NCBI GenBank assembly: GCA_016217925.1
Contig: JACRFK010000003.1
Location: 8,364-72,363 of the forward strand
Source of the DNA: Candidatus Kaiserbacteria bacterium
GTDB lineage: Bacteria; Patescibacteriota; Minisyncoccia; Phycocordibacterales; UBA2100
Length of the DNA: 64,000 nucleotides
Direction of reading: 5' to 3'
Shown piece after piece: positions 1 to 64,000 of the stretch; position 1 is the first letter of the stretch; every line of letters starts with the position of its first letter. The translations under genes and the position numbers were made by a program. The notes under the pieces are model-generated. The model saw nothing but the letters and a program-made list of their open reading frames with translations. It did no database searches and was not told the origin of the DNA.

Positions 1-1
1 G

Positions 2-292
2 CTCGATGTGTGGGCGGCTCACGGAGTGGGCGGCTTGGCGGGAGCAATACTGACGGGCTTCTTCGCCGAGAAGGCAATCAACGCGGCGGGTAACAACGGG
101 GCGCTCTTCGGGAATCCGGACCAGGTCATGATTCAGATAGTTGCGGTCGCAGCGACGGCCGTCTACGCATTCGTCGCGACGTACGTGCTTCTCAAGGTCA
201 TCTCGTTCTTCTCGCCTTTGCGCGTCGAGTCGCACGAAGAGGAAGAAGGGCTCGACATGGCCACGCACGGCGAGTCTGCTTACAGAATGTGA
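2..292 (+). CDS. amt: Ammonium transporter, C-terminal fragment (5' end lies outside the window)
   Basis: Translation ...GVGGLAGAILTGFFA...NPDQVMIQIVAVA... matches the conserved C-terminal helices of the Amt/MEP family; the frame is open from the window edge. Confidence 0.6.
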   Translation, partial: LDVWAAHGVGGLAGAILTGFFAEKAINAAGNNGALFGNPDQVMIQIVAVAATAVYAFVATYVLLKVISFFSPLRVESHEEEEGLDMATHGESAYRM

Positions 293-328
293 ATTCAATA
301 ATTGCCTCCAAGGGAATTATTGAATTCA
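290..328 (+). terminator. Perfect 14-bp inverted repeat (TGAATTCAATAATT / AATTATTGAATTCA, 11-nt loop) abutting the amt stop; likely terminator between the convergent amt and uppS genes
   Basis: Seen directly in the sequence. A second GC hairpin, CCCGCGCG-AGTA-CGCGCGGG, sits at ~360-380 just past the uppS stop on the other strand. Confidence 0.45.
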
Positions 329-385
329 CGTCGGTTTGTTCCAAAGAAACCGACGCCCCGCCCGCGCGAGTACGCGCGGGCGAGA

Positions 386-1072
386 TCACTGACCGAGTCG
401 CCGCTCGCGTGCCGCGTACTCTTTGAGGACCGCTTCAAGATCCGCCTTCGTAAATGCGGGCCAGTGTGTTTTCAGGAAGAAGAGTTCGCTGTATGCGCTC
501 TGCCACAAAAGGAAATTAGAGAGCCGCTGTTCGCCGCCCGTCCGGATGATAAGGTCGGGATTGGGCATACCGTTCGTCCACAGGTGCTTTGCGAGCGACT
601 CCTCGGTAATTGCCTCGTTCGCTTCTTGCGCTGCACGGGCCGCATGCGTTATCTCCGCGTGGCTCCCGTATGAAAGACATACCCACACTGTCAGGCGGGG
701 TTCTCCGGGATTTTTTGCTTCGACATCGCGCATCGCTTCTTGAAGTGACGGGGAGAAACGCTCTATCTGGCCGACGAAGCGCACCGCGATGTTCTCTTGC
801 GCGAATTTCTTCATGCGCTCCCGTATCGTGGATTCGAATATTTCCATGAGGTACGAGACCTCTTCTCTGCTACGACTCCAGTTTTCAGTCGAAAATGCGT
901 ACACGGCCATGTGCTGTATCCCGAGGTCGCGCGCGGCGTAAGCGATTGATTCCACATTGTTCATTCCCCGGCGGTGACCTTCGAAAGAGGGGAGCGCGTT
1001 CTCTTTGGCCCACCTGCGATTACCGTCGAGTATGATTCCTATGCATCGGGGTATGTTGTTTTTGTCGCTCAT
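386..1072 (-). CDS. uppS: Undecaprenyl-diphosphate synthase (cis-isoprenyl transferase)
   Basis: DGNRRWA motif, ...RTGGEQRLSNFLLWQSAYSELFF...; length 228 aa. Confidence 0.9.
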   Translation of the reverse strand: MSDKNNIPRCIGIILDGNRRWAKENALPSFEGHRRGMNNVESIAYAARDLGIQHMAVYAFSTENWSRSREEVSYLMEIFESTIRERMKKFAQENIAVRFVGQIERFSPSLQEAMRDVEAKNPGEPRLTVWVCLSYGSHAEITHAARAAQEANEAITEESLAKHLWTNGMPNPDLIIRTGGEQRLSNFLLWQSAYSELFFLKTHWPAFTKADLEAVLKEYAARERRLGQ

Positions 1073-1081
1073 AGTTGAAAG

Positions 1082-1354
1082 CTAGTAGACGATATCGAAG
1101 TCGTCAAATTGTTTTGTCGCCTCTCTCCACTCACTCTCGACCGAATCCACGCGCGAAAAGAGCGGCCCATGGTGTAGCGCTTCAAGTAATTTCTCGAGAA
1201 GCCCCCTTTCTCCTTGCGCTACCACCTCGACCGTCCCATCGGAGCGGTTCTGTACGAAACCGATGAGATCGAGTTTACGGGCCGCGCGCTGCGCAAAATC
1301 ACGGAACATCACCAATTGCACACGACCGCGTATAATCGCACGGAGTTCCACCAT
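1082..1354 (-). CDS. acyP: Acylphosphatase
   Basis: 90 aa; GRVQLVMFRDFAQ and ...GFVQNRSDGTVEVVAQG... motifs typical of acylphosphatases. Confidence 0.8.
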   Translation of the reverse strand: MVELRAIIRGRVQLVMFRDFAQRAARKLDLIGFVQNRSDGTVEVVAQGERGLLEKLLEALHHGPLFSRVDSVESEWREATKQFDDFDIVY

Positions 1355-1401
1355 CGTAAAACAATACCACTTTCTTCTCAGGCCGTGTATTCTTATGTGC
1401 T

Positions 1402-2235
1402 ATGAGCCGCACTTCTTTCGCGCCGGGCAAGATAATTCTATCCGGAGAGTACGGAGCGCTCTTTGGCCGTGCGGGTATTGCGGTCCCTTCACGCTTCGGC
1501 GTACGTGCGACATTCGACGAAGACTCTGCTCTCGGACGAATCGAGATACTTTGGGAGAGCAACGAACAATGGCTGCCGTACGTCGAAAGAATAGTTGCCG
1601 CGTTCGAGGAAAGGAACAGCGCTTTCTCGGGCAGACTTACCATCAATTCAGATGTTCCAATAGGCAAGGGGATGGGCTCGTCAACTGCGCTTACTGTCGC
1701 CGTCGCGCTCTCTCTCATCGGTGATTCGCGCGAGATGACCCTTCACATCGAAAATACTCTCAGTCCCGGGAACAGCGGTTTCGACTTCGCCGTTATTTGG
1801 CAAGGTACTCCGATACTGTATAGAAAGGGTGAGGTACAGCTCATCGAGCTGCCCGCGAAACTTCTCCGGGATGCCGTACTTATCGACACGGGGGTTCCTG
1901 GAGAACCTACAAACGAACTCGTTGCATGGATGCGAGGCCGGGAACCGGACATCTGGGAGCATTTGGACACTATCGGCACTTGCACCGAGCGACTTATGCG
2001 GGGTGAACCTTTCGATATAGTCATGCGCGACCATCATAAAGCGCAGGTTGCGCTTGGCGTGGTGCCGCCGGAGGCACAACAGCTTATCGCAGCTATTGAA
2101 TCCGCGGGTGGTGCGGGAAAGGTTATCGGCGCAGGCAGCCGCGCGGGTGGCGCGGGCATGGTCCTGGCATTGGGTGATGAAAAAACGATTGGAGACATTG
2201 CGCGAAAATGGCACATGCCCACAATGACTCCATGA
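1402..2235 (+). CDS. GHMP-family kinase, first gene of the mevalonate operon (probable phosphomevalonate kinase or second mevalonate-type kinase)
   Basis: PGKIILSGEYGALFG N-terminus and PIGKGMGSSTALTVAVALSL GHMP motif II; its stop overlaps the start of the next gene as ATGA. Confidence 0.7.
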   Translation: MSRTSFAPGKIILSGEYGALFGRAGIAVPSRFGVRATFDEDSALGRIEILWESNEQWLPYVERIVAAFEERNSAFSGRLTINSDVPIGKGMGSSTALTVAVALSLIGDSREMTLHIENTLSPGNSGFDFAVIWQGTPILYRKGEVQLIELPAKLLRDAVLIDTGVPGEPTNELVAWMRGREPDIWEHLDTIGTCTERLMRGEPFDIVMRDHHKAQVALGVVPPEAQQLIAAIESAGGAGKVIGAGSRAGGAGMVLALGDEKTIGDIARKWHMPTMTP

Positions 2236-3203
2236 AAAAGATAGTGGTTTCAGCGCCGGGGAAACTCATGCTCTTGGGAGAGCATGCGGTCGTATATAAC
2301 CACTCGTGTATCGTCACGGCAGTTGGGCAGCGAATGTTCGTAACGCTTGAGCTACTGCCCGAACCAACGTTCGAACTCGAAGCGTCTGATGTAGAAGTGG
2401 CAGGATATAAAAAACGATTCGCAAGTTTGGGAGAAGGCGATATCCCAAAGGGAGCAAGGTTTGTTGAAATGGCAGTGAAGAACTTTACAAAAAGGTATCC
2501 GTTGAAAGGTGGAGTCCGAATCACTACAAAATCAGAGTTTTCTTCGTTGTTTGGTTTTGGTTCGTCTTCCGCCTCAACAGTCTGCGTTATCAAAGGGTTG
2601 GCAGAACTAACAAATACAAACCTAAGTAGCAAAGAAATATTTGAGCTAGCCTATAAAACGGTCCTTGATGTACAGGGAAAGGGTTCCGGTTTCGACGTCG
2701 CGGCGGCAATATACGGTAGGACACTTTATTTTGTCACCGGCGGAAAAGTAATCGAGCCTATTGCGTTGGACGAGCTCCCCCTTGTCGTCGGCTACACCGG
2801 GGTGAAGGCCGATACAGTGAGCTTGATTAATGCGGTCGCCGAAAAGGCTTTCCGACATCCAAAACGTATTGAAGTCATCTATACTCAGATCGGAGACATG
2901 GTCGACGAAGCTCACGCTGCATTGAAAGAAAGAAATTGGCCACTTGTGAGCGAGCTCATGGATTTCGATCAGGGCATGTTAGAGAGTCTTGGTGTCAGCA
3001 GCCAAAGGCTTGCCGGAATGATACACGCCGCGCGTGATGCAGGAGCGTGGGGCGCAAAACTTTCGGGAGCCGGCGGAGGCGACTGTATGATAGCCCTCGT
3101 CTCTCGTGAAAAAAAACAAGCCGTTTCTGAAGCGATTACGAAAGTAGGCGGACAAGTCATCGACGTGGCAACAAACGTGGAAGGCGTTAGAATCGAACTA
3201 TGA
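2232..3203 (+). CDS. mvk: Mevalonate kinase
   Basis: APGKLMLLGEHAVVY and GFGSSSASTV motifs; ATGA overlap with both the upstream and downstream genes. Confidence 0.85.
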   Translation: MKKIVVSAPGKLMLLGEHAVVYNHSCIVTAVGQRMFVTLELLPEPTFELEASDVEVAGYKKRFASLGEGDIPKGARFVEMAVKNFTKRYPLKGGVRITTKSEFSSLFGFGSSSASTVCVIKGLAELTNTNLSSKEIFELAYKTVLDVQGKGSGFDVAAAIYGRTLYFVTGGKVIEPIALDELPLVVGYTGVKADTVSLINAVAEKAFRHPKRIEVIYTQIGDMVDEAHAALKERNWPLVSELMDFDQGMLESLGVSSQRLAGMIHAARDAGAWGAKLSGAGGGDCMIALVSREKKQAVSEAITKVGGQVIDVATNVEGVRIEL

Positions 3204-4177
3204 AAGCTACCGCAACGGCACCCTCAAATATCGCTTTTATTAAGTATTGGGGACGCAAAGATGAAACGCTGCGTCTTCCCGAGAACGGAAGCTTGTCAAT
3301 GAATTTGAGTGCTCTACAGACGACCACGACTGTCGAGTTCTCACCGGATTATACCGAGGACCGTATTGAGATAAACGGCACGCGAGAACCAAACGAAAGC
3401 GGCCGAGCCGTTAAGCATTTAGATCGCGTGAGAGCATTGGCAAAAATTTCGGATTTCGCAAAGGTGGTAACCAAAAATAATTTTCCTACAGGCACCGGAC
3501 TTTCCTCATCCGCCTCGGGATTTGCGGCACTAACCGTTGCGGCTGCCAGCGCAGCGGGACTACAGCTTTCCGAGAAAGACCTGTCTATTTTGGCTCGACA
3601 AGGTTCGGGGTCTGCGTGTCGTTCGATATCCGATGGATTTGTAGAGTGGCTTGACGGGGATACATCTGATACCTCATATGCAACATCTCTGTATCCGCCG
3701 GACTATTGGGATTTAGTCGACGTTGTCGCAGTTGTAAGTGAAGGAAAAAAGGATGTCTCTACGTCCGAGGGACAAAAGGTGGTGGGTTCGAGCCCGTTCT
3801 TTCCTGTACGAAGAGCACACATAAAAGAAAAATTGGAGCAGGCAAAGACGTTACTCGCATCAAGAAACTTCCCAGAGTTTGGGGAACTGATCGAAACTGA
3901 AGCGCTGGAACTTCACGCGGTAATGCTCACCTCAAGACCTCCCCTCATCTATTGGACCTCCGGTACGCTCACCATCATGAAACTCTGTAAGAAATGGAGA
4001 ACTGAAGGACTGCAAGTTTACTTTACAATCAACACGGGCCAAGACATTCATCTCATTTGTGAACGAAAAAACCGCGAACGCGTGAAAAGCAAGTTGGCAG
4101 ATGTCGAAGGGGTAAAAGAAGTCATTGTAAATTTTCCCGCCGTTGGGGCAAGAATATCCGACGGGCACTTATTTTAA
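3200..4177 (+). CDS. mvaD: Diphosphomevalonate (or phosphomevalonate) decarboxylase
   Basis: APSNIAFIKYWGRKD signature and GTGLSSSASGFAAL motif. Confidence 0.85.
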   Translation: MKATATAPSNIAFIKYWGRKDETLRLPENGSLSMNLSALQTTTTVEFSPDYTEDRIEINGTREPNESGRAVKHLDRVRALAKISDFAKVVTKNNFPTGTGLSSSASGFAALTVAAASAAGLQLSEKDLSILARQGSGSACRSISDGFVEWLDGDTSDTSYATSLYPPDYWDLVDVVAVVSEGKKDVSTSEGQKVVGSSPFFPVRRAHIKEKLEQAKTLLASRNFPEFGELIETEALELHAVMLTSRPPLIYWTSGTLTIMKLCKKWRTEGLQVYFTINTGQDIHLICERKNRERVKSKLADVEGVKEVIVNFPAVGARISDGHLF

Positions 4178-4180
4178 GGT

Positions 4181-5347
4181 ATGGACTTGCGGAATTTTCC
4201 TGAAGAGCTCGATGCGGCGGGCCGCGTCTCAAAGCGGCGCTCTATCATCGAACAGCAACTGAACGTCGAGCTCGGCGCGCTTACGATCAGGCCAGAACAG
4301 ATCGGGACCGCAGATGAACAGAATTGCGAGCAGATGTTCGGCGCGGTCCCCGTACCTGTCGGGCTCGCAGGCCCGCTTCGCATCACCTTTAGTTCGGGAG
4401 AAACACACGACGATATCTACCTCCCGCTTGCAACGACCGAAGGCGCGCTCGTGGCGAGCGTCAATCGAGGCTGCAAGGCGCTGCGCGAAGCGGGCGGCGT
4501 CCGCGCGACGTCCGAATATGTCGGCATGACAAGGTCAATTGCGTTTGAAGTGAAAGATGCGGAAGCGGCTTCAGAGAAAATCCATGAGCTCGAATCTGCA
4601 TGGCAAAAAGTTGCCGAGGCGACGAGTAGCCACTTGAAGATACTTTCTTACGACGTTGATACGAAAGATGATGTGTTGTTTCTAACGATAGCGGCAGATA
4701 CCGATGAGGCGATGGGTATGAATATGGTGACTATCGCAGCGCAGGCAGTGGGGGAGTTCATCTCAAAAGAATTGAACATGCAGCTTCTCACGGTTGCAGG
4801 AAATGTGGATAGCGACAAAAAGCCAAGCATGCGGACAAAAACGCAGGGACGCGGGTATCGCGTGAGCGTTGAAGCCACGTTGCCCGAGGCCGTCATCCGG
4901 GAAGTCTTGAAATCGAGCGCGGACGCGCTGCTCAAAACCGCACGGGCGAAATTGGACATCGGGTCGGACATCGCGGGAGCCTTGGGGAAAAACCTGCACG
5001 TCGCGAATACCGTCGCCGCTCTCTACCTTGCGACGGGGCAGGACGCGGCGCATGTGGTGGAAGGCTCACTTGCGGACACGGCGGTGAGCAAACATAAAGA
5101 CGGCATCCGTATCAAAGTCGAGCTTCCCGCGCTGCTTGTCGGCATCCGCGGCGGCGGCACCAATCTTCCCGCACAGAAACAGTGTTTGGGTTTGGTGCTT
5201 CTTGAGAAAACAAAGCTCAGGCCGTCTACACAGCTTGCGGAGACTATTGCGGGGGCGGTCCTCGCGGGGGAGCTGTCGCTTCTCGCGGCCCAATCGACGA
5301 ACACACTCGCACGCGCACACCGCACGCTCGCGCGCAAAGGACGCTGA
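4181..5347 (+). CDS. hmgA: HMG-CoA reductase (class-I-like catalytic domain)
   Basis: ...PVGLAGPL..., ...LATTEGALVASVNRGC..., ...DAMGMNMV... conserved blocks. Confidence 0.9.
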   Translation: MDLRNFPEELDAAGRVSKRRSIIEQQLNVELGALTIRPEQIGTADEQNCEQMFGAVPVPVGLAGPLRITFSSGETHDDIYLPLATTEGALVASVNRGCKALREAGGVRATSEYVGMTRSIAFEVKDAEAASEKIHELESAWQKVAEATSSHLKILSYDVDTKDDVLFLTIAADTDEAMGMNMVTIAAQAVGEFISKELNMQLLTVAGNVDSDKKPSMRTKTQGRGYRVSVEATLPEAVIREVLKSSADALLKTARAKLDIGSDIAGALGKNLHVANTVAALYLATGQDAAHVVEGSLADTAVSKHKDGIRIKVELPALLVGIRGGGTNLPAQKQCLGLVLLEKTKLRPSTQLAETIAGAVLAGELSLLAAQSTNTLARAHRTLARKGR

Positions 5348-5386
5348 CGTTCCAGACTTCTCGTGAATTTGCTATACTCACTTTTA

Positions 5387-6418
5387 ATGAAGCATTCGGC
5401 AATTCTCGGCTTTGGCGTCTATCTGCCCAAGTACCGTATCAGGACCTCCGATATCGCGCGTCACTGGCAGCAGGACGCGGATGCGCTTGTCGCGAGCCTC
5501 GGCGTACATCAAAAATCCGTCGCGGGTCGCGACGAAGACACCTTTACAATGGCGTTCGAGGCGGCCCGCCTCGCGCTCGATATGTCGGGCGTTCCTTCCT
5601 CCCACGTGTCGGCGATCTTCGTCGGATCCGAATCCCATCCGTATGCGGTGAAACCAACGAGCGGCATGTTGGTCGCGGCACTCACACTCGATTCACTCTC
5701 CCATGCCGCTGATCTCGAATTCGCATGCAAGGCGGGTACGGCAGGCCTCCAGATGGTGGACAGTTTCGTGCGGAGCGGCCAGGTCCGTTACGGCCTCGCT
5801 ATCGGGACGGACACCGCGCAGGGCAAACCCGGCGATGCCCTCGAGTACACCGCAGCAGCGGGCGCGGCCGCCTTTGTGGTCGGGCCCGATACACACAAGA
5901 ACGCACTCTGTCGTATCGAAAAGACACTCTCGTTCACTACCGATACACCCGATTTCTGGCGGGCAAAAGGCGAGCAGTATCCGCGGCACGCGGGGCGCTT
6001 CACCGGCGAGCCGGGCTACTTTGAGCACGTTCGCGAGACCATCCGTGCGGCCCAAGATGCGTGGAAGTTGGACCTTGCGGAGATTGGCCACGTCGTATTC
6101 CACATGCCGAATGCAAAGTTCCCCATGCGCATCGCCAAAGAGTTCGGCATTACAAAGGGGCAGATGAGTGCGGGGTTTGTGGTACCCCAGATTGGCAACA
6201 CCTACAGCGCGTGCTCGCTCATCGGGCTTGTCTCCGTGCTCGAAAAAGTCAAAAAAGGGCAACGGATTCTCGTCGTTTCATACGGCTCGGGTTCCGGATG
6301 CGACGCCATCTTGATGACGGCTCAGAAAGACGGGAAGCCCCTTCCTGTCGATGTACGTGAACCTACGTACTTAGATTACAGCCAGTACCTGGAACACACC
6401 GGAGCACTTTCAGTATAA
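5387..6418 (+). CDS. HMG-CoA synthase, archaeal-type (thiolase superfamily)
   Basis: ~343 aa; GFGVYLPKYRI start and thiolase-fold condensing-enzyme blocks; lies between HMGR and the thiolase as in archaeal clusters. Confidence 0.8.
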   Translation: MKHSAILGFGVYLPKYRIRTSDIARHWQQDADALVASLGVHQKSVAGRDEDTFTMAFEAARLALDMSGVPSSHVSAIFVGSESHPYAVKPTSGMLVAALTLDSLSHAADLEFACKAGTAGLQMVDSFVRSGQVRYGLAIGTDTAQGKPGDALEYTAAAGAAAFVVGPDTHKNALCRIEKTLSFTTDTPDFWRAKGEQYPRHAGRFTGEPGYFEHVRETIRAAQDAWKLDLAEIGHVVFHMPNAKFPMRIAKEFGITKGQMSAGFVVPQIGNTYSACSLIGLVSVLEKVKKGQRILVVSYGSGSGCDAILMTAQKDGKPLPVDVREPTYLDYSQYLEHTGALSV

Positions 6419-6570
6419 ATATGCCCCGTAGTGAAATGTGCCTTCGGCTCAAACAACCTATGAAAGCAAACAACAAACGATTCCAAAAGTGCTCCGGTCG
6501 GGAGTGCATGTACCAAGCCGCGGCAGGACGGCATGCCGCCTGCCGCAAAGGCACATTCTACTGACGGGGT

Positions 6571-7695
6571 ATGCAGCAAGACATCTTCTTGGTAGGGTCC
6601 GGGCTCACACGATTTGGCGAATGGTGGGACAAAAGTCTCCGGGACCTCATGCGCGAAGCGATCGAAGCGGCACTCGAGTCGTCGGGACTCCAAGCACAAG
6701 ACGTCGACCTCATCATTGTCGCAAACATGCTTGCCGAGGTTACGAACAACCAGGCTCATATGGCGGCGCTCGCATCGTCGCTCCTTCCGCACCACCCTCC
6801 TGCACTGCGCGTCGAGGCGGCGTGCGGATCGGGCGCGCTTGCGGTCAATACGGCGTGCGCATTTCTCGAGAGCGGAAGGGCAAAAACAGTACTCGTCGTC
6901 GGAGTGGAAAAGATGACCGACGCTTCGGCCGATGCCATTTCGCAGGCACTCATGGGGGCGGCCGACAGCGAGCTCGACGCTCCGTCGGGGCTCACCTTTC
7001 CGGGAATCTTCGGCCTCATTGCGAAAAGGTACATGTACGAATTCGGTCTCACACGCGAGCAACTCAGCATCGTCAGCTCGGTACACCACAAGCACGCGAC
7101 GGAAAACGCTTTTGCGCAGTTCCGCTACGAGCTTTCACCTGAAGCGGTAAGCGCGAGCCCGCTCGTGTCAGACCCGCTGCGTCTCTTTGATTGTTCGCCC
7201 ATCTCCGACGGAGCCGCCGCGTGCGTCCTTTCGACCGTACACAGAAGCGGTATGCGGCTTGCCGCGAGCCAGATTGCGAGCGATACGCTCAGCATCACGC
7301 AGCGCCCGACCATCGTGAGCTTCCCCGCGACGCGCGCGGCGATGGAGCTGGCACTCTGCGAAGCGGACATAACACGAAAGGACATTCACGCCCTCGAAAC
7401 GCACGATTGTTTCTCAATCGCCGCCGTTATCAATATGGAGGACCTCGGGTTTGCGAAGGAAGGCGAGGGGATACGCATCTATGAAGACCTGCACGCGGGG
7501 CACGCGCCGATGTTCGTCAACATGGGCGGAGGTCTGAAGGCGTGCGGCCACCCCGTCGCGGCGACGGGCATCAAGCAGCTGATAGATGTGAGCAAGAGTC
7601 TCACACGCGGCAGGGCGCGGTACGGTCTCGCACACAATTTCGGCGGTGCGGGCGCCACCTGCGGCATTCACGTCCTCGAAAATACACACGTATGA
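6571..7695 (+). CDS. Acetyl-CoA acetyltransferase (thiolase), archaeal-type
   Basis: 374 aa; ...VEAACGSGALAV... and C-terminal ...NFGGAGATCG... thiolase blocks. Confidence 0.85.
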   Translation: MQQDIFLVGSGLTRFGEWWDKSLRDLMREAIEAALESSGLQAQDVDLIIVANMLAEVTNNQAHMAALASSLLPHHPPALRVEAACGSGALAVNTACAFLESGRAKTVLVVGVEKMTDASADAISQALMGAADSELDAPSGLTFPGIFGLIAKRYMYEFGLTREQLSIVSSVHHKHATENAFAQFRYELSPEAVSASPLVSDPLRLFDCSPISDGAAACVLSTVHRSGMRLAASQIASDTLSITQRPTIVSFPATRAAMELALCEADITRKDIHALETHDCFSIAAVINMEDLGFAKEGEGIRIYEDLHAGHAPMFVNMGGGLKACGHPVAATGIKQLIDVSKSLTRGRARYGLAHNFGGAGATCGIHVLENTHV

Positions 7696-7756
7696 ATCCC
7701 GCCCTTTCAGATTCTCCATATTGCAGCATGCTGATTATTAAGATAAAAAGAGCGGG

Positions 7757-8668
7757 ATGAATAACTCCGCTCCCATAGTGCAGCGTGCGCAGAAGCGCGA
7801 ACGGGACAAATTCCTCCCCGGCACGGTCGTTTCGTTCACGACGCTCTCGCATCCACCCGCACGCTTCGGGCCGAGGCCCCGCATGGTCGGCCTCGTCGAG
7901 CTTCAAAACGGGCGGCGCGTGCTCGCGCCGCTTGTCATGGATGCGCCGTACATCGGACAAACGGTACGCCCGCGCATGCGCCTTTCGCACGTGACCCATG
8001 AAGGCCTCCGCGTATACGAAGTCGCGTACGATGAGGCGCCCCAGGTCGCCGTGACGGAGGCGTTTTCCCGCTACCTGCTCGCTTTTACGGGCCCTTCCGG
8101 AGTCGGGAAATCAACGATAACGAAGATGCTCGCGCATGCGTGCTCCGACTACGTCGCGAAAGTACCCATCCTTACCACCCGTGCGCCGAAGCCGGGCGAC
8201 GACGGGGAGTATCTATACACGACTTCTGCTGAATTCGACCGCCTGAAGAAAACGGGGAAAATCGTCGCGATGACGGACATATCGTTTTCGAGCGAAGACT
8301 GGCGGTACGGGTACCGCGCCGCCGACATCGAGGAGATTTGGTCCGCGAGCAAAATACCGGTCGTCGTGACCGAAATGGAATTGCTCCAGGGTCTCGCCCA
8401 TCACTATGGCCGTCGTGCCGTCCTTTCGTTCGGGCTCCTCCCGCCCGGCAAGAGCAAGCGTGCGCGGCTCAGTCAACTGCTCCACCGGCTCCGTTCGCGC
8501 GGGCGTGAATCCGAAGCGCACATCCGCGACCGGCTCAAGAATGCGGAACGTGACCTCGCGTTCTTCGGAGAGCGCAAAGACCTCTTTGACCATATGGTGG
8601 TGAACGAAGACTTGTCTGCCCTTGTCGCCTCATTGAAAGAAAAAGTGCCCGGACTCTCGGGCGCTTGA
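7757..8668 (+). CDS. Fusion protein: N-terminal DUF35-like OB-fold domain (partner of the thiolase/HMGCS complex) plus C-terminal guanylate-kinase-like P-loop kinase domain
   Basis: N-terminal ...GTVVSFTTLSHPP...RMVGLVELQNGRRVLAPLV...GQTVRPRM... resembles DUF35 OB-folds; C-terminal GPSGVGKST Walker A, ...ILTTRAPKPGDDGEYLYTTSAEFDRL... and ...YGY... resemble guanylate kinase. Confidence 0.65.
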   Translation: MNNSAPIVQRAQKRERDKFLPGTVVSFTTLSHPPARFGPRPRMVGLVELQNGRRVLAPLVMDAPYIGQTVRPRMRLSHVTHEGLRVYEVAYDEAPQVAVTEAFSRYLLAFTGPSGVGKSTITKMLAHACSDYVAKVPILTTRAPKPGDDGEYLYTTSAEFDRLKKTGKIVAMTDISFSSEDWRYGYRAADIEEIWSASKIPVVVTEMELLQGLAHHYGRRAVLSFGLLPPGKSKRARLSQLLHRLRSRGRESEAHIRDRLKNAERDLAFFGERKDLFDHMVVNEDLSALVASLKEKVPGLSGA

Positions 8669-8686
8669 GCCTAATCCGGCTTTCCT

Positions 8687-9241
8687 ATGGAACCTCTTTC
8701 CGCGGAAGAAGTAGTAGTGCTCGTGGATGAAGAGAACAATGTGCTCGGCACACAAGATAAATCTGCAGTACACGGCGCGACGACACCGCTGCACCGGGGC
8801 TTTTCACTTTTCCTTTTCGACCGCAGAGGGCATCTCTTGCTCCAGCAGCGCAGCCATGTGAAAAAAACGTGGCCGCTCGTCTGGTCCAATTCGGTGTGCG
8901 GACACCCGACGCTCGGCGAGACCAACGTCGATGCTGCGAAGCGCCGGTTGTCCCATGAGCTCCGCATGAGTGCCACGCTTATCGAGGAGGTCGCACCGTA
9001 TCGCTACTGCTTCACGCGCGATGGCGTGATGGAGAATGAGATATGCCCGATACTGTTGGGTCAAACTCTCGACCAACCAAACCCTAATGGTGAGGAAGTC
9101 GAGGCGACGCGTTGGGTGCCATGGCAGGAATTCCTGCACGAGCTCGACGAGAAGCCGGGATTCTACTCGCCCTGGTGCGAAGAAGAGGCGCGGATACTCG
9201 ACGGATTGCCGCGCTTCCACGAAGTAATCCCCACGAAGTAG
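8687..9241 (+). CDS. idi: Isopentenyl-diphosphate delta-isomerase, type 1 (Nudix)
   Basis: HRGFSLFLFDRRGHLLLQQRS...WPLVWSNSVCGHP...GE... matches IDI-1. Confidence 0.85.
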   Translation: MEPLSAEEVVVLVDEENNVLGTQDKSAVHGATTPLHRGFSLFLFDRRGHLLLQQRSHVKKTWPLVWSNSVCGHPTLGETNVDAAKRRLSHELRMSATLIEEVAPYRYCFTRDGVMENEICPILLGQTLDQPNPNGEEVEATRWVPWQEFLHELDEKPGFYSPWCEEEARILDGLPRFHEVIPTK

Positions 9242-9410
9242 GTCTTTTCCAACATTTTGCCTTGGCCGGCACGTGCTCGTGCCGGCATGACACTCCTCGT
9301 ATCTGCCTTCGGCAGACACTCGGCCCCTCCGGGCGCCTCGCGGCGGTGTCAGGCCCCTCCGGCGCGGCTTATCCACAAGTGGAAGCCGCTCGGGAGGTTA
9401 TACTCACGGG

Positions 9411-11843
9411 GTGAAAAGAGCCCACCGCCAAAAAAAGACGGACGCTCACAAAAAGCTGGTTATTCGAATGGAAGAAGCGGGAATGGACGATATCGCCCTG
9501 GTCGGCGGCAAAAATGCCAGCCTCGGTGAGATGCTCTCCGCGCTCACGAAAAAAGGCATTCGCGTGCCTTCGGGTTTTATCATTACGACCGATGCCTATC
9601 GTGAATTCATCCGCGGGGCGGGACTCGAAGACCTTATCCGCTTCAATCTCGCGCACTTGAAACGGCACGACATTCATGCGCTCGAACATGCAAGTCAGGT
9701 CATCAGGGAAGCAATAGAGGGTGCGCCTCTGCCCAAAGAACTCGAGCATCAGGTCGCCGAGGCGTATGTCTCGATGGAGAAACAGTACGGCAAGCACATC
9801 GACGTCGCCATCCGCTCCTCGGCGACTGCCGAAGATTTGCCGGGCGCATCATTCGCCGGCCAACAAGACACATACCTCGGCGTGCGCGGGCGCGATCATG
9901 TGTTCAAGGCGGTGCGTTCATGTTTCGGGTCGCTCTTTACCGCACGCGCGATTTCATACCGTCACGACAAAGGCTTCGACCACATGGATGTCGCGCTTTC
10001 GGTCGCTATCCAGCGGATGGTCCGTAGCGACTTGGGCGCTTCGGGCGTCGCTTTCACGCTCGACACCGAAACGGGCTTCCGTGACGTCGTCCTCATCACT
10101 GGTACGTGGGGTCTCGGCGAACTCCTCGTGCAGGGACAGGTTGTGCCGGATGAATTTCTCGTCGCAAAGAAAATGCTGGGTCACGCGCCGCTCCCCATCA
10201 TCGGCAAACGCCGCGGCAAAAAAGATATCAAAATGGTATACGCCAAGCGCGGACACGCAGGTCCGCTCCAGGTCGTGAAGAATAAGAAGGAAGACCGGCG
10301 CCGCTTCGTCTTGAACGACAAACAAATTATCGAACTCGCAAAAGCGGCCGTACTCATCGAAAAGCACTACACCAAGATACGCGGCACTCCTTCACCCATG
10401 GACGTGGAGTGGGCGCTCGACGGCCGCACCAATGAGCTCTTCATCCTGCAAGCTCGCCCCGAGACCGTGCAGGTGAGCCGCGACACCGAGAAAATTAAGG
10501 AGTACATCCGCCGCGAAGAGGGCACCCCTATCGTGCGCGGGCTCTCGGTGGGCAACAAGATCGTGACCGGTACGGTGCGCATCATCAACGACGTCCGCGA
10601 CATGCAGGCGCTTTTGCCGGGCGAAGTCTTGGTCACCGAGATGACTGACCCGGACTGGGAACCTATCATGAAAAAAGCCGCCGCCATCGTCACCGAAAAG
10701 GGCGGCCGTACCTCGCACGCCGCGATCGTCTCCCGCGAGCTCGGGCTCACCGCCATCGTGGGGGCCGAAAAAGCGACACAGATACTGCACACCGGTCAGC
10801 TCGTCACGATTGATACGACCTCGTCGGAAGGACTCGTCTTTGACGGCGTCTTGGGTTTCAGCGTGCGCGAGACGGAACTCGGTGCGCTTCCCAAAACCAA
10901 GACCAAGATAGCGATGAACATCGCCACCCCCGACACCGCATTTGAAAAATCATTCTTACCCAACGACGGTGTGGGGCTTGCCCGCGAGGAATTCATTATC
11001 GCCGGCTCGGTGGGCGTGCACCCGCTTGCGCTTATCCACTACGACGAGCTCCCGGAGAATATGCAGCTCCAAGTCCGTAAGAAAACGCGCGGCTGGGACG
11101 ACAGGCTCGAATACTACGTGGACAATCTCGCCTTCGGCATCGCGAAGATCGCGACGGCTTTCTATCCGAAAAAAGTCATCGTCCGCTTTTCCGATTTCAA
11201 GAGCAACGAATACCGCTCGCTCCTGGGCGGTGAGCGCTTTGAGCCGGTCGAAGAAAATCCGATGCTCGGCTGGCGCGGCGCTTCCCGCTACTACGACCCC
11301 AAATTCAAGCAGGCATTTCTCCTCGAGTGCCGCGCGATGCGCAAAGTCCGCGAGACGATGGGGCTGCGCAACGTCATCCCGATGGTGCCTTTCTGCCGCA
11401 CGCTTGAAGAGGGGAGGAATGTGCTCGAAGTGATGGCCGAAGGCGGCCTCAAGCGGGGGAAGAACGGACTCAAGGTCATCGTCATGTGCGAGATTCCCTC
11501 CAACGCGATTTTGGCCGAAGAGTTTCTCAAGATTTTCGACGGCATGTCTATCGGTTCCAACGACCTCACTCAGCTCACGCTCGGCCTCGACCGTGATTCC
11601 GGTATCGTGAATCGTGTAGCCGATGAGAACGACCCGGCGGTGAAAAAGCTCATTGCGGATGTCATCAAAGTCTGTCTGAAGAGTAAAAAGTATGTCGGCA
11701 TTTGCGGCCAGGGTCCGTCCGATCACCCTTCGTTCGCGAAATTCCTCGTGGAGCAGGGGATCGAGAGCATGTCGCTCAATCCGGATTCCATCATCAAAAC
11801 AAAAATAGCCGTCGCCAAGGTGGAGAAGGGGATGAGAAAATGA
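9411..11843 (+). CDS. ppsA: Phosphoenolpyruvate synthase (pyruvate, water dikinase)
   Basis: 810 aa; ...LVGGKNASLGEM... N-terminus, ...GGRTSHAAIVSRELG... phosphohistidine motif and C-terminal PEP-utilising domain. The start is more likely the internal ATG at 9468 (MEEAGMDD...). Confidence 0.9.
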   Translation: MKRAHRQKKTDAHKKLVIRMEEAGMDDIALVGGKNASLGEMLSALTKKGIRVPSGFIITTDAYREFIRGAGLEDLIRFNLAHLKRHDIHALEHASQVIREAIEGAPLPKELEHQVAEAYVSMEKQYGKHIDVAIRSSATAEDLPGASFAGQQDTYLGVRGRDHVFKAVRSCFGSLFTARAISYRHDKGFDHMDVALSVAIQRMVRSDLGASGVAFTLDTETGFRDVVLITGTWGLGELLVQGQVVPDEFLVAKKMLGHAPLPIIGKRRGKKDIKMVYAKRGHAGPLQVVKNKKEDRRRFVLNDKQIIELAKAAVLIEKHYTKIRGTPSPMDVEWALDGRTNELFILQARPETVQVSRDTEKIKEYIRREEGTPIVRGLSVGNKIVTGTVRIINDVRDMQALLPGEVLVTEMTDPDWEPIMKKAAAIVTEKGGRTSHAAIVSRELGLTAIVGAEKATQILHTGQLVTIDTTSSEGLVFDGVLGFSVRETELGALPKTKTKIAMNIATPDTAFEKSFLPNDGVGLAREEFIIAGSVGVHPLALIHYDELPENMQLQVRKKTRGWDDRLEYYVDNLAFGIAKIATAFYPKKVIVRFSDFKSNEYRSLLGGERFEPVEENPMLGWRGASRYYDPKFKQAFLLECRAMRKVRETMGLRNVIPMVPFCRTLEEGRNVLEVMAEGGLKRGKNGLKVIVMCEIPSNAILAEEFLKIFDGMSIGSNDLTQLTLGLDRDSGIVNRVADENDPAVKKLIADVIKVCLKSKKYVGICGQGPSDHPSFAKFLVEQGIESMSLNPDSIIKTKIAVAKVEKGMRK

Positions 11844-11906
11844 GGATAATTCCGACCGTTCAATGAACGCTTCCTCTATATACAGAAGCTTGTGATGCGT
11901 ACTCTG

Positions 11907-11978
11907 CTCCCCGGGTAGGATTCGAACCTACGACCAACTCGTTAACAGCGAGCTGCGCTACCGCTGCGCTACCGGGGA
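11907..11978 (-). tRNA. tRNA-Asn (anticodon GTT)
   Basis: Manual cloverleaf: acceptor TCCCCGG/CCGGGGA, D-arm GCGC-AGCGGTA-GCGC, anticodon loop CTGTTAA, T-arm GTAGG-TTCGAAT-CCTAC, discriminator G. CCA is not encoded. Confidence 0.8.
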
Positions 11979-12199
11979 GCACAATACACATCAAATATCG
12001 CGCTGCTCGTCAGGAGTATATCCGATATTCGGCTCGGATAGAAGAGGCAAACCCAAGGCCAGGCTCGCGCATCATGATGTACAATGAAGCCATGAATAAT
12101 GAAGAAACAGGCGCGGAGGTGAAGGGGACTGAGAGATGCGGACATTGGAATTGTCGGCACCATCGCGGCGGGTCTGTTGTGCATGCGGGAGGAGGCGCC

Positions 12200-12343
12200 A
12201 TGTACGGTCTCGGCCTTATCGGAGCCGCGGTATATTTTATTCAACAAGCGGACACATTCTCCTCAGGAGCGATTGGTCTTCTGAAGGCGCTCGTGTGGCC
12301 CGCATTTTTCGTCTATAAGCTGTTCGGCTTTTTGGGGATGTAA
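12200..12343 (+). CDS. Small hydrophobic peptide (two predicted TM segments), hypothetical
   Basis: ORF 12074-12343; the plausible product starts at the internal Met (MYGLGLIGAAVYFIQQ...FFVYKLFGFLGM). Weak evidence. Confidence 0.3.
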   Translation: MYGLGLIGAAVYFIQQADTFSSGAIGLLKALVWPAFFVYKLFGFLGM

Positions 12344-12751
12344 AAGACGTCATTTTCCCCTGTTGTCACTTAAGCAGAGCGACAAGCTGACCGATTTCTC
12401 GCAGATGTTCCTGGACGGCAGTCTGGTCGCGGAACGTTTTGGAGAAAGTGGCTAATCAGGGGAGAGCCGCGAGTACGGACTCTCTTGTCGGATTGTGAAA
12501 ATCACCCTTCGTTTCTTTGAATGACTGCTCCACAATCTTGGTGCAGTAATCTCTCTCCGCTTGTTCATAGCCGCCGGTCAGGCCCAGGTGGTCCCGGTGA
12601 GCATTGAGGAAGCACTCAATTATGGCGTCGCGCACCATCTGCGGAGTGACTTCCTTGTCCGTATCAACCTCCTACGGACGAGTATCTAAACGCTGGCCGG
12701 GTTATGCAGGGCGCACATTCTCCCCGGCCCGTGGCCTGCTATAATCCACAT

Positions 12752-12928
12752 ATGAAGCACTACATTTGCACAGGCGGGTGCGAAGGTGAGTCGAAGGTGC
12801 CGGGGTCGTGTGAGGCGATCGCGTGCCCGAAGAACGGAAAGCCGCTCTCGGAATGCGACTGTGGTGATGGAAAACACAAGCCGCAGACCAAGACCCCGTT
12901 GAGACCAGAAGAACGCGAGTCGGAGTAG
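12752..12928 (+). CDS. Small cysteine-rich protein (7 Cys; possible metal-binding), hypothetical
   Basis: MKHYICTGGCEGESKVPGSCEAIACPKNGKPLSECDCGDGKH...; strong GC3 codon bias in this frame. TATAAT at 12740-12745 ends only 6 nt before the ATG, suggesting a leaderless transcript. Confidence 0.5.
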   Translation: MKHYICTGGCEGESKVPGSCEAIACPKNGKPLSECDCGDGKHKPQTKTPLRPEERESE

Positions 12929-12966
12929 ACGTCGCTGTTTCAATCCAAAACAGCAGCCAAAGTTGC

Positions 12967-13236
12967 CTACGCCCCGCGGTGGAGCCAATTCCAAAGGTAA
13001 GCGAACGCGTACCCGAATACGCACCCCATGAGGAAGGTCATGATGATTAGGGTAATCGCTGCGGTAACTTCGAACGGCCCGATGATAATGGGGAGATGTA
13101 TCATGTGCGCCCACAGAACGAAGTCATAGAGCGTCTGCGCCCAGCCGCTCAAGACCAATACCGACCAGACAGCATGCAATCCGCCGATAAACAAACCGAC
13201 TGTAAGAGCCGTTCTACTGACGCTAAGTGTGTTCAT
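12967..13236 (-). CDS. Small integral membrane protein (3 TM), hypothetical
   Basis: 89 aa, strongly hydrophobic (...LFIGGLHAVWSVLVLSGW..., ...ITLIIMTFLMGCVFGYAFAY...). Confidence 0.5.
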   Translation of the reverse strand: MNTLSVSRTALTVGLFIGGLHAVWSVLVLSGWAQTLYDFVLWAHMIHLPIIIGPFEVTAAITLIIMTFLMGCVFGYAFAYLWNWLHRGA

Positions 13237-13545
13237 AGTATTTTGATCGTTTAACTCGCACGAGGTTGGATACTATTAATAATCCTTCGCCTTCAGGACT
13301 TTATGATAGGGGGCGTCGACCTACGGCAATTATCTGCCCGAATGCGGTGGCTGACAATGGGCCCATCCCAATGTACTCATCTCATACAGAACCTTGACAA
13401 GGTATTACCCGCATGATAATCTTCCCGTATCAACCAGCGCTGATCCAGAGAAGGGGGATCGACCTACAACTCCAGCTAACTGACATTGATACCAACAGAA
13501 GACACACATCTTTGTCGGTTTATCCATCGAATAATTCTAATTGCT

Positions 13546-13749
13546 ATGCAAACAGGAACTATCGCCCGTCTCACCGATAAGGGTTTCGGGTTTATCTCTC
13601 GCGAGGGTCAGGAAAAGGATCTCTTTTTCCACTCCAACGAGCTCGTCGGGGTTTCCTTCGACGAACTTCGCGAAGGTGACAAGTTGACTTTCGAAGTCGC
13701 TGACAGCCCGAAGGGGCCGAACGCGGTCAAGGTCTCCCGCGTCTCCTAA
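13546..13749 (+). CDS. cspA: Cold-shock protein (CspA family)
   Basis: MQTGTIARLTDKGFGFISREGQEKDLFFHSNEL... (RNP1/RNP2 motifs); preceded by a ~300-nt untranslated leader. Confidence 0.9.
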   Translation: MQTGTIARLTDKGFGFISREGQEKDLFFHSNELVGVSFDELREGDKLTFEVADSPKGPNAVKVSRVS

Positions 13750-13766
13750 GCCGTAAAAGGCTCAAC

Positions 13767-13801
13767 AAAACGCCCCCGCCTATAGGCGGGGGCGTTTTGT
13801 G
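13767..13801 (+). terminator. Rho-independent terminator downstream of cspA
   Basis: AAAACGCCCCCGCC-TATAG-GCGGGGGCGTTTT: perfect 13-14 bp GC-rich stem followed by a T-tract. Confidence 0.8.
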
Positions 13802-13834
13802 TTATCAAAATATGCAACATGGTAGAATGGGCCC

Positions 13835-14452
13835 ATGCGGAACGCCTACGCGCTCCTCGGTCTCGCGTGGCTCATTATTATCGTCGCGGGAGCGTACGCA
13901 TTTAATCGCAACTTCACGCGTACCGACAATACTGGTCGGGAGGAGGTCACTCGTTCGCAGACACTCGCTTCTATGGCAACTTCAACGCTTACCCTTACAA
14001 GCCCAGCATTCGCGCACAACGGTTCCATACCGTCGCGATTCACCTGTGACGGGGACCGAACAATAAGTCCGGAGCTATCCCTCAGCAGCGTGCCGGAAGG
14101 TACGAAATCGCTCGCGCTCATCATGGACGATCCCGACGTGCCCAAGGCGCTGAAGCCCGACGGGGTCTTCGACCACTGGATACTTTTCAATGTTCCCGCG
14201 GATACAAAATCGATACAAGAGGGCGCATCAGCCGGCACCGTCGGAACGAACGGAGCAGGGAAGAACGCTTACACAGGGCCCTGCCCGCCGCCGCAATATG
14301 AGCCGTCGGAACACCGCTACGTCTTCAAGCTCTATGCGCTCGATAGCGAGCTCGCGCTTCAGGCGGATGCGACGAAAGCCGACGTCGAGCGCGCGATGGA
14401 AGGACATATCATCGCGCAGACGGAATTGGTCGGGAGGTACAAACGGAAGTAA
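13835..14452 (+). CDS. YbhB/YbcL-family PEBP (Raf-kinase-inhibitor-like) protein with signal peptide/TM
   Basis: ...FTCDGDRTISPELSLSSVPEGTKSLALIMDDPDVP...DHWILFNVP... PEBP signature. Confidence 0.8.
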   Translation: MRNAYALLGLAWLIIIVAGAYAFNRNFTRTDNTGREEVTRSQTLASMATSTLTLTSPAFAHNGSIPSRFTCDGDRTISPELSLSSVPEGTKSLALIMDDPDVPKALKPDGVFDHWILFNVPADTKSIQEGASAGTVGTNGAGKNAYTGPCPPPQYEPSEHRYVFKLYALDSELALQADATKADVERAMEGHIIAQTELVGRYKRK

Positions 14453-14456
14453 TGCC

Positions 14457-14690
14457 ATGACAGACGCGAAGTTAGTCCGTGTAAAAGTATGGCCGGATGC
14501 GGGCGAAGAATCGGTAGAAGAGGGGAAAAAAGGAGGATTGGAAATATTCGTGCGGGAGCCGCCGCTGCACAATCGCGCGAATAAACGAGTGTGTGCTCTC
14601 GTCGCGCGGCATTATAAAGTCAGGGCGGAAGATGTCCGCATCGTTTCCGGTCATCGAACTCGCGGAAAGATAGTGAGTGTGCGACAATAA
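14457..14690 (+). CDS. DUF167 (YggU/UPF0235) family protein
   Basis: MTDAKLVRVKVWPDAGEESV...LEIFVREPPLHNRANKRVCALVARHYKV...VRIVSGHRTRGKIV matches the DUF167 pattern. Confidence 0.7.
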   Translation: MTDAKLVRVKVWPDAGEESVEEGKKGGLEIFVREPPLHNRANKRVCALVARHYKVRAEDVRIVSGHRTRGKIVSVRQ

Positions 14691-14695
14691 AGGGT

Positions 14696-15064
14696 ATGGA
14701 TATCCGAATAAAGGCAACGAATTTCGAAATGACCGAGGACACGCGAGGCTACCTTGATGAGCGTCTCGATTCTCTCGAAAAACTCCTTGGTGACGATGCG
14801 GCACTTACGCGCTGCGAGGTGGAGCTTGGCCGCGATGCCGGCCGCCCGCGGCACGGCGCGAATATGTGGTTCGCCGAGATACGCATACTTTCTCCCGGCG
14901 GCATCCCCGTGAACGCGCGCAACAACGCTCCTTCGGTGAATGCCGCGATTGATGACGTGAAAGAAGAAGTCGAGCGCCAGCTTGGCCGCGAGAAGAAGTT
15001 GCACATCCGCGTCCTGCGCAAGACCGGCGCTGCCATTAAGAATTGGATGAAATTCGGTCACTAA
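14696..15064 (+). CDS. hpf: Ribosome hibernation promoting factor (HPF/RaiA family)
   Basis: MDIRIKATNFEMTEDTRGYLDERLDSLEKLL... N-terminal fold of YfiA/HPF. Confidence 0.8.
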   Translation: MDIRIKATNFEMTEDTRGYLDERLDSLEKLLGDDAALTRCEVELGRDAGRPRHGANMWFAEIRILSPGGIPVNARNNAPSVNAAIDDVKEEVERQLGREKKLHIRVLRKTGAAIKNWMKFGH

Positions 15065-15255
15065 ATTGTCCAAAAGAAAGGCCCGCCGAGCAGGCCGTGA
15101 ATGTTTTGCATGATGGCGCCTTCATGCTCTGCAAACACTCCACTCACTTGTCTCGGCGGGGGCGAGGATTTGGACCTCTGCCGTGAATTGCCGGCTACGC
15201 GATACGGTCGGATGCCAGCATCACGAAGCCACAATGGATGGAATCGGCGGAAACG

Positions 15256-16119
15256 TCAATGGGGTATGGCTCCCGAGCGCAAAAACTCTTCGTACGGCAT
15301 TTCCTTCTTTCCTTCGGGTTTTACCGTGTCGAGGATGAGTTTGGTGCCCTCTATGTGCGCGTCGAGGATGCCGACGCGGATTTTCTTACCTCCGCGTTCG
15401 AAGAATGAGTGCGTGCCGACGGTTGTATCGAACGCGCGTATCTTCAGAAGGTTCTGATAGGCGTCGGCGCTCAGGTCGAGACGGCCGTCCTCTTTCGTAT
15501 ACTTAGGGCACATGGTCGCGACGTCGTGATTTTGAGGGCGCGCCTCAATATCACCTCTTAGCCAGCTCGGTAGTATTTCGATAAGTAGTTTCGCGCTCTC
15601 TTGCGTTGCCCTATCTTCAAGCTCACTCGCCTTGGGAGGCCACTGCGGCACACTGATGCGCTTTTGCGCGACGAGCGGCCCATGGTCGATTTTTTCGTCT
15701 AGGAGGATGATGGAAGTACCAACCTCTTTATCGTTGTTTGCAATAGCCGCACGCACGGGTGAGGTACCGCGCCATCGCGGAAGGAGCGAGAAGTGGATAT
15801 TCAGGACACCGTGCTCGGGGATATCAAGAATTTCCCGCGGCAGCACCTTGCCGTAGTAAATAACGACAAACACGTCTGAGGCCGCGGCGCGAAGCGCCGC
15901 GGCTTCCTTCTCGCCGAATTCCTCTGGCTGTATCACAGAAATGCCGCGCGCTTGCGCCCAATCTTTCACCGGCGGAGCAGAGACCTCCATTCCGCGTCCG
16001 CGCACCGTGTCGGGGGTCGTAATGATAAGCGAAGGCACGAGCCCGCTTTTTTCCAGGAGGTCGAGAAAGTCACACGCACGTGCGGGTGTGCCAAAAAACA
16101 CGAAGCGGGCGTCACTCAT
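15256..16119 (-). CDS. fmt: Methionyl-tRNA formyltransferase
   Basis: ...GVLNIHFSLLPRWRGTSPV... (HxSLLPxxRG) motif; start taken at MSDARFVFFGTP. Immediately downstream of def on the same strand. Confidence 0.9.
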   Translation of the reverse strand: MSDARFVFFGTPARACDFLDLLEKSGLVPSLIITTPDTVRGRGMEVSAPPVKDWAQARGISVIQPEEFGEKEAAALRAAASDVFVVIYYGKVLPREILDIPEHGVLNIHFSLLPRWRGTSPVRAAIANNDKEVGTSIILLDEKIDHGPLVAQKRISVPQWPPKASELEDRATQESAKLLIEILPSWLRGDIEARPQNHDVATMCPKYTKEDGRLDLSADAYQNLLKIRAFDTTVGTHSFFERGGKKIRVGILDAHIEGTKLILDTVKPEGKKEMPYEEFLRSGAIPH

Positions 16120-16717
16120 GCGCTTCCGGTTCTTCCGGCTTTTCGTCATACACGTTTGTTGCTTTGTCGGTATATAAAATACCGTCGAGATGATCCATCT
16201 CGTGCTGGAAGACGTGTGCGAGAAATCCCGATGCGCCGCGAGTGAATTGCTCGCCGTTCTCGTTGTGCGCCCTCAGCATGACCTTTTCGGCGCGTGGCAC
16301 GACACCCCATTTGCCTCGAATAGAAAGGCAGCCCTCGTGTTTTTCTTTCTTCATGCGCGATATTTTGAGCAGGACGGGATTGATGTACACCTGGTCTGGC
16401 ATCGCCGGTCGCTCGTCTTTTTTCTCAGGTTCATCCGGCGAGTTACGGGAATCGCGCGCAAGCGCCCTCCCGGAGACAATAAAGAGGCGCACGGGCTCTC
16501 CCACTTGGGAGGCCGCGAGGGCTACGCCGTACTTTTCTTTCGAGAGGAGCGCTTTCATCTCGGCAATAAGCTTTTTGATGTGTTTGCCCGTGATGTCGGA
16601 TATCGGTACCTCACGCGCGATCCCCCGCAGGGCGGGATTCGAATCAGCGGGAAGAATAGTTCGCACCCCGTTAGAGGCGCTACCGCTCCGGATTTCGTAG
16701 CTTAGTTTTTTGTTCAT
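16112..16717 (-). CDS. def: Peptide deformylase
   Basis: GVALAASQVG, EGCLSI and HEMDHLDG motifs; its 3' end overlaps the fmt start by 8 nt. Confidence 0.9.
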   Translation of the reverse strand: MNKKLSYEIRSGSASNGVRTILPADSNPALRGIAREVPISDITGKHIKKLIAEMKALLSKEKYGVALAASQVGEPVRLFIVSGRALARDSRNSPDEPEKKDERPAMPDQVYINPVLLKISRMKKEKHEGCLSIRGKWGVVPRAEKVMLRAHNENGEQFTRGASGFLAHVFQHEMDHLDGILYTDKATNVYDEKPEEPEAHE

Positions 16718-16859
16718 ATTCTTACGGAAGATGTTGCACCGACGAAGGGTTCGTTAGCTCTCTAACGGGGCGCATGAGTAAAATATACCCCGTGAGATAC
16801 TGTATTCCAACACTTCCTGCACAGTCTGTCTTGTTATCTCACGGGGCAGGTCGGAAAGC

Positions 16860-17180
16860 ATGCCCCGCACCAAGCTTTGCTTTGGTGTCGGGGTGTACAA
16901 TAACGCCATGAAGCACATCGGTTCCCACCTCAAACGTTCGATAAAAGATGCGCGTATCACGGAGCGCGGAGAGTTCATGGAATACTTTTGCGAGAAACTC
17001 AACCGGGACCGAGAGCGGGACGGATACTCGAAAATAACCTTGGCGCGCATGGGGAAGACCCTCGAGAAGATACCGACCAAAGACCTCTACTACCTGAAAA
17101 AAGTGTGCGACGACGCGGGCAATTTCTCAAAGAAATTTTGGTGGGAAATCAATCCCAAGAAGCACGAAAAAGAAGCTTGA
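16860..17180 (+). CDS. Hypothetical basic protein
   Basis: 106-aa ORF with good GC3 bias; the overlapping antisense ORF 16754-17080 has poorer codon usage. The start could be an internal Met. Confidence 0.4.
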   Translation: MPRTKLCFGVGVYNNAMKHIGSHLKRSIKDARITERGEFMEYFCEKLNRDRERDGYSKITLARMGKTLEKIPTKDLYYLKKVCDDAGNFSKKFWWEINPKKHEKEA

Positions 17181-17216
17181 AAGGCCCGATTTGGAACTTT
17201 CCCGTGTTGCAGTACA

Positions 17217-18245
17217 ATGCCCGAACCTATGGCATTCTCATTTTCTCCGAAACTCGGCATCGATCTCGGCACGACGACCGTGCTCGTCTTCGTGCCGGGC
17301 AAGGGAATCGTCCTCAATGAGCCGTCCGTCGTCGCTGTGTCCGTGAAGGACAACAAGATCCTCGCCGTAGGCAACAACGCCAAAGAAATGGTCGGCCGAA
17401 CGCCCGGAGAGATCATCGCGTATCGTCCGATGAAAGACGGCGTCATCGCGGATTACCGTGTGACCGAAGCGATGTTGCGATACTACATCAAGAAATCGCT
17501 CGGCAAGTGGAACCTCTTCAAACCGGAGGTCATGATAAGCGTACCGGCAGGGGTCACATCGACGGAGCGAAGAGCTGTCGTCGAAGCGGCGACCAAAGCG
17601 GGCGCGCGCGAAGCGTATGTGGTCAAAGAGCCGATCTTGGCGGCGATAGGCGCGGGCATCCCGATACACGAGGCGCGCGGGCACATGGTCGTGGACATCG
17701 GAGGCGGCACGACCGATGTCGCGGTCATTTCGCTCGGCGGCATCGTTGCGTCAACTTCCGTGAAGTGCGCCGGAAACGCGATTGACCGCGCCATTGCCGA
17801 CTACATCAAGAAAACGTCCAATCTGGGCATCGGAGAAAAGATGGCGGAAGAGGTAAAAATACAGATAGGCTCGGCGGTGCCCGTAGACGATGAGCTCACC
17901 ATGATGGTGAAAGGCAGGGACCATCTCACCGGGTTGCCGCGCTCCATAGAAGTCGGTACCAACGAAGTCGTGCGTGCGATAGGAAAAGAATTGCGCACGA
18001 TAATCAACGCCATGAAAGATGTACTGCAGGAAACCCCGCCGGAGTTGGCCGCCGATATTATCGACAACGGCATCATCATGACAGGCGGCTCATCGCTGTT
18101 GCGTAATCTGCCCGAGCTCGTCTTCCGCCGCACGGGAGTGAAAGCGCGCGTCGCCAAAGATGCGCCCTACTGTGTGGCAAAGGGGACAGGCGAAGCCCTG
18201 AAGCACCTGGAAGCGTACAAAAAAGCAATTATTTCGAAACGTTGA
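17217..18245 (+). CDS. mreB: Actin-like rod-shape protein, MreB paralog (Mbl-like)
   Basis: ...GIDLGTTTVLVFVPGKGIVLNEPSVVA..., ...VVDIGGGTTDVAVIS... actin/Hsp70 fold motifs. A second, canonical mreB lies at 23754. Confidence 0.85.
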   Translation: MPEPMAFSFSPKLGIDLGTTTVLVFVPGKGIVLNEPSVVAVSVKDNKILAVGNNAKEMVGRTPGEIIAYRPMKDGVIADYRVTEAMLRYYIKKSLGKWNLFKPEVMISVPAGVTSTERRAVVEAATKAGAREAYVVKEPILAAIGAGIPIHEARGHMVVDIGGGTTDVAVISLGGIVASTSVKCAGNAIDRAIADYIKKTSNLGIGEKMAEEVKIQIGSAVPVDDELTMMVKGRDHLTGLPRSIEVGTNEVVRAIGKELRTIINAMKDVLQETPPELAADIIDNGIIMTGGSSLLRNLPELVFRRTGVKARVAKDAPYCVAKGTGEALKHLEAYKKAIISKR

Positions 18246-18317
18246 CTCTAGTCGTTTGAAGTGTTACTTTGCCACTCGGCAACATCCTTTCGACGTTAAC
18301 GAGGACGGAGAGCGACC

Positions 18318-18599
18318 ATGGATGAAAAACGCAGGAATGAAATCGCTTTTTTGCTTGACTTGCACGACCTCTTGTCGAGTAAAACAGAGAGGCCGTCTAC
18401 TGAAGTAAATACCGGTATCAAATACGCGGCGATAACGATGATGAAAGCAACTCTGGAGCTAGAGGAGAAAGCTAAGGAAGTCGCGAGCCATCTTCAGCGT
18501 TTGCTTAGCGATAAAGCGCCCTCAGAGGCAGAGGTCGAAGAATACATTCGCACATTGGCCAATGAAGGCATGGCTGATGAGGGACCGTTTCGCGCCTAA
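18318..18599 (+). CDS. Hypothetical protein
   Basis: 93-aa ORF with no recognisable motif. Confidence 0.35.
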   Translation: MDEKRRNEIAFLLDLHDLLSSKTERPSTEVNTGIKYAAITMMKATLELEEKAKEVASHLQRLLSDKAPSEAEVEEYIRTLANEGMADEGPFRA

Positions 18600-18722
18600 C
18601 CGCCAGTCACTGCCGTTGCTCACTGAGAATCTCGAGCCGAATCAAACTATGCCCGATGGAGTCGCCCGATACTGCGGCGGCTATGTCGGGCGATTCTTTT
18701 GCTACTCCGGCTGCTGGAAAAC

Positions 18723-19469
18723 CCAAGAGGCGTCACCTCTTGGATTTGAACTCACGATTGAGTTCGGCGTAGTAGTCACGCATTTCAGCAAGCACTACGG
18801 AAAATCGAGGAAGACGGTCGATCAAGACGCTTCGTGCCGATTCATCCAGGATGCTTCGCTCTATACGCGCGACATCACTTGCGTAGTCCGGGAAACTGGA
18901 AAAAGGGTACCGCTCGAGTTTTCGCTGAAGCGCAACAAGATTGGACACCTTGCCGCGCTTCCATGAATGCTCGAATATTTCTGCGGCATTAAGATGAATA
19001 TATTGAGCAACCCGGTATAAGTATGTGTCGGTTGATACGTGCTTTGAACGAAACGGCCTCACGAAGACATTGCCGACTCGGTCATGTTTTTCGTTAAAAT
19101 ACATACTGTATCCAGTGCCGACTTTCTGCATGAATCTCGATATGCCATCATCCTCAATCTCCTGGATCAAAAGATGGTAGTGATTCCTCATCAAACTGTA
19201 TGCGCCAATCGCGACGATGGGATGCGTCCGGGGGATGCGAAGGATATCTTCGTGCTTTCGATGATAAAAGTTCTCACGGCGAATAGGTTCGCTATCATTG
19301 GCCAGATAAAGTAGCTCGGTGAATCGCTGCGCATCGAGTTCATCCATAAAGACTATACGCTTGTCTATCCCACGAGAGTAGCAGTGATACCACTCACCGG
19401 GCGCGAACGGCACTCGCCTATATCCCATCGGTCTAGGGTATCATAAATCCAAGAGGTGACGCCTCTTGG
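18723..19469 (-). mobile_element. IS200/RAYT-like element bounded by 21-bp hairpin inverted repeats
   Basis: Left end CCAAGAGG-CGTCA-CCTCTTGG (18723-18743) and right end CCAAGAGG-TGACG-CCTCTTGG (19449-19469) are exact reverse complements of each other, and each is itself a hairpin. They bracket only the transposase gene. Confidence 0.6.
18733..19428 (-). CDS. IS200-like / REP-associated HuH tyrosine transposase (RAYT-like)
   Basis: ...EWYHCYSRGIDKRIVF...D..D...F..., ...AYSLMRNHYHLLIQE... (HuH motif), later Tyr-containing helix (YRVAQYIHLN); 231 aa. Confidence 0.75.
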   Translation of the reverse strand: MGYRRVPFAPGEWYHCYSRGIDKRIVFMDELDAQRFTELLYLANDSEPIRRENFYHRKHEDILRIPRTHPIVAIGAYSLMRNHYHLLIQEIEDDGISRFMQKVGTGYSMYFNEKHDRVGNVFVRPFRSKHVSTDTYLYRVAQYIHLNAAEIFEHSWKRGKVSNLVALQRKLERYPFSSFPDYASDVARIERSILDESARSVLIDRLPRFSVVLAEMRDYYAELNREFKSKR

Positions 19470-19486
19470 ATTGTGACAAATCCACC

Positions 19487-19957
19487 TTACTGCTTCGGTT
19501 GCTGGAGTTTTGAGATGTCGTTCATCAGCTTGCGGAGGTCGCTCTGAATGTCCACGAGCGTTTTCTTTTGTTCCGCCTTGCGCACCTCGTCCTCCGATTC
19601 GTCTTCGGTAATCTCTTCCACGTCTTCCGAAATGTCCTCCACGTCCTCTTGGAGTTCATCCACATCCTCAGCGATCTCACCGATGTCTTCCTGCATCTCT
19701 TCGATGTCCTCGCTCACCTCGGCCAATTCCTGCGTGGTGAAGTTGATTGTCATTTGTATAAAAATCGCGAGGTATATCGCTTCGAGTGAAACTATCGTCG
19801 TAAGGATGAGAAGCATGCGGTCGAAGTGCAGCCATCCCGTGAAGACCGCAAAGAAACTTCCCGCGAAAAGGACAGTGTGGACGATGATGGATGCGGGCGA
19901 GCCGACCCACCTCGTGACGGTGAGCGCGGTCTTTTGTATCTGGTCGTGCGGTTTCAT
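19487..19957 (-). CDS. DUF1003-like membrane protein with acidic heptad-repeat C-terminal region
   Basis: Start taken at MKPHDQIQK...; ...VGSPASIIVHTVLFAGSFFAVFTGW... TM core, then SEDIEEM/QEDIGEI/AEDVDEL/QEDVEDI/SEDVEEI repeats. Confidence 0.6.
   Translation of the reverse strand: MKPHDQIQKTALTVTRWVGSPASIIVHTVLFAGSFFAVFTGWLHFDRMLLILTTIVSLEAIYLAIFIQMTINFTTQELAEVSEDIEEMQEDIGEIAEDVDELQEDVEDISEDVEEITEDESEDEVRKAEQKKTLVDIQSDLRKLMNDISKLQQPKQ
19586..19718. repeat. 21-bp (7-codon) tandem repeat, ~6 units, inside the DUF1003-like gene
   Basis: Seen directly in the DNA: ...gtcttccgaaatgtcctccac / gtcctcttggagttcatccac / atcctcagcgatctcaccgat / gtcttcctgcatctcttcgat... Confidence 0.5.
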
Positions 19958-19995
19958 GGCGGGAGTATAGCATTGCAAGTTGGTATACTGTCGAG

Positions 19996-20640
19996 ATGTC
20001 AACACGCCTGGTGGGGAATACGCATTTGGTAGCCGGAAATGCGGAAATAATACCGCAGGTGTTGGCGGTCCTTGAACGGGAAGGAGTGAGGACACAGGGG
20101 AACCCTGACATCTATATCCGTGAGTATTCCAGATTCGGCATCGACGAGGCGCGCGAGCTTCGTGAGCGCGCCAATTCGAGGGCCATTGCGGGCGGCAGCC
20201 GCACATTCATCATTGCGACGCCGGGTATGACGAACGAAGCACAGAACGCGCTTTTGAAAACGCTTGAAGAGCCACCCGCGGATGCATCGTTCTTCTTTAT
20301 TGTCCCGTCGCCCGAAATGCTGCTGCAAACACTTCGCAGTCGTGCACAGATGCTTGAACTCCAACACGCAGAGAGCGTACATACGCTGAGTGCAAAAGAT
20401 TTTCTTGCCGCTGCACCGCAGAAGCGTCTCGATATGTTGAAGCCGCTTTTGGAAAAAGACGAAGACGACAAACGCGACATCAGCAGCATCATCGGCTTCT
20501 TATCGTCTCTGGAGAGGCTACTCAAAAAGAAGCCCGAAGGGCTTCATGCAATATACCGAGCGCGTAAATATATTGGTGACAAAGGCGCCCTCATCAAGCC
20601 ACTTCTCGAACAAGTGGCATTACTTGTTCCGAAGGTTTGA
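19996..20640 (+). CDS. holB: DNA polymerase III delta-prime-like subunit (minimal form without a Walker A P-loop)
   Basis: ...NALLKTLEEPP... hallmark and ...RSRAQ... sensor region; only 214 aa. Confidence 0.65.
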   Translation: MSTRLVGNTHLVAGNAEIIPQVLAVLEREGVRTQGNPDIYIREYSRFGIDEARELRERANSRAIAGGSRTFIIATPGMTNEAQNALLKTLEEPPADASFFFIVPSPEMLLQTLRSRAQMLELQHAESVHTLSAKDFLAAAPQKRLDMLKPLLEKDEDDKRDISSIIGFLSSLERLLKKKPEGLHAIYRARKYIGDKGALIKPLLEQVALLVPKV

Positions 20641-20652
20641 TATACTACACTG

Positions 20653-21207
20653 ATGGCAAACTACGATTTCAAAACGTTTGAAGGGAAAGCCGCAGCCGCA
20701 CGTGAGTGGCTGGGGAGAGAATATGGCGGCTTGCGCACCGGCCGCGCGGCACCCGCGATCCTGGACGGCATCATGGTCTCGGCATACGGTTCGATGACAC
20801 CGCTCAAACAAGTAGGTAATGTCGGTGTAGAGGACGCTCGCACACTGCGAGTCTCTGCGTACGATGCGGGACTCATCAAAGACATTGAGCGCGCCATTAC
20901 CGCCGCCAATCTCGGCGTCGGCACGACTTCCGACGGCGCGAACATCCGCGTCACATTTCCGGAACTCACATCAGAGCGCAGAGAGCAGCTCGTGAAGCTC
21001 GCCAAAGCGAAGCTTGAAGAAGCGCGTACGACCGTGCGCGTCGCACGCGATGAGGTGTGGAAGGAGATACAAGAGCGGGAAAAAGAAGGGACACTCACCG
21101 AAGACGACAAATTCGCCCTCAAAGAAGAATTGCAGAAGAAGGTGGACGCGGCGAACAAAGACTTGGAAGCCGCATTTGAGAAAAAAGAGGTGGAGATGGG
21201 TGCATGA
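20653..21207 (+). CDS. frr: Ribosome recycling factor
   Basis: 184 aa; ...REYGGLRTGRAAPAILDGIMV... typical of Frr. Confidence 0.9.
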   Translation: MANYDFKTFEGKAAAAREWLGREYGGLRTGRAAPAILDGIMVSAYGSMTPLKQVGNVGVEDARTLRVSAYDAGLIKDIERAITAANLGVGTTSDGANIRVTFPELTSERREQLVKLAKAKLEEARTTVRVARDEVWKEIQEREKEGTLTEDDKFALKEELQKKVDAANKDLEAAFEKKEVEMGA

Positions 21208-21330
21208 GACACGCGGCATTCTCGAAAAACGGGTCGCGCCTGCTGGCACGCCCATGCGGCTCGGCCTCATCGGCCTGCGCAGCTTTTCTCAAACACCGCG
21301 TGCCTCATGCTGGGGTAGAATGGTGAAAAT

Positions 21331-22422
21331 ATGATTACCGCCCTTCTCGTCATCGGCATCCTCGTTCTTCTCATCGTAGCCCACGAGCTCGGGCACTTTT
21401 TTGCCGCAAAGATTTTTGGCGTGCGCGTAGAGGAATTCGGCGTCGGCTATCCGCCGCGCGCTTTTCGGTTCGGGAAAATAGGGGATACGGAATACACCTT
21501 GAATTGGATACCCTTTGGCGGTTTCGTTCGTCTCTTTGGCGACGAAGGGGAAGCGCAACATGGCCGCGGAAGCTTCGTGGACGCGCCAAGGTGGAAACAA
21601 GCATGTGTTCTTGTCGCGGGGGTTACTGCAAACGTGCTTGTCGCCTGGGTACTCTTCGCTTTCGCGTTGCATCTCGGAGTACCAAAACCGGTAGAGACAG
21701 CACGCCCGGGTCAGTCCGTACAGCTTATCGCAGCGGATGTGGTGCCTGGTTCACCGGCCGACGCGGCCGGGATAAAACCCGGGGATGAAATAACCGGAAT
21801 GAGCGATGCTACAGGCGCTATGGTCAGGGACCTCACAGCACAAAATGTCGTCAGTTTCGTGCGGGCACGGCCCGGCAAACCAGTCGATATTTCATACGTG
21901 CATGCCGGTAAGAAGTCCACCGCGACAATAACACCGGCCAACGCCGTACTCCCGAAGGCCGCGAGCCAGCCCGCGCTCGGCATAGCGCTTGTACTCATCG
22001 CGATAGAGCCGGAACCATGGGATAGGGCTGTGGTGGATGCGTCCCGTCAAACGCTCGGCGCGTTCAAGATGGTAGGGCGCGACCTGTGGACTCTCGCGGA
22101 GGGCGCGATTCGCGGGAACCCCGACATTTCAGGGGTAGTCGGACCCGTTGGTATTGTGGGGTATGTAGGTGAGGCATCGCAGAATGGTCTGGGCGCGGTA
22201 CTCATGTTCGCCGCGCTCATCTCCATCAATCTCGCCATCATCAATCTCATACCGATACCAGCCCTCGACGGCGGCAGGCTCTTGGTACTCGGCATCGAGA
22301 CACTCATGCGCCGCGACGCTCCAAGGCTCGCGGTACAGGTATTGAATGCGCTCGGCGTTGCTCTCATCGTGCTACTTATGGTGGTCGTCACGTACAACGA
22401 CGTCGCACGTTTGTTGGCTTAA
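21331..22422 (+). CDS. rseP: RIP metalloprotease RseP (site-2 protease)
   Basis: HELGHFFAAK zinc motif in TM1, a central PDZ-like segment, and C-terminal ...LNLIPIPALDGG... motif. Confidence 0.85.
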   Translation: MITALLVIGILVLLIVAHELGHFFAAKIFGVRVEEFGVGYPPRAFRFGKIGDTEYTLNWIPFGGFVRLFGDEGEAQHGRGSFVDAPRWKQACVLVAGVTANVLVAWVLFAFALHLGVPKPVETARPGQSVQLIAADVVPGSPADAAGIKPGDEITGMSDATGAMVRDLTAQNVVSFVRARPGKPVDISYVHAGKKSTATITPANAVLPKAASQPALGIALVLIAIEPEPWDRAVVDASRQTLGAFKMVGRDLWTLAEGAIRGNPDISGVVGPVGIVGYVGEASQNGLGAVLMFAALISINLAIINLIPIPALDGGRLLVLGIETLMRRDAPRLAVQVLNALGVALIVLLMVVVTYNDVARLLA

Positions 22423-22492
22423 AACCCGCCCGGGACGGGATACCGCCGCGATTCTTTGCAAAGGGCTGTTTCATCGGTACAATGCGCGGACT

Positions 22493-23746
22493 ATGCGGCA
22501 GTCACAGCTCTTCACGAAGACCCGCAAACTCGCGCCGAAAGATGAGGTCGCGAAGAATGCTCAGCTCCTCATCCGAGCCGGCTTCATTCACAAAGAGATG
22601 GCGGGCGCATATTCATATTTGCCGCTCGGTCTTCGCGTCCTCACGAACATCGAAAATATAATCCGCGAAGAAATGAATGCGATAGGCGGGCAGGAGATAA
22701 CGATGACCGCGCTCCAATCGCCCGCACTCTGGAAAAAATCCGACCGGTGGCGCGATGATGCCATTGATGTGTGGTTCAAGACGGAATTAAAAAGCGGGGG
22801 AGAGCTCGGGCTCGCGACGACGCATGAAGAGCCCTTGACCGCGCTCATGGCGGAATATATTTCTTCATACAAAGATCTGCCGAAGTACGTCTACCAATTC
22901 CAGACCAAATTCCGCAACGAGCTCCGCGCAAAAAGCGGCATCATGCGTACGCGCGAATTCGTGATGAAGGACCTCTACTCGTTCAGCAGAAGCGAGGAAG
23001 AATTCCGCACGTTCTACGAGCAGTGCGCGGCGGCGTACGTGAAGATATTTAAACGTGTCGGCATAGGGCAGATGACGTTCCGCACCTTCGCCTCCGGCGG
23101 CTCATTCTCGAAGTACAGTGATGAATTCCAGACTCTCTGTGATGCGGGGGAGGACACTGTCCACTTGCACCGTGGAAAGGGTATCGCGGTCAACAAAGAG
23201 GTATACACGGATGAAGTGCTTGCGGACCTCGGTATCAAGAAAGAAGAGCTCGAAGAGGTGAAGGCCATCGAGGTCGGAAACATCTTTCCTCTCGGGACGC
23301 GTTTTTCTGATGCGCTCGGCCTCACGTTCAAAGACGACAAAGGGACCGAGCAGCCCGTCGTCATGGGCTCATATGGTATCGGCCCGGGGCGCTTGATGGG
23401 AACCATCGTCGAGGTACTCTCTGATGAAAAAGGAATTGTGTGGCCAAAGGAAATCTCTCCATTCCCGGTACACCTCATCTCGGTTTCGAGCGGTAATGCG
23501 GACGTCGTTGGGGAGGCCGACCGCATCTACGAGCTTCTCAAGGAGAACGGTATCGAGGCGCTCTATGACGACCGTGATATCCGCGCAGGTGAGAAATTTG
23601 CGGACGCAGACCTGATCGGCATACCGACGCGCCTCGTCGTTTCCGAAAAGACGATGACGGAAGGTGGAGTTGAAGTAAGTGGTCGGCAGAACGGCGCAAC
23701 CGCGATCGTGTCAGAGAACGAGGTGATCGAGCGCATCCGCAATTAA
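22493..23746 (+). CDS. proS: Proline--tRNA ligase
   Basis: Class II aaRS motifs (...FRNELRAKSGIMRTREFVMKDLYSF...); start taken at MRQSQLFTKT..., downstream of an in-frame N-terminal extension of the ORF. Confidence 0.85.
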   Translation: MRQSQLFTKTRKLAPKDEVAKNAQLLIRAGFIHKEMAGAYSYLPLGLRVLTNIENIIREEMNAIGGQEITMTALQSPALWKKSDRWRDDAIDVWFKTELKSGGELGLATTHEEPLTALMAEYISSYKDLPKYVYQFQTKFRNELRAKSGIMRTREFVMKDLYSFSRSEEEFRTFYEQCAAAYVKIFKRVGIGQMTFRTFASGGSFSKYSDEFQTLCDAGEDTVHLHRGKGIAVNKEVYTDEVLADLGIKKEELEEVKAIEVGNIFPLGTRFSDALGLTFKDDKGTEQPVVMGSYGIGPGRLMGTIVEVLSDEKGIVWPKEISPFPVHLISVSSGNADVVGEADRIYELLKENGIEALYDDRDIRAGEKFADADLIGIPTRLVVSEKTMTEGGVEVSGRQNGATAIVSENEVIERIRN

Positions 23747-23753
23747 CCGGCAT

Positions 23754-24833
23754 ATGGGATTCATGGAAGCAATGCGCCGCTACAAAGACCGCATACTCGG
23801 TTTGTTCTCGAATGATATCGGCATCGACCTCGGCACTGCCAATACGCTTGTCTATGTAAAAGGCCGTGGCATCGTCATCAACGAACCGTCTATCGTCGCA
23901 ATGAACACAAAGACGGGGCAGGTAGTTGCCGTCGGCGCGCAGGCCAAGGAAATGCTCGGCCGCACTCCTCCGCACATCCAGGCTGTACAGCCGGTCGTAG
24001 ACGGCGTCATTTCCGACTTCGAGGTAACCTCTGAAATGCTTGCGTATCTCATAGGAAAAGCACAGGCCGGACACACAAAGCTTTTGGGGCCGCGCGTCGT
24101 CATCGGCGTTCCTTCGGGGATAACTTCAGTAGAGGTACGTGCCGTGCGCGACGCAGCGCGCGCCGCGGGTGCCCGCGAGGTACATATAATCGAAGAGCCG
24201 ATGGCAGCAGCGATAGGCATCGAATTGCCGGTCCACGAGCCGCGCGGCAACATGATAGTTGATATCGGCGGGGGTACCACGGACATTGGAGTCATTGCGC
24301 TCGGCGGGCTCGTGAATGCAAGTAATGTACGCATCGCGGGGGACAAATTCAATGCGGATATCGTGGGGCATGTGCGCAACGAATTCAAGATGCTCATCGG
24401 GGACAAAAGCGCCGAGGAGACCAAGATTGCCATCGCATCGATCGCGCCCGGCAGAATGCCGCTTGAAGCGCTCGTGCGCGGGCGCGACCTCGTGACGGGC
24501 TTGCCGCGCGAGATGCATGTCACGGATCAGGATATTCGCAATGCGATCGGGCACTCTCTAGAAGAGCTTATTGAATCGATAAAAGGGGTGTTGGAGACAA
24601 CGCAGCCTGAGATAATTTCCGATGTCATGCAACGGGGGATATACCTTGCCGGAGGCGGCGCTTTGATACGCGGTCTGCCGGAATTCCTCACCAACGCGCT
24701 TGGCGTCGCTGTCATCGTAGCGCCTGACCCCTTGACCGCAGTCGTTCGAGGGACCTCCGTTGTCTTGAATGATCTGGACGCCTATCGTGAGGCGCTTCTC
24801 AAGAGTGATGATGAACTCGTACCGACAGAATAA
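23754..24833 (+). CDS. mreB: Rod shape-determining protein MreB
   Basis: ...IGIDLGTANTLVYVKGRGIVINEPSIVA..., ...IVDIGGGTTDIGVIALGG...; followed by mreC and mreD. Confidence 0.9.
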   Translation: MGFMEAMRRYKDRILGLFSNDIGIDLGTANTLVYVKGRGIVINEPSIVAMNTKTGQVVAVGAQAKEMLGRTPPHIQAVQPVVDGVISDFEVTSEMLAYLIGKAQAGHTKLLGPRVVIGVPSGITSVEVRAVRDAARAAGAREVHIIEEPMAAAIGIELPVHEPRGNMIVDIGGGTTDIGVIALGGLVNASNVRIAGDKFNADIVGHVRNEFKMLIGDKSAEETKIAIASIAPGRMPLEALVRGRDLVTGLPREMHVTDQDIRNAIGHSLEELIESIKGVLETTQPEIISDVMQRGIYLAGGGALIRGLPEFLTNALGVAVIVAPDPLTAVVRGTSVVLNDLDAYREALLKSDDELVPTE

Positions 24834-25602
24834 GGGCCGCAATGGGCGGGTTCTCGCCGCGACAGCACTCGTCCTTTTGTTATTCATTCTGGATGTCTTC
24901 ACCGGAGGATCGATCCGTCACAAACTGCGCGGCGGAGCCGTTGTAGTATCGCAGTGGTCGGGACGTGCCCTCACGAGCATTCGCAGCAGCGGTATACTCT
25001 CTACTCGAGCTTCGCTCGAAGCGCAAAATCGCTCTCTTGCCGAAGAGCTTGCACAATTCGAAGAACGCGCCGGCGGTTACGAGGCCCTGCGTGCAGAGAA
25101 CGAGCAGCTCCGTGCACTCGTGCGTCTTGTGGGCGTCTCTTTGCTCTCTGCACAAGGTGTGACGGCACCGGTTGTATCGTCGGTGCGGACGTCGCCATAT
25201 GGCACCTTCTTGATTGGGGCAGGTGCCGAGGATGGTATCGCACGCGGCAGTCTGGTACTTACGGGTGGCGGATTCGTCGTTGGGAAAGTCACCGATACGG
25301 GAGATCATACTGCTGTCGTTGCGGAAATATTTGCGCCGGGCGCATCGATAGACGCGGTAATAGGCAGCGCCGCCATCTCCGCTCAGGGCTCAGGCGGTGG
25401 CAATGCGCGCGCCAAGGTACCGCGAGCGCTCACGATACACATAAACCAGCCGGTCACCGCACCGGAATTAGGAGCTCGACCAATTGGGATTGTCGGGAGT
25501 ATCGCCTCAAGCTCCGCGAGCGCGTTCCAGGATGTTTTCATCATGCTTCCGGTAAATCTTCACTCACTTACGTATGTCTATATTTTACCCATCAGCGACT
25601 AG
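24808..25602 (+). CDS. mreC: Rod shape-determining protein MreC
   Basis: N-terminal TM, coiled coil (...LEAQNRSLAEELAQFEERAGGYEALRAENEQLRAL...) and C-terminal beta domain; synteny with mreB. The start codon is uncertain. Confidence 0.7.
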   Translation: MMNSYRQNKGRNGRVLAATALVLLLFILDVFTGGSIRHKLRGGAVVVSQWSGRALTSIRSSGILSTRASLEAQNRSLAEELAQFEERAGGYEALRAENEQLRALVRLVGVSLLSAQGVTAPVVSSVRTSPYGTFLIGAGAEDGIARGSLVLTGGGFVVGKVTDTGDHTAVVAEIFAPGASIDAVIGSAAISAQGSGGGNARAKVPRALTIHINQPVTAPELGARPIGIVGSIASSSASAFQDVFIMLPVNLHSLTYVYILPISD

Positions 25603-25846
25603 CATACGTGTCATCTTGGCCCTTATAGGATTTTTGGGTATTTTTTTCGCGCCCTGGTGGGTGCCTCTCATATGCATCATCGCTCTCTCACTACGCTATC
25701 CAGCATGGGAAGTCCCAATTATCGGGCTCCTCATGGATCTCTTGTGGCTTCCGGGCGAAGGATTCCAGATACCCCTGTTCCTTATCGGTAGCATCGCGCT
25801 CGTGTGGGTATGTGCGCCACTTCGCAGTCAATTTCTCCGCCCGTGA
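25574..25846 (+). CDS. mreD: Probable rod shape-determining protein MreD (small polytopic membrane protein)
   Basis: 90-aa hydrophobic ORF immediately after mreC; assigned mainly by synteny. Confidence 0.45.
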   Translation: MSIFYPSATSIRVILALIGFLGIFFAPWWVPLICIIALSLRYPAWEVPIIGLLMDLLWLPGEGFQIPLFLIGSIALVWVCAPLRSQFLRP

Positions 25847-25868
25847 GAGTCTGGGGTATAGTAGGTAA

Positions 25869-27590
25869 ATGACATTCTTCCGGCGCAAAAGAACGTATAA
25901 CGAAATCGCCCCCGACGAGATATTTCTCGATTCCTCGAATTTGCCGGGACACAACGCGGTGCAATTTGAAGGCCGCGTTGTTGCCGCACTCTCCAATCGT
26001 CCGATTCTTGCCGTCGGACTTGTCTTCATTCTTATCGGCCTCGTTTTCACCGTTCGCGCTTTCAGTCTCGGGGTAGTCGACGGAACTTCGTACGCCGATA
26101 TTTCTCGGAACAACACACTCGATCGCACCATCGTCTTTGCGACGCGTGGGCTCATCCTGGATAGGAAAGGGGAAGAGCTCGCGTGGAACGAAGTCCCGAG
26201 CGGGGACGATGCGAGCCCCGCCATGGGCGGGGCGAGTACCACCCCTTATGCGTACCGAAAATACACGGCCCGCCCCGGCCTCTCGCACACTCTTGGATTT
26301 CTCCAATATCCAAAAGCGGACTCCAAGGGCAACTGGTGGCGCGAAGACTTTGTCGGTATGTCCGGCGCGGAACGCGCATTCAATGAGACGCTGAGGGGCA
26401 CCAATGGGAGTTCGATGGTAGAGACCGACGCGCGAATGCGTGTGCAGCGGGAAAACATCGTTGATCCTCCACGGCACGGCACTGATCTCCGTCTATCAAT
26501 AGATGCAGATGTAGAAAGCGAGCTGTATAAAATACTTTCGGCGAGAGCGAAAGCACAGCAGTACCAAGGAGGTGCAGCCGTCATCATGGATGTGCGCACG
26601 GGCGAATTGCTCGCGATAACAAGCTTTCCGGAATACGACAATCGCGCGTTCAATGAGGGGAGAGGGCCTGCAGTGCGTGCAACGCTCGCCGATCCGCTCA
26701 CGCCGATGCTAGACCGCGCGATAGGCGGGCAGTACGCGCCCGGCTCCATCATGAAGCTGATATTCGCGGCCGCGGCTCTCAACGAAGGGCTTATCTCTCC
26801 GAAAAAGAAGATACTTTCGAAAGGTGCCCTCGTGCTTCCGAATCCGTACGACCCCGAGCACCCGTCTATCTTCAAGGATTGGACAGAGCACGGCTGGATC
26901 GACATGCGTGAGGCAATTGCCGTATCATCGGATGAATATTTCTACACTATCGGCGGAGGATACGGCGACCAAAAAGGTCTCGGTATAACGAAGCTCGACG
27001 AGTACGCCCGCATATTCGGCATCGGCTCGACGACCGGATTTTCGCTGCCCGGAGAGGCCGCGGGGGTCATTCCCACCCCCGCCTGGAAGGCGAAGGCATT
27101 TCCGAACGACCCAACGTGGCGCACCGGAAACACGTACCACACGTCCATCGGCCAATATGGATTTCAGATCACACCCATCCAGGCGGTACGCTTTGTCGCG
27201 GCCATCGCAAATGGCGGCCACCTTCTCACCCCGCAGCTCATCGCGAGTTCAACACCGGAATCGACTCCTATTGGTATTCCCGACGAATATTTACAGATCG
27301 TACGTGAAGGGATGCGTCTCGCCGTTACATCGACGCGACGCGACGCGACGCTGAACATGTATCAGATCCCCGGCATAGAGATCGCCGGAAAGTCCGGTAC
27401 GGCACAGATCGGCGCGCGTAATGAATGGATAAATTCATGGAATGTCGGATTCTGGCCGGTCAACGACCCGCATTACGCATTTGCGGTCGTGTTCGAGCGC
27501 GCGCCCGCGGCCACGTCTGCCGGAGCCGGACACGGAGTCGTCCCATTCTTACAATGGCTGGTGGCCACGCATCCTGAATACCTTCAGTAA
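25869..27590 (+). CDS. mrdA: Penicillin-binding protein 2 (elongasome transpeptidase)
   Basis: SIMK (SxxK), SSD (SxN-like) and KSGTA (KTG) motifs; N-terminal TM; follows mreBCD. Confidence 0.85.
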   Translation: MTFFRRKRTYNEIAPDEIFLDSSNLPGHNAVQFEGRVVAALSNRPILAVGLVFILIGLVFTVRAFSLGVVDGTSYADISRNNTLDRTIVFATRGLILDRKGEELAWNEVPSGDDASPAMGGASTTPYAYRKYTARPGLSHTLGFLQYPKADSKGNWWREDFVGMSGAERAFNETLRGTNGSSMVETDARMRVQRENIVDPPRHGTDLRLSIDADVESELYKILSARAKAQQYQGGAAVIMDVRTGELLAITSFPEYDNRAFNEGRGPAVRATLADPLTPMLDRAIGGQYAPGSIMKLIFAAAALNEGLISPKKKILSKGALVLPNPYDPEHPSIFKDWTEHGWIDMREAIAVSSDEYFYTIGGGYGDQKGLGITKLDEYARIFGIGSTTGFSLPGEAAGVIPTPAWKAKAFPNDPTWRTGNTYHTSIGQYGFQITPIQAVRFVAAIANGGHLLTPQLIASSTPESTPIGIPDEYLQIVREGMRLAVTSTRRDATLNMYQIPGIEIAGKSGTAQIGARNEWINSWNVGFWPVNDPHYAFAVVFERAPAATSAGAGHGVVPFLQWLVATHPEYLQ

Positions 27591-27724
27591 GTATGGCGTA
27601 TAGGGTATGGAGTATGGAGGAAAAAAAGAATTCAGCATTCCCGCCATACACGGTACTCTATACTCTATACATTCTCGGCTTGCTACTGCAAGCCGAAACT
27701 GTATAATACGGCGCGCACAAATAT

Positions 27725-28192
27725 ATGAACGATGACACTAATTACCTGAGCAAGGAGAAATTTGACGAGCTCACCACAGAGCTCGAACACATGAAGACGG
27801 TCCGCCGTCGCGAGATAGCCGAACAGCTCGAATACGCACGCTCTCTGGGGGACCTCTCTGAAAATGCAGAATACGAAGAGGCGCGCAATTTGCAGGCAGC
27901 GACCGAAGATCGAATCCGCGTTATTGAAGAACAATTAAGCCACGCCCGCATCATCGAACACCCAAAGGGGAACGCGGTCTCGCTCGGGAGCGTCGTCACG
28001 ATACAAAAGCAGGGGGAGAAGGAAGAGCACACATACGAAATAGTCGGTTCCGCGGAGGCGAATATGCAGGAACACAAAATATCGCACCTCTCGCCGCTCG
28101 GCTCGGCGCTGATGGACAAGAAACGCGGCGAACTTTTCTCTTTCGATACTCCCAAAGGTGCTCAGAAGTACAAGATAACGAATATCAAGTAA
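27725..28192 (+). CDS. greA: Transcription elongation factor GreA
   Basis: ...LSKEKFDELTTELEHMKTVRRREIAEQLEYARSLGDLSENAEYEEAR... is the classic GreA N-terminal coiled coil. Confidence 0.9.
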   Translation: MNDDTNYLSKEKFDELTTELEHMKTVRRREIAEQLEYARSLGDLSENAEYEEARNLQAATEDRIRVIEEQLSHARIIEHPKGNAVSLGSVVTIQKQGEKEEHTYEIVGSAEANMQEHKISHLSPLGSALMDKKRGELFSFDTPKGAQKYKITNIK

Positions 28193-28223
28193 CCTCCCGC
28201 TCGTCGGGTCAGTTTATCCCCTT

Positions 28224-28290
28224 GACCCCGTTAGAAGTGCGTCGTTATGAAGAAAGTCCAATCCACATCAAAACTTCTAACGGGGTTGAC
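28224..28290. repeat. Hairpin element with 12-14-bp arms GACCCCGTTAGAAG ... CTTCTAACGGGGT (36-nt loop) upstream of glpX
   Basis: Seen directly in the sequence; the arms are identical to those of the copy at 46516-46598. Confidence 0.45.
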
Positions 28291-28321
28291 GCTACCTATT
28301 GGCGGGGTACCCTGATGGCAC

Positions 28322-29281
28322 ATGAAATCCAACGGCGGCGGCTCGTTCGATAATCTCGCCCTCGAGTTTGTCCGTGTGACCGAAGTTGCTGCGATAGCCG
28401 CCGCGAAATGGATCGGCAAAGGAGAAGCGAAGCTCGCCGACAAAGCGGCCGTCGATGCGATGCGCACACAATTCAACACGATAGATTTCTTGGGTGAGAT
28501 AGTAATCGGCGAGGGCGCAAAAGATGAATCACATGAATTGTATATCGGCGAGAAGTTGGGCACGGGCAAAGAACCCGTTGTGGATATCGCTGTCGACCCG
28601 CTTGAGTGCACGGATTCGGTTGCCAACGGTTTTCCCAACGCGCTCACGGTCATCGCGACAGGGCCGAAGGGAAGTTTGTACCACGCTGCCGATTCATACA
28701 TGGACAAGATAGCAGTGGGTCCGGAAGCGGTGGATGTGATAGACCTCGATGCGCCAGTCGCCGACAACATCAGAAAAGTGGCGAAGGCACTCGGCAAAGA
28801 AGTCTCCGAGATAATCATAGCAACACTTGATCGTCCGCGGCACGAGAAGCTCATCGCAGAGGCGCGCGCGGCAGGCGCGCGCGTACGCCTCTTTACCGAC
28901 GGCGATGTCGCGATGGCGCTCGGCACATGCCTTTCGCGCTCAAGCGTCGACATGCTTATGGGTATCGGTGGAAGTTCCGAAGCGGTTCTCGCTGCCGCGG
29001 CGATGCGCTGTCTTGGGGGCGAACTTTTGTGCAGGTGGAAACCGAAGGACGAAAAGCACATTAAGCGTCTGAATGATGCAGGGGTGACAGACTTCTCCAC
29101 GGTATTTAGAGCGCGTGACCTCGCCAAGGGGGACGACATCAGCTTCACCGCAACAGGTGTCGTTTCGGGCCCCTTGGCCGACGGTGTGCTTTTTGCCGCC
29201 GACCACATCGTGACGCACTCGGTCGTTATGTCCACACACCCGCGCAACATCAGATTTATCAAAACTAAGCACATGCAATAA
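28322..29281 (+). CDS. glpX: Fructose-1,6-bisphosphatase class II (GlpX)
   Basis: ...LALEFVRVTEVAAIAAAKWIGKGEAKLADKAAVDAMR... aligns with the GlpX N-terminus; 319 aa. Confidence 0.9.
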   Translation: MKSNGGGSFDNLALEFVRVTEVAAIAAAKWIGKGEAKLADKAAVDAMRTQFNTIDFLGEIVIGEGAKDESHELYIGEKLGTGKEPVVDIAVDPLECTDSVANGFPNALTVIATGPKGSLYHAADSYMDKIAVGPEAVDVIDLDAPVADNIRKVAKALGKEVSEIIIATLDRPRHEKLIAEARAAGARVRLFTDGDVAMALGTCLSRSSVDMLMGIGGSSEAVLAAAAMRCLGGELLCRWKPKDEKHIKRLNDAGVTDFSTVFRARDLAKGDDISFTATGVVSGPLADGVLFAADHIVTHSVVMSTHPRNIRFIKTKHMQ

Positions 29282-29288
29282 TTTCTAT

Positions 29289-30344
29289 ATGGATATCGAA
29301 CTCTTGAAGAAGACCGCGAAGCAAATGGTCGCTCCGGGGAAGGGCATCCTTGCTGCCGACGAAAGTTCGGGTACGTGCCAAAAACGGTTTGAATCGGTCG
29401 GTGTGCCCTGCACCGAAGAGAATCGCCGTGCGTACCGCGAAACTCTGCTCACCGCAGACGGGCTTGAACAGTACATAAGCGGCGTCATTCTCTACGATGA
29501 GACCATCAGACAGGAGACCAATGAGGGAGAGGCGTTCGCGGCGGTACTCGAAAAGAAGGGCATCCTTCCGGGCATCAAAGTGGACACCGGGGCAAAAGAA
29601 CTGGCTCTCCATCCTGGAGAAAAGGTGACCGAAGGCCTCGACGGGCTCCGCGAGCGGCTTGCCGAGTACAAAACTTTGGGCGCACGTTTCGCCAAATGGC
29701 GTGCCGTCATCACGATAGGCAAAGATTTGCCATCCCCCGCCTGTATCCATGCAAATGCGCACGCAATGGCCCGCTATGCCGCGCTATGCCAAGAGGCCGG
29801 CATCGTGCCCATGGTGGAACCGGAAATACTCATAGACGGCGACCACAACATCGAGCGCTGCTATGAAATATCGACCGCGACTCTGAAGAAGACGTTTGAA
29901 GAACTCGCCGGGCAGGATGTCGCCGTCGAAGGGGTCATCCTCAAAACGAGCATGGTCATCGCGGGGAAACAAGCGAAGTCCGCCGAAGGCGGATCCTCCT
30001 CCGGAGGACAGTCGGGCATGGAGGAAGTCGCGAAGGAAACAATCCGCGCTTTCAAGGAAACGCTGCCCGCGGGGCTCACTGGCGTCGCGTTCCTTTCGGG
30101 CGGACAGACCGACGAGCAGGCGACGGAACACCTGAATGCGATGAATGCGACCGGCAAGCTTCCGTGGCCGCTCTCGTTCTCGTACGGGCGTGCTCTGCAA
30201 AACCCCGTCCTCAAGATTTGGGCCGAAAGTCCGAATGCGAACATCGCGAAGGCACAGGCGGCGCTACTTTTCCGCTCAAAGATGAATTCGCTCGCGACGC
30301 AAGGCAGATACTCAAGCGAGATGGAAAAAGAGCGACCGTACTGA
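29289..30344 (+). CDS. fba: Fructose-bisphosphate aldolase, class I
   Basis: ...GKGILAADESSGT..., ...LEGVILKTSMV..., ...FLSGGQ... class-I Schiff-base aldolase blocks. Contains the in-frame palindromic mini-element (see repeat feature). Confidence 0.85.
   Translation: MDIELLKKTAKQMVAPGKGILAADESSGTCQKRFESVGVPCTEENRRAYRETLLTADGLEQYISGVILYDETIRQETNEGEAFAAVLEKKGILPGIKVDTGAKELALHPGEKVTEGLDGLRERLAEYKTLGARFAKWRAVITIGKDLPSPACIHANAHAMARYAALCQEAGIVPMVEPEILIDGDHNIERCYEISTATLKKTFEELAGQDVAVEGVILKTSMVIAGKQAKSAEGGSSSGGQSGMEEVAKETIRAFKETLPAGLTGVAFLSGGQTDEQATEHLNAMNATGKLPWPLSFSYGRALQNPVLKIWAESPNANIAKAQAALLFRSKMNSLATQGRYSSEMEKERPY
29978..30008. repeat. Second copy of the 31-bp mini-element, in-frame in fba (30/31 nt identical to the atpA copy)
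   Basis: GTCCGCCGAAGGCGGATCCTCCTCCGGAGGA; encodes SAEGGSSSGGQ. Confidence 0.55.
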
Positions 30345-30352
30345 ATCGCTGT

Positions 30353-31018
30353 ATGGACCGCAGACGTGAAAGAGCGGCCGGCTGGCTTCTCATCCTGGGG
30401 ACGGTGTGGACCGTCGCCGCTATTTACATTGCGGAGAGCCTCACTCCGAATTACAGCCTCCGGGGAGAAGCGATAAGCGGGCTTGGTTCTACGTATTTCG
30501 CGACCATTGCGTGCATTGCAGGGCGCTGCAACGACATCTATCAACCCGCGTCACTCATTTTTGTTGCCTCCGGAGTAGTCACTGGTGCGCTTCTTCTGTT
30601 CACGGCGCGCAACCTTTCGCACGTACCCGGTAAAAAACAAGTGGCGCGCCTTATCGCACTAATGGGTGCAGGGACACTCGTTCTCAGTTCTTCGTACCTC
30701 CCGCTCTACATGGGTGAGACGTCCCTCAGCTTTTATACGGCGCTCGCGCTGCATTTCGCGAGCTCGATATTCCTGGTCGGCGTCGCGGCGTTCCTTGCCC
30801 TTCGCGCAGACGTGTTTGCGAAGCCGTGGCAGAAGCTAACTTCGCGGACGATGGGTGTGGTAATCGTAGTTGCGGTGCCTTTGTATACCTATATGGCCGT
30901 CGTAAATTCTCTCTGGGGCCCCGGATTTGGCGGAGTGGAACGCATCGGCTTCTACACAATTTTTCTGTGGTTCGTGATGTACGGCGTGTATCTCCTGAAC
31001 GCATCAAGGCGCAGTTAA
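30353..31018 (+). CDS. Polytopic membrane protein (DUF998-like), hypothetical
   Basis: 221 aa with ~6 hydrophobic helices and an ...ISGLGS... motif. Confidence 0.45.
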   Translation: MDRRRERAAGWLLILGTVWTVAAIYIAESLTPNYSLRGEAISGLGSTYFATIACIAGRCNDIYQPASLIFVASGVVTGALLLFTARNLSHVPGKKQVARLIALMGAGTLVLSSSYLPLYMGETSLSFYTALALHFASSIFLVGVAAFLALRADVFAKPWQKLTSRTMGVVIVVAVPLYTYMAVVNSLWGPGFGGVERIGFYTIFLWFVMYGVYLLNASRRS

Positions 31019-31024
31019 CTTTTG

Positions 31025-31095
31025 TGGACTTACCGGGAATCGAACCCGGGCCTCGTCAATGCGAATGACGCGTAATACCACTTTACTATAAGCCC
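31025..31095 (-). tRNA. tRNA-Ala (anticodon CGC)
   Basis: Cloverleaf with acceptor GGGCTTA/TAAGTCC including the G3:U70 Ala identity pair, anticodon loop TTCGCAT, T-loop TTCGATT. Confidence 0.75.
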
Positions 31096-31144
31096 GTATA
31101 CAACGGACCCGTGCGGAGAAATATAACAGATACAACGTATTCAC

Positions 31145-31615
31145 TCAATTCAACAGCCAGACGCCCATGGTCAGATATCCGGCAAAAATGATCCAGAGCA
31201 AATATGCCGCCATCAAATATACGGCGCGGCGGTCAATGTCGGCTGCACTTGCAGTGAGCGCGAGAACGATCGCTCCCAGGAACAAGATGTCTACGAAGGC
31301 AATAAAGGGAGAATGGAACCCAAAGAAAAACATCGTGTAACACGTACTGAAAAGTAGCTGTATGAAGAAGAAGCGCACCCATCCGGCAGTGTGGGCTGCG
31401 GGGAATTTTCTCGTCCACACAATGGCGAGTGCTGCGGCCGTCATACCGTAAAGGATCAGCCAGACAATGGTAAATGTAGTGTCTGATGGTGTGAAAGAGG
31501 GCTTATTGAGATTGGCGTACCAACTCGAGTCTCCGACATCTACGAAGAGAAATCCAATAAGGCCTGAGCCGTAAGAGGCGAGGAGGGCGATCAACACCCG
31601 AACGAGTCGGCCCAT
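31145..31615 (-). CDS. tspO: TspO/MBR (tryptophan-rich sensory protein) family
   Basis: 156 aa, 5 TM; ...SWYANLNKPSFTP...WLILYGMTAAALAIVW... Trp-rich pattern. Confidence 0.75.
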   Translation of the reverse strand: MGRLVRVLIALLASYGSGLIGFLFVDVGDSSWYANLNKPSFTPSDTTFTIVWLILYGMTAAALAIVWTRKFPAAHTAGWVRFFFIQLLFSTCYTMFFFGFHSPFIAFVDILFLGAIVLALTASAADIDRRAVYLMAAYLLWIIFAGYLTMGVWLLN

Positions 31616-31684
31616 ACAGCCTCAGCATATGCCCCTCATATTTCTGCGCTATTATGGTTATCCACACCTAAAGAGTGACACTGA

Positions 31685-31755
31685 TCGGGCCGCCGAGAAT
31701 CGAACTCGGGCTACAAGACCCCCAGCCTTGCGTACTGCCACTATACGACGGCCCG
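31685..31755 (-). tRNA. tRNA-Pro (anticodon GGG)
   Basis: Acceptor CGGGCCG/CGGCCCG, anticodon loop CTGGGGG, T-arm CCGAG-TTCGATT-CTCGG. Confidence 0.75.
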
Positions 31756-31774
31756 CGCTCGATAAAGTCTCTTG

Positions 31775-31845
31775 TCGGGCCGCCGGGAATCGAACCCGGT
31801 CTTTACGAACCCGAATCGCACGTACTACCGGTATACTACGGCCCG
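31775..31845 (-). tRNA. tRNA-Pro (anticodon CGG)
   Basis: Same acceptor stem as its neighbour; anticodon loop TTCGGGT; T-arm CCGGG-TTCGATT-CCCGG. Confidence 0.75.
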
Positions 31846-32010
31846 GCAAAAGACTTCATCGATACTCACATGCAAGGTGGTCACAAATATTTCCTCGCCG
31901 TCGCTCGGAAATTTCGCGACCCCGGCTCGCGGTCGCGCGTACTCGCGCGACATCGCTCCGCCCTGCACAGCGCGGGCAAATGTGCCGTAGGGCACATTTT
32001 CCCGTCGCTG

Positions 32011-32084
32011 TGCACCTTTCAGGATTCGAACCTGAGACCTTTCGAATGTGAATCGAACGCTCTAACCAACTGAGCTAAAGGTGC
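32011..32084 (-). tRNA. tRNA-Val (anticodon CAC)
   Basis: GCACCTT acceptor, D-arm GCTC-AGTTGGTTA-GAGC, anticodon loop TTCACAT, T-loop TTCGAAT. Confidence 0.8.
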
Positions 32085-32289
32085 GTCCCGCATCCGTTAA
32101 CACTGAGCCCCGACGCTTACGGTCGGGGCCCCGACTGAAACGTCGGGGCTAAAGGTGCGTTGTGGGATTATAACGGCTAGCGAGTCGAACCGCGAGTGCT
32201 TGCACTCATGGTCGGCGAGCGAAGACGTTATATGGTACTCCATATAACGGGTGGCGGGTAAACGGGGAAGCTGGTATACTTTATTCTCA

Positions 32290-33246
32290 ATGGAGTACAA
32301 GATCTTCAGCCTGGGGGCAAACGATGAGCTCGCGAAGAAAATAGCTGCGCGCCTCGGGATGCCTCTCGGAGAGATCAAATGCCGCTCGTTCAGCGATGGC
32401 GAACAGCAAGTGCAATTTTTGGAGAACTTGCGCGGGAAAGACGTGTTCCTCATCCAGCCGACGAATCCTCCTGCCGAGAACTGGGTACGTCTTCTTCTTG
32501 CGATTGACGCTGCGCGCAACGCGTCGGCACGCGAGGTTACCGCTGTCGTTCCGTACTTCGGTTACTCGCGCCAAGACCGCAAGTCAAAACCCCGTGAACC
32601 GATCTCGGCAAGCGTCTTTGCAAAGACGCTTGAAGGTGTCGGTGCCACCCGACTGCTCACGATGGATCTTCACAATGACGCCATCGGTGGTTTTTTCCGG
32701 CGCACCATCGTGGACAATCTCTACGCTCGACGGGTCTTCATTTCTCATTTTCGCGATGTATTCAAAGACGCGCTTGCTGCTGACGATCTCGTCGTTGTCT
32801 CACCCGACGCGGGCGGTGTCGTCCGCGCTCAATCGTACGCCAAGCGGCTCATGAAGTCAGCCGACCTTGCCATCATCCACAAAGAGCGCGAGATACCCAA
32901 TCAGATAGCGCGCATGAAGCTTATCGGAGACGTGAAGGGGAAAATCGCGCTCATCACAGACGACATGGCGGATACCTGCGGTACCTTGGCACGCGCATCC
33001 GCGCTTCTCATGGAAAATGGCGCAAAAGAAGTGTACGCGATGGCAACACACGGAGTCCTCTCGGGTGAGGCAATGAAGACCCTCGAGGCCTCTCCCATCA
33101 AGAAGCTCTTCATCACCGATACGATAAACGGCAATCGCGAGCTAGGGACAAAGATAGAGGTCGTGTCGGTAGGCGACACCTTCGGCGACGCCATAGAGCG
33201 CATTGAATCGGGGGAGTCGCTCAGCGCTCTATTTGAAACCGAATAG
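32290..33246 (+). CDS. prs: Ribose-phosphate pyrophosphokinase
   Basis: ...MEYKIFSLGANDELAKKIA...RSFSDGE...VVPYFGYSRQDRK...TDDMADTCGT... PRPP synthetase motifs. Confidence 0.9.
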   Translation: MEYKIFSLGANDELAKKIAARLGMPLGEIKCRSFSDGEQQVQFLENLRGKDVFLIQPTNPPAENWVRLLLAIDAARNASAREVTAVVPYFGYSRQDRKSKPREPISASVFAKTLEGVGATRLLTMDLHNDAIGGFFRRTIVDNLYARRVFISHFRDVFKDALAADDLVVVSPDAGGVVRAQSYAKRLMKSADLAIIHKEREIPNQIARMKLIGDVKGKIALITDDMADTCGTLARASALLMENGAKEVYAMATHGVLSGEAMKTLEASPIKKLFITDTINGNRELGTKIEVVSVGDTFGDAIERIESGESLSALFETE

Positions 33247-33339
33247 GTGAATGCTAAGGTAGAACGCATCGCTCCCATATTTCATATGGAAGCGGCGTTC
33301 AGGGAAAGTGAATGCTTGCATTCACTTTGCCCCTCACTT

Positions 33340-33411
33340 GCTCCCATAGTTTAATGGATAGAACGTAAGCTTCCGGAGCTTATGATCGAGGTTCGATTCC
33401 TCGTGGGAGCA
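33340..33411 (+). tRNA. tRNA-Arg (anticodon CCG)
   Basis: Acceptor GCTCCCA/TGGGAGC, anticodon loop TTCCGGA, T-arm CGAGG-TTCGATT-CCTCG. Confidence 0.8.
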
Positions 33412-33461
33412 CAAACGATTGCTCGCGTTGACGTTTTTGTTTTGTTAAGATGCTCCGCGAC

Positions 33462-33534
33462 GGGCCATTAGCTCACTTGGTAGAGCGCTTCCATGGCATG
33501 GAAGAGGTAACCGGTTCGATTCCGGTATGGTCCA
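33462..33534 (+). tRNA. tRNA-Ala (anticodon GGC)
   Basis: Acceptor GGGCCAT/ATGGTCC with G3:U70, D-arm GCTC-ACTTGGTA-GAGC, anticodon loop ATGGCAT. Confidence 0.8.
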
Positions 33535-33595
33535 CAAAAAGCAAAGCTCTAGACGGCGCCGACCGGAGGTGTATTATCTCTCCGCCGCCGGAGCT

Positions 33596-34126
33596 ATGAA
33601 AGTGTCAACTATCAACCTGGTACTGACGGCGATGATCTGCATTTTCCTGGTTCTCATCGTTGTCTCCTCCCTCCCAAAGACCTCTGTGACCGCACCGGTC
33701 ACTATTTCCACTTCCACCCGGCCGGGTTGGAGTGTTTACACGAGCAAGCGGTACAATTTCACTTTTGAATATCCCGAGGGTTACAGGGTCGAGGAACGGG
33801 TCGGCGGTTTTTTCGTCATCTCCGCGCCCGATGAGCGTACACCACAAAGCGGTATAAGCATCGATATGCGGTCGCAAGGTCTTTTCGCCACGTATTCGGA
33901 GGCGCTCGAACAGGTCGAACGTTCTCTCACGTTGTCGAGCGATATGAATGTCGGAAGCTGGCGCGTCTTTACGGGTGTCGGCAAGGAGGGCATGATGTCC
34001 GGTATTGAATTTAAGCAGGCGGTCATGCGGATCGCGTCGGGCGCCGTCGTTGCAGAGACCATCAACAGGGAGCCGTATAAAAGTATATTCAACGACGTCG
34101 TCGGGTCGTTCAAATTGGTAAGGTAG
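33596..34126 (+). CDS. Hypothetical exported/membrane-anchored protein
   Basis: N-terminal TM (MKVSTINLVLTAMICIFLVLIVV), then a soluble domain with no recognisable motifs. Confidence 0.45.
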   Translation: MKVSTINLVLTAMICIFLVLIVVSSLPKTSVTAPVTISTSTRPGWSVYTSKRYNFTFEYPEGYRVEERVGGFFVISAPDERTPQSGISIDMRSQGLFATYSEALEQVERSLTLSSDMNVGSWRVFTGVGKEGMMSGIEFKQAVMRIASGAVVAETINREPYKSIFNDVVGSFKLVR

Positions 34127-34189
34127 AGCGCCTTTCACTTATCAGCATCCCCTGATATACAATTTCTTCCACCCCTTTATACTGTTTCC

Positions 34190-34774
34190 ATGGAAGCCGC
34201 TCGCAAGATCTTCGTACTCGTGGGGCACACCTGCCTCGACGGATTTACGGGGGAGCTTGCCGACGCCTATGAAAAAGCGGCACGCGCCGCGGGTCATGAG
34301 GTCAAACGGTTGAACCTCGGCGAGTTGCGGTTCGATCCGATCCTCCACAAAGGATACGAAAAAATCCAGCCTCTTGAGCCCGATCTCGTCTCGGTGCAGG
34401 AAAACATACGCTGGGCCGATCATCTGATCATCCTGTACCCCAACTGGTGGATAAGTATGCCTGCCATCCTCAAGGGCATGTTCGACCGAATATGGCTTCC
34501 TGGCTTTGCGTTTCATTTTGACAAAGCAACTCACGACGTTATAGAATTGCTGAAGGGAAAGACTGCGCGCGTCATCGTCGTTGATGGTGCACATAGCCCA
34601 TTTATGACCCGGCTCAAGTACGGCGATTATACGAACGAGATATCGCGGGGGATTCTTGGTTTTTCGGGTATGAGTGTACAGGTGACGACCATGGGTCCGT
34701 GTGAACATCCGGATCCAAAGAAGCACGACGAGTGGGTAGCGCAAGTGCGAGAACTTGGTTCACAAGGTATATGA
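34190..34774 (+). CDS. Flavodoxin-like-fold NAD(P)H-dependent oxidoreductase (NAD(P)H quinone reductase family)
   Basis: ...IFVLVGHTCLDGF..., ...LYPNWWISMPAILKGMFDRIWLPGFAF...; ~50% identical to the paralog at 59391. Confidence 0.7.
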   Translation: MEAARKIFVLVGHTCLDGFTGELADAYEKAARAAGHEVKRLNLGELRFDPILHKGYEKIQPLEPDLVSVQENIRWADHLIILYPNWWISMPAILKGMFDRIWLPGFAFHFDKATHDVIELLKGKTARVIVVDGAHSPFMTRLKYGDYTNEISRGILGFSGMSVQVTTMGPCEHPDPKKHDEWVAQVRELGSQGI

Positions 34775-35274
34775 CAGTAATGAAATTCTTGATACTCATG
34801 CATGTGATAGGCACTGTCCTTGGCGTCGGCGCTGCGACGTTTGCCGAGATTTTCTACACGCGTTTCAACAGTGACAACATCATCAACGACGACGAACGCA
34901 AAACGCTCGCGGTGACTTACACCGTAATGCGGACGGGCCTCTTCCTACTTGTCATTTCAGGTTTTGGGTTCCTCCTCTACTTCCGGCTCACCGAGCACGT
35001 AGGGATTTTCAGCAGCCCGTCCTTCTGGGCAAAAATGACCGTGGTCGCAGTATTGGTCTGTAATTCGCTTCTGCTACAAGCACGTCTGATGCCGTTCCTT
35101 ATCGGTACCGCCGTATCGCTCACTTCGTGGTACGCCGCGCTCACGCTGGGCGTCCTCGGCAAGATTAGTGCGTCCTATTTTGAAATACTCGCATACTACG
35201 CAGTTGCCATGGTAGTCGTCACTCTCGGATTATGGTGGATACGCACCCACCTGCACGGGCCTAAAAAAGTATGA
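34771..35274 (+). CDS. Membrane protein (4 TM), hypothetical
   Basis: MTVMKFLILMHVIGTVLGVGAATFAEI...; first of three adjacent small membrane proteins. Confidence 0.5.
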   Translation: MTVMKFLILMHVIGTVLGVGAATFAEIFYTRFNSDNIINDDERKTLAVTYTVMRTGLFLLVISGFGFLLYFRLTEHVGIFSSPSFWAKMTVVAVLVCNSLLLQARLMPFLIGTAVSLTSWYAALTLGVLGKISASYFEILAYYAVAMVVVTLGLWWIRTHLHGPKKV

Positions 35275-35717
35275 CGACCACACTTGCCGCCCTGCTCATC
35301 ATTCACGTCATTGGCGGTGTTATCGCGATTGGTATCCACAATGTCATCCTCATGCACCTCCTCAAGAAAACACCCAACTACGTTTTCATCTCGCGTCTTG
35401 CGTGGTCGGCTGTGGCGCTCTTTTTGCTTTCGTGGGCGACATCTGCCTACTACTACGTGATGTACTATGGCACGGCTGTCAAACCGCGTATACTCGCGGG
35501 CGATGCGCCATTCGCACACACTTTTTTTATGGAGACAAAAGAGCACATCTTTCTTTTGCTTCCGTTCGTGGCTATCTCGATCGCGCTGTGTACTTCGTAT
35601 CTACGTGCCAATCCTGATGACGGACTCCGAAAAAGCACGGCATTCTTAACGTTAATAGCGCTTGGTATCGGTGTGGCGACCGCCGTATCCGGCATGCTCG
35701 TCTCCGGCTCAATATGA
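35271..35717 (+). CDS. Membrane protein (4 TM), hypothetical, loosely similar to the preceding gene
   Basis: MTTTLAALLIIHVIGGVIAIGIH...; ATGA overlap with the previous gene. Confidence 0.5.
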   Translation: MTTTLAALLIIHVIGGVIAIGIHNVILMHLLKKTPNYVFISRLAWSAVALFLLSWATSAYYYVMYYGTAVKPRILAGDAPFAHTFFMETKEHIFLLLPFVAISIALCTSYLRANPDDGLRKSTAFLTLIALGIGVATAVSGMLVSGSI

Positions 35718-36034
35718 ATCACTCGGAATTAACGGCATGGGTACGTTCAGTTGCGATAGCGGCCATCGTCGCGGGCCTCATGCTTGCCGTACTCATCGTT
35801 GCTGCGGAAGAGATACCCACATTGAAGAATTGGCTCAAGGCAACCTTCTATCACCACTGGCTCGGCAAGGGAGCTCTCGCGCTCGGTTTATTCGCCATTG
35901 TGAGCGTTGCCCTCTCGAAACAGCGCAGTGCGACGCGACTTTCCACCGTTATATTCTACGAGGCCGTTGCCGTGTGCGTTTCGGTCGGTATTATCACTGG
36001 ATTCTTTTTACTCCACACGCTCAAGCTCGTGTAG
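35714..36034 (+). CDS. Small membrane protein, hypothetical
   Basis: 106 aa with 3 hydrophobic segments; ATGA overlap with the previous gene. Confidence 0.4.
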   Translation: MNHSELTAWVRSVAIAAIVAGLMLAVLIVAAEEIPTLKNWLKATFYHHWLGKGALALGLFAIVSVALSKQRSATRLSTVIFYEAVAVCVSVGIITGFFLLHTLKLV

Positions 36035-37694
36035 CCGCCGGAGGCAATACCACGGGACGCATCATCCAGTGCTCGATGTCCTCTAGCGTGCCGCCTACTT
36101 TCTTGCCGGGATTGAAAATGTTTTGCGGGTCAAAGATACGCTTGGTCTCTGCGAATAACGCAAGGATTTCCGGAGAATACATCATCGATAGGAACGGCGT
36201 ACGTATAATGCCGTCGCCATGTTCGCCCGTAATCGAACCCTTATACTTTGCCACCAGCTCGTAGATTTTGGGCGTGAGCTCCATGATGGCTTTGCGGTGC
36301 GCGGGATTTCCGAGGTTGACGAGGGGGATGATGTGGAAATTGGCATCGCCGATATGGCCCGCTATCGTGTGCATCAGGTCGTATTGCGCGAGAAGGGCGC
36401 TCAACTCCGGCAGAAATCGCGGGTAGTCGTCGGGGTGGACGACGATGTCGTCTATGAACGGCGCGGCGTGCAGACCATGCACGTGCTTGCGCAAGAGCGC
36501 GAAGCTTTCGCGGCGTATCTTCCAGTATTTCTTTTCCATCGTTCCGAGCGCGAATTGCGTGCGCACGGAGAGGTCCGCAAGCGCCGCCTGCGCCTTGTGG
36601 GCTTTGCCCTGTGCCTCCTCGTCAGTATCCTCAGCGAATTCCGCAAGTAGGACGAGCTGGGGCACCCGCCGCGTCCAAAGCGCCCAGACTTCCGGCACGA
36701 ATGCCATAGCAAGCGAAATTGTCTGCTTGAAATTCAAGTGCTTGAGGAATTCGTACCCGTAGCGGGCGGCGAGTTTGAACGTGTGGTCGTCGTACGACTC
36801 AAATGACTCGGGGCCGAATTCGCGGACACGCCGCACGATTTCGGGCAGTTTCCCCATGTCGGAAAGGAAAATGACGAGCATGGCGTGATGAGGCTTGGTC
36901 TTTACGAGCGAAACGCGGGCTTTGGTAATGATGCCGAGCGTGCCCTGTGAGCCGACGAGAAGCTTGGTGAGGTCGAAAGTGCCGCGTTTCCGGTCCGCCA
37001 CGTTCCATAACGCGTAGCCCGCCGAATTTTTCGTCACGTTCGGGCGCGCCGCCTCGATAACCTCTCCGCTATGCGTGAGAAGCTCATCCACACGGCGGTA
37101 TATCTCTCCTTCGAGCGTCTGCTGCTCTTTCTTGTCCTCCAGCCCCGCAGCCGAGAGCGCGCGAAACGTCGCCTGCGAGCCGTCGGCGAGTACCACGTCG
37201 AGCTCTTGCACGTACGCGTCCATTTTGCCGTACCGCAAAGTCAATTCGCCGCCGGCGTTGTCCGCTATCATGCCGCCGAGCGCGCACATCTCGCGTGATG
37301 CGGGGTAGGGCGGCAGTATCGAGCCGTTCTTTGCGAGCGTCAGTTTTTCAAAATCACGATAGTACATGCCCGGTTCGGCGACGGCGAAATCCGTCCCGAC
37401 CTCGTGCATCGCATTCATATACTTCGTAAAAGAAACCACCACGGAATCGGTGAGAGGGCCGCCCGACATGTCGGTCCCGGCGGCGCGTGCCGTGAGAGAG
37501 ATATCCTCGCCGCGCTTCTTTGCTTCGGCTGCGAATCGTACAAGTGCCACCACGTCGTCGGCGTCTTTGGGCGAGACGACGAGCGAGGGTTTGCGCTCGA
37601 AAATGCTCGTATCGCGGCTGAATTTCTTGAGAGTTTCGGGATCGTTTTCTGCGTCGCCTTTAATGAGCGGGGCTATCGCGGCGCGTAAATCCAT
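36021..37694 (-). CDS. FAD-linked oxidase (FAD-binding PCMH-type domain; GlcD/D-lactate dehydrogenase-like)
   Basis: 557 aa; N-terminal FAD-binding blocks (...RAAGTDMSGGPL..., ...GGMIADNAGG...) and C-terminal ...SITGEHGDGIIRTPF... oxidase signature. Confidence 0.8.
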   Translation of the reverse strand: MDLRAAIAPLIKGDAENDPETLKKFSRDTSIFERKPSLVVSPKDADDVVALVRFAAEAKKRGEDISLTARAAGTDMSGGPLTDSVVVSFTKYMNAMHEVGTDFAVAEPGMYYRDFEKLTLAKNGSILPPYPASREMCALGGMIADNAGGELTLRYGKMDAYVQELDVVLADGSQATFRALSAAGLEDKKEQQTLEGEIYRRVDELLTHSGEVIEAARPNVTKNSAGYALWNVADRKRGTFDLTKLLVGSQGTLGIITKARVSLVKTKPHHAMLVIFLSDMGKLPEIVRRVREFGPESFESYDDHTFKLAARYGYEFLKHLNFKQTISLAMAFVPEVWALWTRRVPQLVLLAEFAEDTDEEAQGKAHKAQAALADLSVRTQFALGTMEKKYWKIRRESFALLRKHVHGLHAAPFIDDIVVHPDDYPRFLPELSALLAQYDLMHTIAGHIGDANFHIIPLVNLGNPAHRKAIMELTPKIYELVAKYKGSITGEHGDGIIRTPFLSMMYSPEILALFAETKRIFDPQNIFNPGKKVGGTLEDIEHWMMRPVVLPPAATRA

Positions 37695-37711
37695 CGGGAT
37701 AGTATATCATT

Positions 37712-38050
37712 TCAATCTTCCACGGCTTGAAGCAGGTGCAGGAGTCGTAACAACCGGACGAGCCGGAGCGACTGTGTAAGCGGCGTTGTGACGGGAATGG
37801 CGGCGAGCAGCACCCATGAGTGGTATTTGAGGAACGTCATTCTGTCTTTTGCGAGAAAAAGCTTGACCCCGAACTCCGCGAGAAATATCAGGGCAATGAC
37901 GAGGTCGATGATGTTGAATACAAAGATTTGATACGGCGAGAGGCCGTCCGTCAGTTCGCGGATCAACATATAACCGCTCACGAGCGCGAGCGAGCCCATG
38001 ACCATCTCGAGCCACAAATGATGGCGGGAGACTTTCTTCTTTGCGACCAT
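37712..38050 (-). CDS. Small membrane protein with an S4-like RLVRLLRLLHLL helix, hypothetical
   Basis: 112 aa; 2-3 TM with a periodic-Arg helix. Confidence 0.4.
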   Translation of the reverse strand: MVAKKKVSRHHLWLEMVMGSLALVSGYMLIRELTDGLSPYQIFVFNIIDLVIALIFLAEFGVKLFLAKDRMTFLKYHSWVLLAAIPVTTPLTQSLRLVRLLRLLHLLQAVED

Positions 38051-38130
38051 ACGCTACAGCGTACTACACAACCGGCGCGATTTTTGGATTATCAACTCCG
38101 CTCCGTGGTTTGTCGAAGGAAAAAAGGAGA

Positions 38131-39033
38131 TTATACGGCCGGTACAACTATGGTGGTTTCCTGTTTTTGTATGAGATATATTCCAAAGCTGGTCAGAACG
38201 AATCCTGCGAACATCCAAACGGTGAAAGATTCTTGAAAAAAGACCAAGGAATAGAGTGCTGCGAACACCGGTATGAGCAGATTGAAAGATGCCGCCACAT
38301 GCGCATCGAGATGTTTCAGGCTGCTGTTCCAAATGACCCACGGTATCGCTGTCCCGAATATCCCGATAGCAAGCATCGGGAGAGCTAACGACGGCGTGAG
38401 CGCGGTTAGCCCGTCAAAGCCTCCCCGCAGACCGATGAACATCGCGAGCAGTAGAGAGCCGAGCGTGACCGAGAAAAAGGTCACGTACAAGCCGTCGTAC
38501 TTGCGGACATAGACTTTCGAGTATGTTTTGTTCAAAGCGGATAATGACGCCGCGAAAAGTAATACCATCGAACCGAGAAAATACGCACTATCGGCATTCG
38601 CAAAGGGGTTCGCGCCGTTGAGAACGACTAAAATAACACCGAGGAACCCGATGCCAAGCCCCACCATCTTCCTATGCGATACCTGCTCGCTGAGAAGCAG
38701 CGTCGCAAGAACCGCAACAATGAGTGAGTTCGCATTTATAAGTATGGCGGCGACGACACTGTTGGTACTCGCAATTCCCATGACGATAAGGGGCGTGGGA
38801 GCGACAGCGCAGAAGGCGACCAATAGGAAGAAAACAAGGTCTCTCTTGGGCGGCAAGTGCAGAGAGTTCCGGTACGCCATAACCGGAACGAGGACAAGCG
38901 ACGCAATGAAGAAACGAAAAAAAGCTATCAGGTAGGGGTCTACCGTTCCGTTCAACGCTTTCACTATCGGGTAAAAAACCGCAATACCGGCCATGGAGAG
39001 GACCAGCAAAAAGGTCCACGTAAGTTTATTCAT
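38131..39033 (-). CDS. EamA/DMT-family transporter
   Basis: 300 aa, 10 TM; duplicated EamA-like halves. Confidence 0.75.
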   Translation of the reverse strand: MNKLTWTFLLVLSMAGIAVFYPIVKALNGTVDPYLIAFFRFFIASLVLVPVMAYRNSLHLPPKRDLVFFLLVAFCAVAPTPLIVMGIASTNSVVAAILINANSLIVAVLATLLLSEQVSHRKMVGLGIGFLGVILVVLNGANPFANADSAYFLGSMVLLFAASLSALNKTYSKVYVRKYDGLYVTFFSVTLGSLLLAMFIGLRGGFDGLTALTPSLALPMLAIGIFGTAIPWVIWNSSLKHLDAHVAASFNLLIPVFAALYSLVFFQESFTVWMFAGFVLTSFGIYLIQKQETTIVVPAV

Positions 39034-39049
39034 ATAAGTTGCGGATGAC

Positions 39050-40651
39050 TCAACCCCATTCTATCGTCGCTGGTGGTTTGTCACTGATGCGGTAGACGAC
39101 TGCCCCCACTTCGCGGACTTCGTTGGTGATTCGACGGGAGACCTTTTCGAGAAATTCATAGGGTAGTTGGGCGAAGCGGGCGGTAAAGCCGTTGACACTC
39201 CACACAGCCCAGAGTGCGACCACGTGTCCGATTCCTGCGCCGTCGCCTTTGCTTTCGGTGTGCATAGAGTGGGTAAGCGTTGCGCCCGCTTGCCACACGG
39301 TCTGGTAGAGATTTGCCGCACGTAGCTCTTCTATGTAAATACCATCAATTGCCCGTGCAACGCGCAGACTCTCGGCCGTTACCTCGCCCTCGATACGGAC
39401 GACGAGCCCGGGGCCGGGGAATGGATGGCGCACGAGCAGGTCTTCGGGCACACTCATATCGCGGCCGATCTGGCGTGCGGAATCTTTGACCTCAGTCTCA
39501 AGCGGAGCGATTTCCGGTATGGAAAAACCAAGCTTCACGTTGTGGTGGACTTTAATCTCCGCGACGCGCGCTCCCGTCGCGTGGCCGTGTCCGCTTTCGC
39601 GCACGTCGGTGTAGAGCGTGCCTTGTGCGATGAAGTCCGCTCCGAATTCTTCTATCTGTTCCTCAAGTACTTCCTTATATACGCCGCGCATGACAAGACG
39701 CTTCTCGCGCATCGTCACGTGACCTTTGAGCGCTTTCAAGAATTCTTTCGTCGCATCAACTATTTCCAGCTCTATCCAATCCTCGTCGCTGAAGTATTTC
39801 TTCACATACGCCTCGTCGTCCGGCCTGTCGATGCCGCGAATGTACACGCCCTTGAGTGTAGCCCCCGCCTCTTTGAGCAGGTATGCAACGACCGAAGAAT
39901 CAGAGCCACCTGAAAGTGCGATAAGCACTTTCTTCCCCATGATCAATTTCTTGAGTGCGTCGATCTTTGCCTGCGCGACACTGTGAGCGGGGAAGCGGTC
40001 AGTGATGCCGCAGATTTTTACGAAATTTTCGTACATTTTTACACCTTCGGTCGTGTCGGTAACCTCCGGATGGAATTGCACGCCCCAAAGATGTCCGGAA
40101 TGCCCCGCTGCAACTTCGGTGTTGTCCGTCGAGCCGAGGACTTCGAACGGCGCATTGCTGATGGCATCGCCGTGACTCTCGAGGACCGGTGTTTCCTTCG
40201 CCACACCTTCAAAAAGCGGCGAGTCAGCTTTGATACGGAACGTATGGACGCCGAACTCGCGCTTCTCTTGCGGGGTAACCACTGCGCCGGCGTGCTTTGC
40301 CCACATCTGGAATCCGAGGCACACGCCGAGGGTGGGGATGCCGAGGTCGAAAATTGAGTTATCAAAAGGCGGCGGCTCGTTGAAGACGGATGCCGGTCCG
40401 CCCGAGAGAATGATGCCGGCGGGGGCGGCCATTTTCACATCTCCCGCTTTCACACTTGCCGGGTCGGCGACGACGGCGAAGACGCCGAGCTTTGCGAGTT
40501 GCTGCACGATGAGATGGTCGAACTGCGACCCCATCGAAAAAAGGAGAATAAAGTGCTTCGTCTGCCGCACCCGCATTTCCTCCGCTATCTCATTGAGAGC
40601 TTCAGGGCTGGCTCCCTTGAAGATGGTCAACATGGAAGGATAATACCACAT
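39050..40651 (-). CDS. guaA: GMP synthase (glutamine-hydrolysing)
   Basis: GATase-1 domain (...GVCLGFQMW...H...), ATP-PPase SGGSDSS motif, C-terminal ...KPPATIEWG dimerisation end. Confidence 0.9.
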   Translation of the reverse strand: MWYYPSMLTIFKGASPEALNEIAEEMRVRQTKHFILLFSMGSQFDHLIVQQLAKLGVFAVVADPASVKAGDVKMAAPAGIILSGGPASVFNEPPPFDNSIFDLGIPTLGVCLGFQMWAKHAGAVVTPQEKREFGVHTFRIKADSPLFEGVAKETPVLESHGDAISNAPFEVLGSTDNTEVAAGHSGHLWGVQFHPEVTDTTEGVKMYENFVKICGITDRFPAHSVAQAKIDALKKLIMGKKVLIALSGGSDSSVVAYLLKEAGATLKGVYIRGIDRPDDEAYVKKYFSDEDWIELEIVDATKEFLKALKGHVTMREKRLVMRGVYKEVLEEQIEEFGADFIAQGTLYTDVRESGHGHATGARVAEIKVHHNVKLGFSIPEIAPLETEVKDSARQIGRDMSVPEDLLVRHPFPGPGLVVRIEGEVTAESLRVARAIDGIYIEELRAANLYQTVWQAGATLTHSMHTESKGDGAGIGHVVALWAVWSVNGFTARFAQLPYEFLEKVSRRITNEVREVGAVVYRISDKPPATIEWG

Positions 40652-40771
40652 TCTTAGCCCAGGGTTTAAGCGGTGCCTTGCCGCCGCGAGTTTTCCACAC
40701 TTTTGTTCCCAATTGGGTTGCGATAGGCTATAGTGGTATATACTTTATCGCAGTGGGATAGAGTGGGAAAT

Positions 40772-41215
40772 ATGGCAAATCTGCTAATTGGTGAATACGA
40801 ACACACGCTCGACGAAAAGAAGCGGGTCTCGCTTCCGAAAGTCTTCCGGTCCGCGATGGGGAAAAAGATCGTCGTGACGCGAGGGCTGGACCATTGTCTG
40901 TACGCATATTCGCGCGACGCGTGGGATATCGTCGCGAAGAAGTTGCAATCACTGTCGATGGTCAATCCCGACACGCGCGGATTCAACAGGTTCATGCTTT
41001 CGGGTGCTGCGGAAGTGGATGTGGACGGAGTGGGGAGAATACTCATTCCGGACCATCAGAAAGAATTCGCGGGCCTGAAGAAGAGGATTATATTTGCCGG
41101 TATTTCGGATCACGTCGAGATCTGGAACACGGAGGCGTGGAGTACCTACAAAGCGCATATCGAGAAGAACGCCGACAAGATGGCGGCGAAGCTCGACCAG
41201 ATAGGCGCCCTCTAA
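40772..41215 (+). CDS. mraZ: Transcriptional regulator MraZ
   Basis: ...GEYEHTLDEKKRVSLP... and second ...GVGRILIP... repeat; first gene of the dcw fragment. Confidence 0.85.
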   Translation: MANLLIGEYEHTLDEKKRVSLPKVFRSAMGKKIVVTRGLDHCLYAYSRDAWDIVAKKLQSLSMVNPDTRGFNRFMLSGAAEVDVDGVGRILIPDHQKEFAGLKKRIIFAGISDHVEIWNTEAWSTYKAHIEKNADKMAAKLDQIGAL

Positions 41216-41454
41216 TTTCCGAGCACAAAAAATGAACTCATCTGCTTCGTTACGGGGCCCCGTGCAATTCTCCGCCGTACTGCGTGTACGTCTCCGAATT
41301 TCACTTCCCCGTGCCTCGCATCTGAATTCATCTTTCGGCTCTTTTCCAAATTGGCAGCATCAGATTGCTGGAGAATTTCAATAACGTCATGCGCACACGA
41401 CGCTCTCAATTCTCCGGCAATCCGATGTTATCAAGGCCCCCCGTCGCTAAAGCT

Positions 41455-42381
41455 ATGGAGGGTAAACATCGAAGTGTTCTTTTACATGAAGCAATTGAAC
41501 AGTTGGCGATAGAACCAGACGATACGGTACTGGACGCGACACTCGGCGGTGCGGGTCACGCACTCGCGATTGCGCAAAAGCTCGACAAGGGGGGAACCCT
41601 TATCGGGATAGATGCAGATCACGATGCGGTAGTCCGCGCACAAGAAGCGCTCGCAGGTGTTGCGCCGAAAGTGCATCTCGTCGAGGGAAACTTCCGCAAT
41701 CTGAAAGCGGAGCTCGACAAACTCGGCGTCGCGTACATAACGAAAGCCCTCTTCGATTTAGGGTGGAGCTCATTTCAGCTCGACTCCGGAAGAGGATTCT
41801 CGTTGAAAGCAGATGAACCGCTTCTCATGACCTACTCCTCCTCCGAAGGAGGATCGGCCTCCGGCGGAAAGGACCCCGGCGCGCTTACGGCGGCGGCAAT
41901 CGTCAATGAGTGGTCCGAGGAATCGATCGCGGACGTCATCTTTGGGTGGGGCGAAGAGCGGTACTCGCGGCGTATTGCGAAGTGCATCGTGGAAAGACGC
42001 GAAAAGAAACCTTTCACGACCGCACGCGAGCTTGCAGAAGCCATCTACGAGGCGGTGCCTCCGAGATACCGCTTCGGCAAAATCCATCCCGCTACGCGCA
42101 CGTTCCAGGCACTGCGTATCGCGGTCAACGATGAGCTGGGGAGCCTATCGCAGGGACTCGCCGACGGATGGCAAGCGCTGTCGTGCGGCGGACGTATCGC
42201 GGTAATCACGTTCCACTCCATCGAAGACAGGCTCGTCAAACAAACGTTCAAGCAATGGGAGGAGGCGGGGGAGGGCAAACGCGTAACAAAAAAGCCCATC
42301 GTTGCCGGTGAGACAGAAACCTCCTCAAATCCAAGGTCCCGCAGCGCTAAATTGCGCGTCATCCAGAAAGTCCCGACGTAA
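41455..42381 (+). CDS. rsmH: 16S rRNA (cytosine1402-N4)-methyltransferase RsmH
   Basis: ...HRSVLLHEAIEQL...LDATLGGAGHA..., ...GGRIAVITFHSIEDRLVK... Contains an inverted copy of the in-frame mini-element. Confidence 0.85.
   Translation: MEGKHRSVLLHEAIEQLAIEPDDTVLDATLGGAGHALAIAQKLDKGGTLIGIDADHDAVVRAQEALAGVAPKVHLVEGNFRNLKAELDKLGVAYITKALFDLGWSSFQLDSGRGFSLKADEPLLMTYSSSEGGSASGGKDPGALTAAAIVNEWSEESIADVIFGWGEERYSRRIAKCIVERREKKPFTTARELAEAIYEAVPPRYRFGKIHPATRTFQALRIAVNDELGSLSQGLADGWQALSCGGRIAVITFHSIEDRLVKQTFKQWEEAGEGKRVTKKPIVAGETETSSNPRSRSAKLRVIQKVPT
41836..41869. repeat. Third copy of the mini-element, reverse-complement orientation, in-frame in rsmH
   Basis: TCCTCCTCCGAAGGAGGATCGGCCTCCGGCGGA matches the reverse complement of the atpA copy with 2 mismatches in the ~30-nt core; encodes SSSEGGSASGG. 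Confidence 0.5.
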
Positions 42382-42419
42382 AGTCGGGATCCCGACCGGA
42401 GCGTCGGGACTTCGTGTGA

Positions 42420-42839
42420 TTGAAAAAATATAAAATCATGAGAGCTCATATACACAAAATAAGTAAATACGCTCCCTCGATATTTCAAGGGAGATTTAAT
42501 TTTTCGTCCGCAGGGCGCGGCGTATCGCTTTCGATGGAACACCCTACAGAAGCAATAGCGCTCCGCGTGCTTTCTGTCGCGTTCATCCTTGTGGTGTGCG
42601 GCTATCTATATTTTGTCTCGGCATCAATTTTAAACGTCATCGCCCGCAAAGAAGCGCTCACGCGCATCTCGGTCATTCAGGGGACGATAGGGGGTTCGGA
42701 GCAGCGCTACTTCGAGCTTTCCAAGGGCATATCGCCAGCATCAGGACCTGCGCTCGGCCTCGCACCCATCGGCAAACAAGCCTACGTCTACCGTCCGGGC
42801 AATGTTGGAGCTGCTACAATTGCCCGTAATGAGATCTAG
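42420..42839 (+). CDS. FtsL-like single-TM protein (assigned by synteny)
   Basis: 139 aa with one TM (ALRVLSVAFILVVCGYLYFV); lies between rsmH and ftsI. Confidence 0.4.
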   Translation: MKKYKIMRAHIHKISKYAPSIFQGRFNFSSAGRGVSLSMEHPTEAIALRVLSVAFILVVCGYLYFVSASILNVIARKEALTRISVIQGTIGGSEQRYFELSKGISPASGPALGLAPIGKQAYVYRPGNVGAATIARNEI

Positions 42840-42857
42840 CAGGTATCGCTCTAGGCT

Positions 42858-44570
42858 ATGAAAGCGCGATTTGTCCTCCGCACACGGATACTGTGCGGCT
42901 GCTTTGTTTTTGTGGCGCTTCTTTTCATCGTGCGCCTCTACTTCGTGCAAATAGTGCATGGAAGTGCTTATCGAGACACCGCAAGCGCTCATTACGTGAA
43001 GCCGGATCCGGATACGGAGAATCGAGGCACTATTTATTTCACTACGAAAGATGGAGAGCTCGTATCGGCAGCAGTCATGCAGACAGGATGGCGGATAGCC
43101 ATCAAGCCGGACGAGATACGGGACGCCGAGAGTGTATATGCGCAGCTCAATGCACTTACGCCGATAGACCACGAACGTTTCTCTGCGAACGCAGCAAAAA
43201 AGGGCGACCCATATGAAGAGGTCGCGTTCCGTGTTCCGGACGATGTGGCACAGAAGATTCGTCCGCTCAAGATACCAGGAATCTTGCTCGTGCAGGATCA
43301 GTGGCGGTTTTATCCTGCCCGTGAACTTGCTGCACAAGCCATTGGCTTTGTCGGATACCAGGGAGATAGGCGCGTGGGTGTCTACGGCCTCGAGAAGAGT
43401 TGGCAGGACACACTCGTGCAGACGCAGAACGGCCTCTACATAAATCCTTTTGCCGAGATATTCACGAATTTGCAAGCGGTCACGTCGGTACATCCGGCAG
43501 GACAGCAAGGGTCAATCGTGACTTCTATCGAACCCTCTGTCCAACGTAATTTGGAAGATGTACTTGGCGGCGTCATGAAAAGTTATACGCCAAATCTCGC
43601 GGGCGGTATCATTATGGATCCACACACGGGTGCCATCATCGCCATGGCCATCCGTCCCACGTACGACCCGAATACATATAGTACCGTCACAAATCCGGCT
43701 GTTTTCCGCAACGCGCTCGTCGAAAGCACGTTCGAGATGGGCTCTATCATGAAACCGCTCACGATGGCGGCAGGCATCGACAAAGGGGTCGTAACGCCCG
43801 CGACCATGTACAAGGATACGGGTTGCATCGAGAAGAGCGGAAAGACAGTTTGCAATTCAGACCAAAAAGCCCACGGTCTCGTCAGCATGCAGATAGTGCT
43901 CAATCAATCCCTCAACACCGGCGCATCTTTTGTCGTCGACAGGATCGGCCACGAGGCTTTTGGTACATTCTTGCACGACTTGGAGCTCGACAAAAAGACA
44001 AACCTTGGCCTGCCGAGCGAAGCGGCGGGGCAGCTCAAATCGATAGAGAACGGCTACGATCTCGATTACGCGAGCGCTTCCTTTGGGCAGGGAATATCGG
44101 TCTCTGCCGTAGAAATGATCCGCGCGCTCTCCGTTCTTGCAAATGGAGGAGTCCTTCCAAATCCGCATGTAGTTACCGCGGTCAAACTCAGCAACGGCAT
44201 CACACGCTCCATAGACACCGGTTCCGGGCCGAGGGTCTTGAGCGCAAGCTCTACAGAAGCCGTGACCAACATGCTCGTCGAGACCTACGACACGGCACTC
44301 GCCGGCGGCTCCTTGAAACAAGAACATTACTCGCTCGCGGCGAAGACCGGCACCGCACAGATCGCAATACCAGGCGGCGGGGGATACTACACGGACCGCA
44401 CGCTTCACTCATTCTTCGGGTATTTCCCCGCGCGTGACCCGAAATTCATCATCTTTCTCATGGCCGTCGAACCGCACGGACAAGAATTCTCCGCCGCGAC
44501 ACTCTCGCGCCCGTTCTCCAACCTCGCGAAATACCTCATCAACTACTACAGCATTCCACCTGACAGGTAG
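42858..44570 (+). CDS. ftsI: Penicillin-binding protein (FtsI/PBP3-like transpeptidase)
   Basis: N-terminal TM; SIMK (SxxK), SLN (SxN) and KTGTA motifs. Confidence 0.85.
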   Translation: MKARFVLRTRILCGCFVFVALLFIVRLYFVQIVHGSAYRDTASAHYVKPDPDTENRGTIYFTTKDGELVSAAVMQTGWRIAIKPDEIRDAESVYAQLNALTPIDHERFSANAAKKGDPYEEVAFRVPDDVAQKIRPLKIPGILLVQDQWRFYPARELAAQAIGFVGYQGDRRVGVYGLEKSWQDTLVQTQNGLYINPFAEIFTNLQAVTSVHPAGQQGSIVTSIEPSVQRNLEDVLGGVMKSYTPNLAGGIIMDPHTGAIIAMAIRPTYDPNTYSTVTNPAVFRNALVESTFEMGSIMKPLTMAAGIDKGVVTPATMYKDTGCIEKSGKTVCNSDQKAHGLVSMQIVLNQSLNTGASFVVDRIGHEAFGTFLHDLELDKKTNLGLPSEAAGQLKSIENGYDLDYASASFGQGISVSAVEMIRALSVLANGGVLPNPHVVTAVKLSNGITRSIDTGSGPRVLSASSTEAVTNMLVETYDTALAGGSLKQEHYSLAAKTGTAQIAIPGGGGYYTDRTLHSFFGYFPARDPKFIIFLMAVEPHGQEFSAATLSRPFSNLAKYLINYYSIPPDR

Positions 44571-44602
44571 TCGTTATCGTAAGTATTATCCACGATAGAA
44601 CA

Positions 44603-44628
44603 CTCTCATATTCTTAAGAATGTGAGAG
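44603..44628. promoter_or_regulatory. 26-bp palindrome CTCTCAtATTCTTAAGAATgTGAGAG upstream of the ArsR-family gene; probable operator
   Basis: Seen directly; ends 10 nt before the ATG. A second copy lies at 44914-44939. Confidence 0.5.
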
Positions 44629-44637
44629 TATGATGAA

Positions 44638-44928
44638 ATGGTTGAAAAGAAGCTAAAAGGGCCAAAGAAGCTTGAACGGCATTTCAAAGGCGTTTCAAAT
44701 CACCGCCGTATTCAGATACTTATCCTGGTAGCAAAGCATCCGGAAATATCACTCTTTGACATCGCGGATTCGGTGAAAGGCAACGTGAAGACCATCTCGG
44801 AACACGTTCGGCGTCTTACGCTCGCGGGTTTGGTAGAGAAGCGCTACTCGGGTAGGGAAGTCCGACACGTCCTCACTCCCTACGGACGGACCTTCCATTC
44901 GTTTATAGAAAGATTCTCACGTTCTTAA
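44638..44928 (+). CDS. ArsR/SmtB-family HTH transcriptional regulator
   Basis: ...HFKGVSNHRRIQILILVAKHPEISLFDIADSVKGNVKTISEHVRRLTLAGLV... winged-HTH pattern. Confidence 0.75.
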   Translation: MVEKKLKGPKKLERHFKGVSNHRRIQILILVAKHPEISLFDIADSVKGNVKTISEHVRRLTLAGLVEKRYSGREVRHVLTPYGRTFHSFIERFSRS

Positions 44929-44939
44929 GAATGTGAGAG
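44914..44939. promoter_or_regulatory. Second copy of the ATTCTTAAGAAT-centred palindrome; it overlaps the last codons and the TAA stop of the ArsR gene
   Basis: tCTCACgTTCTTAAGAATgTGAGAG; 22 nt identical to the upstream copy, with GTATG following both copies. Confidence 0.45.
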
Positions 44940-45034
44940 TATGGGGAATCTCGGTATCGGTCAAGTGGAAAAGAGTAGGATTTTAGGTATTATTTCAAGG
45001 ACGGGCCTATCGATTTTGATAGGCACCTGTTGAC

Positions 45035-45106
45035 GGCCCTATCGTCTATCGGTTAGGACACAAGCTTCTCAAGCTTGGAAGCCGGGTTCGATTCCCGGTA
45101 GGGTCA
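45035..45106 (+). tRNA. tRNA-Glu (anticodon CTC)
   Basis: Acceptor GGCCCTA/TAGGGTC, anticodon arm CAAGC-TTCTCAA-GCTTG, T-arm CCGGG-TTCGATT-CCCGG. Confidence 0.75.
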
Positions 45107-45114
45107 AAAAAATT

Positions 45115-45549
45115 ATGCACTACCTGCACACCATGGTTCGCGTAGAAAACCTCGAACGGGCGCTGGATTTTTATTGCGGAAAGTTGGGGCTGGTGGAAGT
45201 GAACAGACGGGAAGATAAAAAGGGGAGATATACGAATGTTTTTCTCAAGGCGCCGAATGATGATGTCTCGGCGCGACGGGCGCCGCTGCTTGAGCTCACG
45301 TACAACTGGGACGAAGAGAAGTACACGGGCGGGAGGAACTTCGGGCACTTGGCCTACGCGGTGGAAAATATTTATGACTACTGCGCGGAGCTGATGAAAA
45401 AGGGAGTCACTATCAATCGGCCGCCGCGCGACGGGCGCATGGCCTTTATCCGTTCACCCGAGGGAATCTCAATCGAGCTTTTGCAGATAGGGGAGGCGCT
45501 CGCACCGGCAGAGCCCTGGCAATCGATGCCGAGCGTCGGGACGTGGTAA
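45115..45549 (+). CDS. gloA: Lactoylglutathione lyase (glyoxalase I)
   Basis: ...[22 protein letters not shown]...[14 protein letters not shown]... VOC fold. Confidence 0.85.
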
Positions 45550-45559
45550 AGTCTGTGAT

Positions 45560-46498
45560 ATGTCAAAAATACTGGTCGCAGGGTCCATCGCGTACGACCG
45601 CATCATGGATTACGGCGGTAATTTCACGGACTCTTTCGTTCCGGACAAATTGCATACGCTCAGCGTCAGCTTCCAGGTAGAGCGCATCAAAGAAGAATTT
45701 GGCGGAGTCGCAGGTAATCTTGCCTACAATCTGAAGCTTCTCGGAGAGGAGCCCGAAATGCTCGGGACCGCCGGCTCCGATTTCGGCCGGTATGCGCAAT
45801 ATCTGCAGAAGCTCGGCATCGGCGTCGGTTCTATACACATAGACCCGTCCGACCTCACTTCTGTCGCGCACATTGTGACCGACCGCGCCAACAATCAAAT
45901 AGCAGCCTTTGCGATGGCGGCGGGCGCGAAGCCGTACGGCCCCCTGCCCGACGAAGCTTTCGAGTGCGCCATCTTGGGCGCGGGATGTGTCAGCGATACT
46001 ATTGCCATCGCTGCACATGCAAAGGCGAAAGGCATCAAGTATTATTTTGACCCCGGCCAGGCAATGCCCGCATTTTCGTCCGAAGACCTGAAACAAGTAA
46101 TTTCCGGAGCAGCTGGTCTTTTTTGCAACGACTACGAGCTCGGTCTTATTGAAGAAAAAACGGGCTGGGATGAAGCCGCGCTCCCCACAGAGACGCCGCT
46201 TCTTGTCGTCACCCTCGGCGCAAAAGGCTCACGCATCAGCACCACAGAGGGTGTCGTCGAAGTTTCCGCCGTCCCACTAAAAAAACTTGTGGACCCGACG
46301 GGCGCGGGAGACGCGCACCGCGCGGGATTCATAAAGGGAATTATTGCGGGCTTGCCGCTCAAGCAGTGTGGGCAGTTGGCGAGCGTCGTCGCCGCATACG
46401 CGGTGGAAAATTTCGGCACACAAAATCACCGGTTCACTATTGCAGAGGCGAGCGAACGATACGAAAAAGCATACCGAGAAAAAATCGCACTACTGTAG
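45560..46498 (+). CDS. PfkB-family carbohydrate/nucleoside kinase (adenosine kinase-like)
   Basis: ...DPTGAGDAHRAGF... ribokinase-family anion-hole motif and GG N-terminal motif. The adenosine kinase assignment is inferred from adjacency to ahcY. Confidence 0.7.
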   Translation: MSKILVAGSIAYDRIMDYGGNFTDSFVPDKLHTLSVSFQVERIKEEFGGVAGNLAYNLKLLGEEPEMLGTAGSDFGRYAQYLQKLGIGVGSIHIDPSDLTSVAHIVTDRANNQIAAFAMAAGAKPYGPLPDEAFECAILGAGCVSDTIAIAAHAKAKGIKYYFDPGQAMPAFSSEDLKQVISGAAGLFCNDYELGLIEEKTGWDEAALPTETPLLVVTLGAKGSRISTTEGVVEVSAVPLKKLVDPTGAGDAHRAGFIKGIIAGLPLKQCGQLASVVAAYAVENFGTQNHRFTIAEASERYEKAYREKIALL

Positions 46499-46515
46499 TA
46501 TAATCACACTCCATG

Positions 46516-47854
<1,339 letters not shown>

Positions 47855-47856
47855 AG

Positions 47857-47972
47857 GCCCTATAACAACCCTATCTGCTGCGTTGCGGAGCCTCTGCGAT
47901 TTCCTCACCGTACAAATGTACGTCTCGGAAATCACTTTCTCCGCGCCTTGCATCTCGGGCCGTTCTAGGGCT
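47857..47972 (+). ncRNA. Candidate structured RNA / palindromic intergenic element, copy A (downstream of ahcY)
   Basis: ~75% identical to copy B at 62177-62291, same orientation. Shared blocks CTGCGTTG(T)TGCGGAGCCTCTG, TCACCGTACAA(A/C)ATGTACG, CTTTCTCC(G/A)CGCCT(T/C)GCATCT(C/G)GGCC; internal stems change in a compensatory way. Confidence 0.4.
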
Positions 47973-47982
47973 TCATATAGGA

Positions 47983-48876
47983 ATGACTACCAAAATGCGT
48001 TCGTGTTTCCATATCGAAATAGTCACGCCGAAGAGGGTAGTACTCGACGGACTTTGGTTCGGTCTCAGGAAACCGAAGCGGCTGATTATTTTTGTGCACG
48101 GCCTCACCGGCTCACTCTTCAGCATGCGCCGTATAATGGATGTGATGGTGGGCGGTGGCACTGCGGTTCTTGTATTCAACAACCGCGGCTTCGAGCACGT
48201 CAGTGAATACAAGCAAAAGAAAGGAAAGAATTCGAAGTGGAAGGTCGGCGGGGCGGGGCATGAGATTTTTACGGAATGCGCCGACGACATCGAAGGTGCG
48301 GTGCGCTTCGCCCGCAGGGCGGGAGTAAAGAATGTATATTTGGCCGGACACTCGACCGGCTGCCAGAAGGCGGTCTACTGGGCGAGCAAGCACGCGGGGG
48401 GTCGGGCCGTAAAAGGCATCATTTGCCTGGGCCCCCTCAGTGACTATGCGATCGCTCTGGAACAGGATAGCGGCGGCAAACTGAAGCGCGCGGTCGCGTA
48501 TGCCCGTGCACTGGTAGCGAAAGGCAAGCCGCACGAGCTCATGCCGGTAGCGCTTGGACCGTGGTTTACGTGCGACGCGCAGCGGTTCTTGAGCTTGTGT
48601 ACGCCGGATAGCCCGGAAGAAATATTTTCGTACGCGCAACCAAAGAAGATGCCGCGCGCTTTGCGCGCGCTCCGAATACCTGTGCTTACGTTGCTTGCCG
48701 GAAATGAGGAGCACACCAAGCGACCGGCGGAGGATATCGCGAAGTGGCTCGAGGAGAATATCCGCACTCCGCACCGGGTCGTTATCGTGCTTGATGTCGG
48801 GCACGGATTCAAGGGCGGAGAGAGAGTCGTCCTCCGGACAATACGACAATTTTTAGCCTCTACGACGATACAATGA
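47983..48876 (+). CDS. Alpha/beta-hydrolase-fold protein
   Basis: ...LIIFVHGLTGSLF..., nucleophile elbow GHSTGC (GxSxG); 297 aa. Confidence 0.7.
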   Translation: MTTKMRSCFHIEIVTPKRVVLDGLWFGLRKPKRLIIFVHGLTGSLFSMRRIMDVMVGGGTAVLVFNNRGFEHVSEYKQKKGKNSKWKVGGAGHEIFTECADDIEGAVRFARRAGVKNVYLAGHSTGCQKAVYWASKHAGGRAVKGIICLGPLSDYAIALEQDSGGKLKRAVAYARALVAKGKPHELMPVALGPWFTCDAQRFLSLCTPDSPEEIFSYAQPKKMPRALRALRIPVLTLLAGNEEHTKRPAEDIAKWLEENIRTPHRVVIVLDVGHGFKGGERVVLRTIRQFLASTTIQ

Positions 48877-48930
48877 GATGTCATCTCATTGTATCACGAT
48901 GCAGGTGAGAAATATGTTAGACTAGCGCGC

Positions 48931-49979
<1,049 letters not shown>

Positions 49980-50107
49980 TTTTGACGCATTGCTTCGTTG
50001 GACATCGGTCACCCGCACTCGCCGTACATTTCAGTACGACTCGTTTGGTTCCCTCGTCCGCCTCGCACTGCATTCAAAATTAAGTAAATTGGTTGTAGTA
50101 TCAAATC

Positions 50108-50557
50108 ATGTCAGAGCTATTCGAAGCATTCGGTGTCAATTGGAAACTGCTTCTCGTGCAAGCGGTCAATTTCGGATTGCTGCTCGCCGTTCTCACATAC
50201 TTCCTCTACAAGCCGGTTCTGCGCATCATTGACGAACGACAGAAAAAGATCGCGGAAGGGGTGAAAACGGCCGAGGAGGCCGCGAGAAAACTCGCCGACG
50301 CCAAGGTAGAGGGTGACGGCATTGTGGGAACCGCGTCGCGTGAAGCGGAGCATCTGGTCGCCACAGCCCGCAGCCGTGCGGACGAGAAGGGTGCGGAGAT
50401 AGTAAAAGCCGCCGAGGCCCGTGCCAATGCCGTCATTAAGGAGGCGGGCGCGCACGCCGAGGAGGCGAAACGCATGGCGCTTTCGGAGAGCTCCAAAGAG
50501 ATCGCACGGGCGGCAATGCTCGCAGCCGAAAAGATACTTCGCGAGAAATCCGCATAA
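50108..50557 (+). CDS. atpF: ATP synthase Fo subunit b
   Basis: N-terminal TM followed by a long Ala/Glu/Lys-rich helix; operon position. Confidence 0.8.
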   Translation: MSELFEAFGVNWKLLLVQAVNFGLLLAVLTYFLYKPVLRIIDERQKKIAEGVKTAEEAARKLADAKVEGDGIVGTASREAEHLVATARSRADEKGAEIVKAAEARANAVIKEAGAHAEEAKRMALSESSKEIARAAMLAAEKILREKSA

Positions 50558-50561
50558 CAAT

Positions 50562-50948
50562 ATGGAACGGTCGTACGCACAGGCATTGTGGAAGATGGTA
50601 GAAGGCGGGGTGACACCGGCCAAAGCCGTGCATGCGCTTCGGGACACCTTGAAGGCGCACGGCCGCGATGCGCTTCTGCCTCGTATCGCGAGCGCGTTTT
50701 CGCGTATCGCAGAGCGTGAAGCGAAACGCACTGACGTGGTACTCACGGTCGCACGCGAGAAGGATGAACGTCACGCACACAGGGACATTAGGGGATTGCT
50801 CAGAGAGATGGGGGTCGAGGCAAAAGATCTCAAGACGCAAGTCGACGATACGCTTGTCGGCGGCTGGCGCCTCGAGGGCAGAGAGCATTTGGTAGATGCG
50901 AGTTATAAGAAACAATTATTGGATTTGTATACAAGGGTCACGAGTTGA
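50562..50948 (+). CDS. atpH: ATP synthase F1 subunit delta (short form, ~128 aa)
   Basis: Operon position between atpF and atpA; helical OSCP-like N-terminus (MERSYAQALWKMVEGG...). Confidence 0.65.
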   Translation: MERSYAQALWKMVEGGVTPAKAVHALRDTLKAHGRDALLPRIASAFSRIAEREAKRTDVVLTVAREKDERHAHRDIRGLLREMGVEAKDLKTQVDDTLVGGWRLEGREHLVDASYKKQLLDLYTRVTS

Positions 50949-50976
50949 TTTTTACTACTAACTACCAACTATTCCT

Positions 50977-52575
50977 ATGGATTCAGCAACCGTCGAGAAG
51001 ATAATCAAAGAGATAGGCAACATCGCACCTGCACACGAAGGTGAGCACGTAGGCCGGGTGGTCGCGGTCGGCGACGGCGTTGTCGCCATCGACGGACTTT
51101 CCAAGGCGGTGATGAGCGAAGTGCTCCTCTTCGAAGAGGGCAAAGGCAAGAAGCTGAAGGATACATTGTCCGCCGGAGGCGGATCCTCCTCCGGAGGAGA
51201 AACACAGGGGGAACTCTACGGCCTCATTTTGAACCTCGAAGAAGACGGCGTGCGCGCGACCATTCTTGGCGACACTGCCCGTGTGAGCGAAGGCATGACC
51301 GTCAAATCGACCGGAAGGATCCTCTCGGTGCCGGCAAGCGAAGAGCTGCTCGGCCGGGTAGTGAATGCCCTCGGCGAGCCGATAGACGGTAAAGGACCAT
51401 TCAAGAAAACGAAACTCATGCCGATAGAACGACAAGCGGCGGGTGTTATCGACCGCAAGTCGGTGTCGGTCCCACTTGCGACCGGTACCAAAGCAATTGA
51501 CGCGATGATTCCCATCGGTCGCGGCCAACGCGAGCTCATCATCGGCGACCGCGGCACGGGGAAGACCACTGTCGCCATTGACGCCATCATCAACCAAAAG
51601 TACGAACCGGAAGCGACCCGCCCCATCTGCATCTATGTCGCCATCGGCCAGAAGGAGAGTAAGACCGCACGCATCGCGCAGCAATTGCGCGAACAGGGTG
51701 CGATGGACTACACCATCATCGTCGACGCTCCCGCGTCCGCTCCCGCCGCGCTCCAGTACCTGTCGCCGTTTAGCGGCGTTGCCATCGGTGAATACTTCAT
51801 GGACAAAGGCCGCGACGTCCTCATTGTCTATGATGACCTCTCCAAGCAGGCTACCGCTTACCGTCAGCTCTCGCTCCTTCTGCGCCGTCCGCCGGGTCGC
51901 GAAGCGTATCCGGGCGACGTATTTTACTTACACTCGCGATTACTTGAACGCGCATGCCGCCTGAACGAGGAAAAGGGCGGCGGTTCTATCACAGCGCTCC
52001 CTATCATCGAGACGCAGGAAGGCGACGTCTCCGGATACATCCCGACCAACGTCATCTCCATCACCGACGGCCAGATGTTCCTCGTGGCTGACCTCTTCAA
52101 CAAAGGCATCAAGCCGGCCATCGACGTCGGCATCTCGGTCTCACGCGTCGGTTCCGCCGCGCAGACCAAGGCGATGAAAGGCGTCGCCGGCGGCATCAAG
52201 CTGGAGCTCGCGCAATTCCGCGAGCTTGAAGCATTCATGCAATTCGCTTCAGACCTCGACAAAGCCACTGCCGACCGCATCGAATCGGGCCGCCGCATGG
52301 TGGAGGTCTTGAAACAGAAAAACGGCGCTCCGATACCCCTCGAGCGTCAGGTCGCCGCGTTGTACGCCGCAGGACACGCGTTTTTTCTCGACGTACCGGT
52401 GAATAAAGTTACCGAAGTCGAGCGTCAGCTCATGGAATTTCTCGATGGTCAGTACTCGAAAACTCTTGCAGCTATCAAGAAGACGGGCCAACTTTCCGAG
52501 GACGCGAAGAAAGAGCTGAACAATGCGATGGAGGAGTTCAGGCTTGCGCATCCGGAGTTGTTTGCGACGAAATAA
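50977..52575 (+). CDS. atpA: ATP synthase F1 subunit alpha
   Basis: ...GDRGTGKT... P-loop, ...VYVAIGQK..., ...DDLSKQA... Carries a ~24-aa Gly/Ser-rich insertion in the N-terminal barrel, encoded by the palindromic mini-element. Confidence 0.9.
51168..51198. repeat. 31-bp double-palindrome mini-element (GTCCGCCGGAGGC-GGATCC-TCCTCCGGAGGA) in-frame in atpA
   Basis: Contains the hairpin CCGCC-GGA-GGCGG and the perfect 12-bp palindrome TCCTCCGGAGGA; encodes [11 protein letters not shown]. Confidence 0.55.
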
Positions 52576-52603
52576 ATATCCGGGCGATGTCTCCACGTGA
52601 GTT

Positions 52604-53542
52604 ATGGCAAACCTGAAAAGCATCAAATCAAAGATTCTCTCGTACAAGAAGACGGGGACAGTGACGCACGCTATGGAAGCGGTCTCCGCCGTCAAGATGC
52701 GCAAGTCGCAGGGGCGCGCACTTTCTACGCGCGCGTACGCCCGCGCGGCGCTTCGCATACTTTCGCATATCGCGGGAAGTATCGACGTGCAGCGGCATCC
52801 GCTCGTACACAAGGACCCGAGCAAAGACATAACGTGCATCGTCCTCGTGACGAGCGACAAGGGGCTTGCCGGGAGCCTCAACGCCGCTGTCATCAGAAAA
52901 GTGCTGGAGTTCATCAAGGAACACAACCTGTCGCCGAAGACCCTGGAATTTATCTGTCTGGGAAGGCGCGGATATGAATTTGCGCAGCGCAACGGGTACC
53001 GGGTACTGCACCACATGACCAACATTACCGACGGGGTCTCTGAACTCGAAGTCCGCGATATAACAGGCCGTATAACCGAGCTGCAAACTTCGGGAGATGC
53101 CCGCAAGGTGTATATGGCGTACACGAATTTCTGCTCAACATTTGAACAGGAGCCTATCATGCGGCAGATCTTGCCGCTGCGCAGACAAATTATTCAGGAG
53201 ATTGTTGACGGTATTGTGCCTGAAAAAGGGAAATACGCCGCTATAGCGACGAGAGAAGGCAAACATGCGAATGGGGAAGGACCCGCCGCATACACGATGG
53301 AGCCGGACGCCGCATCCGTGCTTGCGGAAGTACTCCCGAAGCTCGCGAACGTCGCGGTATTTCACGCCCTTCTCGAGACCAAAGCATCGGAACACAGTGC
53401 ACGCATGGTCGCGATGAAAAGTGCGACCGACAAAGCAAAGGAGATGGCAAGCAGTCTCACGCGCACGTTCAACAAAGTCCGCCAAGCATCCATCACCCGC
53501 GAAGTGTCCGAAATCACATCCGGCATCGAGGCGATGAAGTAA
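52604..53542 (+). CDS. atpG: ATP synthase F1 subunit gamma
   Basis: MANLKSIKSKILSYKKTGTVTHAMEAVSAVKMRK... and C-terminal ...ITREVSEITSGIEAMK helix. Confidence 0.9.
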   Translation: MANLKSIKSKILSYKKTGTVTHAMEAVSAVKMRKSQGRALSTRAYARAALRILSHIAGSIDVQRHPLVHKDPSKDITCIVLVTSDKGLAGSLNAAVIRKVLEFIKEHNLSPKTLEFICLGRRGYEFAQRNGYRVLHHMTNITDGVSELEVRDITGRITELQTSGDARKVYMAYTNFCSTFEQEPIMRQILPLRRQIIQEIVDGIVPEKGKYAAIATREGKHANGEGPAAYTMEPDAASVLAEVLPKLANVAVFHALLETKASEHSARMVAMKSATDKAKEMASSLTRTFNKVRQASITREVSEITSGIEAMK

Positions 53543-53543
53543 T

Positions 53544-53903
53544 ATGCTCGAAGCGGGAAAAAAAGAAGGGACGGTCGAGGCACTTATCGGAAGAGCTAAT
53601 CCAAAGGCGTACGTTGCGGACGCAGCTCAGTTGGCAATACGAGAGGTTGGGATGGAGTATAGGTTGGGGAAAAAGAACGAAGACATGGTCATCAATGGCA
53701 TAAAAGAGGCGATGGTTCGTTTTTCTGCCGGGGAAACGCCTCAGACCGTGACTGAATGGAAGAGAATTGCCTTTATAAGCGGCGAAGAGCTCTTGAGGGA
53801 TCTTGCACTACTCGGATTTGATGAGAGCGAAGGAATGATCGGAGCGTATCACGAGGCCGTAGACGCTTACCTTGCGGAGATCTTGAAGGAGAAGCGGGAG
53901 TGA
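53544..53903 (+). CDS. Hypothetical protein inserted between atpG and atpD
   Basis: 119-aa ORF with lower local GC and weaker GC3 bias than neighbouring genes; no recognisable motif. Confidence 0.45.
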   Translation: MLEAGKKEGTVEALIGRANPKAYVADAAQLAIREVGMEYRLGKKNEDMVINGIKEAMVRFSAGETPQTVTEWKRIAFISGEELLRDLALLGFDESEGMIGAYHEAVDAYLAEILKEKRE

Positions 53904-53919
53904 GGGTTTTTTATTCACC

Positions 53920-55362
<1,443 letters not shown>

Positions 55363-55369
55363 AATTGCT

Positions 55370-55624
55370 ATGGCTGGCAATCAAAACACGTTCCACCTCA
55401 CGATAGCGAGCGTCGGGGAGACGCGCTTTGACGGCGCCGCGGTCTCCGCGACGTTACCGGGTGCCTCGGGGGAGCTCACCATACTCGCGCACCATGAACC
55501 CATCGTGACAACGCTGAAGCCGGGAACCATTACTGTGCGTGAGGCGGATGCAGAGCCAAAACAATTCAAGATAGACAGCGGCATTCTCGAGTGCTCGGAA
55601 AGTCGCGCCATCGTTCTGTTGTAG
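55370..55624 (+). CDS. atpC: ATP synthase F1 subunit epsilon (N-terminal beta-sandwich only; C-terminal helical hairpin absent)
   Basis: 84 aa; ...FHLTIASVGETRFDGAAVSATLPGASGELTILAHHEPIVTTLKPG... Confidence 0.75.
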   Translation: MAGNQNTFHLTIASVGETRFDGAAVSATLPGASGELTILAHHEPIVTTLKPGTITVREADAEPKQFKIDSGILECSESRAIVLL

Positions 55625-55671
55625 ACTTGTTTTCAACAGTGAAGCGCCCTCAATGCTCGCGAGGCAGTACA

Positions 55672-57633
55672 ATGGACGTAATGCGTCACGCGCGTATTTT
55701 TTTGATGTTGTTTGTTGCAGCCGCGGTACTTACGCCTGCACCGGCGGTGCAGGCGGCGCTTGCAGTAAACGGCCAAAATATCTGTCCCACGGGCACAACC
55801 GGCGATCCGAGCGGTTCAAAAGAGTTTCCCGTCCCCACTGACACAAAAAAAATCGATGCGTATCTCAAACAGAAAGTGATGTGCCCAAATGCATGCTTCA
55901 ATATCAGAGTCTCGCTCTCGGCAAAAATATCAGAACGGTTGCTCACCATCAAGACGACCGCATCGAATGCTTGCGGAACTCCAAATCCGACCGCTGAAGA
56001 CGCAAAAAATAAGAATCGCGGGTGTTCGAAAGGGCAAACCCCGCCCACCATTTTCGTCCAGTCTCCGGCAATTTTCGGGGTCCTCTCGAAGCCGCGGTCC
56101 GAAGGGCCACGATCACGTTGCGATCCTGCGGTATCGCGGGTAATCGGAACTTTCGCACAAGGCGACCTTGAGCAGGGATTTAATGGGATTGCCAGTTTGC
56201 AAGCTGCCGCTACCGTGCAGGGTCCTGCAACGGTCGACTTGAGCATCCCTACTGACCGCAACCAGATAGCTATGGAGCTTGCCGCGGGCACGAATATATC
56301 GGTTGACGATGCGAAGGCAATAGTTGCGCGAGACCCTGAGGCCGCTATCAAAGCGATAAATGCTATTTCGACCGGAAGCGACGCTGAAATAAAGACGGCG
56401 GTAGCCGCAATAGGACTCAATCCTGATCTTACCGACAAAGCGGCACTTCAAGCAGTTGTTGCACAAAACAATGGACTGCCAGTGAACGACCCAAACGATA
56501 CTCTAGAACTATCCGCCCTCAGTACGTTTAGGCAGAGTCCAGACGAAGCCACCGGTCCAAATATTGCCGAGAGACTCGCGCCTATGTGCTATCAGCAGGG
56601 AATGGGCGGGTGCGGCAATGCGTGCAATGTACCGAATCCGAGCACGCTCACGTGCGCGGCCAACAATCCCGGCGCGCTCACATTTACGGCGTGGCAGACT
56701 CAGTATGGGGGCCGCCCGTGCGGGTTGGCCAACAACACCACGTGTTACGACACCATCGAGGGCGGCATCGCCGCGCAGGCGAATCTGCTCATGACAAGCC
56801 CCCGGTACTTCGGAACAGGCAACAACACGATATTGGGCGCGTTTTGCGGCGGGTACACTGCAAATCGTGACCAATGTGCTCCGTATGCAGCTTTCATATC
56901 CGCGCAGACAGGCATCCCGATTAACCAGACAATAGACCCCAACAACACAGAGCAGATCGCGGCCATCATGATGGCGTCGTCCCGTTTCGAGAATGGTCGC
57001 GGCGTTATTTACACACCCGAGCAACTCCAAAAAGGGCTGCAGGTGGCACTCGGTACGGATGTATTGCCTGAGGGCACGCCGGGCTACATCCCGAGAACTA
57101 TGTACGGGACGAACGGCGGCACGCAATTCGGTTCTGCGTTCAGCATGAGCTCGGCCGCTCCGCCCGCGGCCGCGCCGGTAGGATACGGAAGCCCATTCGC
57201 ACAAGGTTCTAATGTCCCGATTGCGCAAACACAAACACAATCGAGCGTACAGCAGACAGCACCGGTCCAGATCTCACAACAAATTCAGCGCGTGCAGGAC
57301 AGCATCCCGTCTTCATCGGTCGCAGAGCAATTGCAGCAAGCCTTGAGCGGCGCCTCTTCCACTCCCGAGAAATCGCCCATCGCTATCATCGTTCAGCCAA
57401 AAGAAGTGACGAAGGGAGAGCAGGTCACCGTTTCGTGGTCGTCGAAAGGAATGAGTACGGAAATACCGTGCGTCTTACGCATAGGCTCAGCCATCATCGC
57501 ACGCAAAAATCAGGGAGCGAGCGTCGTACAGACAAGCCCGCTCATGGCGACAGGTTCACTTGTCTTTACGCTCTCGTGCACCACCCCGTCGGGTACGCAG
57601 ATACAACGCAACGCGGCGGTGTTCGTCCGGTGA
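55672..57633 (+). CDS. Large secreted cysteine-rich protein with Gln/Ser-rich linker and C-terminal Ig-like region, hypothetical
   Basis: Signal peptide MDVMRHARIFLMLFVAAAVLTPAPAVQA; >20 Cys in clustered CxxC/CGNAC motifs; no identifiable family. Confidence 0.55.
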   Translation: MDVMRHARIFLMLFVAAAVLTPAPAVQAALAVNGQNICPTGTTGDPSGSKEFPVPTDTKKIDAYLKQKVMCPNACFNIRVSLSAKISERLLTIKTTASNACGTPNPTAEDAKNKNRGCSKGQTPPTIFVQSPAIFGVLSKPRSEGPRSRCDPAVSRVIGTFAQGDLEQGFNGIASLQAAATVQGPATVDLSIPTDRNQIAMELAAGTNISVDDAKAIVARDPEAAIKAINAISTGSDAEIKTAVAAIGLNPDLTDKAALQAVVAQNNGLPVNDPNDTLELSALSTFRQSPDEATGPNIAERLAPMCYQQGMGGCGNACNVPNPSTLTCAANNPGALTFTAWQTQYGGRPCGLANNTTCYDTIEGGIAAQANLLMTSPRYFGTGNNTILGAFCGGYTANRDQCAPYAAFISAQTGIPINQTIDPNNTEQIAAIMMASSRFENGRGVIYTPEQLQKGLQVALGTDVLPEGTPGYIPRTMYGTNGGTQFGSAFSMSSAAPPAAAPVGYGSPFAQGSNVPIAQTQTQSSVQQTAPVQISQQIQRVQDSIPSSSVAEQLQQALSGASSTPEKSPIAIIVQPKEVTKGEQVTVSWSSKGMSTEIPCVLRIGSAIIARKNQGASVVQTSPLMATGSLVFTLSCTTPSGTQIQRNAAVFVR

Positions 57634-57642
57634 TATAGAAGT

Positions 57643-57936
57643 ATGGGTTTCAAGAGAACTGTGGAAGATTTTACCTGCGAACATTGCGGTACTTACGTAA
57701 AAGGTGACGGGTACACCAATCACTGTCCAAAATGTCTATGGAGCAAGCACTTGGATGTAGAGCCAGGGGATAGAGCCGCGGTATGTGGCGGTATGATGGA
57801 GCCCATAGCCCTTGAGGGTACGACGCCGAAGTATCGCATCATACAACGCTGCCTTCGCTGTAAAGTGGAGCGTCCGATCGGGATTTCAAAGGGCGATGAC
57901 ATGCGCGCAGCCCTTGCTATTGCGGGAAATCGCTGA
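57643..57936 (+). CDS. RNHCP-domain protein (zinc-ribbon-like)
   Basis: ...CEHCGTYV...YTNHCPKCLWSKHLD...RCLRC... matches the RNHCP pattern. Confidence 0.65.
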   Translation: MGFKRTVEDFTCEHCGTYVKGDGYTNHCPKCLWSKHLDVEPGDRAAVCGGMMEPIALEGTTPKYRIIQRCLRCKVERPIGISKGDDMRAALAIAGNR

Positions 57937-57955
57937 CGTGGCATTATACGGGAAT

Positions 57956-58507
57956 ATGTCAGAAGGTGGAGGCGGAGATGGTGGCGGCGACGGCGGATTG
58001 GCCGATTTTTTTTGGGGGACGACGAACACCGGCCCCAGGAAAATCCCTCATTACTACGGTGATTCCGTACGCCAGCTCTTATTGGGTGCTGCCGCCCTCA
58101 TGATCATCTCATCGCCCCTCTATACCAACACACTTCGACGAGAGTTCCCGCTCATCGTTATCGCCGCCCTCGCGGCAGCTGCACTTTCGGCGATCATTAA
58201 TCCGCGAGATCGATGGATCCCCATGGCCACGGCTCTTCTCTCTGGGGTCGGATTGGTCTCCTACGCGATGTGGGGAATGTTCCAGTACGAGAACATTGGC
58301 CCGCTCCCATTTATCCTGCGTATGGCGATTGCCGTTATATTCCTGTTCGCGTTCTATTTCAGTATGAAAACACTTCGCGCCTTCATGCTTCACCAGATAG
58401 GTAAACGCGAGACGATAGACGAATTTGAGGAGCCGGATGAAAAAATCGACCAGGAAATGCTTGAACGTGAACAAATGCTCAATGGAAAACAGGGGCGCGA
58501 TCAGTAG
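57956..58507 (+). CDS. Membrane protein with Gly/Asp-rich N-terminus, hypothetical
   Basis: MSEGGGGDGGGDGG... followed by 4 TM. Confidence 0.45.
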   Translation: MSEGGGGDGGGDGGLADFFWGTTNTGPRKIPHYYGDSVRQLLLGAAALMIISSPLYTNTLRREFPLIVIAALAAAALSAIINPRDRWIPMATALLSGVGLVSYAMWGMFQYENIGPLPFILRMAIAVIFLFAFYFSMKTLRAFMLHQIGKRETIDEFEEPDEKIDQEMLEREQMLNGKQGRDQ

Positions 58508-59292
58508 CTGTGTGCCCGACGTTCCCTCATCCACGTGCGTAGCAGTTTGTAGAGGACAAAGACGACAAAGAGGAGGAGGCCATAGAAAAGCACCCGCAGA
58601 TTACAGATAAAGAGCAGCGTGCTCAGAGCGCCGCGCCACAGAGAGCCGAGAATAGAGGCACTTTTCTCGTTGGGCGAGTCGGTGGCGTCACGTGACGTTT
58701 GAGAGGTTGAAGTACCGAGGACCTGCGCTCTCAGACCCTCAGACGCCGCGAGTTGTCTTTTGAGCGCCTCAACGGCACCCTGTCGGACGGATTCCGTCAT
58801 GCCGTAGAAACTTTGCGCTATGTTCGTAACGACAGGAGTCGACGACGCGATAATATTTGTCACGGTGTTGGTGTACTGCGAAAGGGGTGATGGGACGGCC
58901 TCGGCTACTTTGATGCTTACCGAATTCGTTTCAACATTCGCAATGGTGCCGCTTACGCCGGTGACGTTCCGAAGCGATGCGCCGAATGTATGCGTCCCTC
59001 CGGTAGCGGTCCAAGCAGACGAAAGTATTTGTGTTTCTCCGGCAGCGAGCTTGAAATGTTGGGTGCCAATCTCTTTCGTATCGACATTGAATACGACATC
59101 GCCCTCGATTGCGGAGGTACTGCTGTCATAGACGACCGTGTAGATCTTCAGCGTCTCGCCGGCAACTACTTCGGTCTTGGAAAACCAGAGCGATCCGGTG
59201 GCAAATCCGGCGGGCACCGCGCTTGTGGCCGCGAATACAAAGAACGGAAGGAAGGCAAATACTCCGAGAAGTGCGCCAATACGTACTCTCAT
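58501..59292 (-). CDS. Exported Thr/Ser-rich protein with C-terminal membrane anchor, hypothetical
   Basis: Signal peptide MRVRIGALLGVFAFLPFFVFAATSA and C-terminal hydrophobic tail (...LLFICNLRVLFYGLLLFVVFVLYKLL). Confidence 0.45.
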   Translation of the reverse strand: MRVRIGALLGVFAFLPFFVFAATSAVPAGFATGSLWFSKTEVVAGETLKIYTVVYDSSTSAIEGDVVFNVDTKEIGTQHFKLAAGETQILSSAWTATGGTHTFGASLRNVTGVSGTIANVETNSVSIKVAEAVPSPLSQYTNTVTNIIASSTPVVTNIAQSFYGMTESVRQGAVEALKRQLAASEGLRAQVLGTSTSQTSRDATDSPNEKSASILGSLWRGALSTLLFICNLRVLFYGLLLFVVFVLYKLLRTWMRERRAHSY

Positions 59293-59390
59293 ACGTAAAT
59301 GATATACTCGGATATCGTTTAATGCGAATACTATTGAACGATCCAAAATACTCCTTACAGTTCCGCCAGGCAGACCAGCTAGAGCATATT

Positions 59391-59984
59391 ATGAAAAAGA
59401 AAAATATATTCGTCCTTCTCGGACATCCGGATAAGAGCGGTTTTTGTGGTGAAATGGCCGATGCCTACTGCGAAAGCGCACGTGCTGCGGGGCACACGGT
59501 GGAGCGAATGAATATCGGTGAGATGCAATTCGACCCCATCCTCCGTCGTGGTTACCGCGCGCGCCAAGAGCTTGAGCCAGATCTTGCGCGTTTCCAACAA
59601 TTAATCACCGCATGCGAGCATTTTGTCGTCATCCATCCCGTGTGGTGGGTGGGTATGCCGGCGATACTCAAGGGTCTCTTTGACAGAGCGTGGCTTCCGG
59701 GCTCGGCGTTCCGCTATATGAAGTTACCAAACGGCAAGCGCAGCGTCTTTTGGCATCGCCTTATGAGTGGCAAAAGCGCACGCACGATAATCGCAAGTGG
59801 TACGCATCCGTGGATGGTGCGCCTTTTGCCGGGCAACGTGAACGCGCAGCTGAAGTGGGGGATACTGTGGTTCGCCGGATTCTCCGTACGCACGACGTGG
59901 TTCGGACCGTCGGAAAACATTCCCGAAAAATGCAGATCACGCTGGCTCGCGCGCGTTCGGGAGATCGGACGCAAAGGGACATAG
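59391..59984 (+). CDS. Flavodoxin-like-fold NAD(P)H-dependent oxidoreductase (paralog of 34190-34774)
   Basis: ...IFVLLGHPDKSGF..., ...IHPVWWVGMPAILKGLFDRAWLPGSAF... Confidence 0.7.
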   Translation: MKKKNIFVLLGHPDKSGFCGEMADAYCESARAAGHTVERMNIGEMQFDPILRRGYRARQELEPDLARFQQLITACEHFVVIHPVWWVGMPAILKGLFDRAWLPGSAFRYMKLPNGKRSVFWHRLMSGKSARTIIASGTHPWMVRLLPGNVNAQLKWGILWFAGFSVRTTWFGPSENIPEKCRSRWLARVREIGRKGT

Positions 59985-60016
59985 CACCGGCAGTATTTTT
60001 CCGATAGTATAGTCCG

Positions 60017-61117
60017 ATGTCGCTGTCAATTGGTATTGTTGGGTTACCGAACGTCGGGAAATCGACGCTTTTTAATGCTCTTACAAAGAAGGGTGTGCCC
60101 GCGGAAAATTATCCTTTTTGTACCATTGACCCCTCGGTGGGTATCGTCGCCGTACCGGATTTCCGGCTTGATAAACTCGCGGAGATGTCGCATTCAAAGA
60201 AGAAGGTGTCGGCGGTCGTTGAGTTCGTTGATATCGCGGGCCTTGTAAAGGGGGCCTCGCAGGGCGAGGGGCTCGGCAATCAATTCCTCACGCATATCCG
60301 CGAGGTGGACGCGATAGCGGAGGTCGTACGCATGTTCGACGATGAGGATGTGCATCATGTCGCAGGACAAGTGGACCCGCTCTCTGATATCGAGACCATA
60401 GACCTGGAGCTCGTACTCGCCGACATGCAAACCGCGGAGAAGCGGCTTGAGCGCGTCGAGCGTGATTCCAAAGGCGGGGATAAAGAATTCGTGGCGGAGC
60501 GAGATGTGCTTAGGAAGATTGTGCCCGTATTGAAGCAAGGCCGTGCCGCGCGGACCGTGGGGCTTGATGTCAAAGAGCAGGTTGTCGCGAAAAGCCTCCA
60601 CTTGCTCACCATGAAGCCGGTCTTGTACATCCTCAATAGAAAAAGTGGCACGGTGAACGTGGATGCGGAAGGAGGGGATAGGTGGGCAGCCCTCAAACAG
60701 TTCCTCGATTCATCCGCTTCACAATATGTCGTTGTCGATGCGGGGGTGGAGAGCGACTTGTCGGACGTACACGATGATGAACGCGCGGATTTCCGCCGCG
60801 AGCTCGGCGTGCCGAACGACGGGCTCGATGACCTCATCAAAGCGGGATACCGCCTTCTCGACCTCATATCATTCTTTACAACGGGAGAAGACGAATCCCG
60901 CGCGTGGACGATACGGCGGGGCGGGGCGGCACCTGAGGCGGGAGCTGCGATACACACCGACTTCCGCGACAAGTTCATCCGCGCCGAAGTCATCCATTGG
61001 GACAAGCTGTTGGAAGTCGGCTCGTGGAGCAAGGCTCGCGATAAGGGAGTTCTTCGAACGGAAGGGAAAGAATATATTGTTCAAGATGGCGATGTAATGG
61101 AATTCTTGCATAGCTAA
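60017..61117 (+). CDS. ychF: Ribosome-binding ATPase YchF (Obg-like)
   Basis: ...IGIVGLPNVGKSTLFNALT... G1, ...DIAGLV... G3, C-terminal TGS domain. Confidence 0.9.
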   Translation: MSLSIGIVGLPNVGKSTLFNALTKKGVPAENYPFCTIDPSVGIVAVPDFRLDKLAEMSHSKKKVSAVVEFVDIAGLVKGASQGEGLGNQFLTHIREVDAIAEVVRMFDDEDVHHVAGQVDPLSDIETIDLELVLADMQTAEKRLERVERDSKGGDKEFVAERDVLRKIVPVLKQGRAARTVGLDVKEQVVAKSLHLLTMKPVLYILNRKSGTVNVDAEGGDRWAALKQFLDSSASQYVVVDAGVESDLSDVHDDERADFRRELGVPNDGLDDLIKAGYRLLDLISFFTTGEDESRAWTIRRGGAAPEAGAAIHTDFRDKFIRAEVIHWDKLLEVGSWSKARDKGVLRTEGKEYIVQDGDVMEFLHS

Positions 61118-61177
61118 CGTGATGTCATGCCCGCCCCGTAGGAGGCTGTGCTTTCCTGCGAGGGAATTTCTCCATAG

Positions 61178-62185
61178 TTGACATCCGCAGTCTGGCTTGT
61201 ACCATTTCACCATATGGATAAACCAAAGGTAACGCCCAAGGACTTCGTCCTCTGGGTAGGTGCGATGGCCTCGCTCTATGCGGGTGTCGTGGCTTTTATT
61301 ACGCTCGTGTTCGAGTACATTAATAAAGCATTTCCGAATCCAGTTACATCTTCTTACTACTACGGCGATCCGTATTCGAGCAACATCAGCTACGAGACAG
61401 CGGCGCTCATTGTGCTCACGCCGGTCTTCCTCATCCTCATGCGCTTCATCCGGCGCGATATCGCAGCCGACCCATCGCGCAATGATATCTGGGTCCGGCG
61501 CTGGGCGCTCTTCCTCACACTTTTCCTCGCGGGCGCAACCGTTGTCGTGGACCTCATCGTGCTACTCAACACGTACCTACAGGGTGAAGACCTCACCGTA
61601 GGTTTTTTGCTCAAGGTGCTGACCGTCCTTCTCGTCGCAGGCCTCGGCTTCATGCACTTCATCGCCGACCTGTGGGGGTATTGGGAACGTGAACAAGCGC
61701 GCGCACGGATGGTCAATTGGGGCGTCGGCCTGTTGGTCGTGGTCACCATTATCGCGGGATTCTTCATCGTTGGCACTCCGCAGCAGATACGCGCGCAAAA
61801 ACAAGATGCGATACGTGTGCAGGACCTGCAGAACGTCCAGTGGCAGATAGTCAATTACTGGCAACAGAAGGAAAAATTGCCTGCGACGCTTGCCGAACTC
61901 AACGACCCTATCGCCAATAACATCATCCCGGTCGACCCGCAGACCGATGAGGCGTACGAATACGCATCAACGGGCGCACGCTCGTTCAAGCTCTGTGCGA
62001 CGTTCGCGGGCGAGGGCGGTACCAACACTCTGCAAGGACGTTCTGTGCCAATACCCGCTGAGCCCACCTTGGTAACGGGCAAAGATGTTCAGGACAATTG
62101 GCAGCATGCTGCCGGAAAGGTCTGTTTCGACCGCACTATAGACCCACAACGATACCCCCCGTACTCCAAGCAAAAGTCCCTATAA
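61178..62185 (+). CDS. DUF5671-like membrane protein with C-terminal pseudopilin-like globular domain, hypothetical
   Basis: 4 TM, then ...DAIRVQDLQNVQWQIVNYWQQKEKLPATLAELNDP...PVDPQTDEAYEY... Alternative start at 61214 (MDKPK...). Confidence 0.55.
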   Translation: MTSAVWLVPFHHMDKPKVTPKDFVLWVGAMASLYAGVVAFITLVFEYINKAFPNPVTSSYYYGDPYSSNISYETAALIVLTPVFLILMRFIRRDIAADPSRNDIWVRRWALFLTLFLAGATVVVDLIVLLNTYLQGEDLTVGFLLKVLTVLLVAGLGFMHFIADLWGYWEREQARARMVNWGVGLLVVVTIIAGFFIVGTPQQIRAQKQDAIRVQDLQNVQWQIVNYWQQKEKLPATLAELNDPIANNIIPVDPQTDEAYEYASTGARSFKLCATFAGEGGTNTLQGRSVPIPAEPTLVTGKDVQDNWQHAAGKVCFDRTIDPQRYPPYSKQKSL

Positions 62186-62291
62186 AAGCCCAACTGCGTT
62201 GTTGCGGAGCCTCTGAGTCTCACTCACCGTACAACATGTACGCCTCGTGAGCCTCTTTCTCCACGCCTCGCATCTGGGCCCTTATAGTGGC
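62177..62291 (+). ncRNA. Candidate structured RNA / palindromic intergenic element, copy B (upstream of leuS)
   Basis: See copy A. The outer closing stem CCCTATAA...TTATAG(T)GG is shared; copy B has stem GTCTCAC/GTGAGCC where copy A has GATTTCC/GGAAATC. Confidence 0.4.
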
Positions 62292-62327
62292 TTTTTGATT
62301 CAATGTTCTGTATGTTAGGCTACTCCA

Positions 62328-64000
62328 ATGGGAGGTTACGACCACAAGAAAATCGAGAAAAAGTGGCAAAAGAAATGGGAGAAAGACGGCCTCTACAAGA
62401 CACCCGATACATCCAAAGGGAAAGATAATTTTCACCTCCTCGTCGAATTTCCGTATCCTTCGGGCAATCTCCATGTGGGGCACTGGTACGCATTTGCCGT
62501 GCCCGATATTTTGGCCAGGCACTTGCGCATGCAGGGGAAGAACGTTTTGTACCCGATAGGGTTTGATGCCTTCGGGCTTCCGGCTGAGAACGCGGCTATC
62601 AAGAACAAACTCAATCCGCGGAAGTGGACGCTCGGCAATATCGAGTACATGAAGAAGCAAATCCGCTCGATGGGCACCTCATTCGACTGGTCGCGCGAAG
62701 TCGTCACCTGCGACCCCAGCTACTACAAATGGACGCAGTGGCTTTTCCTCCAACTCTTTAAGGCGGGATTGGTCTACCGCAAAGAAACCGCCGTGAATTG
62801 GTGCCCCAAGGATAAGACCGTGCTTGCCAACGAGCAGGTGGTAGACGGCAAGTGTGAGCGGTGCGACAGCGAGGTCGTGCAGAAGCAGATGCTTCAGTGG
62901 AACATCAAAATTACCGACTATGCGGAGCGCCTCATAGGTGACCTCGATGCCCTCGATTGGCCGAAAGAGATAAAGGAATCGCAGAAGAATTGGATAGGCC
63001 GCTCCGAAGGCGCGGAGATAGATTTCCCGCTCACGGGTGCTGTCAAAGACGACTCTCGTTTCCTTTTGTTGCACGGTAGAGAAAGCTCATCAGAAGGGGA
63101 GTACCAGCCGTGGCTCAAAGCCGAACTTGAAAAGCGCGGTTATGAAGTTGAGGTCGTTGATATGCCAAATCCCAGTGAGCCCGATGACGAGGAACAGGCA
63201 GATCATGTAGAGAAACACTGCACACTCGACGAGCGAACGGTCGTCGTCGGGCATTCATTTGGCGGAGTCGTCGCGATGCGCCTCTTGGAGCGAGGAAATA
63301 AAGTCAGGCGCGTTGTGTTCGTCGCGACGGCGGTTTCCGGGAAGTTCTTGGACGGGAAGATCCGCAAGAGCGTTACCAGAGCATGTAAGAAAGGTTTTGA
63401 TTTTGAGAAAATAAAAAAACAGGCGCGTACCTTTATGGTCGTCCCGGACCTCACCGACAAGATAATCCCGATATCCGACGCCGAAGCGTTAGCAAAAAAT
63501 CTAAACGCGATGTATGTGCCCGGCAAGGGGAATTCGCCGCATTTTACCGGCGAGAAAGAGCCGGATGTATTGATGATGTGCGCGCCGACCATTCGAGTAT
63601 TCACAACCCGTGCCGACACGCTCTTTGGCGGTACCTACCTCGTGCTTGCCCCGGAGCATCCTTGGGTGACGCTCGCTCTCGATAACAAACACAATGTCCT
63701 GAAGAATAAGGAAGAAGTGCTGACCTATGTTGGGAAGGCGAAAAAGAAAACGGAAATCGAGCGGCAGGCAGTCGAAAAAGAAAAGACGGGAGTCGAATTG
63801 AAGGGTGTGAAGGCAATCAATCCGGCTACTGGCCGTGAGATTCCGGTGTGGGTGGCAGACTTTGTACTCGGCCACTATGGCACAGGAGCGGTGTTTGCCG
63901 ATGCGCATGACGAACGCGATTTCGCTTTTGCGAAGAAATACGGAATACCGCTCAAGGAAACACTGGAGCCGCTTGTCGTGCGCACATCGGGAGCGGATAC
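62328..64000 (+). CDS. leuS: Leucine--tRNA ligase, 5' portion (continues past the window), carrying an inserted ~190-aa alpha/beta-hydrolase-like domain
   Basis: ...FPYPSGNLHVGHW... HIGH motif, ...NWIGRSEGAEIDFPL..., then the insertion (...FLLLHGRESSSEGEYQPWLK...VVVGHSFGGVVAMRLL...VVFVATA...), then ...VFTTRADTLFGGTYLVLAPEHP... (start of CP1/editing). Reading frame verified codon by codon. Confidence 0.85.
   Translation, partial: MGGYDHKKIEKKWQKKWEKDGLYKTPDTSKGKDNFHLLVEFPYPSGNLHVGHWYAFAVPDILARHLRMQGKNVLYPIGFDAFGLPAENAAIKNKLNPRKWTLGNIEYMKKQIRSMGTSFDWSREVVTCDPSYYKWTQWLFLQLFKAGLVYRKETAVNWCPKDKTVLANEQVVDGKCERCDSEVVQKQMLQWNIKITDYAERLIGDLDALDWPKEIKESQKNWIGRSEGAEIDFPLTGAVKDDSRFLLLHGRESSSEGEYQPWLKAELEKRGYEVEVVDMPNPSEPDDEEQADHVEKHCTLDERTVVVGHSFGGVVAMRLLERGNKVRRVVFVATAVSGKFLDGKIRKSVTRACKKGFDFEKIKKQARTFMVVPDLTDKIIPISDAEALAKNLNAMYVPGKGNSPHFTGEKEPDVLMMCAPTIRVFTTRADTLFGGTYLVLAPEHPWVTLALDNKHNVLKNKEEVLTYVGKAKKKTEIERQAVEKEKTGVELKGVKAINPATGREIPVWVADFVLGHYGTGAVFADAHDERDFAFAKKYGIPLKETLEPLVVRTSGAD

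What the first reader, a model, noticed from the sequence alone, without database searches (positions are those of the whole stretch)
47857..47972. Conserved ~115-nt intergenic element with compensatory stem changes (copy A), a candidate novel structured RNA
Two copies (47857-47972 after ahcY; 62177-62291 before leuS) lie in the same orientation and are ~75% identical. They share an outer closing stem (CCCTATAA ... TTATAGGG-like) that starts within or abutting the upstream stop codon. They share a GCGGAG ... CTCCGC stem and a CGTAC-loop-GTACG hairpin. An internal helix is GATTTCC/GGAAATC in copy A but GTCTCAC/GTGAG(C)C in copy B: a different sequence pairing at the same positions. Such covariation is the signature of selection on RNA secondary structure rather than on primary sequence. 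Both copies sit between convergently packed + strand genes with no room for a protein. No known riboswitch or T-box consensus is present.
Basis: seen in the sequence. Interest (0 to 1): 0.7.

Follow-up and report, generated by a model that had tools for sequence, protein, structure and literature searches.

The report
Hairpin repeat element behind stop codons
The 115-nt sequence is one of four copies in this window of an apparently undescribed hairpin-forming repeat found directly behind the stop codons of housekeeping genes in many uncultivated bacteria, and it looks like a spreading gene-end hairpin of the REP/ERIC/TRIT kind rather than a stand-alone RNA gene.

Summary
The window holds four copies, not two: 47856-47976, 62176-62296, 41223-41344 and 49972-50090, all on the + strand. 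Each folds into one long imperfect hairpin. A pattern scan and covariance models recovered about 150 copies from more than 100 uncultivated genomes, mostly Patescibacteria/CPR plus at least one true LPS-bearing diderm. Rfam gives no match even at E<=10.

Base pairing is strongly supported: 27 of 30 pairs show compensatory changes in 90 copies, and 23 of 38 in 13 orthologous copies. The apex (UCACCGUAC-loop-GUACGGCUC) and the motifs UGCnnnGUU / GCCUYGCA are nearly invariant.

It also behaves as a dispersed, gained-and-lost repeat. Copies A and C are absent from every close relative examined, while the atpE|atpF copy persists in many. The upstream stop codon lies 10-35 nt before the core in 67 of 67 measurable cases. 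Orientation is sense 55:17. Related genomes carry ordinary terminators at the same junctions.

No target-site duplications, conserved termini, nearby transposase or dedicated promoter were found. The opposite strand consistently folds better, which is unexplained.

Best reading: a new family of co-transcribed palindromic gene-end repeats acting as a 3'-end hairpin. Its means of spread and its trans-acting partner are unknown.

The parts
47856..47976 (+). Copy A, the finding: a full-length hairpin element between ahcY and a hydrolase gene
   Evidence: CM R2 scores 110.3 bits, E 5e-32. It is absent from all 80 AhcY relatives.
47852..47854 (+). ahcY stop codon (TGA), directly abutting and partly pairing with the basal stem of copy A
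   Evidence: ORF 46583-47854.
47856..47871 (+). Copy A basal stem, 5' arm (GGCCCUA.AAC..CCC). It pairs with 47957-47972.
   Evidence: Minimum-free-energy structure. The basal stem is similar in copy B.
47876..47884 (+). Copy A conserved 5' motif UGC-nnn-GUU. UGC pairs with GCA at 47950-47952.
   Evidence: Family consensus. Pairs 29-31/139-141 and 35-36/134-135 are nearly invariant.
47885..47890 (+). Copy A helix GCGGAG, pairing with CUCCGC at 47939-47944
   Evidence: These columns covary across the family (helices 2-3).
47898..47904 (+). Copy A variable helix GAUUUCC, pairing with GGAAAUC at 47927-47933. This is the helix that is switched in copy B.
   Evidence: In the family, 9 of 9 pairs of this helix show changes on both sides (helix 4).
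47905..47926 (+). Copy A conserved apex: UCAC-CGUAC-loop-GUACG-UCUC
   Evidence: The apex helix is paired in 99.6% of cells in 90 copies.
47945..47952 (+). Copy A conserved 3' motif GCCUUGCA
   Evidence: Family consensus GCCUYGCA.
47957..47972 (+). Copy A basal stem, 3' arm (GGG..GUU.UAGGGCU)
47977..47994 (+). Extra non-hairpin sequence lying between copy A and the conserved hydrolase start ATG at 47995. In relatives the ahcY stop abuts that start (TGAGTATG).
   Evidence: Junction comparison.
62176..62296 (+). Copy B, between a 335-aa ORF and leuS. The ORF's last codons and its TAA (62183-62185) lie inside the 5' arm.
   Evidence: CM R2 scores 109.3 bits.
41223..41344 (+). Copy C, between mraZ and rsmH. 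The hairpin spans 41221-41341.
   Evidence: CM R2 scores 107.6 bits. Relatives have a 25-nt spacer here with no element.
49972..50090 (+). Copy D, between atpE and atpF. The hairpin spans 49969-50090. The last atpE codons and the TAA (49977-49979) form the 5' side of the basal stem.
   Evidence: CM R2 scores 63.3 bits. Orthologous copies occur in 15-18 relatives and show compensatory changes.

Best explanation
Copy A belongs to a family of roughly 120-130-nt interspersed palindromic elements.

Architecture. Each copy is one long imperfect hairpin. The apex (UCACCGUAC-loop-GUACGGCUC) and two internal-loop motifs (UGCnnnGUU on the 5' arm, GCCUYGCA on the 3' arm) are nearly invariant. The helices between them and the basal stem differ from copy to copy but stay paired.

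Behaviour (shown). The element has no coding capacity. It is gained and lost between close relatives, so it spreads as a non-autonomous repeat. It sits directly behind the stop codon of a gene, usually in the sense orientation. The basal stem starts at the stop codon or includes it.

Expression (follows from position). It is transcribed as the 3' end or the intercistronic part of that gene's mRNA.

Function (inferred, not shown). It occupies the place that ordinary intrinsic terminator hairpins hold in related genomes. It therefore most likely acts as a gene-end RNA hairpin. In the roughly half of copies that carry an A-tract and a U-tract around the inner stem, it would be a terminator or attenuator. 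In intra-operon copies such as atpE|atpF it would be a 3'-exonuclease barrier or a processing site. A ribosome stopping at the stop codon would have to melt the basal stem.

Trans-acting factor (inferred). The invariant apex and loops, together with a built-in strand asymmetry, imply an unidentified factor that recognises the folded single strand. That factor could serve the element's spread (the better-folding strand, as ssDNA or RNA) or its RNA function.
For: Family and structure:
- Four copies lie in the window.
135 CM hits and 146 nhmmer hits followed.
- In 90 copies, 87.5% of cells are paired against 64% in shuffles, and 27 of 30 pairs change on both sides. The covariation score is 0.53 against 0.14 shuffled and at most 0.11 when partners are slid.
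- The 13 orthologous atpE|atpF copies were found by synteny, independently of the search pattern. They are 93% paired, with 23 of 38 pairs compensatory, including pairs between the last atpE codons and the 3' arm.

Mobility:
- Copy A is absent after ahcY in all relatives, which range from 65 to 98% AhcY identity. In several of them the ahcY stop abuts the next start.
- Copy C is absent from all 10 mraZ|rsmH junctions.
- Filled and empty states occur at other junctions, for example L022 against L089 at 92% amino-acid identity, and tuf in L104 against four empty genomes.
- Cores 90% identical sit at non-orthologous loci.
- A and B share their basal stems.

Position:
- The stop codon lies 10-35 nt before the core in 67 of 67 cases, and at or inside the hairpin base in 75 of 87.
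- In convergent spacers the 5' side is tight in 16 of 17 cases, while the 3' side ranges from -23 to 133 nt.
- Sense against antisense is 55:17. Only 7 copies lie in divergent spacers.

Terminator equivalence:
- An A-tract sits at -13..-10 and a T-tract at +10..+13 from the core.
- Relatives without the element have canonical A-tract/stem/T-tract terminators, or a short stop-codon hairpin, at the same junctions.

Published analogues:
- TRIT of Mycobacterium has 147 palindromic copies that start about -8 from the stop codon (PMC3152330).
- ERIC is co-transcribed and has orientation-dependent, ribosome-dependent effects on mRNA stability (PMC2229807).
Against: - No expression data exist. Termination, stabilisation and processing are inferred from position only.
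- Only 54 of 116 copies have a run of at least 4 T after the inner stem. The presence of that run does not track operon ends.
- Copies A and D have no U-tract. Copies lie inside essential operons: atp, and after the genes for ribosomal proteins S12, L10, S10, L6 and L14. An efficient terminator would be harmful there.
- The strand that is usually in the mRNA is the weaker-folding one. Its mismatches are pyrimidine-pyrimidine and A.C rather than G.U. That is not the signature of selection on that RNA.
- The mechanism of spread is unknown. There is no enrichment of target-site duplications, no conserved termini, and no recurrent transposase near copies.
- Conservation of the same core from CPR to a diderm is unusual for a selfish repeat.
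- The tight, polar anchoring to stop codons is not explained by a sequence target.
- My gene calls are crude (greedy longest ORFs).
- The genome loci were ascertained with a pattern that requires the apex and the 3' motif.
Confidence: 0.55

Rival explanations
1. It is a dedicated cis-acting structured RNA: a protein- or RNase-recognised 3'-UTR or intercistronic signal. In this reading it is kept by selection at each site and duplicated only rarely, and its apparent mobility is secondary.
For: - Covariation is very strong and the unpaired nucleotides are invariant across phyla.
- The atpE|atpF copy has persisted long-term, with compensatory evolution that tracks synonymous codon changes.
- It lies behind highly expressed genes, namely tuf, groEL, rpoC, secY, atpE and the genes for ribosomal proteins S12 and L10.
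- Placement relative to the stop codon is tight and polar.
- The authors of the TRIT study drew the same inference, that a factor binds the motif.
Against: - Two of the four window copies are lineage-specific gains at junctions that work without the element in every relative.
- The sense strand carries A.C and Y.Y mismatches rather than G.U.
- Inverted copies are as well preserved as sense copies.
- No candidate binding protein was identified.
Confidence: 0.15
2. It is chiefly a DNA-level element whose functional form is the hairpin of the better-folding (opposite) strand as single-stranded DNA. It would be a substrate of an HUH/Y1-type transposase or a site-specific recombinase, as in IS200/IS605 ends, REP-RAYT or integron attC bottom strands. 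Any RNA effect would be a by-product.
For: - The opposite strand folds better in 125 of 132 copies and in 17 of 18 orthologous copies. The same holds in inverted copies, so the asymmetry belongs to the element.
- On the opposite strand the mismatches become G.T and tandem G.A, at CA-GA-TGC/GCA-GA-TG and at GAG|CCGTAC..GTACGG|TGA.
- No target-site duplications were found. To my knowledge, ssDNA transposition leaves none.
- G.U-type intermediates are rare relative to full Watson-Crick switches.
- Like attC sites, it sits just behind stop codons with the better-folding strand antisense. That comparison rests on my own knowledge of integrons.
Against: - No Y1/HUH or integrase gene recurs near copies.
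- The flanking genes are housekeeping genes, not cassettes.
- There are no R''/R' core sites by inspection.
- The arms are not themselves palindromes.
- There is no defined left-flank target sequence.
- For co-oriented genes the better-folding strand would be the leading-strand template, which is rarely single-stranded.
- Orientation against GC skew was inconclusive.
Confidence: 0.15
3. It is a classical MITE: a deletion derivative of an insertion sequence, moved by a DDE transposase that recognises its terminal inverted repeats.
For: - It shows presence/absence polymorphism and is multi-copy, short, non-coding and fully palindromic.
- Three recent insertions have 5-bp direct repeats at their ends: TTTCC at copy C, GCTCT in L151 and GCTAG in L022.
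Against: - Across 78 copies the longest flanking direct repeat is no longer than in controls (4.0 against 4.0 nt).
- The termini are the least conserved part and the centre the most conserved. This is the reverse of a MITE.
- No parent IS or transposase was seen.
- There are no hits in plasmid, phage or E. coli collections.
Confidence: 0.07
4. It is a small RNA gene on the minus strand, convergent with the upstream gene and sharing a bidirectional terminator with it.
For: - The minus strand has the G.U pairs, the purine-rich loops and the tandem G.A motifs typical of structured RNAs.
- The spacing is looser on the side where its promoter would lie.
Against: - No sigma-70-like promoter lies next to any window copy on the minus strand.
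- In 126 copies there is no positional peak of -10-like hexamers upstream of the hairpin.
- Many copies leave less than 45 nt before the next gene.
- 17 copies sit in the other orientation inside operons.
Confidence: 0.05

Closest known systems
TRIT ('Tuberculosis Rho-independent terminator') motif of Mycobacterium (Gardner et al. 2011, RNIE paper, PMC3152330)
   Same: - It is a sequence- and structure-conserved palindromic hairpin present in many copies (147 in M. tuberculosis).
- It is tightly associated with gene ends.
- It has a very narrow distribution relative to the stop codon, starting inside the coding sequence at about -8.
- It is read as a bidirectional terminator-type element that may need an extra binding factor.
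   Different: - TRIT is reported as restricted to Mycobacterium.
- The present family is found in Patescibacteria and other phyla. It is about 120-130 nt long, with several internal loops and a conserved apex.
- About half of its copies carry A/U tracts.
- Its gain and loss and its strand asymmetry are documented here.
- I did not compare the sequence with TRIT.
ERIC/IRU (127-bp enterobacterial repetitive intergenic consensus)
   Same: - Similar size.
- An imperfect palindrome folding into a long stem-loop.
- It lies in transcribed intergenic regions and is co-transcribed with the flanking genes.
- Its effect on mRNA stability depends on orientation and on ribosomes (PMC2229807).
- No transposase of its own is known to me (my own knowledge).
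   Different: - There is no sequence similarity. blastn of copy A finds nothing in 5,426 E. coli genomes.
- ERIC has short TIRs and TA target duplications. Here there is no TSD signal, and the centre rather than the ends is conserved.
- The anchoring to stop codons and the cross-phylum range are not features I know for ERIC.
REP / BIME and REPIN-RAYT systems
   Same: - Extragenic palindromic repeats found mostly behind genes and in convergent spacers.
- They are hairpin-forming and vertically persistent, yet replicating within genomes (abstracts).
- Proposed roles are in termination and mRNA stabilisation.
   Different: - A REPIN is two inverted REP palindromes. Here each arm alone has no structure (z about 0).
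- No RAYT gene was seen nearby.
- To my knowledge REP sequences differ between genera, whereas this core is shared across phyla.
Integron attC sites
   Same: - Imperfect hairpins of about 60-140 nt lying immediately behind the stop codon of the preceding ORF in one orientation.
- The strand antisense to the ORF is the better-structured, active one (my own knowledge).
   Different: - attC sites are conserved at their ends (R''/R' boxes) and variable in the centre. This family is the reverse.
- The flanking genes here are core housekeeping genes in conserved operons, not cassettes.
- No integrase context was seen.
Canonical bidirectional intrinsic terminators
   Same: - An A-tract, stem and T-tract surround the inner hairpin in about half of the copies.
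- The element occupies the same junctions where related genomes have ordinary terminators.
   Different: - An 80-nt conserved, internally structured insert replaces the loop.
- Many copies lack a U-tract or lie inside operons.
- The sequence is conserved across unrelated genes and across phyla.

Membership tests
Any Rfam 15 family | Match to a curated covariance model | tested here: not met
   No hit on the element at gathering thresholds. No hit at E<=10 on 47800-48030.
Classical MITE | Terminal inverted repeats conserved among copies (transposase binding sites) | tested here: not met
   The whole element is an inverted repeat. However, the termini are the most variable part and the centre the most conserved.
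Classical MITE | Target-site duplications flanking each copy | tested here: not met
   The longest direct repeat at the hairpin ends averages 4.0 nt, against 4.0 nt in controls (78 copies). Three young insertions have 5-bp repeats, which may be chance.
Classical MITE | Presence/absence polymorphism between related genomes | tested here: met
   Copies A and C are absent in all relatives. Filled and empty states occur at many junctions.
Classical MITE | A parent insertion sequence with the same ends | tested here: inconclusive
   No transposase-like cluster was found among 878 ORFs of 120 loci. Whole genomes could not be scanned.
REPIN-RAYT | Two inverted REP units, each itself a short palindrome | tested here: not met
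   Arms folded alone give a mean z of -0.15 and +0.06, and 7% fall below z -2.
REPIN-RAYT | A RAYT (Y1 transposase) gene in the same genome, usually flanked by the repeats | not testable with these tools
   Only 2-21-kb loci are available. None was seen in them.
ERIC/IRU | Homology to the 127-bp ERIC consensus | tested here: not met
   blastn with 11-base words finds no match for copy A in the E. coli complete-genome collection.
ERIC-like (functional class) | An imperfect palindrome of about 120-130 nt lying in transcribed intergenic regions, in either orientation | tested here: met
   Copies lie inside the atp, mraZ-rsmH and ribosomal operons. Inverted copies exist.
Intrinsic (Rho-independent) terminator | A stable hairpin immediately followed by a U-tract | tested here: inconclusive
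   54 of 116 copies have at least 4 T at +5..+20 from the core. In the window, B and C have T-runs and A and D do not.
Intrinsic (Rho-independent) terminator | Lies at the ends of transcription units | tested here: inconclusive
   Always behind a stop codon, but often inside conserved operons. The T-tract is not linked to context. No transcript data are available.
TRIT-like gene-end motif | A conserved palindromic motif with a narrow distribution around the stop codon | tested here: met
   The stop codon lies 10-35 nt before the core in 67 of 67 cases, and inside or at the hairpin base in 75 of 87. The definition comes from PMC3152330. Sequence homology to TRIT was not tested.
Integron attC | R''/R' core sites (RYYYAAC ... 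GTTRRRY) at the hairpin base, and an integron/cassette context | tested here: not met
   By inspection the basal stems carry no such boxes. The neighbours are ahcY, atpE/F, mraZ/rsmH and leuS.
Independent sRNA gene | Own promoter at a fixed distance, and own terminator | tested here: not met
   No promoter-like site lies next to the window copies. There is no positional peak of -10-like hexamers on either side in 126 copies.

The most novel reading that the evidence does not exclude
The element could be a previously unrecognised gene-end punctuation module shared across Patescibacteria and several other phyla. In this reading it is a centre-conserved hairpin read by a conserved but unidentified factor. 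It would be anchored to stop codons by a mechanism coupled to translation or termination. It would propagate through the folded opposite strand (ssDNA or RNA) without target-site duplications. That would make it a new type of mobile structured element rather than another REP or MITE.
Probability: 0.22. Interest if true: 0.8.

Novelty: new member of a known kind. Interest (0 to 1): 0.55.

Why it matters
Patescibacteria have small, tightly packed genomes, and as far as I know they are regarded as poor in repeats.

This work finds a 120-nt hairpin that recurs behind the stop codons of core genes such as atpE, the S12 and L10 ribosomal-protein genes, tuf, groEL, rpoC and secY. It keeps the same apex from Saccharibacteria to a diderm with LPS genes. 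It is absent from Rfam and from the literature I could search.

If it is a terminator or stabiliser module, it gives a handle on how these organisms, few of which are cultured, end and process their transcripts. If a conserved factor reads it, that factor is unknown.

It also provides a ready covariance model and a clean natural experiment for testing how such elements insert. Filled and empty junctions are available, along with an orthologous series at atpE|atpF.

The unexplained strand asymmetry and the polar anchoring to stop codons are both concrete, testable puzzles.

Tried and rejected
- Rfam at gathering thresholds and at E<=10 found nothing on the element.
- An exact-product look-up of AhcY found no record.
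- The family pattern has 0 hits in viral contigs. blastn against plasmids and against E. coli genomes found no match.
- Target-site duplication test: no excess over control.
- REP-doublet idea: arms folded alone show no structure.
- Search for a neighbouring partner gene: clustering 878 ORFs from 120 loci gave only housekeeping families.
- Antisense-promoter idea: nothing from the sigma-70 scan of the window, and no positional -10 peak in 126 copies.
- Terminator idea tested by context: the T-tract is no more frequent at convergent ends than inside co-directional pairs.
- Orientation against local GC skew: inconclusive on 8-kb loci.
- Sequence target after the stop codon: none. TGA is only mildly depleted, 8 of 76 against 23% in the background.
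- attC, hairpin and twister ribozymes, K-turn, retron, 6S and T-box were considered from memory. They were dropped for lack of their defining sequences or context.
- Eight literature searches found no description of the element.

Full report
**Observation**

Each copy folds as one long imperfect hairpin, much better than shuffles do. On the + strand A gives -47.0 kcal/mol (z -5.4) and B gives -47.6 (z -6.9).

A repeat search and two covariance models show four copies in the window, all on the + strand between + strand genes:

| Copy | Coordinates | Junction |
|---|---|---|
| A | 47856-47976 | ahcY \| hydrolase |
| B | 62176-62296 | 335-aa ORF \| leuS |
| C | 41223-41344 | mraZ \| rsmH |
| D | 49972-50090 | atpE \| atpF |

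The flanking genes are co-directional, not convergent. Rfam has nothing here, even at E<=10.

**The family**

I scanned one genome per species with a pattern built from the positions shared by the four copies.

- Most loci come from MAGs labelled Patescibacteria: Paceibacteria, Kaiserbacteria, Saccharibacteria, Peregrinibacteria and others.
- About 15% carry other labels: Desulfobacterota/delta, Methylomirabilota/Rokubacteria, Pseudomonadota, Bacteriovoracaceae, Treponema and Firmicutes.
- MAG labels can be wrong. L106, labelled as a flavobacterium, has an L10 protein 84% identical to that of another locus in the set, L076, labelled only 'uncultured bacterium'.
- L084, however, carries msbA-lptF-lptG-waaA-lpxK with two copies between these genes. 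At least one true diderm therefore has the element.

The consensus is catcUGCuucGUUgc-(variable helices)-cUCaCCGUAC-loop-GUACGgCUC-(variable helices)-cgcGCCUyGCAucug.

One caveat applies. The search pattern demanded the apex and the 3' motif, so their invariance in this set is partly by construction. The atpE|atpF copies described below were found through synteny instead. They keep the same motifs, with variants such as GCCUAGC.

**Structure**

- On 90 copies aligned to the model, 87.5% of cells are standard pairs, against 64% after shuffling.
- 27 of 30 pairs have changes on both sides. The covariation score is 0.53, against 0.14 shuffled and at most 0.11 when partners are slid by 1-3 columns.
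- Part of the variation in the basal stem may reflect different subfamilies rather than change in place.
- I therefore aligned 13 orthologous copies from the atpE|atpF junction of related genomes. They are 93% paired, with 23 of 38 pairs compensatory and a score of 0.41 against 0.15. The compensatory pairs include ones between the last atpE codons and the 3' arm. For example, ACU/AGU, ACG/CGU and GUU/AAC track synonymous or conservative codon changes.

The hairpin is therefore maintained over time.

**Gain and loss**

I fetched 80 metagenomic loci that encode AhcY relatives at 65-98% identity, with up to 10-kb flanks.

- **Copy A.** None of the 80 has an element behind ahcY. In several, the ahcY stop abuts the hydrolase start (TGAGTATG). 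The conserved start in the window is the ATG at 47995. Copy A is therefore a lineage-specific insertion that split a coupled gene pair.
- **Copy C.** It is likewise absent from all 10 relatives that hold the mraZ|rsmH junction. They have a 25-nt spacer there.
- **Copy D.** It is present in 15-18 relatives and absent in about 12.
- **Other junctions.** Filled and empty states also occur behind tuf, the S10 ribosomal-protein gene, nusG, pilT, secY and others, and in L022 against L089 at 92% flank identity.
- **Shared cores.** Cores 90% identical sit at non-orthologous sites in different genomes, for example A and L101. A and B share even their basal stems.

**It is not a textbook MITE or REPIN**

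- Direct repeats at the hairpin ends are no longer than in controls. Three young insertions do have 5-bp repeats.
- The ends are the least conserved part.
- Each arm alone does not fold.
- No transposase family recurs in the 120 loci.
- The element is absent from viral contigs, plasmids and E. coli genomes.

**Position**

- With crude gene calls, the stop codon of a same-strand upstream gene lies 10-35 nt before the core in 67 of 67 measurable copies. It lies at or inside the base of the hairpin in 75 of 87.
- In convergent spacers this holds for the 5' side (16 of 17) but not for the 3' side, which ranges from -23 to 133 nt. The anchoring is therefore polar and not a mere result of short spacers.
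- Co-directional contexts are sense 55 and antisense 17. Divergent spacers hold 7 copies. True inverted copies exist, for example in L092 between pilM and the next gene.
- The upstream genes are housekeeping and often highly expressed. They include the genes for ribosomal proteins S12, L10, S15, S10, L6 and L14, together with tuf, efp, nusG, rpoC, rpoD, groEL, secY, atpE, gyrA/B, mreB, murA and pilT. I identified these by inspecting their C-terminal sequences.
- No sequence motif follows the stop codon. TGA is mildly depleted.

**Terminator equivalence**

- An A-tract at -13..-10 and a T-tract at +10..+13 from the core flank the inner stem in about half of the copies. They nearly always occur together.
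- At junctions where some genomes have the element, others have ordinary A-tract/stem/T-tract terminators, for example L049 after secY, L109 and L104.
- At atpE|atpF the empty genomes have a 9-10-bp hairpin with the stop codon in its loop, AAGUUCACC-UAAnn-GGUGAACUU. It covaries to AAAUUUACC/GGUAAAUUU. In the filled genomes the large element sits inside that same stem.
- T-tract presence does not follow operon ends. Copies A and D lack a U-tract, and many copies lie inside essential operons. Efficient termination therefore cannot be the general role.

**The unexplained asymmetry**

- The strand opposite to the model folds better in 125 of 132 copies (mean -66 against -54 kcal/mol). It also folds better in 17 of 18 orthologous atpE|atpF copies, and in inverted copies.
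- On the model strand the non-Watson-Crick cells are pyrimidine-pyrimidine (about 200) and A.C (115). G.U accounts for only 57, plus one conserved U.G.
- On the other strand these become G.U and tandem G.A. Two such tandem G.A motifs are conserved.
- The asymmetry thus belongs to the element and is not produced by the local mRNA.
- I found no dedicated promoter for an opposite-strand RNA.
- Two readings remain. (a) The better-folding strand is the form used for spread (ssDNA or RNA). Copies would then survive mainly in the orientation that puts the weaker hairpin into operon mRNAs. (b) An unknown factor reads pyrimidine-rich loops on the sense RNA.

**Conclusion**

The best-supported account is a new family of co-transcribed palindromic gene-end repeats.

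Closest in behaviour are two published elements:
- TRIT of Mycobacterium: many palindromic copies with a narrow position around the stop codon, and a suspected binding factor (PMC3152330).
- ERIC: 127 bp, co-transcribed, with orientation-dependent and ribosome-dependent effects on mRNA stability (PMC2229807).

Status of each claim:

| Status | Claims |
|---|---|
| Shown | The structure; the family; the gain and loss; the anchoring to stop codons; the strand asymmetry |
| Follows from position | Co-transcription with the upstream gene |
| Inferred | The role as terminator, attenuator or 3'-end stabiliser; the melting of the basal stem by a terminating ribosome; the existence of a trans-acting factor |
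| Unknown | The mechanism of spread |

The window itself most likely comes from a Patescibacteria genome. This is inferred from gene content and from its nearest loci.

Noticed in passing
window 29978-30008, 41838-41868 (inside rsmH), 51168-51198 (inside atpA): A 31-nt double palindrome, GTCCGCCGRAGGCGGATCCTCCTCCGGAGGA, lies in frame in three different protein genes. It encodes SAEGGSSSGG, SSEGGSASGG and [10 protein letters not shown]. In AtpA the encoded [10 protein letters not shown] lies within a stretch that, from memory, has no counterpart in E. coli AtpA. This looks like an in-frame palindromic repeat of the Rickettsia RPE type.
   Followed up: partly
L126 3713-3735; L136 5585-5607; L161 5369-5391; L186 9353-9377: Relatives without the atpE|atpF element have a conserved 9-10-bp hairpin whose loop holds the atpE stop codon. 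It shows compensatory changes (z -3.4 to -4.3). The large element sits inside the same stem in other genomes.
   Followed up: yes
L144 about 3005-3105 and L129 about 9850-9960 (junction upstream of ahcY): A different GC-rich hairpin of about 100 nt (GAAGCGGGCCTCTTCGGGGTC...GACCCCGAAGAGGCCCACTTC) is inserted directly behind the stop codon of the gene before ahcY. L151 carries a copy of the present family at that same junction. Sites next to stop codons may be general landing places for hairpin elements.
   Followed up: no
L084 6141-6266; L011 7052-7183; L115 72-163; and flanks of L005, L084, L118: In the loci not labelled Patescibacteria, some copies are interrupted by foreign inserts at the apex or in the 5' arm. 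Short partial copies (GACTTTTTACGAG-like) lie just beside full copies, as in mosaic REP/BIME clusters.
   Followed up: no
window 44599-44637 and 44910-44948: Two copies of a 39-nt palindrome (CTCTCAyATTCTTAAGAATGTGAGAG core) lie 311 nt apart, just upstream of the tRNA gene at 45035-45106. They could be a repeated operator or promoter element.
   Followed up: no
window 47977-47995: The hydrolase ORF listed from ATG 47983 probably starts at the conserved ATG 47995 (MRSCF...). In relatives this start abuts or overlaps the ahcY stop. Copy A therefore broke an apparent translational coupling.
   Followed up: partly
window 31025-33534: A cluster of seven tRNA genes on both strands within 2.5 kb.
   Followed up: no

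Follow-up and report, generated by a model that had tools for sequence, protein, structure and literature searches.

Three short strings of 30 nt lie in frame in three unrelated housekeeping genes, atpA, fba and rsmH, within a 64-kb stretch of Candidatus Kaiserbacteria DNA, referred to here as the window. These strings are probably copies of a non-autonomous, ultra-short, palindromic mobile unit, a "double-hairpin element", which is found in unrelated genes and intergenic DNA of many uncultured lineages. The features concerned are as follows, with hyphens separating stems from loops and slashes marking the edges of hairpins.

51169..51198: element copy 1, in atpA; TCCGCC-GGA-GGCGGA/TCCTCC-TCC-GGAGGA; predicted peptide S65-A-G-G-G-S-S-S-G-G74
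29979..30008: element copy 2, in fba; TCCGCC-GAA-GGCGGA/TCCTCC-TCC-GGAGGA; residues 231-240, SAEGGSSSGG
41839..41868: element copy 3, in rsmH; + strand TCCTCC-GAA-GGAGGA/TCGGCC-TCC-GGCGGA; SSEGGSASGG
50977..52575, + strand: atpA, F1 ATP synthase alpha subunit, 532 aa (Pfam)
29289..30344, + strand: fba, class-I fructose-bisphosphate aldolase, 351 aa (Pfam)
41455..42381, + strand: rsmH (MraW/RsmH), 16S rRNA m4C1402 methyltransferase, 308 aa (Pfam)
51142..51213, + strand: AtpA loop K56-E79 in the N-terminal beta-barrel, a 14-aa loop plus the 10-aa element product

An earlier note on this DNA had described a 31-nt string, GTCCGCCGGAGGCGGATCCTCCTCCGGAGGA, at 51168-51198, with two further copies. 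The string and its copies are present, but the repeat unit is 30 nt long and the leading G belongs to the flank. Allowing up to three mismatches, the string recurs at 29978-30008 (one mismatch, + strand), in agreement with the 30/31 identity reported for fba, and at 41839-41869 (three mismatches, - strand). The rsmH copy had been placed at 41836-41869 and called inverted; it occupies 41839-41868, and because the family consensus reads identically on both strands, no copy can be assigned an orientation. One stem mismatch is present in this copy. All three copies are in frame within + strand ORFs, and no others were found in the window with up to seven mismatches, with a generic pattern or as half-elements. 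An Rfam scan of the window returned eight tRNAs and nothing else. The copies are not expected by chance: dinucleotide-preserving shuffles gave 0 matches to the string, and in an alignment of the 150-nt contexts of the three copies, identity is confined to about 30 nt, with sharp boundaries and unrelated flanks. The initial judgment that convergence is implausible is upheld. The RsmH product of the window is identical to P0241 of an NCBI Candidatus Kaiserbacteria MAG, and no protein identical to the AtpA product is on record.

In the repeat unit two hairpins abut, and each has a 3-nt loop on a 6-bp stem. Two adjacent palindromes had been recognized correctly in the atpA copy, but their parse has to be redrawn as TCCGCC-GGA-GGCGGA plus TCCTCC-TCC-GGAGGA. 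With its flanks, the family consensus reads TTT/TCCGCC-NRA-GGCGGA/TCCGCC-TYN-GGCGGA/AAA, and the conserved 14-bp core of this dyad-symmetric consensus is AGGCGGATCCGCCT. A flanking motif, a possibility raised in the earlier note, does exist as a bias: T occupies position -2 in 95 of 119 copies and A position +2 in 94 of 119, so that the 5′ flank is usually T-rich and the 3′ flank A-rich. The stems covary: double changes occupy 46 cells where shuffles give 7.6 (none of the 500 was as high), and 97% of stem cells form pairs. Base pairs within each hairpin are kept better than those over the long palindrome; a model with one long hairpin was rejected for its poorer fit than the two-hairpin model at free stem columns. 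A census found 104 perfect doublets, in which mutually inverted 15-nt hairpins meet at GGA/TCC, and 0 triplets. Singlets are mostly halves of degenerate doublets, and true singlets are almost absent. The GC content of the element is 0.72 against 0.46 in its hosts, the lowest hosts being at 0.32.

A scan of a genome collection, with a search pattern that did not demand stem complementarity, yielded at least 120 loci, and both stems are complementary at 6/6 positions in 100 of the 130 matches listed. Labelled hosts among the loci listed are mostly Patescibacteria (CPR), joined by Omnitrophota, Lentisphaerae, Ignavibacteriota and others (several labels are unreliable), and their GC content ranges from 32 to 70%. 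Also among the loci listed, 73 host ORFs span 142 Pfam families, and 75 of 118 good copies lie in phase inside ORFs of at least 150 aa. Phase 0, which reads S-A-x-G-G-S-A-x-G-G, accounts for 75 of the 85 listed copies within such ORFs (p ~1e-25), and half of the exceptions are at ORF edges. The phase bias suggests that insertions may land in any frame and orientation, and that in genes only those in the phase TCC/GCC/... would survive. Survival would further be confined to surface loops and protein termini. Owing to the dyad symmetry, the surviving phase yields one flexible peptide from either strand.

The placement of the copies within proteins is in keeping with such a filter. The 24-residue AtpA loop K56-E79 described in the earlier note is real, but the element contributes only 10 of its residues (S65-G74), the other 14 being common to all Kaiserbacteria AtpA retrieved. 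The insertion had been said to be missing from known alpha subunits, and by alignment the solved ones indeed have only 1-2 residues here; the PF02874 profile matches the window AtpA only from residue 77. As the AlphaFold model of AtpA is poor (pLDDT 57.5), alignment to solved structures was used for this protein. In the Fba model, residues 230-240 are the only segment with pLDDT below 50, and alignment to 1wg8 and 1m6y leaves the rsmH element peptide in a gap. On these models and alignments, the element peptide is located in disordered or inserted surface loops.

Relatives of the window preserve exact empty sites. For instance, L140 reads ...ATG/GAG... at the atpA site where L139 reads ...ATG[30 nt]GAG..., and L003 shows an exact 30-nt gap relative to the window, L001 and L002, in both cases with no duplication. 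The closest AtpA relative of the window (P0361, 96.3% identity) is empty, and filled P0370 and empty P0371 are 97.6% identical. Of the 120 Fba relatives listed, nearly all lack a copy at the fba site, and none of those closest to the window has one; here too the gap is exactly 30 nt with no target-site duplication. The Fba loop is filled at two different codons, one in P0226 and the other in the window, P0151 and P0225; to judge from the sequences, these copies are independent insertions. The rsmH copy is common to a small clade, is partly deleted in P0244 and is missing from most relatives. Exact empty sites, phase bias, loop placement and a widespread family with sharp boundaries and covarying stems together bear out the proposal of a tiny palindromic, copy-and-paste element tolerated as Gly/Ser codons.

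Filled or remnant AtpA alleles occur at no fewer than 6-8 places on the tree. Copies at the same site, which the earlier note would have read as an ancient feature, are present in more distant Kaiserbacteria, yet they are interspersed with empty, remnant and decayed alleles within a recombining population. Decay runs from one mismatch (L135) through a decayed copy (L136) to remnants (L138 and P0369), and both point mutations and internal deletions contribute to it. Locally, filled haplotypes are about 10-20% different from empty ones, and recombination mosaics are present; the recurrent filling of exactly one atpA bond in several lineages could go back to a single old insertion, with recombination, instead of repeated insertion. 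Co-conversion of the flanks between filled atpA alleles was rejected, there being no local identity peak. In no case did genomes with near-identical surroundings of the site differ in whether a copy was present, and so active transposition is something that we infer and have not observed. A search of metagenomes for same-species polymorphism at the fba site gave no match.

A mechanism can be proposed for the double-hairpin element. An enzyme supplied in trans would recognize the hairpins on single-stranded DNA, as do IS200/IS605 or RAYT-type HUH enzymes or integron-type recombinases. It would cut at the hairpin feet and move the 30-nt unit, which could close into a small dumbbell circle. Such cutting would explain why target duplication is absent, why empty sites are exact and why stems covary while loops drift. 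Filled and empty alleles may also be swapped between related lineages by homologous recombination. A bolder version, which is possible but rather unlikely, holds that the 30-mer is the complete cis part of a minimal transposition system spread across Patescibacteria and other groundwater phyla, and that a widespread trans enzyme moves it as a single-stranded DNA dumbbell. The junction of the dumbbell circle, GGA/TCC, would regenerate the element's own centre, and insertion would occur at T/A-rich sites with no target duplication.

The surroundings of the copies were searched for such an enzyme. No recurrent protein family was found near them; a small GIY-YIG gene near 2 of 120 copies is not significant. 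A tblastn search for HUH/Y1 transposases in about 1.1 Mb, a weak test with YafM and IS200 TnpA queries, recovered only one IS200-type TnpA (L106), whose IS200 end hairpins are unrelated to the element. The same weak test detected no RAYT gene in the ~1.1 Mb. No larger parent element was seen, Kiritimatiellae MAG included.

Another explanation, which appears unlikely, is that a host-useful cis-acting DNA or RNA signal has been spread by selection, its genic copies being merely tolerated. The signal could act in DNA uptake or recombination, as a hairpin in mRNA, or as a target bound by a dimeric protein of the nucleoid or of repair. A dyad-symmetric consensus with a conserved 14-bp core is what would be expected for a dimeric DNA-binding protein, and the near-identity of the consensus across phyla and the compensatory changes that keep the stems can be read in the same way, as can the conservation of 29/30 positions among orthologous atpA copies against ~76% in their flanks. 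However, copies have decayed or been partly deleted in several lineages without replacement, and the host genes are random and unrelated. Stem mismatches read on the sense strand include 3 G.U and 6 A.C, a tiny sample with no G.U excess and no sign of selection at the mRNA level. DNA uptake sequences (DUS/USS) are ~10-12 nt long, occur about once per kb, are lineage-specific and build up by point mutation and drive, whereas the element is 30 nt long, is gained whole as an exact 30-nt block, has a single cross-phylum consensus and reaches a density of just 3 copies over the 64 kb of the window.

It is quite improbable that the copies are footprints, in which two 15-nt terminal hairpins were rejoined after the excision of a larger transposon or of an intron-like or intein-like element. 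The constant occurrence of inverted doublets joined at GGA/TCC, with no triplets and almost no true singlets, would suit this origin, as would the absence of target duplication. However, no hairpin pair separated by cargo was seen in the ~1.1 Mb examined, and copy length is uniform. The two repeats of L010 (Kiritimatiellae MAG) flank ordinary genes, and the double hairpin there is one module of a ~200-nt mosaic intergenic repeat. A parent lying in frame in more than 100 different essential genes would moreover need splicing, and nothing of the kind was seen.

An ordinary Gly/Ser low-complexity linker that arose independently through convergence or slippage, or an old feature passed down vertically, is very improbable and is already contradicted by the results. 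The peptide does resemble a generic flexible Gly/Ser linker, and tandem repeats that fit a loose version of the pattern exist in high-GC genomes and phages (L072, L126, L128-L130). These genuine low-complexity matches can be told apart, since their stems agree at only 4/6 positions and are non-complementary, whereas the fully complementary stems of 100 of the 130 listed matches compare with an estimated expectation of ~1 in 64. The remaining sites are discrete 30-nt units and not diffuse Gly/Ser sequence, an objection that the earlier note had itself raised. In addition, synonymous positions are fixed across phyla (TCC, GCC, GGC, GGA), the GC content of 0.72 is kept in hosts down to 0.32, intergenic copies exist, and the sites of the closest relatives are empty. 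An artefact that came from sequencing, assembly or cloning, for instance from a BamHI-linker-like oligonucleotide, has a negligible chance, and this reading too is already contradicted: the centre is GGATCC and the 12-mer GGCGGATCCGCC occurs in the literature only within (BamHI) cloning primers, but the element is present in assemblies of many independent studies, including contigs of 0.7-1.6 Mb, it lies in frame and in loops, its orthologous copies differ by substitutions and deletions, and most genomes are without it.

Several families of short palindromic repeats invite comparison with the double-hairpin element. RPEs, the Rickettsia palindromic elements, are ~100-150 bp long, form about 10 families confined to Rickettsia and have no known transposase (PMC10969869). 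The likeness to them proposed in the earlier note is sound in that both are palindromic, non-autonomous and inserted in frame in unrelated housekeeping genes, where they are translated (here by prediction) and tolerated; it does not extend to an RPE-like restricted distribution. The element has 30 bp and encodes 10 aa, against ~100-150 bp with a conserved peptide module of at least 30 aa, and it follows one consensus over several phyla with a featureless decapeptide, whereas RPEs stay within Rickettsia. Nothing in the sequences suggests homology between the two.

REPs are another example, and they carry a conserved GTAG or CGTC 5′ tetranucleotide (PMC3733652). Neither tetranucleotide is present in the element logo, which reads TTT/TCCGCC.... 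REPs and REPINs share with the element short GC-rich hairpins, an inverted doublet as replicative unit, singlets as decaying remnants and stems whose structure is conserved above their sequence, and either could plausibly depend on a single-copy enzyme acting in trans. Element copies in PVC-type genomes are also mosaic with other hairpin modules, as in BIMEs. However, REPs are extragenic and species-specific, with a spacer between two REPs and a cognate RAYT (Y1 HUH) gene in the same genome that is typically flanked by REPs, whereas the element has neither tetranucleotide nor spacer, is mostly intragenic and has a consensus common to several phyla. REP/RAYT-like systems diverge from one species to the next and do not usually keep such near-identity across phyla, which counts against a system of that type.

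Comparable units are also found in organelles. Sponge RHEs are hairpins of 15 and 18 nt, often arranged as tandem double hairpins, and genes for rRNA and proteins are among the places where they lie (PMC2800124). Yeast GC42 has constrained stems and variable loops and spreads via homologous recombination, its mechanism being unresolved (PMC4478555). Like the element, mitochondrial GC clusters, RHEs and Allomyces DHEs are very short, palindromic and GC-rich, have stems under constraint and loops that vary, and sit in AT-richer genomes. They differ in being organellar, and GC42 has a target duplication of AG (or TAG for yeast clusters), whereas the element is bacterial and chromosomal, lacks duplication, passes a strict reading-phase filter and crosses phyla.

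Minimal elements of the IS200/IS605 group (PATEs) are similar in that two hairpins are the sole cis requirements, target duplication is absent and empty sites are precise. IS608 moves by a single-strand "peel-and-paste" mechanism in which only the 5′ flank is constrained. Elements of this group have subterminal hairpins and insert 3′ of a specific tetra- or pentanucleotide, with a cognate TnpA. The known ends of this group are longer and have guide sequences outside the hairpins with a constraint on the 5′ flank only, whereas the element's hairpins abut, leave no room for a guide and have bias in both flanks. This two-sided bias counts against a simple IS608-type mechanism. Classical MITEs have terminal inverted repeats and a target-site duplication; the element differs, as it is entirely inverted repeat and, by comparison of filled and empty sites, has no such duplication.

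A literature search by core sequence, half-site, peptide signature and concept found no prior description of the natural element. If the element is confirmed, its 30 bp would make it the shortest mobile repeat known from bacteria, and Rickettsia RPEs would be the only earlier clear case in bacteria of selfish palindromic DNA inside essential protein-coding genes. Two traits are unusual: a nearly invariant consensus in very distant, mostly uncultured lineages, and a symmetric design that gives the same harmless Gly/Ser decapeptide in either insertion direction. The element would explain many small lineage-specific loop insertions in CPR proteins, which bear on alignments, phylogenomic markers and structure prediction. 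Its copies would also show, as a natural map, where insertions are tolerated in core enzymes such as F1 alpha, aldolase, DnaG, Pol I, Pol III alpha, aminoacyl-tRNA synthetases and RNR. Should the minimal-system reading be true, no smaller transposable unit would be known, and the element would continuously supply loop insertions to the essential proteins of reduced genomes.

Other candidate explanations and reservoirs were considered and rejected. A translational bypass element ("byp") does not fit: such elements are untranslated, have matching take-off and landing codons, and often contain stops or have a length that 3 does not divide. Here the length is a multiple of 3 and the phase in use has no stop; the preceding codon (e.g. 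TTG, AAG, TCC) also matches neither the last codon of the element nor the one that follows. A bulge-helix-bulge intron was rejected on anatomy. Phages are not a reservoir, with only 3 genuine copies in 2.9 million viral contigs. Within the family, there are sub-families common to several loci and genomes. One example is TCG(G/A)CC-CAA-GGCCGA/TCCGCC-TCG-GGCGGA; L002 and L135 carry it in atpA, L110 in a different gene.

Three copies of a 30-nt palindromic repeat, probably mobile, are present in the window, which belongs to a Candidatus Kaiserbacteria (Patescibacteria) genome; each copy lies in-frame within a plus-strand ORF. Pfam assigns the host genes to the F1 ATP synthase alpha subunit, class-I aldolase and MraW/RsmH (the window RsmH matches NCBI protein MBI5457176.1 at 100% identity). 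Matches to a 31-mer, the element plus one leading flank base, are as follows:

51168-51198, atpA, reference string for the repeat search
29978-30008, fba, 1 mismatch
41839-41869, rsmH, reverse complement, 3 mismatches

The near-identical string that the earlier note claimed for these genes thus recurs, and dinucleotide-preserving shuffles give 0 matches to the 31-mer. Alignment of the 150-nt contexts of the three copies shows similarity only over ~30 nt, with unrelated flanks. No fourth copy turned up in the 64-kb window when up to 7 mismatches were allowed, or when a generic pattern or half-elements were searched for, and an Rfam scan of the window gave no match at the three positions.

The two-palindrome structure originally described holds, while the length does not: the repeated unit is 30 nt, not 31 bp. 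It is built of two hairpins that abut, both with 6-bp stems and 3-nt loops; in atpA they read TCCGCC-GGA-GGCGGA and TCCTCC-TCC-GGAGGA. One representative genome per species was scanned with the loose pattern TCSNCCNNNGGNSGATCSNCCNNNGGNSGA, which imposed no complementarity at its N and S positions, yielding at least 120 loci. Both stems are perfectly complementary in 100 of the 130 matches listed, against our own chance estimate of ~1 in 64. The family logo is TCCGCC-NRA-GGCGGA followed by TCCGCC-TYN-GGCGGA, with TTT before and AAA after; A at position 9 and T at 22 occur in 112/119 copies, leaving only 7-8 and 23-24 free. As this consensus reads identically on both strands, the element has no orientation and the rsmH copy, formerly taken as inverted, is just another member.

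The structure is conserved as hairpins. Cells at the four pattern-free stem columns are paired in 97% of cases and hold 46 compensatory double changes, compared with 7.6 ± 2.6 in shuffles (0/500 reached 46). Stem variants include TCCTCC/GGAGGA, TCCACC/GGTGGA, TCCCCC/GGGGGA, TCGGCC/GGCCGA and TCGTCC/GGACGA. Pairing within each hairpin is kept better than pairing across the long palindrome (10-15 versus 26-27 unpaired cells). The unit is essentially always a doublet, with 104 perfect doublets and 0 triplets, 'singlets' being mostly halves of degenerate doublets. The fold of the 36-mer consensus is strong, with -15.7 kcal/mol for DNA (z = -5.9) and -24.4 kcal/mol for RNA (z = -5.5). At L001:12210-12224 (L handles denote loci from other genomes or metagenomes), in a genome that also has a full atpA copy, a lone 15-nt hairpin, TCGGCC-CAA-GGCCGA, is found in-frame close to the atpG start. 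Ordinary Gly/Ser low complexity is a very unlikely source. Only 3 copies among 2.9 million viral contigs are genuine, and the remaining viral matches, plain G/S tandem repeats with 4/6 'stems', show how such sequence looks under the scan pattern, whereas family copies are mostly fully complementary.

Among copies in ORFs of at least 150 aa, 75/85 use the single phase TCC GCC ... (binomial p ~1e-25), which encodes [F/L/I/V/M]-S-A-x-G-G-S-A-x-G-G-[K/E/N/D/Q]; owing to the dyad symmetry, either strand gives the same peptide class. Half of the off-phase exceptions (5/10) lie at ORF edges, just upstream of a probable start or at the very end, and some copies supply the stop codon of the host ORF. 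Copies outside such ORFs sit in short ORFs and are probably intergenic. Genic in-phase copies make up 43/60 in Patescibacteria (CPR) versus 16/33 in other phyla, where the intergenic type is commoner. The 73 host ORFs hit 142 Pfam families, including DnaG, Pol I, Pol III alpha, ribonucleotide reductase, several aminoacyl-tRNA synthetases, DEAD helicases, PGK, PurA, ALAD and a hydrogenase. Terminal enrichment is modest, with 34/75 copies within the terminal 15% at either protein end (p = 0.004).

By record label, hosts among the matches listed are mostly Patescibacteria of many classes (Kaiser-, Saccharibacteria, Doudna-, Lipton-, Magasanik-, Falkow-, Roizman-, Davies-, Moran-, Uhr- and others), joined by Omnitrophota, Lentisphaerae, Kiritimatiellae, Ignavibacteriota (1.6-Mb contigs), Elusimicrobia, Melainabacteria, KSB1 and others. 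Labels of the form 'TPA_asm: uncultured X' are unreliable. For instance, contig CAYGKV010000001.1 (L110 and L003) is labelled 'uncultured Candidatus Saccharibacteria' yet encodes a Kaiserbacteria-type AtpA 90% identical to that of the window, which casts doubt on the many low-GC contigs that bear the element under a 'TPA_asm: uncultured Gammaproteobacteria' label. Mean GC is 0.72 for the element versus 0.46 for host loci, with hosts down to 0.32.

Each window copy is a loop insertion, supported for AtpA and RsmH by alignment to solved structures and for Fba by a structure model. Every Kaiserbacteria AtpA retrieved has a 14-aa loop, KGKKLxxxMExQGE, between two N-terminal beta-barrel strands, where solved alpha subunits have just 1-2 residues; these were aligned for the loop, the AtpA AlphaFold model being unusable (pLDDT 57.5). 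In the window this lineage-specific 'crown' domain loop falls at 51142-51213 (AtpA K56-E79) and splits the PF02874 match. The extra 10 aa derived from the element occur only in a scattered subset of these sequences. In DNA alignments the empty site lacks precisely 30 nt (L003 ...CTC GAA... versus window ...TTG[30]GAA...; L140 ...ATG GAG... versus L139 ...ATG[30]GAG...). The insert boundaries are not shiftable, so the ortholog comparison at atpA yields precise empty sites and no target duplication. The Fba site is empty in nearly all of the 120 relatives listed, including all the closest among them, and independent copies occupy another codon of the same loop (relative P0226 AGK[[10 protein letters not shown]]KAAK versus window AGKQAK[SAEGGSSSGG]QSG). 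In the Fba AlphaFold model, a confident one (pLDDT 90.5), residues 230-240, the decapeptide, form the sole stretch that scores below 50; it is predicted to lie between strand 217-220 and helix 244-258. The RsmH copy is found in a small clade, most relatives lacking it; aligned with 1wg8 and 1m6y, it coincides with a gap that follows the PLDMR motif. P0244 carries a partly deleted copy, SS----SGG.

Alleles at atpA range from intact to eroded. Intact variants have differing but internally complementary stems (L001 TCCGCC/TCCGCC; L002 TCGGCC..GGCCGA/TCCGCC), L135 and L139 have one stem mismatch, L136 is decayed, and 12-nt remnants persist in L138 (STGG) and P0369 (SAGG). A 16-nt solo palindrome with the same stem and a 4-nt loop, read in another phase as 'PPAGG', occupies the atpA site in L137 and L141 and recurs in RsmH loops of other lineages; in L141 it stands in place of 7 nt of the empty site, for a net 12 nt gained.

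L141:695-710, L149:1747-1762 and L137:1195-1210, 16-nt palindrome TCCGCC-RGCT-GGCGGA
RsmH P0245, P0272 and P0290; AtpA P0018, P0043 and P0373, 'PPAGG' at the protein level

Filled and remnant alleles are scattered over at least 6-8 positions of an AtpA tree, in between empty ones. Filled P0370 and empty P0371, from one 90%-identity cluster, are 97.6% identical outside the loop, and the nearest relative of the window AtpA (P0361, 96.3%) is empty. Filled, empty and PPAGG alleles are found together in the same metagenomes. Co-occurring Kaiserbacteria show sharp mosaic borders, with 100% identity for 0.7-5.4 kb and then 10-20% divergence across the ATP synthase operon: L140 and L141 have 0 differences over nt 752-1490 and ~10% divergence upstream (nt 35-752), and L142 (filled; 2227-13673) matches L143 (empty) at 100% over 5.4 kb, then at 76-92%. 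Such borders suggest that lineages often exchange DNA by homologous recombination, although strain-chimeric assembly could give the same picture. Homologous allele exchange explains much of the patchy distribution, and finding one bond occupied in several lineages does not require that the element inserted there more than once. Copy-and-paste to new sites is indicated by the two Fba-loop positions, over 100 host genes that are unrelated to one another, sub-families specific to a genome (in the window, every copy combines a TCCTCC hairpin with either a TCCGCC or a TCGGCC one) and a sub-family shared between atpA of L002 and L135 and a different gene of L110.

The ATP synthase operon also appears to hold a variable cassette:

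window 53544-53903, 119-aa ORF without Pfam match, between atpG and atpD
L003:12560-12916, PF05635 (23S rRNA intervening-sequence protein) gene, between atpG and atpD
L001:12986-13357, unannotated 123-aa ORF, between atpG and atpD
L135:2606-2956, unannotated 116-aa ORF, between atpA and atpG

Insertion of the element adds a 30-nt block without duplication, into a context that is T-rich on the 5' side and A-rich on the 3' side (T at -2 in 95/119 copies, A at +2 in 94/119); the two-hairpin structure is conserved and the loops vary. A trans-supplied enzyme may act on folded single strands, as in IS200/IS605, RAYT or integron attC systems, which share hairpin recognition, no target duplication, precise empty sites and active doublets. 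The two-flank bias and near-invariant cross-phylum consensus do not fit a simple IS608-type model. No cognate enzyme was found in ~1.1 Mb of locus DNA by tblastn with YafM and IS200 TnpA queries, no protein family recurs among neighbour genes of 120 copies, and no cargo-bearing parent element was seen among retrieved loci. An IS200-type Y1 TnpA (L106:3485-3904, Falkowbacteria contig) lies ~700 nt from a copy; its end hairpins (3373-3391, 3926-3944) bear no relation to those of the element. The L106 copy itself lies in CysRS, just before the KMSKS-like loop. Small GIY-YIG genes near 2/120 copies, in two unrelated MAGs, are not significant (L006:4732-5127, ~250 nt away; L043:3418-3678, ~1 kb away, with other hairpin-like repeats ahead of it).

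Among bacterial elements, the one nearest in lifestyle is the Rickettsia palindromic element (~150 bp, about half of copies in-frame in ORFs, genus-restricted; PMC10969869), and the RPE-like reading stands for an in-frame palindromic repeat in unrelated genes, though a much shorter and cross-phylum one. REPINs, inverted REP doublets, are alike in architecture; the element lacks their extragenic habit and the GTAG/CGTC tag described in PMC3733652. Most alike in size and form are mitochondrial hairpin elements, such as sponge RHE (15- and 18-nt units, often double hairpins, also inside genes; PMC2800124) and yeast GC42, with stem constraint, recombination-mediated spread, an AG duplication and an unresolved movement mechanism (PMC4478555). 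What sets the element apart is its minimal size, cross-phylum consensus and frame-symmetric 'harmless peptide' design; no published description was found in the literature searched by sequence, peptide and concept. A Kiritimatiellae MAG carries the element as a module of a ~200-nt mosaic intergenic repeat, alongside a terminator-like hairpin and a GTCATCC...GGAATGAC inverted repeat (spurious peptide ...ERSEE...RYARNDN), an arrangement that resembles BIME-type mosaics:

L010:~4400-4640 and ~6220-6460, ~200-nt mosaic repeat
L081:~7150-7380, ~200-nt mosaic repeat
L006:~4380-4530, mosaic repeat

Rfam also places eight tRNA genes in the window, six within ~2.5 kb just downstream of fba:

31025-32084 and 33340-33534, tRNA genes of the fba-side cluster
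11907-11978, tRNA gene
45035-45106, tRNA gene

What the first reader, a model, noticed from the sequence alone, without database searches (positions are those of the whole stretch)
63040..63610. LeuS carries an inserted ~190-aa alpha/beta-hydrolase (GxSxG) domain at the catalytic-core/CP1 junction
In LeuS as I know it (e.g. E. coli ...[33 protein letters not shown]...), only about 10 residues separate the NWIGRSEG block from the TTRPDT motif that opens the CP1 editing domain. Here a continuous, frame-verified ~190-residue segment lies between ...EIDFPLTG and IRVFTTRADTLFG.... The segment (...RFLLLHGRESSSEGEYQPWLKAELEKRGYEVEVVDMPNP...ERTVVVGHSFGGVVAMRLLERGNKVRRVVFVATA...VVPDLTDKIIPISDAEALAKNL...) has the hallmarks of a small serine hydrolase of the YdeN/RBBP9 (Ser_hydrolase) type: a hydrophobic strand ending in HG, a GHSFGG nucleophile elbow, and later Asp/His candidates. 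It is not an intein: there is no Cys/Ser at the N-junction, no His-Asn at the C-junction and no splicing blocks. An esterase fold grafted next to the hydrolytic editing site of an aminoacyl-tRNA synthetase could supply an additional deacylase activity on mischarged tRNA-Leu; alternatively it is a structural module. I do not recall this insertion being described.
Basis: partly seen in the sequence, partly recalled or inferred. Interest (0 to 1): 0.82.

Follow-up and report, generated by a model that had tools for sequence, protein, structure and literature searches.

The report
Serine hydrolase domain nested inside LeuRS
The leucyl-tRNA synthetase of this uncultured (CPR/Patescibacteria) bacterium really does carry a complete serine-hydrolase enzyme, apparently still active, spliced into a hairpin loop right beside its proofreading site; many related bacteria share this architecture, I found no paper describing it, and what it does has not been tested.

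Summary
One continuous ORF (start 62328, running off the window end) encodes LeuRS. A 184-aa segment (nt 63039-63590, aa 238-421) replaces the 4-residue turn of a beta-hairpin that ends 4 residues before the TTRxDT editing motif.

- **Fold:** the segment passes Pfam Ser_hydrolase (PF06821). It folds with pLDDT 96.8 onto RBBP9 and YdeN (TM 0.82-0.84). It keeps HG, GHS310FG, D377 and H405.
- **Not an artefact:** it is not an intein, a frameshift or a recent transfer.
- **Distribution:** the same nested domain sits at the same site in at least 23 LeuRS genes from species-representative genomes of many Patescibacteria lineages, and in about 39 metagenome cluster representatives. The triad is almost always intact, and dN/dS is about 0.12.
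- **Patchiness:** LeuRS up to 73% identical lack it.
- **Relatives with more:** many also carry a NUDIX domain inside CP1, and this gene appears to enter one at the window edge. The same domain lineage is nested at a second LeuRS site and in ValRS, AlaRS, TsaD, SecA and Der.

The only characterised family member, RBBP9, hydrolyses bonds to hydrophobic amino acids with a free alpha-amine. An extra aminoacyl-bond hydrolase beside the intact CP1 editing site is therefore the best guess (confidence about 0.4). An autonomous house-cleaning enzyme riding on LeuRS is nearly as likely. I rate it a new variant of a known kind.

The parts
62328..64000 (+). leuS coding sequence (5' part, 557 codons; runs off the window end)
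   Evidence: Continuous frame. TIGR00396 leuS_bact scores 494.5 bits for this truncated piece. Full-length relatives L004 and L018 score 921 and 1003 bits against a cut-off of 548. Thermus LeuRS 1h3n matches at E 2.6e-123.
62472..62483 (+). HIGH signature (H49-V-G-H52) of the class I synthetic site
   Evidence: Read from the translation. The motif was also found in relatives.
63012..63038 (+). Ascending strand of the host beta-hairpin (aa 229-237, AEIDFPLTG)
   Evidence: Strand E229-237 in the AlphaFold model of the 557-aa fragment. Aligns to Thermus 230-238.
63039..63590 (+). Nested Ser_hydrolase (YdeN/RBBP9-type alpha/beta hydrolase) domain, aa 238-421, 184 aa
   Evidence: PF06821 at 42.9-45.9 bits. 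AlphaFold pLDDT 96.8. Foldseek TM 0.84 to RBBP9 and 0.82 to YdeN. dN/dS 0.12 against L003. GC 52.4%, like the flanks.
63072..63077 (+). H249-G250, the 'HG' motif at the end of strand 1 (oxyanion-hole region)
   Evidence: H is present in 23 of 24 LeuRS-embedded copies and in 56 of 56 free-standing copies. G is invariant in A3. The oxyanion-hole role is inferred from the fold family.
63249..63263 (+). Nucleophile elbow G308-H-S310-F-G312 (Ser310 at 63255-63257)
   Evidence: Ser is present in 24 of 24 genome LeuRS-embedded copies and in every long metagenome representative whose domain covers that column. It aligns with Ser75 of RBBP9.
63456..63458 (+). Asp377, acid of the predicted triad
   Evidence: The column holds D in 19 and E in 4 of 24 embedded copies. 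It aligns with the SDNDxxVP motif of free-standing family members.
63540..63542 (+). His405, base of the predicted triad
   Evidence: His is present in 24 of 24 embedded copies and is invariant in A3.
63591..63620 (+). Descending hairpin strand plus the threonine-rich CP1 editing motif (I422-RVF-T426-T427-R-A-D-T431)
   Evidence: Strand E421-426. Aligns to Thermus IPVFTTRPDT 243-252. PF13603 LeuRS editing domain scores 151 bits.
63906..63920 (+). CP1 editing-site H527-D-E-R-D531 motif (conserved aspartates)
   Evidence: Aligns to Thermus AHDQRD. The motif was present in every insert-bearing LeuRS examined.
63951..64000 (+). Last residues before the window end (KETLEPLVVRTSGAD). They align with the lead-in to a NUDIX domain nested in CP1 of the closest relatives.
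   Evidence: L003, L004 and L005 continue from the same sequence (KETVEPLITRTSGLDAV...) into a NUDIX box, GGIEx7REIREETGY. PF00293 is found in L004 at aa 593-685.

Best explanation
**Shown.** The housekeeping LeuRS of this Kaiserbacteria-like CPR bacterium carries a complete, independently folding YdeN/RBBP9-family serine hydrolase domain. It is nested in the tip of the beta-hairpin that leads into the CP1 editing domain. The linkers are about 6 and 4 residues, and the C-junction lies 4 residues before the TTRxDT editing motif. The Ser310-Asp377-His405 triad and the HG motif are intact and under purifying selection. The arrangement is inherited across many Patescibacteria lineages.

**Inferred.** The domain is an active hydrolase whose chemistry resembles that of RBBP9. 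That means attack by the serine on the carbonyl of a hydrophobic alpha-amino acid that has a free amine, formation of an aminoacyl-enzyme, and release of the amino acid.

**Most likely role (inferred, not shown).** Tethered beside the still-intact CP1 site, it would give LeuRS an additional hydrolytic clearance site for aminoacyl species. Candidates are mis-acylated tRNA-Leu leaving the enzyme, or aminoacyl-adenylate or ester by-products. It probably acts together with the NUDIX domain that most relatives carry in CP1.
For: **Identity and fold:**

**Position:**

**Catalytic residues.** In LeuRS-embedded copies that are only 30-40% identical, Ser is conserved in 24/24, the acid in 23/24 and His in 24/24. 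They are also conserved in nearly all of 61 long metagenome representatives.

**Selection.** dN/dS is 0.12. The insert's divergence equals that of CP1 (77% against 76% identity to L003).

[quoted passage not shown] RBBP9 is also reported as a valacyclovir-activating enzyme, valacyclovir being a valyl ester by general knowledge. I saw only the title of that paper (Shenoy 2020), in the reference list of PMC7730578.

**Link to editing synthetases.**
- 44 of the 61 long proteins carrying the domain are class I synthetases (39 LeuRS, 3-4 ValRS), and one is AlaRS.
- The domain has entered LeuRS at two different sites, both at the borders of CP1.
- Three types of editing synthetase carry it.

**Clade-specific features.**
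- Embedded copies share a lid motif (F-x-D...RPF...FDFxKIKK) that is absent from most free-standing copies.
- The lid is strongly basic (+7 to +8) in the clade of this window.
Against: - No activity was measured, and no coordinates were available to see whether Ser310 faces the CP1 pocket or the path of the CCA end.
- CP1's own editing motifs are intact in all insert-bearing LeuRS, so a second site is not obviously needed.
- LeuRS up to 73% identical lack the insert. Insert-bearing and insert-less LeuRS are interspersed in a LeuRS-core tree. The module is therefore dispensable for LeuRS function.
- The same nested lineage also sits in SecA, TsaD and Der, and a related copy sits in UvrB. None of these handle aminoacyl esters.
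- Free-standing copies are common in CPR and DPANN genomes.
- The residue that aligns with RBBP9's amine anchor, Glu108, is not conserved.
Confidence: 0.4

Rival explanations
1. An autonomous house-cleaning enzyme riding on LeuRS. The hydrolase, like the NUDIX domain, does a general cellular job unrelated to leucylation, such as metabolite sanitation or an esterase or peptidase activity. It has simply been nested into a permissive surface loop of an abundant essential protein in these streamlined genomes. LeuRS is only its carrier.
For: - The same domain lineage is nested in SecA, TsaD, Der, AlaRS and ValRS. Related copies are nested in UvrB, or fused end-to-end to adenylate kinase, Ham1/ITPase, NUDIX, glyoxalase, Peptidase_S51 and LspA. 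Several of these partners are classic house-cleaning enzymes.
- NUDIX is the commonest neighbour of free-standing copies (5 of 93 neighbours). NUDIX is also co-nested in 18 of the 61 long proteins.
- Presence in LeuRS is patchy among close relatives.
- No genome among the 80 loci showed both an embedded and a free-standing copy. There is no second copy in this 64-kb window.
- CP1 is intact.
Against: - LeuRS has been hit repeatedly: the hydrolase at two sites and NUDIX at three. Every other host appears once. That is hard to explain by permissiveness alone.
- At least four independent captures are in editing-type synthetases, at the borders of the editing domains.
- The embedded clade has its own conserved lid motif.
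- The complementary-distribution argument rests on a pattern-limited scan of which only the best 80 of 229 hits were kept.
Confidence: 0.35
2. An amino-acid supply module. The domain is an RBBP9-like aminopeptidase that clips N-terminal hydrophobic residues (Leu; Val in ValRS) from scavenged peptides and hands them to the synthetase. These organisms cannot make amino acids.
For: - RBBP9 is an aminopeptidase for hydrophobic or aromatic N-terminal residues, and Leu/Ile adducts were trapped on it (PMC8866121).
- Free-standing copies are concentrated in CPR and DPANN genomes, which by general knowledge are largely auxotrophic.
- One fusion is to Peptidase_S51.
Against: - The insert sits next to the editing domain, not next to the synthetic-site entrance.
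- Free amino acid would diffuse away, so there is no obvious channelling.
- This idea explains neither the NUDIX partnership nor the SecA, TsaD and Der hosts.
Confidence: 0.1
3. A structural or regulatory module with no catalysis: a degenerate hydrolase fold used only as a spacer, docking surface or sensor.
For: Insertions in synthetases often serve non-catalytic roles (general knowledge). In a few representatives the residue before the nucleophile has changed (GISFG, GQSFG, GRSLG, GYSLG).
Against: The nucleophile Ser and the His are retained in essentially every copy across 30-40% sequence identity, and the acid in about 95%. That pattern is not expected for a pseudo-enzyme.
Confidence: 0.05
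4. An artefact or self-removing element: a frameshifted separate gene, a chimeric assembly, or an intein-like element that is excised from the mature protein.
For: One related contig (L001) is full of frameshifts, so gene callers there split LeuRS and called the hydrolase as a separate 253-aa protein. Elements nested in essential proteins (SecA, UvrB, synthetases) recall the host range of inteins.
Against: - The frame is continuous here and in 23 independent genome assemblies.
- No intein junction residues or Hint domain are present.
- The composition matches the flanks.
- AlphaFold places the domain between two paired host strands.
Confidence: 0.02

Closest known systems
RBBP9 (human serine hydrolase; PDB 2qs9, 7oex, 9fcr), Pfam PF06821
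   Same: Same family and fold: profile E 9e-20 and TM 0.84. It is a lid-less alpha/beta hydrolase of about 185 aa with a Ser-Asp-His triad. Its documented chemistry is hydrolysis of bonds to hydrophobic amino acids that need a free alpha-amine (PMC8866121).
   Different: RBBP9 is a free-standing eukaryotic protein, only about 22% identical. Its amine-anchoring Glu108 is not conserved here. The embedded clade has its own lid motif. No link between RBBP9 and tRNA is known.
YdeN of Bacillus subtilis (PDB 1uxo), the bacterial PF06821 prototype
   Same: The best sequence match among solved structures (9.5e-25), with TM 0.82. It has the same size and the same triad positions.
   Different: It is free-standing and, to my knowledge, its function is unknown. 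It is not associated with a synthetase.
The CP1 editing domain of bacterial LeuRS (PF13603; Thermus 1h3n/2byt, E. coli 4aq7)
   Same: It is also a hydrolytic domain nested in the Rossmann fold of LeuRS, and it deacylates mis-charged tRNA-Leu. The new domain is nested in CP1's own entry hairpin.
   Different: The fold and chemistry are entirely different. CP1 has no serine nucleophile or acyl-enzyme. CP1 is universal in bacterial LeuRS with rare exceptions, whereas this insert is patchy and confined to Patescibacteria in the data seen here.
Synthetases carrying an extra catalytic domain, e.g. NCBIfam NF040702 'isoleucine--tRNA ligase, N-acetyltransferase domain-containing'
   Same: A bacterial class Ia synthetase with an additional enzyme domain, recognised as a curated exception family. 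The model appears, but only through its IleRS part.
   Different: The added domain is different (GNAT, not alpha/beta hydrolase) and so is the host. No curated NCBIfam family exists for the LeuRS-hydrolase architecture. Full-length relatives are simply called leuS_bact.
Inteins
   Same: Elements of 150-200 aa or more, nested in-frame in conserved regions of essential proteins. In CPR the hosts of this domain include SecA, UvrB and synthetases.
   Different: No splicing junction residues and no Hint fold are present. This domain is a conventional enzyme fold that presumably stays in the mature protein.

Membership tests
Pfam PF06821 Ser_hydrolase (YdeN/RBBP9) | Scores above the curated Pfam gathering threshold | tested here: met
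   42.9 bits in the 557-aa fragment and 45.9 bits for the segment alone, against a cut-off of 22. 51 of the 61 long relatives also match.
Pfam PF06821 Ser_hydrolase (YdeN/RBBP9) | Compact, lid-less alpha/beta-hydrolase fold of about 190 aa | tested here: met
   AlphaFold model with pLDDT 96.8 and pTM 0.93. The top PDB matches are RBBP9 at TM 0.84 and YdeN at TM 0.82. The next-best hydrolases drop to TM 0.73 or lower.
Pfam PF06821 Ser_hydrolase (YdeN/RBBP9) | Ser-Asp-His triad with Ser in a GxSxG elbow | tested here: met
   GHS310FG, D377 and H405 align with the family's catalytic columns. They are conserved in embedded copies.
Pfam PF06821 Ser_hydrolase (YdeN/RBBP9) | Hydrolase activity, and its substrate | not testable with these tools
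   Needs an enzyme assay or an activity-based probe.
Bacterial leucine--tRNA ligase (TIGR00396 leuS_bact) | Scores above the curated equivalog cut-off | tested here: inconclusive
   The window fragment scores 494.5 against a cut-off of 548.4 because the gene is cut by the window end. The full-length relatives L004 (about 79% identical over the region the window covers) and L018 score 921 and 1003.
Bacterial leucine--tRNA ligase (TIGR00396 leuS_bact) | HIGH and KMSKS class I signatures | tested here: inconclusive
   HVGH is present at aa 49-52. KMSKS lies beyond the window. It is present in L004 and L006.
Bacterial leucine--tRNA ligase (TIGR00396 leuS_bact) | CP1 editing domain with the threonine-rich motif and conserved aspartates | tested here: met
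   PF13603 at 151 bits. TTRADT at 426-431 and HDERD at 527-531 align to the Thermus motifs.
Intein | Cys/Ser/Thr as the first residue; His-Asn at the C-terminus followed by Cys/Ser/Thr; Hint fold | tested here: not met
   The first residue is Ala238. The C-junction is APT|I. There is no Hint or intein Pfam hit even at E<=1.
Known free-standing or appended aminoacyl-tRNA deacylases (YbaK/ProX, AlaX, Dtd) | Sequence or fold membership in those families | tested here: not met
   Pfam and NCBIfam scans of the segment return only alpha/beta-hydrolase families. The fold search returns only alpha/beta hydrolases. If this domain deacylates tRNA, it does so with a fold not used by any known editing factor.

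The most novel reading that the evidence does not exclude
The RBBP9-like domain, together with the co-nested NUDIX domain, is a previously unrecognised alpha/beta-hydrolase-based proofreading or clearance site on editing synthetases of Patescibacteria. It would form a covalent aminoacyl-serine intermediate, chemistry that no known synthetase editing domain uses. It belongs to a domain lineage specialised for being nested, which has spread from LeuRS into ValRS, AlaRS, TsaD, SecA and Der.
Probability: 0.2. Interest if true: 0.85.

Novelty: new variant of a known kind. Interest (0 to 1): 0.62.

Why it matters
LeuRS and its CP1 editing domain are among the best-studied proofreading systems. Bacterial synthetases are generally thought to lack extra catalytic modules.

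Here a large bacterial radiation has kept a second, and usually a third (NUDIX), apparently active hydrolase nested in the same polypeptide, directly beside the editing site.

- If the hydrolase acts on aminoacyl species, it would be a new kind of editing chemistry and a new role for the poorly understood YdeN/RBBP9 family.
- If it is an autonomous enzyme, it is a striking case of essential proteins serving as carriers for nested housekeeping enzymes in streamlined genomes.

Either way the finding has practical consequences. Annotation pipelines label some fragments of these LeuRS genes 'alpha/beta fold hydrolase' (P0287, P0099). Marker-gene alignments of LeuRS from CPR genomes also contain large unrelated insertions.

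Tried and rejected
**Hypotheses tested and rejected**
- **Frameshift or separate gene.** Rejected: the frame is continuous here and in 23 genomes. Only the error-rich contig L001 splits the gene.
- **Intein.** Rejected on junction residues and the absence of a Hint domain.
- **The hydrolase replaces a degenerate CP1.** Rejected: TTRxDT and HDxRD are intact in every insert-bearing LeuRS examined.
- **Recent horizontal acquisition.** Not supported. The insert has 52.4% GC against 53% in the flanks, diverges like CP1, and is shared across classes.

**Tests that were inconclusive or weak**
- **RNA-binding signature.** The lid net charge is +7 to +8 in this clade. Across all embedded copies it is only +2.5±3.0, against 0.0±2.5 in free-standing copies. 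Suggestive only.
- **Gene neighbourhood of free-standing copies.** Only a weak signal: NUDIX in 5 of 93 neighbours and class II synthetases in 2 of 93.
- **Identity of the NUDIX domain.** The closest solved structures are an uncharacterised MutT/nudix protein and B. subtilis RppH, at E 1e-4 to 5e-3. Too weak to use.

- The search for homologous proteins listed no protein longer than about 650 aa, so full-length LeuRS never appeared there. Full-length proteins came from the genome scan and from the representative search instead.
- The afdb50 fold library was unavailable.
- No model coordinates are returned, so I could not measure the distance or orientation between Ser310 and the CP1 pocket.
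- One literature search was wasted on the surname 'Ydenberg'.
- All trees are neighbour-joining on BLOSUM distances. They are indicative only.
Full report
**1. The observation**

The + strand from ATG 62328 to the window end translates without a stop for 557 codons. The ORF listing omits it only because it runs off the end.

Pfam finds the class I synthetase core at aa 12-223, the LeuRS editing domain at aa 421-548 and, between them, Ser_hydrolase PF06821 at aa 246-398 (42.9 bits, cut-off 22). NCBIfam names the protein leuS_bact.

Against Thermus thermophilus LeuRS (1h3n/2v0c), residues 4-237 align to 4-238 and residues 422-547 align to 243-363. Residues 238-421 (nt 63039-63590, 184 aa) therefore replace a 4-residue turn. 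Insert-less close relatives have a turn of about 8-10 residues there.

The only corrections are that the normal spacing is about 22-28 residues from W of WIGRS to F of FTTR, and that the site is a hairpin tip at the entrance of CP1.

**2. What the segment is**

- A profile of 25 embedded copies hits YdeN (1uxo) at 9.5e-25 and RBBP9 at 9e-20. Everything else scores 5e-6 or worse.
- AlphaFold, using 122 homologues, gives pLDDT 96.8 and pTM 0.93.
- Foldseek puts RBBP9 (2qs9, 7oex, 9fcr) and YdeN first, at TM 0.82-0.84 and rmsd 2.3-2.5 Å. Other alpha/beta hydrolases follow at TM 0.73 or lower.
- H249-G250, G308-H-S310-F-G312, D377 and H405 occupy the family's catalytic columns.
- In a model of the whole 557-aa fragment (pLDDT 87.4), the domain keeps pLDDT 94-98. 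It sits between host strands 229-237 and 421-426, with linkers of about 6 and 4 residues.
- The first inserted residue is Ala and the C-junction is APT|I, so it is not an intein.
- The GC content equals that of the flanks.

**3. It is conserved, not a curiosity of this genome**

*Genome scan.* A scan of one genome per species, using an alignment of the insert, returned 80 loci. In 23 of them the hydrolase lies inside a LeuRS ORF of 870-1330 aa, at exactly the same site. An incomplete locus, L013, brings the count to 24. The genomes are labelled Kaiserbacteria (78% identity), Parcubacteria, Doudnabacteria, Saccharibacteria, Taylorbacteria, Paceibacterota, Spechtbacterales, Levyibacteriota and Vogelbacteria.

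*This window.* It shares gene order (ychF, a DUF5671 membrane protein, leuS) with L013, L003, L004 and L005 at 74-85% nucleotide identity. It therefore comes from a Kaiserbacteria-like CPR bacterium.

*Metagenome representatives.* An index-free search of 1.84 billion cluster representatives found 1226 relatives of the insert at E<=1e-3. Of the best 150, 61 are long proteins. Among those 61, 44 are class I synthetases, 39 have the LeuRS editing domain and 18 also have NUDIX.

*Catalytic residues and selection.* Among the 24 LeuRS-embedded genome copies (window included), which are only 30-40% identical to one another, Ser and His are invariant and the acid is D or E in 23 of 24. The same holds for nearly all 61 long representatives. 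Against L003, dN/dS is 0.12 for the insert and 0.02 for the catalytic core. The insert and CP1 have diverged equally, at 77% and 76% identity. Full-length relatives pass the LeuRS equivalog model and have HIGH and KMSKS. This is therefore the working LeuRS.

**4. Distribution and history**

The insert is patchy. The nearest LeuRS lacking it are 73%, 69% and 66% identical (P0275, P0280, P0281). In a neighbour-joining tree of the LeuRS core, insert-bearing enzymes form several clusters interspersed with insert-less ones.

Trees of the hydrolase domain show a different pattern. All internally nested copies form one clade, separate from free-standing genes. That clade includes copies at LeuRS site A and at a second LeuRS site about 20 residues after RDWxxSRQR, plus copies in ValRS, AlaRS, TsaD, SecA and Der. 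One free-standing gene (L002, 52-55% identical, next to an ORF that resembles a VanW-family protein, not checked against Pfam) is nested inside that clade. Terminal fusions (Adk, Ham1, NUDIX, glyoxalase, Peptidase_S51, LspA) and the UvrB copy group with free-standing genes.

The simplest reading is one old capture by LeuRS, followed by many losses or allele exchanges and secondary spread to other hosts. These trees are crude and carry no support values.

**5. The NUDIX companion**

In L004, L006, L010 and L016 a NUDIX domain with an intact Nudix box is nested in CP1 after the HDxRD motif. L015 and L011 have one in the catalytic core, and P0222 has one elsewhere in CP1.

The last 15 residues of the window (KETLEPLVVRTSGAD) align with the lead-in to that NUDIX domain in L003, L004 and L005. 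This gene almost certainly has it just beyond the window.

NUDIX is also fused directly to the hydrolase (P0250, P0211). It is the most frequent neighbour of free-standing copies (5 of 93). The two hydrolases are therefore repeatedly associated, and no explanation so far fully accounts for this.

**6. How it most likely works**

*Shown:* the fold, the position, the intact triad, the purifying selection and the intact CP1 motifs.

*From the literature:* RBBP9, the only characterised member of the family, forms acyl-enzyme adducts with Leu/Ile, Met, Phe, Tyr and Trp in cells. [quoted passage not shown] It is also reported to activate valacyclovir, a valyl ester. I saw only the title of that paper (Shenoy 2020), in the reference list of PMC7730578.

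*Inferred:* the nested domain hydrolyses aminoacyl bonds. Because it is tethered 4 residues from the threonine-rich editing motif, it could act on aminoacyl-tRNA-Leu or on released aminoacyl-adenylate as an additional clearance site.

*In favour of a link with synthetases:*
- The hydrolase has been captured repeatedly, at two LeuRS sites bordering CP1 and in ValRS and AlaRS.
- The embedded clade has its own lid motif.
- The lid is basic in this clade.

*Against:*
- CP1 is intact.
- The insert is dispensable in close relatives.
- Some hosts have nothing to do with aminoacyl chemistry (SecA, Der, UvrB).
- Free-standing copies are abundant.

I therefore give the editing-like reading 0.4, the 'autonomous house-cleaning enzyme carried by LeuRS' reading 0.35, and an aminopeptidase supply role 0.1. 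The remaining 0.15 goes to a purely structural role (0.05), an artefact or self-excising element (0.02) and explanations not considered here.

**7. Comparison with what is known, and novelty**

The domain is a member of PF06821 by score, fold and triad. The host is a member of bacterial LeuRS. The combination has no curated family. I found no description of it in five full-text searches (one search was uninformative). Those searches do not cover most subscription journals.

Domain databases will show the architecture automatically. Some fragments are mis-named 'alpha/beta fold hydrolase' or 'predicted alpha/beta-fold hydrolase' (P0287, P0099).

I rate it a new variant of a known kind: a real, conserved and unexplained elaboration of a classic enzyme. 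Interest is 0.62.

Noticed in passing
window 63951-64000; L003, L004, L005 (aa ~545-700 of their LeuRS): The LeuRS tail at the window edge aligns with the lead-in to a NUDIX domain (intact Nudix box) nested inside the CP1 editing domain of the closest relatives. This gene very probably carries a second nested hydrolase just beyond the window.
   Followed up: partly
P0140, P0168, P0170, P0222, P0166, P0187 (metagenome LeuRS): In these LeuRS the hairpin site is empty. The same hydrolase domain sits at a second site about 20 residues after the RDWxxSRQR motif, where the chain returns from CP1 to the catalytic core.
   Followed up: partly
L022 and P0194/P0202/P0221 (ValRS); P0195 (AlaRS); P0180 (TsaD); P0157 (SecA); P0186 (Der GTPase); P0183 (UvrB): The same hydrolase domain is nested internally in other essential proteins of CPR bacteria. 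In a neighbour-joining tree all of these copies except the UvrB one fall inside the LeuRS-embedded clade, as if the nested lineage had spread from LeuRS.
   Followed up: partly
P0182 (Adk), P0199 (Ham1/ITPase), P0250 and P0211 (NUDIX), P0229 (glyoxalase), P0239 (Peptidase_S51), P0245 (LspA): There are end-to-end fusions of free-standing-type copies to nucleotide-metabolism, house-cleaning and peptidase enzymes. NUDIX is also the commonest gene neighbour of free-standing copies (5 of 93).
   Followed up: partly
L001 605-5120 (ENA ERZ25039538 contig_36148): A high-GC contig riddled with frameshifts. Its LeuRS appears to carry two tandem Ser_hydrolase domains at the hairpin site, plus NUDIX pieces in CP1. 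Gene callers split it into many fragments. P0131 is another tandem pair.
   Followed up: no
L015 (aa 273-372) and L011 (Nudix box at aa ~271): These LeuRS have an additional NUDIX domain in the catalytic core upstream of WIGRS. L015 reaches 1332 aa with three nested hydrolase domains.
   Followed up: no
L002 372-827: A free-standing gene 52-55% identical to the window's insert, following an ORF that resembles a VanW-family protein (not checked against Pfam). It branches inside the LeuRS-embedded clade next to the Doudnabacteria copy. This may be a secondary release of the nested domain.
   Followed up: no
L007 and L008, compared: The host and insert trees disagree. L008's LeuRS core groups with the Kaiserbacteria clade while its insert groups with L016, L011 and L015. 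L007 shows the reverse. This may reflect exchange of the insert between leuS alleles, or noise in the neighbour-joining method.
   Followed up: no
L012, L019, L027 (record titles): Bins labelled 'Pacearchaeota archaeon' and 'uncultured Gammaproteobacteria' carry bacterial CPR-type LeuRS with the insert. They are probably mis-binned or mislabelled.
   Followed up: no
P0287, P0099: Public annotations name fragments of these LeuRS genes 'alpha/beta fold hydrolase, partial' or 'predicted alpha/beta-fold hydrolase'. The nested domain misleads automatic naming.
   Followed up: no
window 55591-57633 (+): A 680-aa ORF with no Pfam family at E<=1e-5.
   Followed up: no
window 60017-62185: ychF (60017-61117) and a DUF5671 membrane protein (61178-62185) lie immediately upstream of leuS. 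This order is conserved in L003, L004, L005 and L013. The rest of the window sampled is ordinary CPR gene content: PPDK, two PBPs, ATP synthase alpha and beta, GMP synthase, and a class II synthetase.
   Followed up: partly
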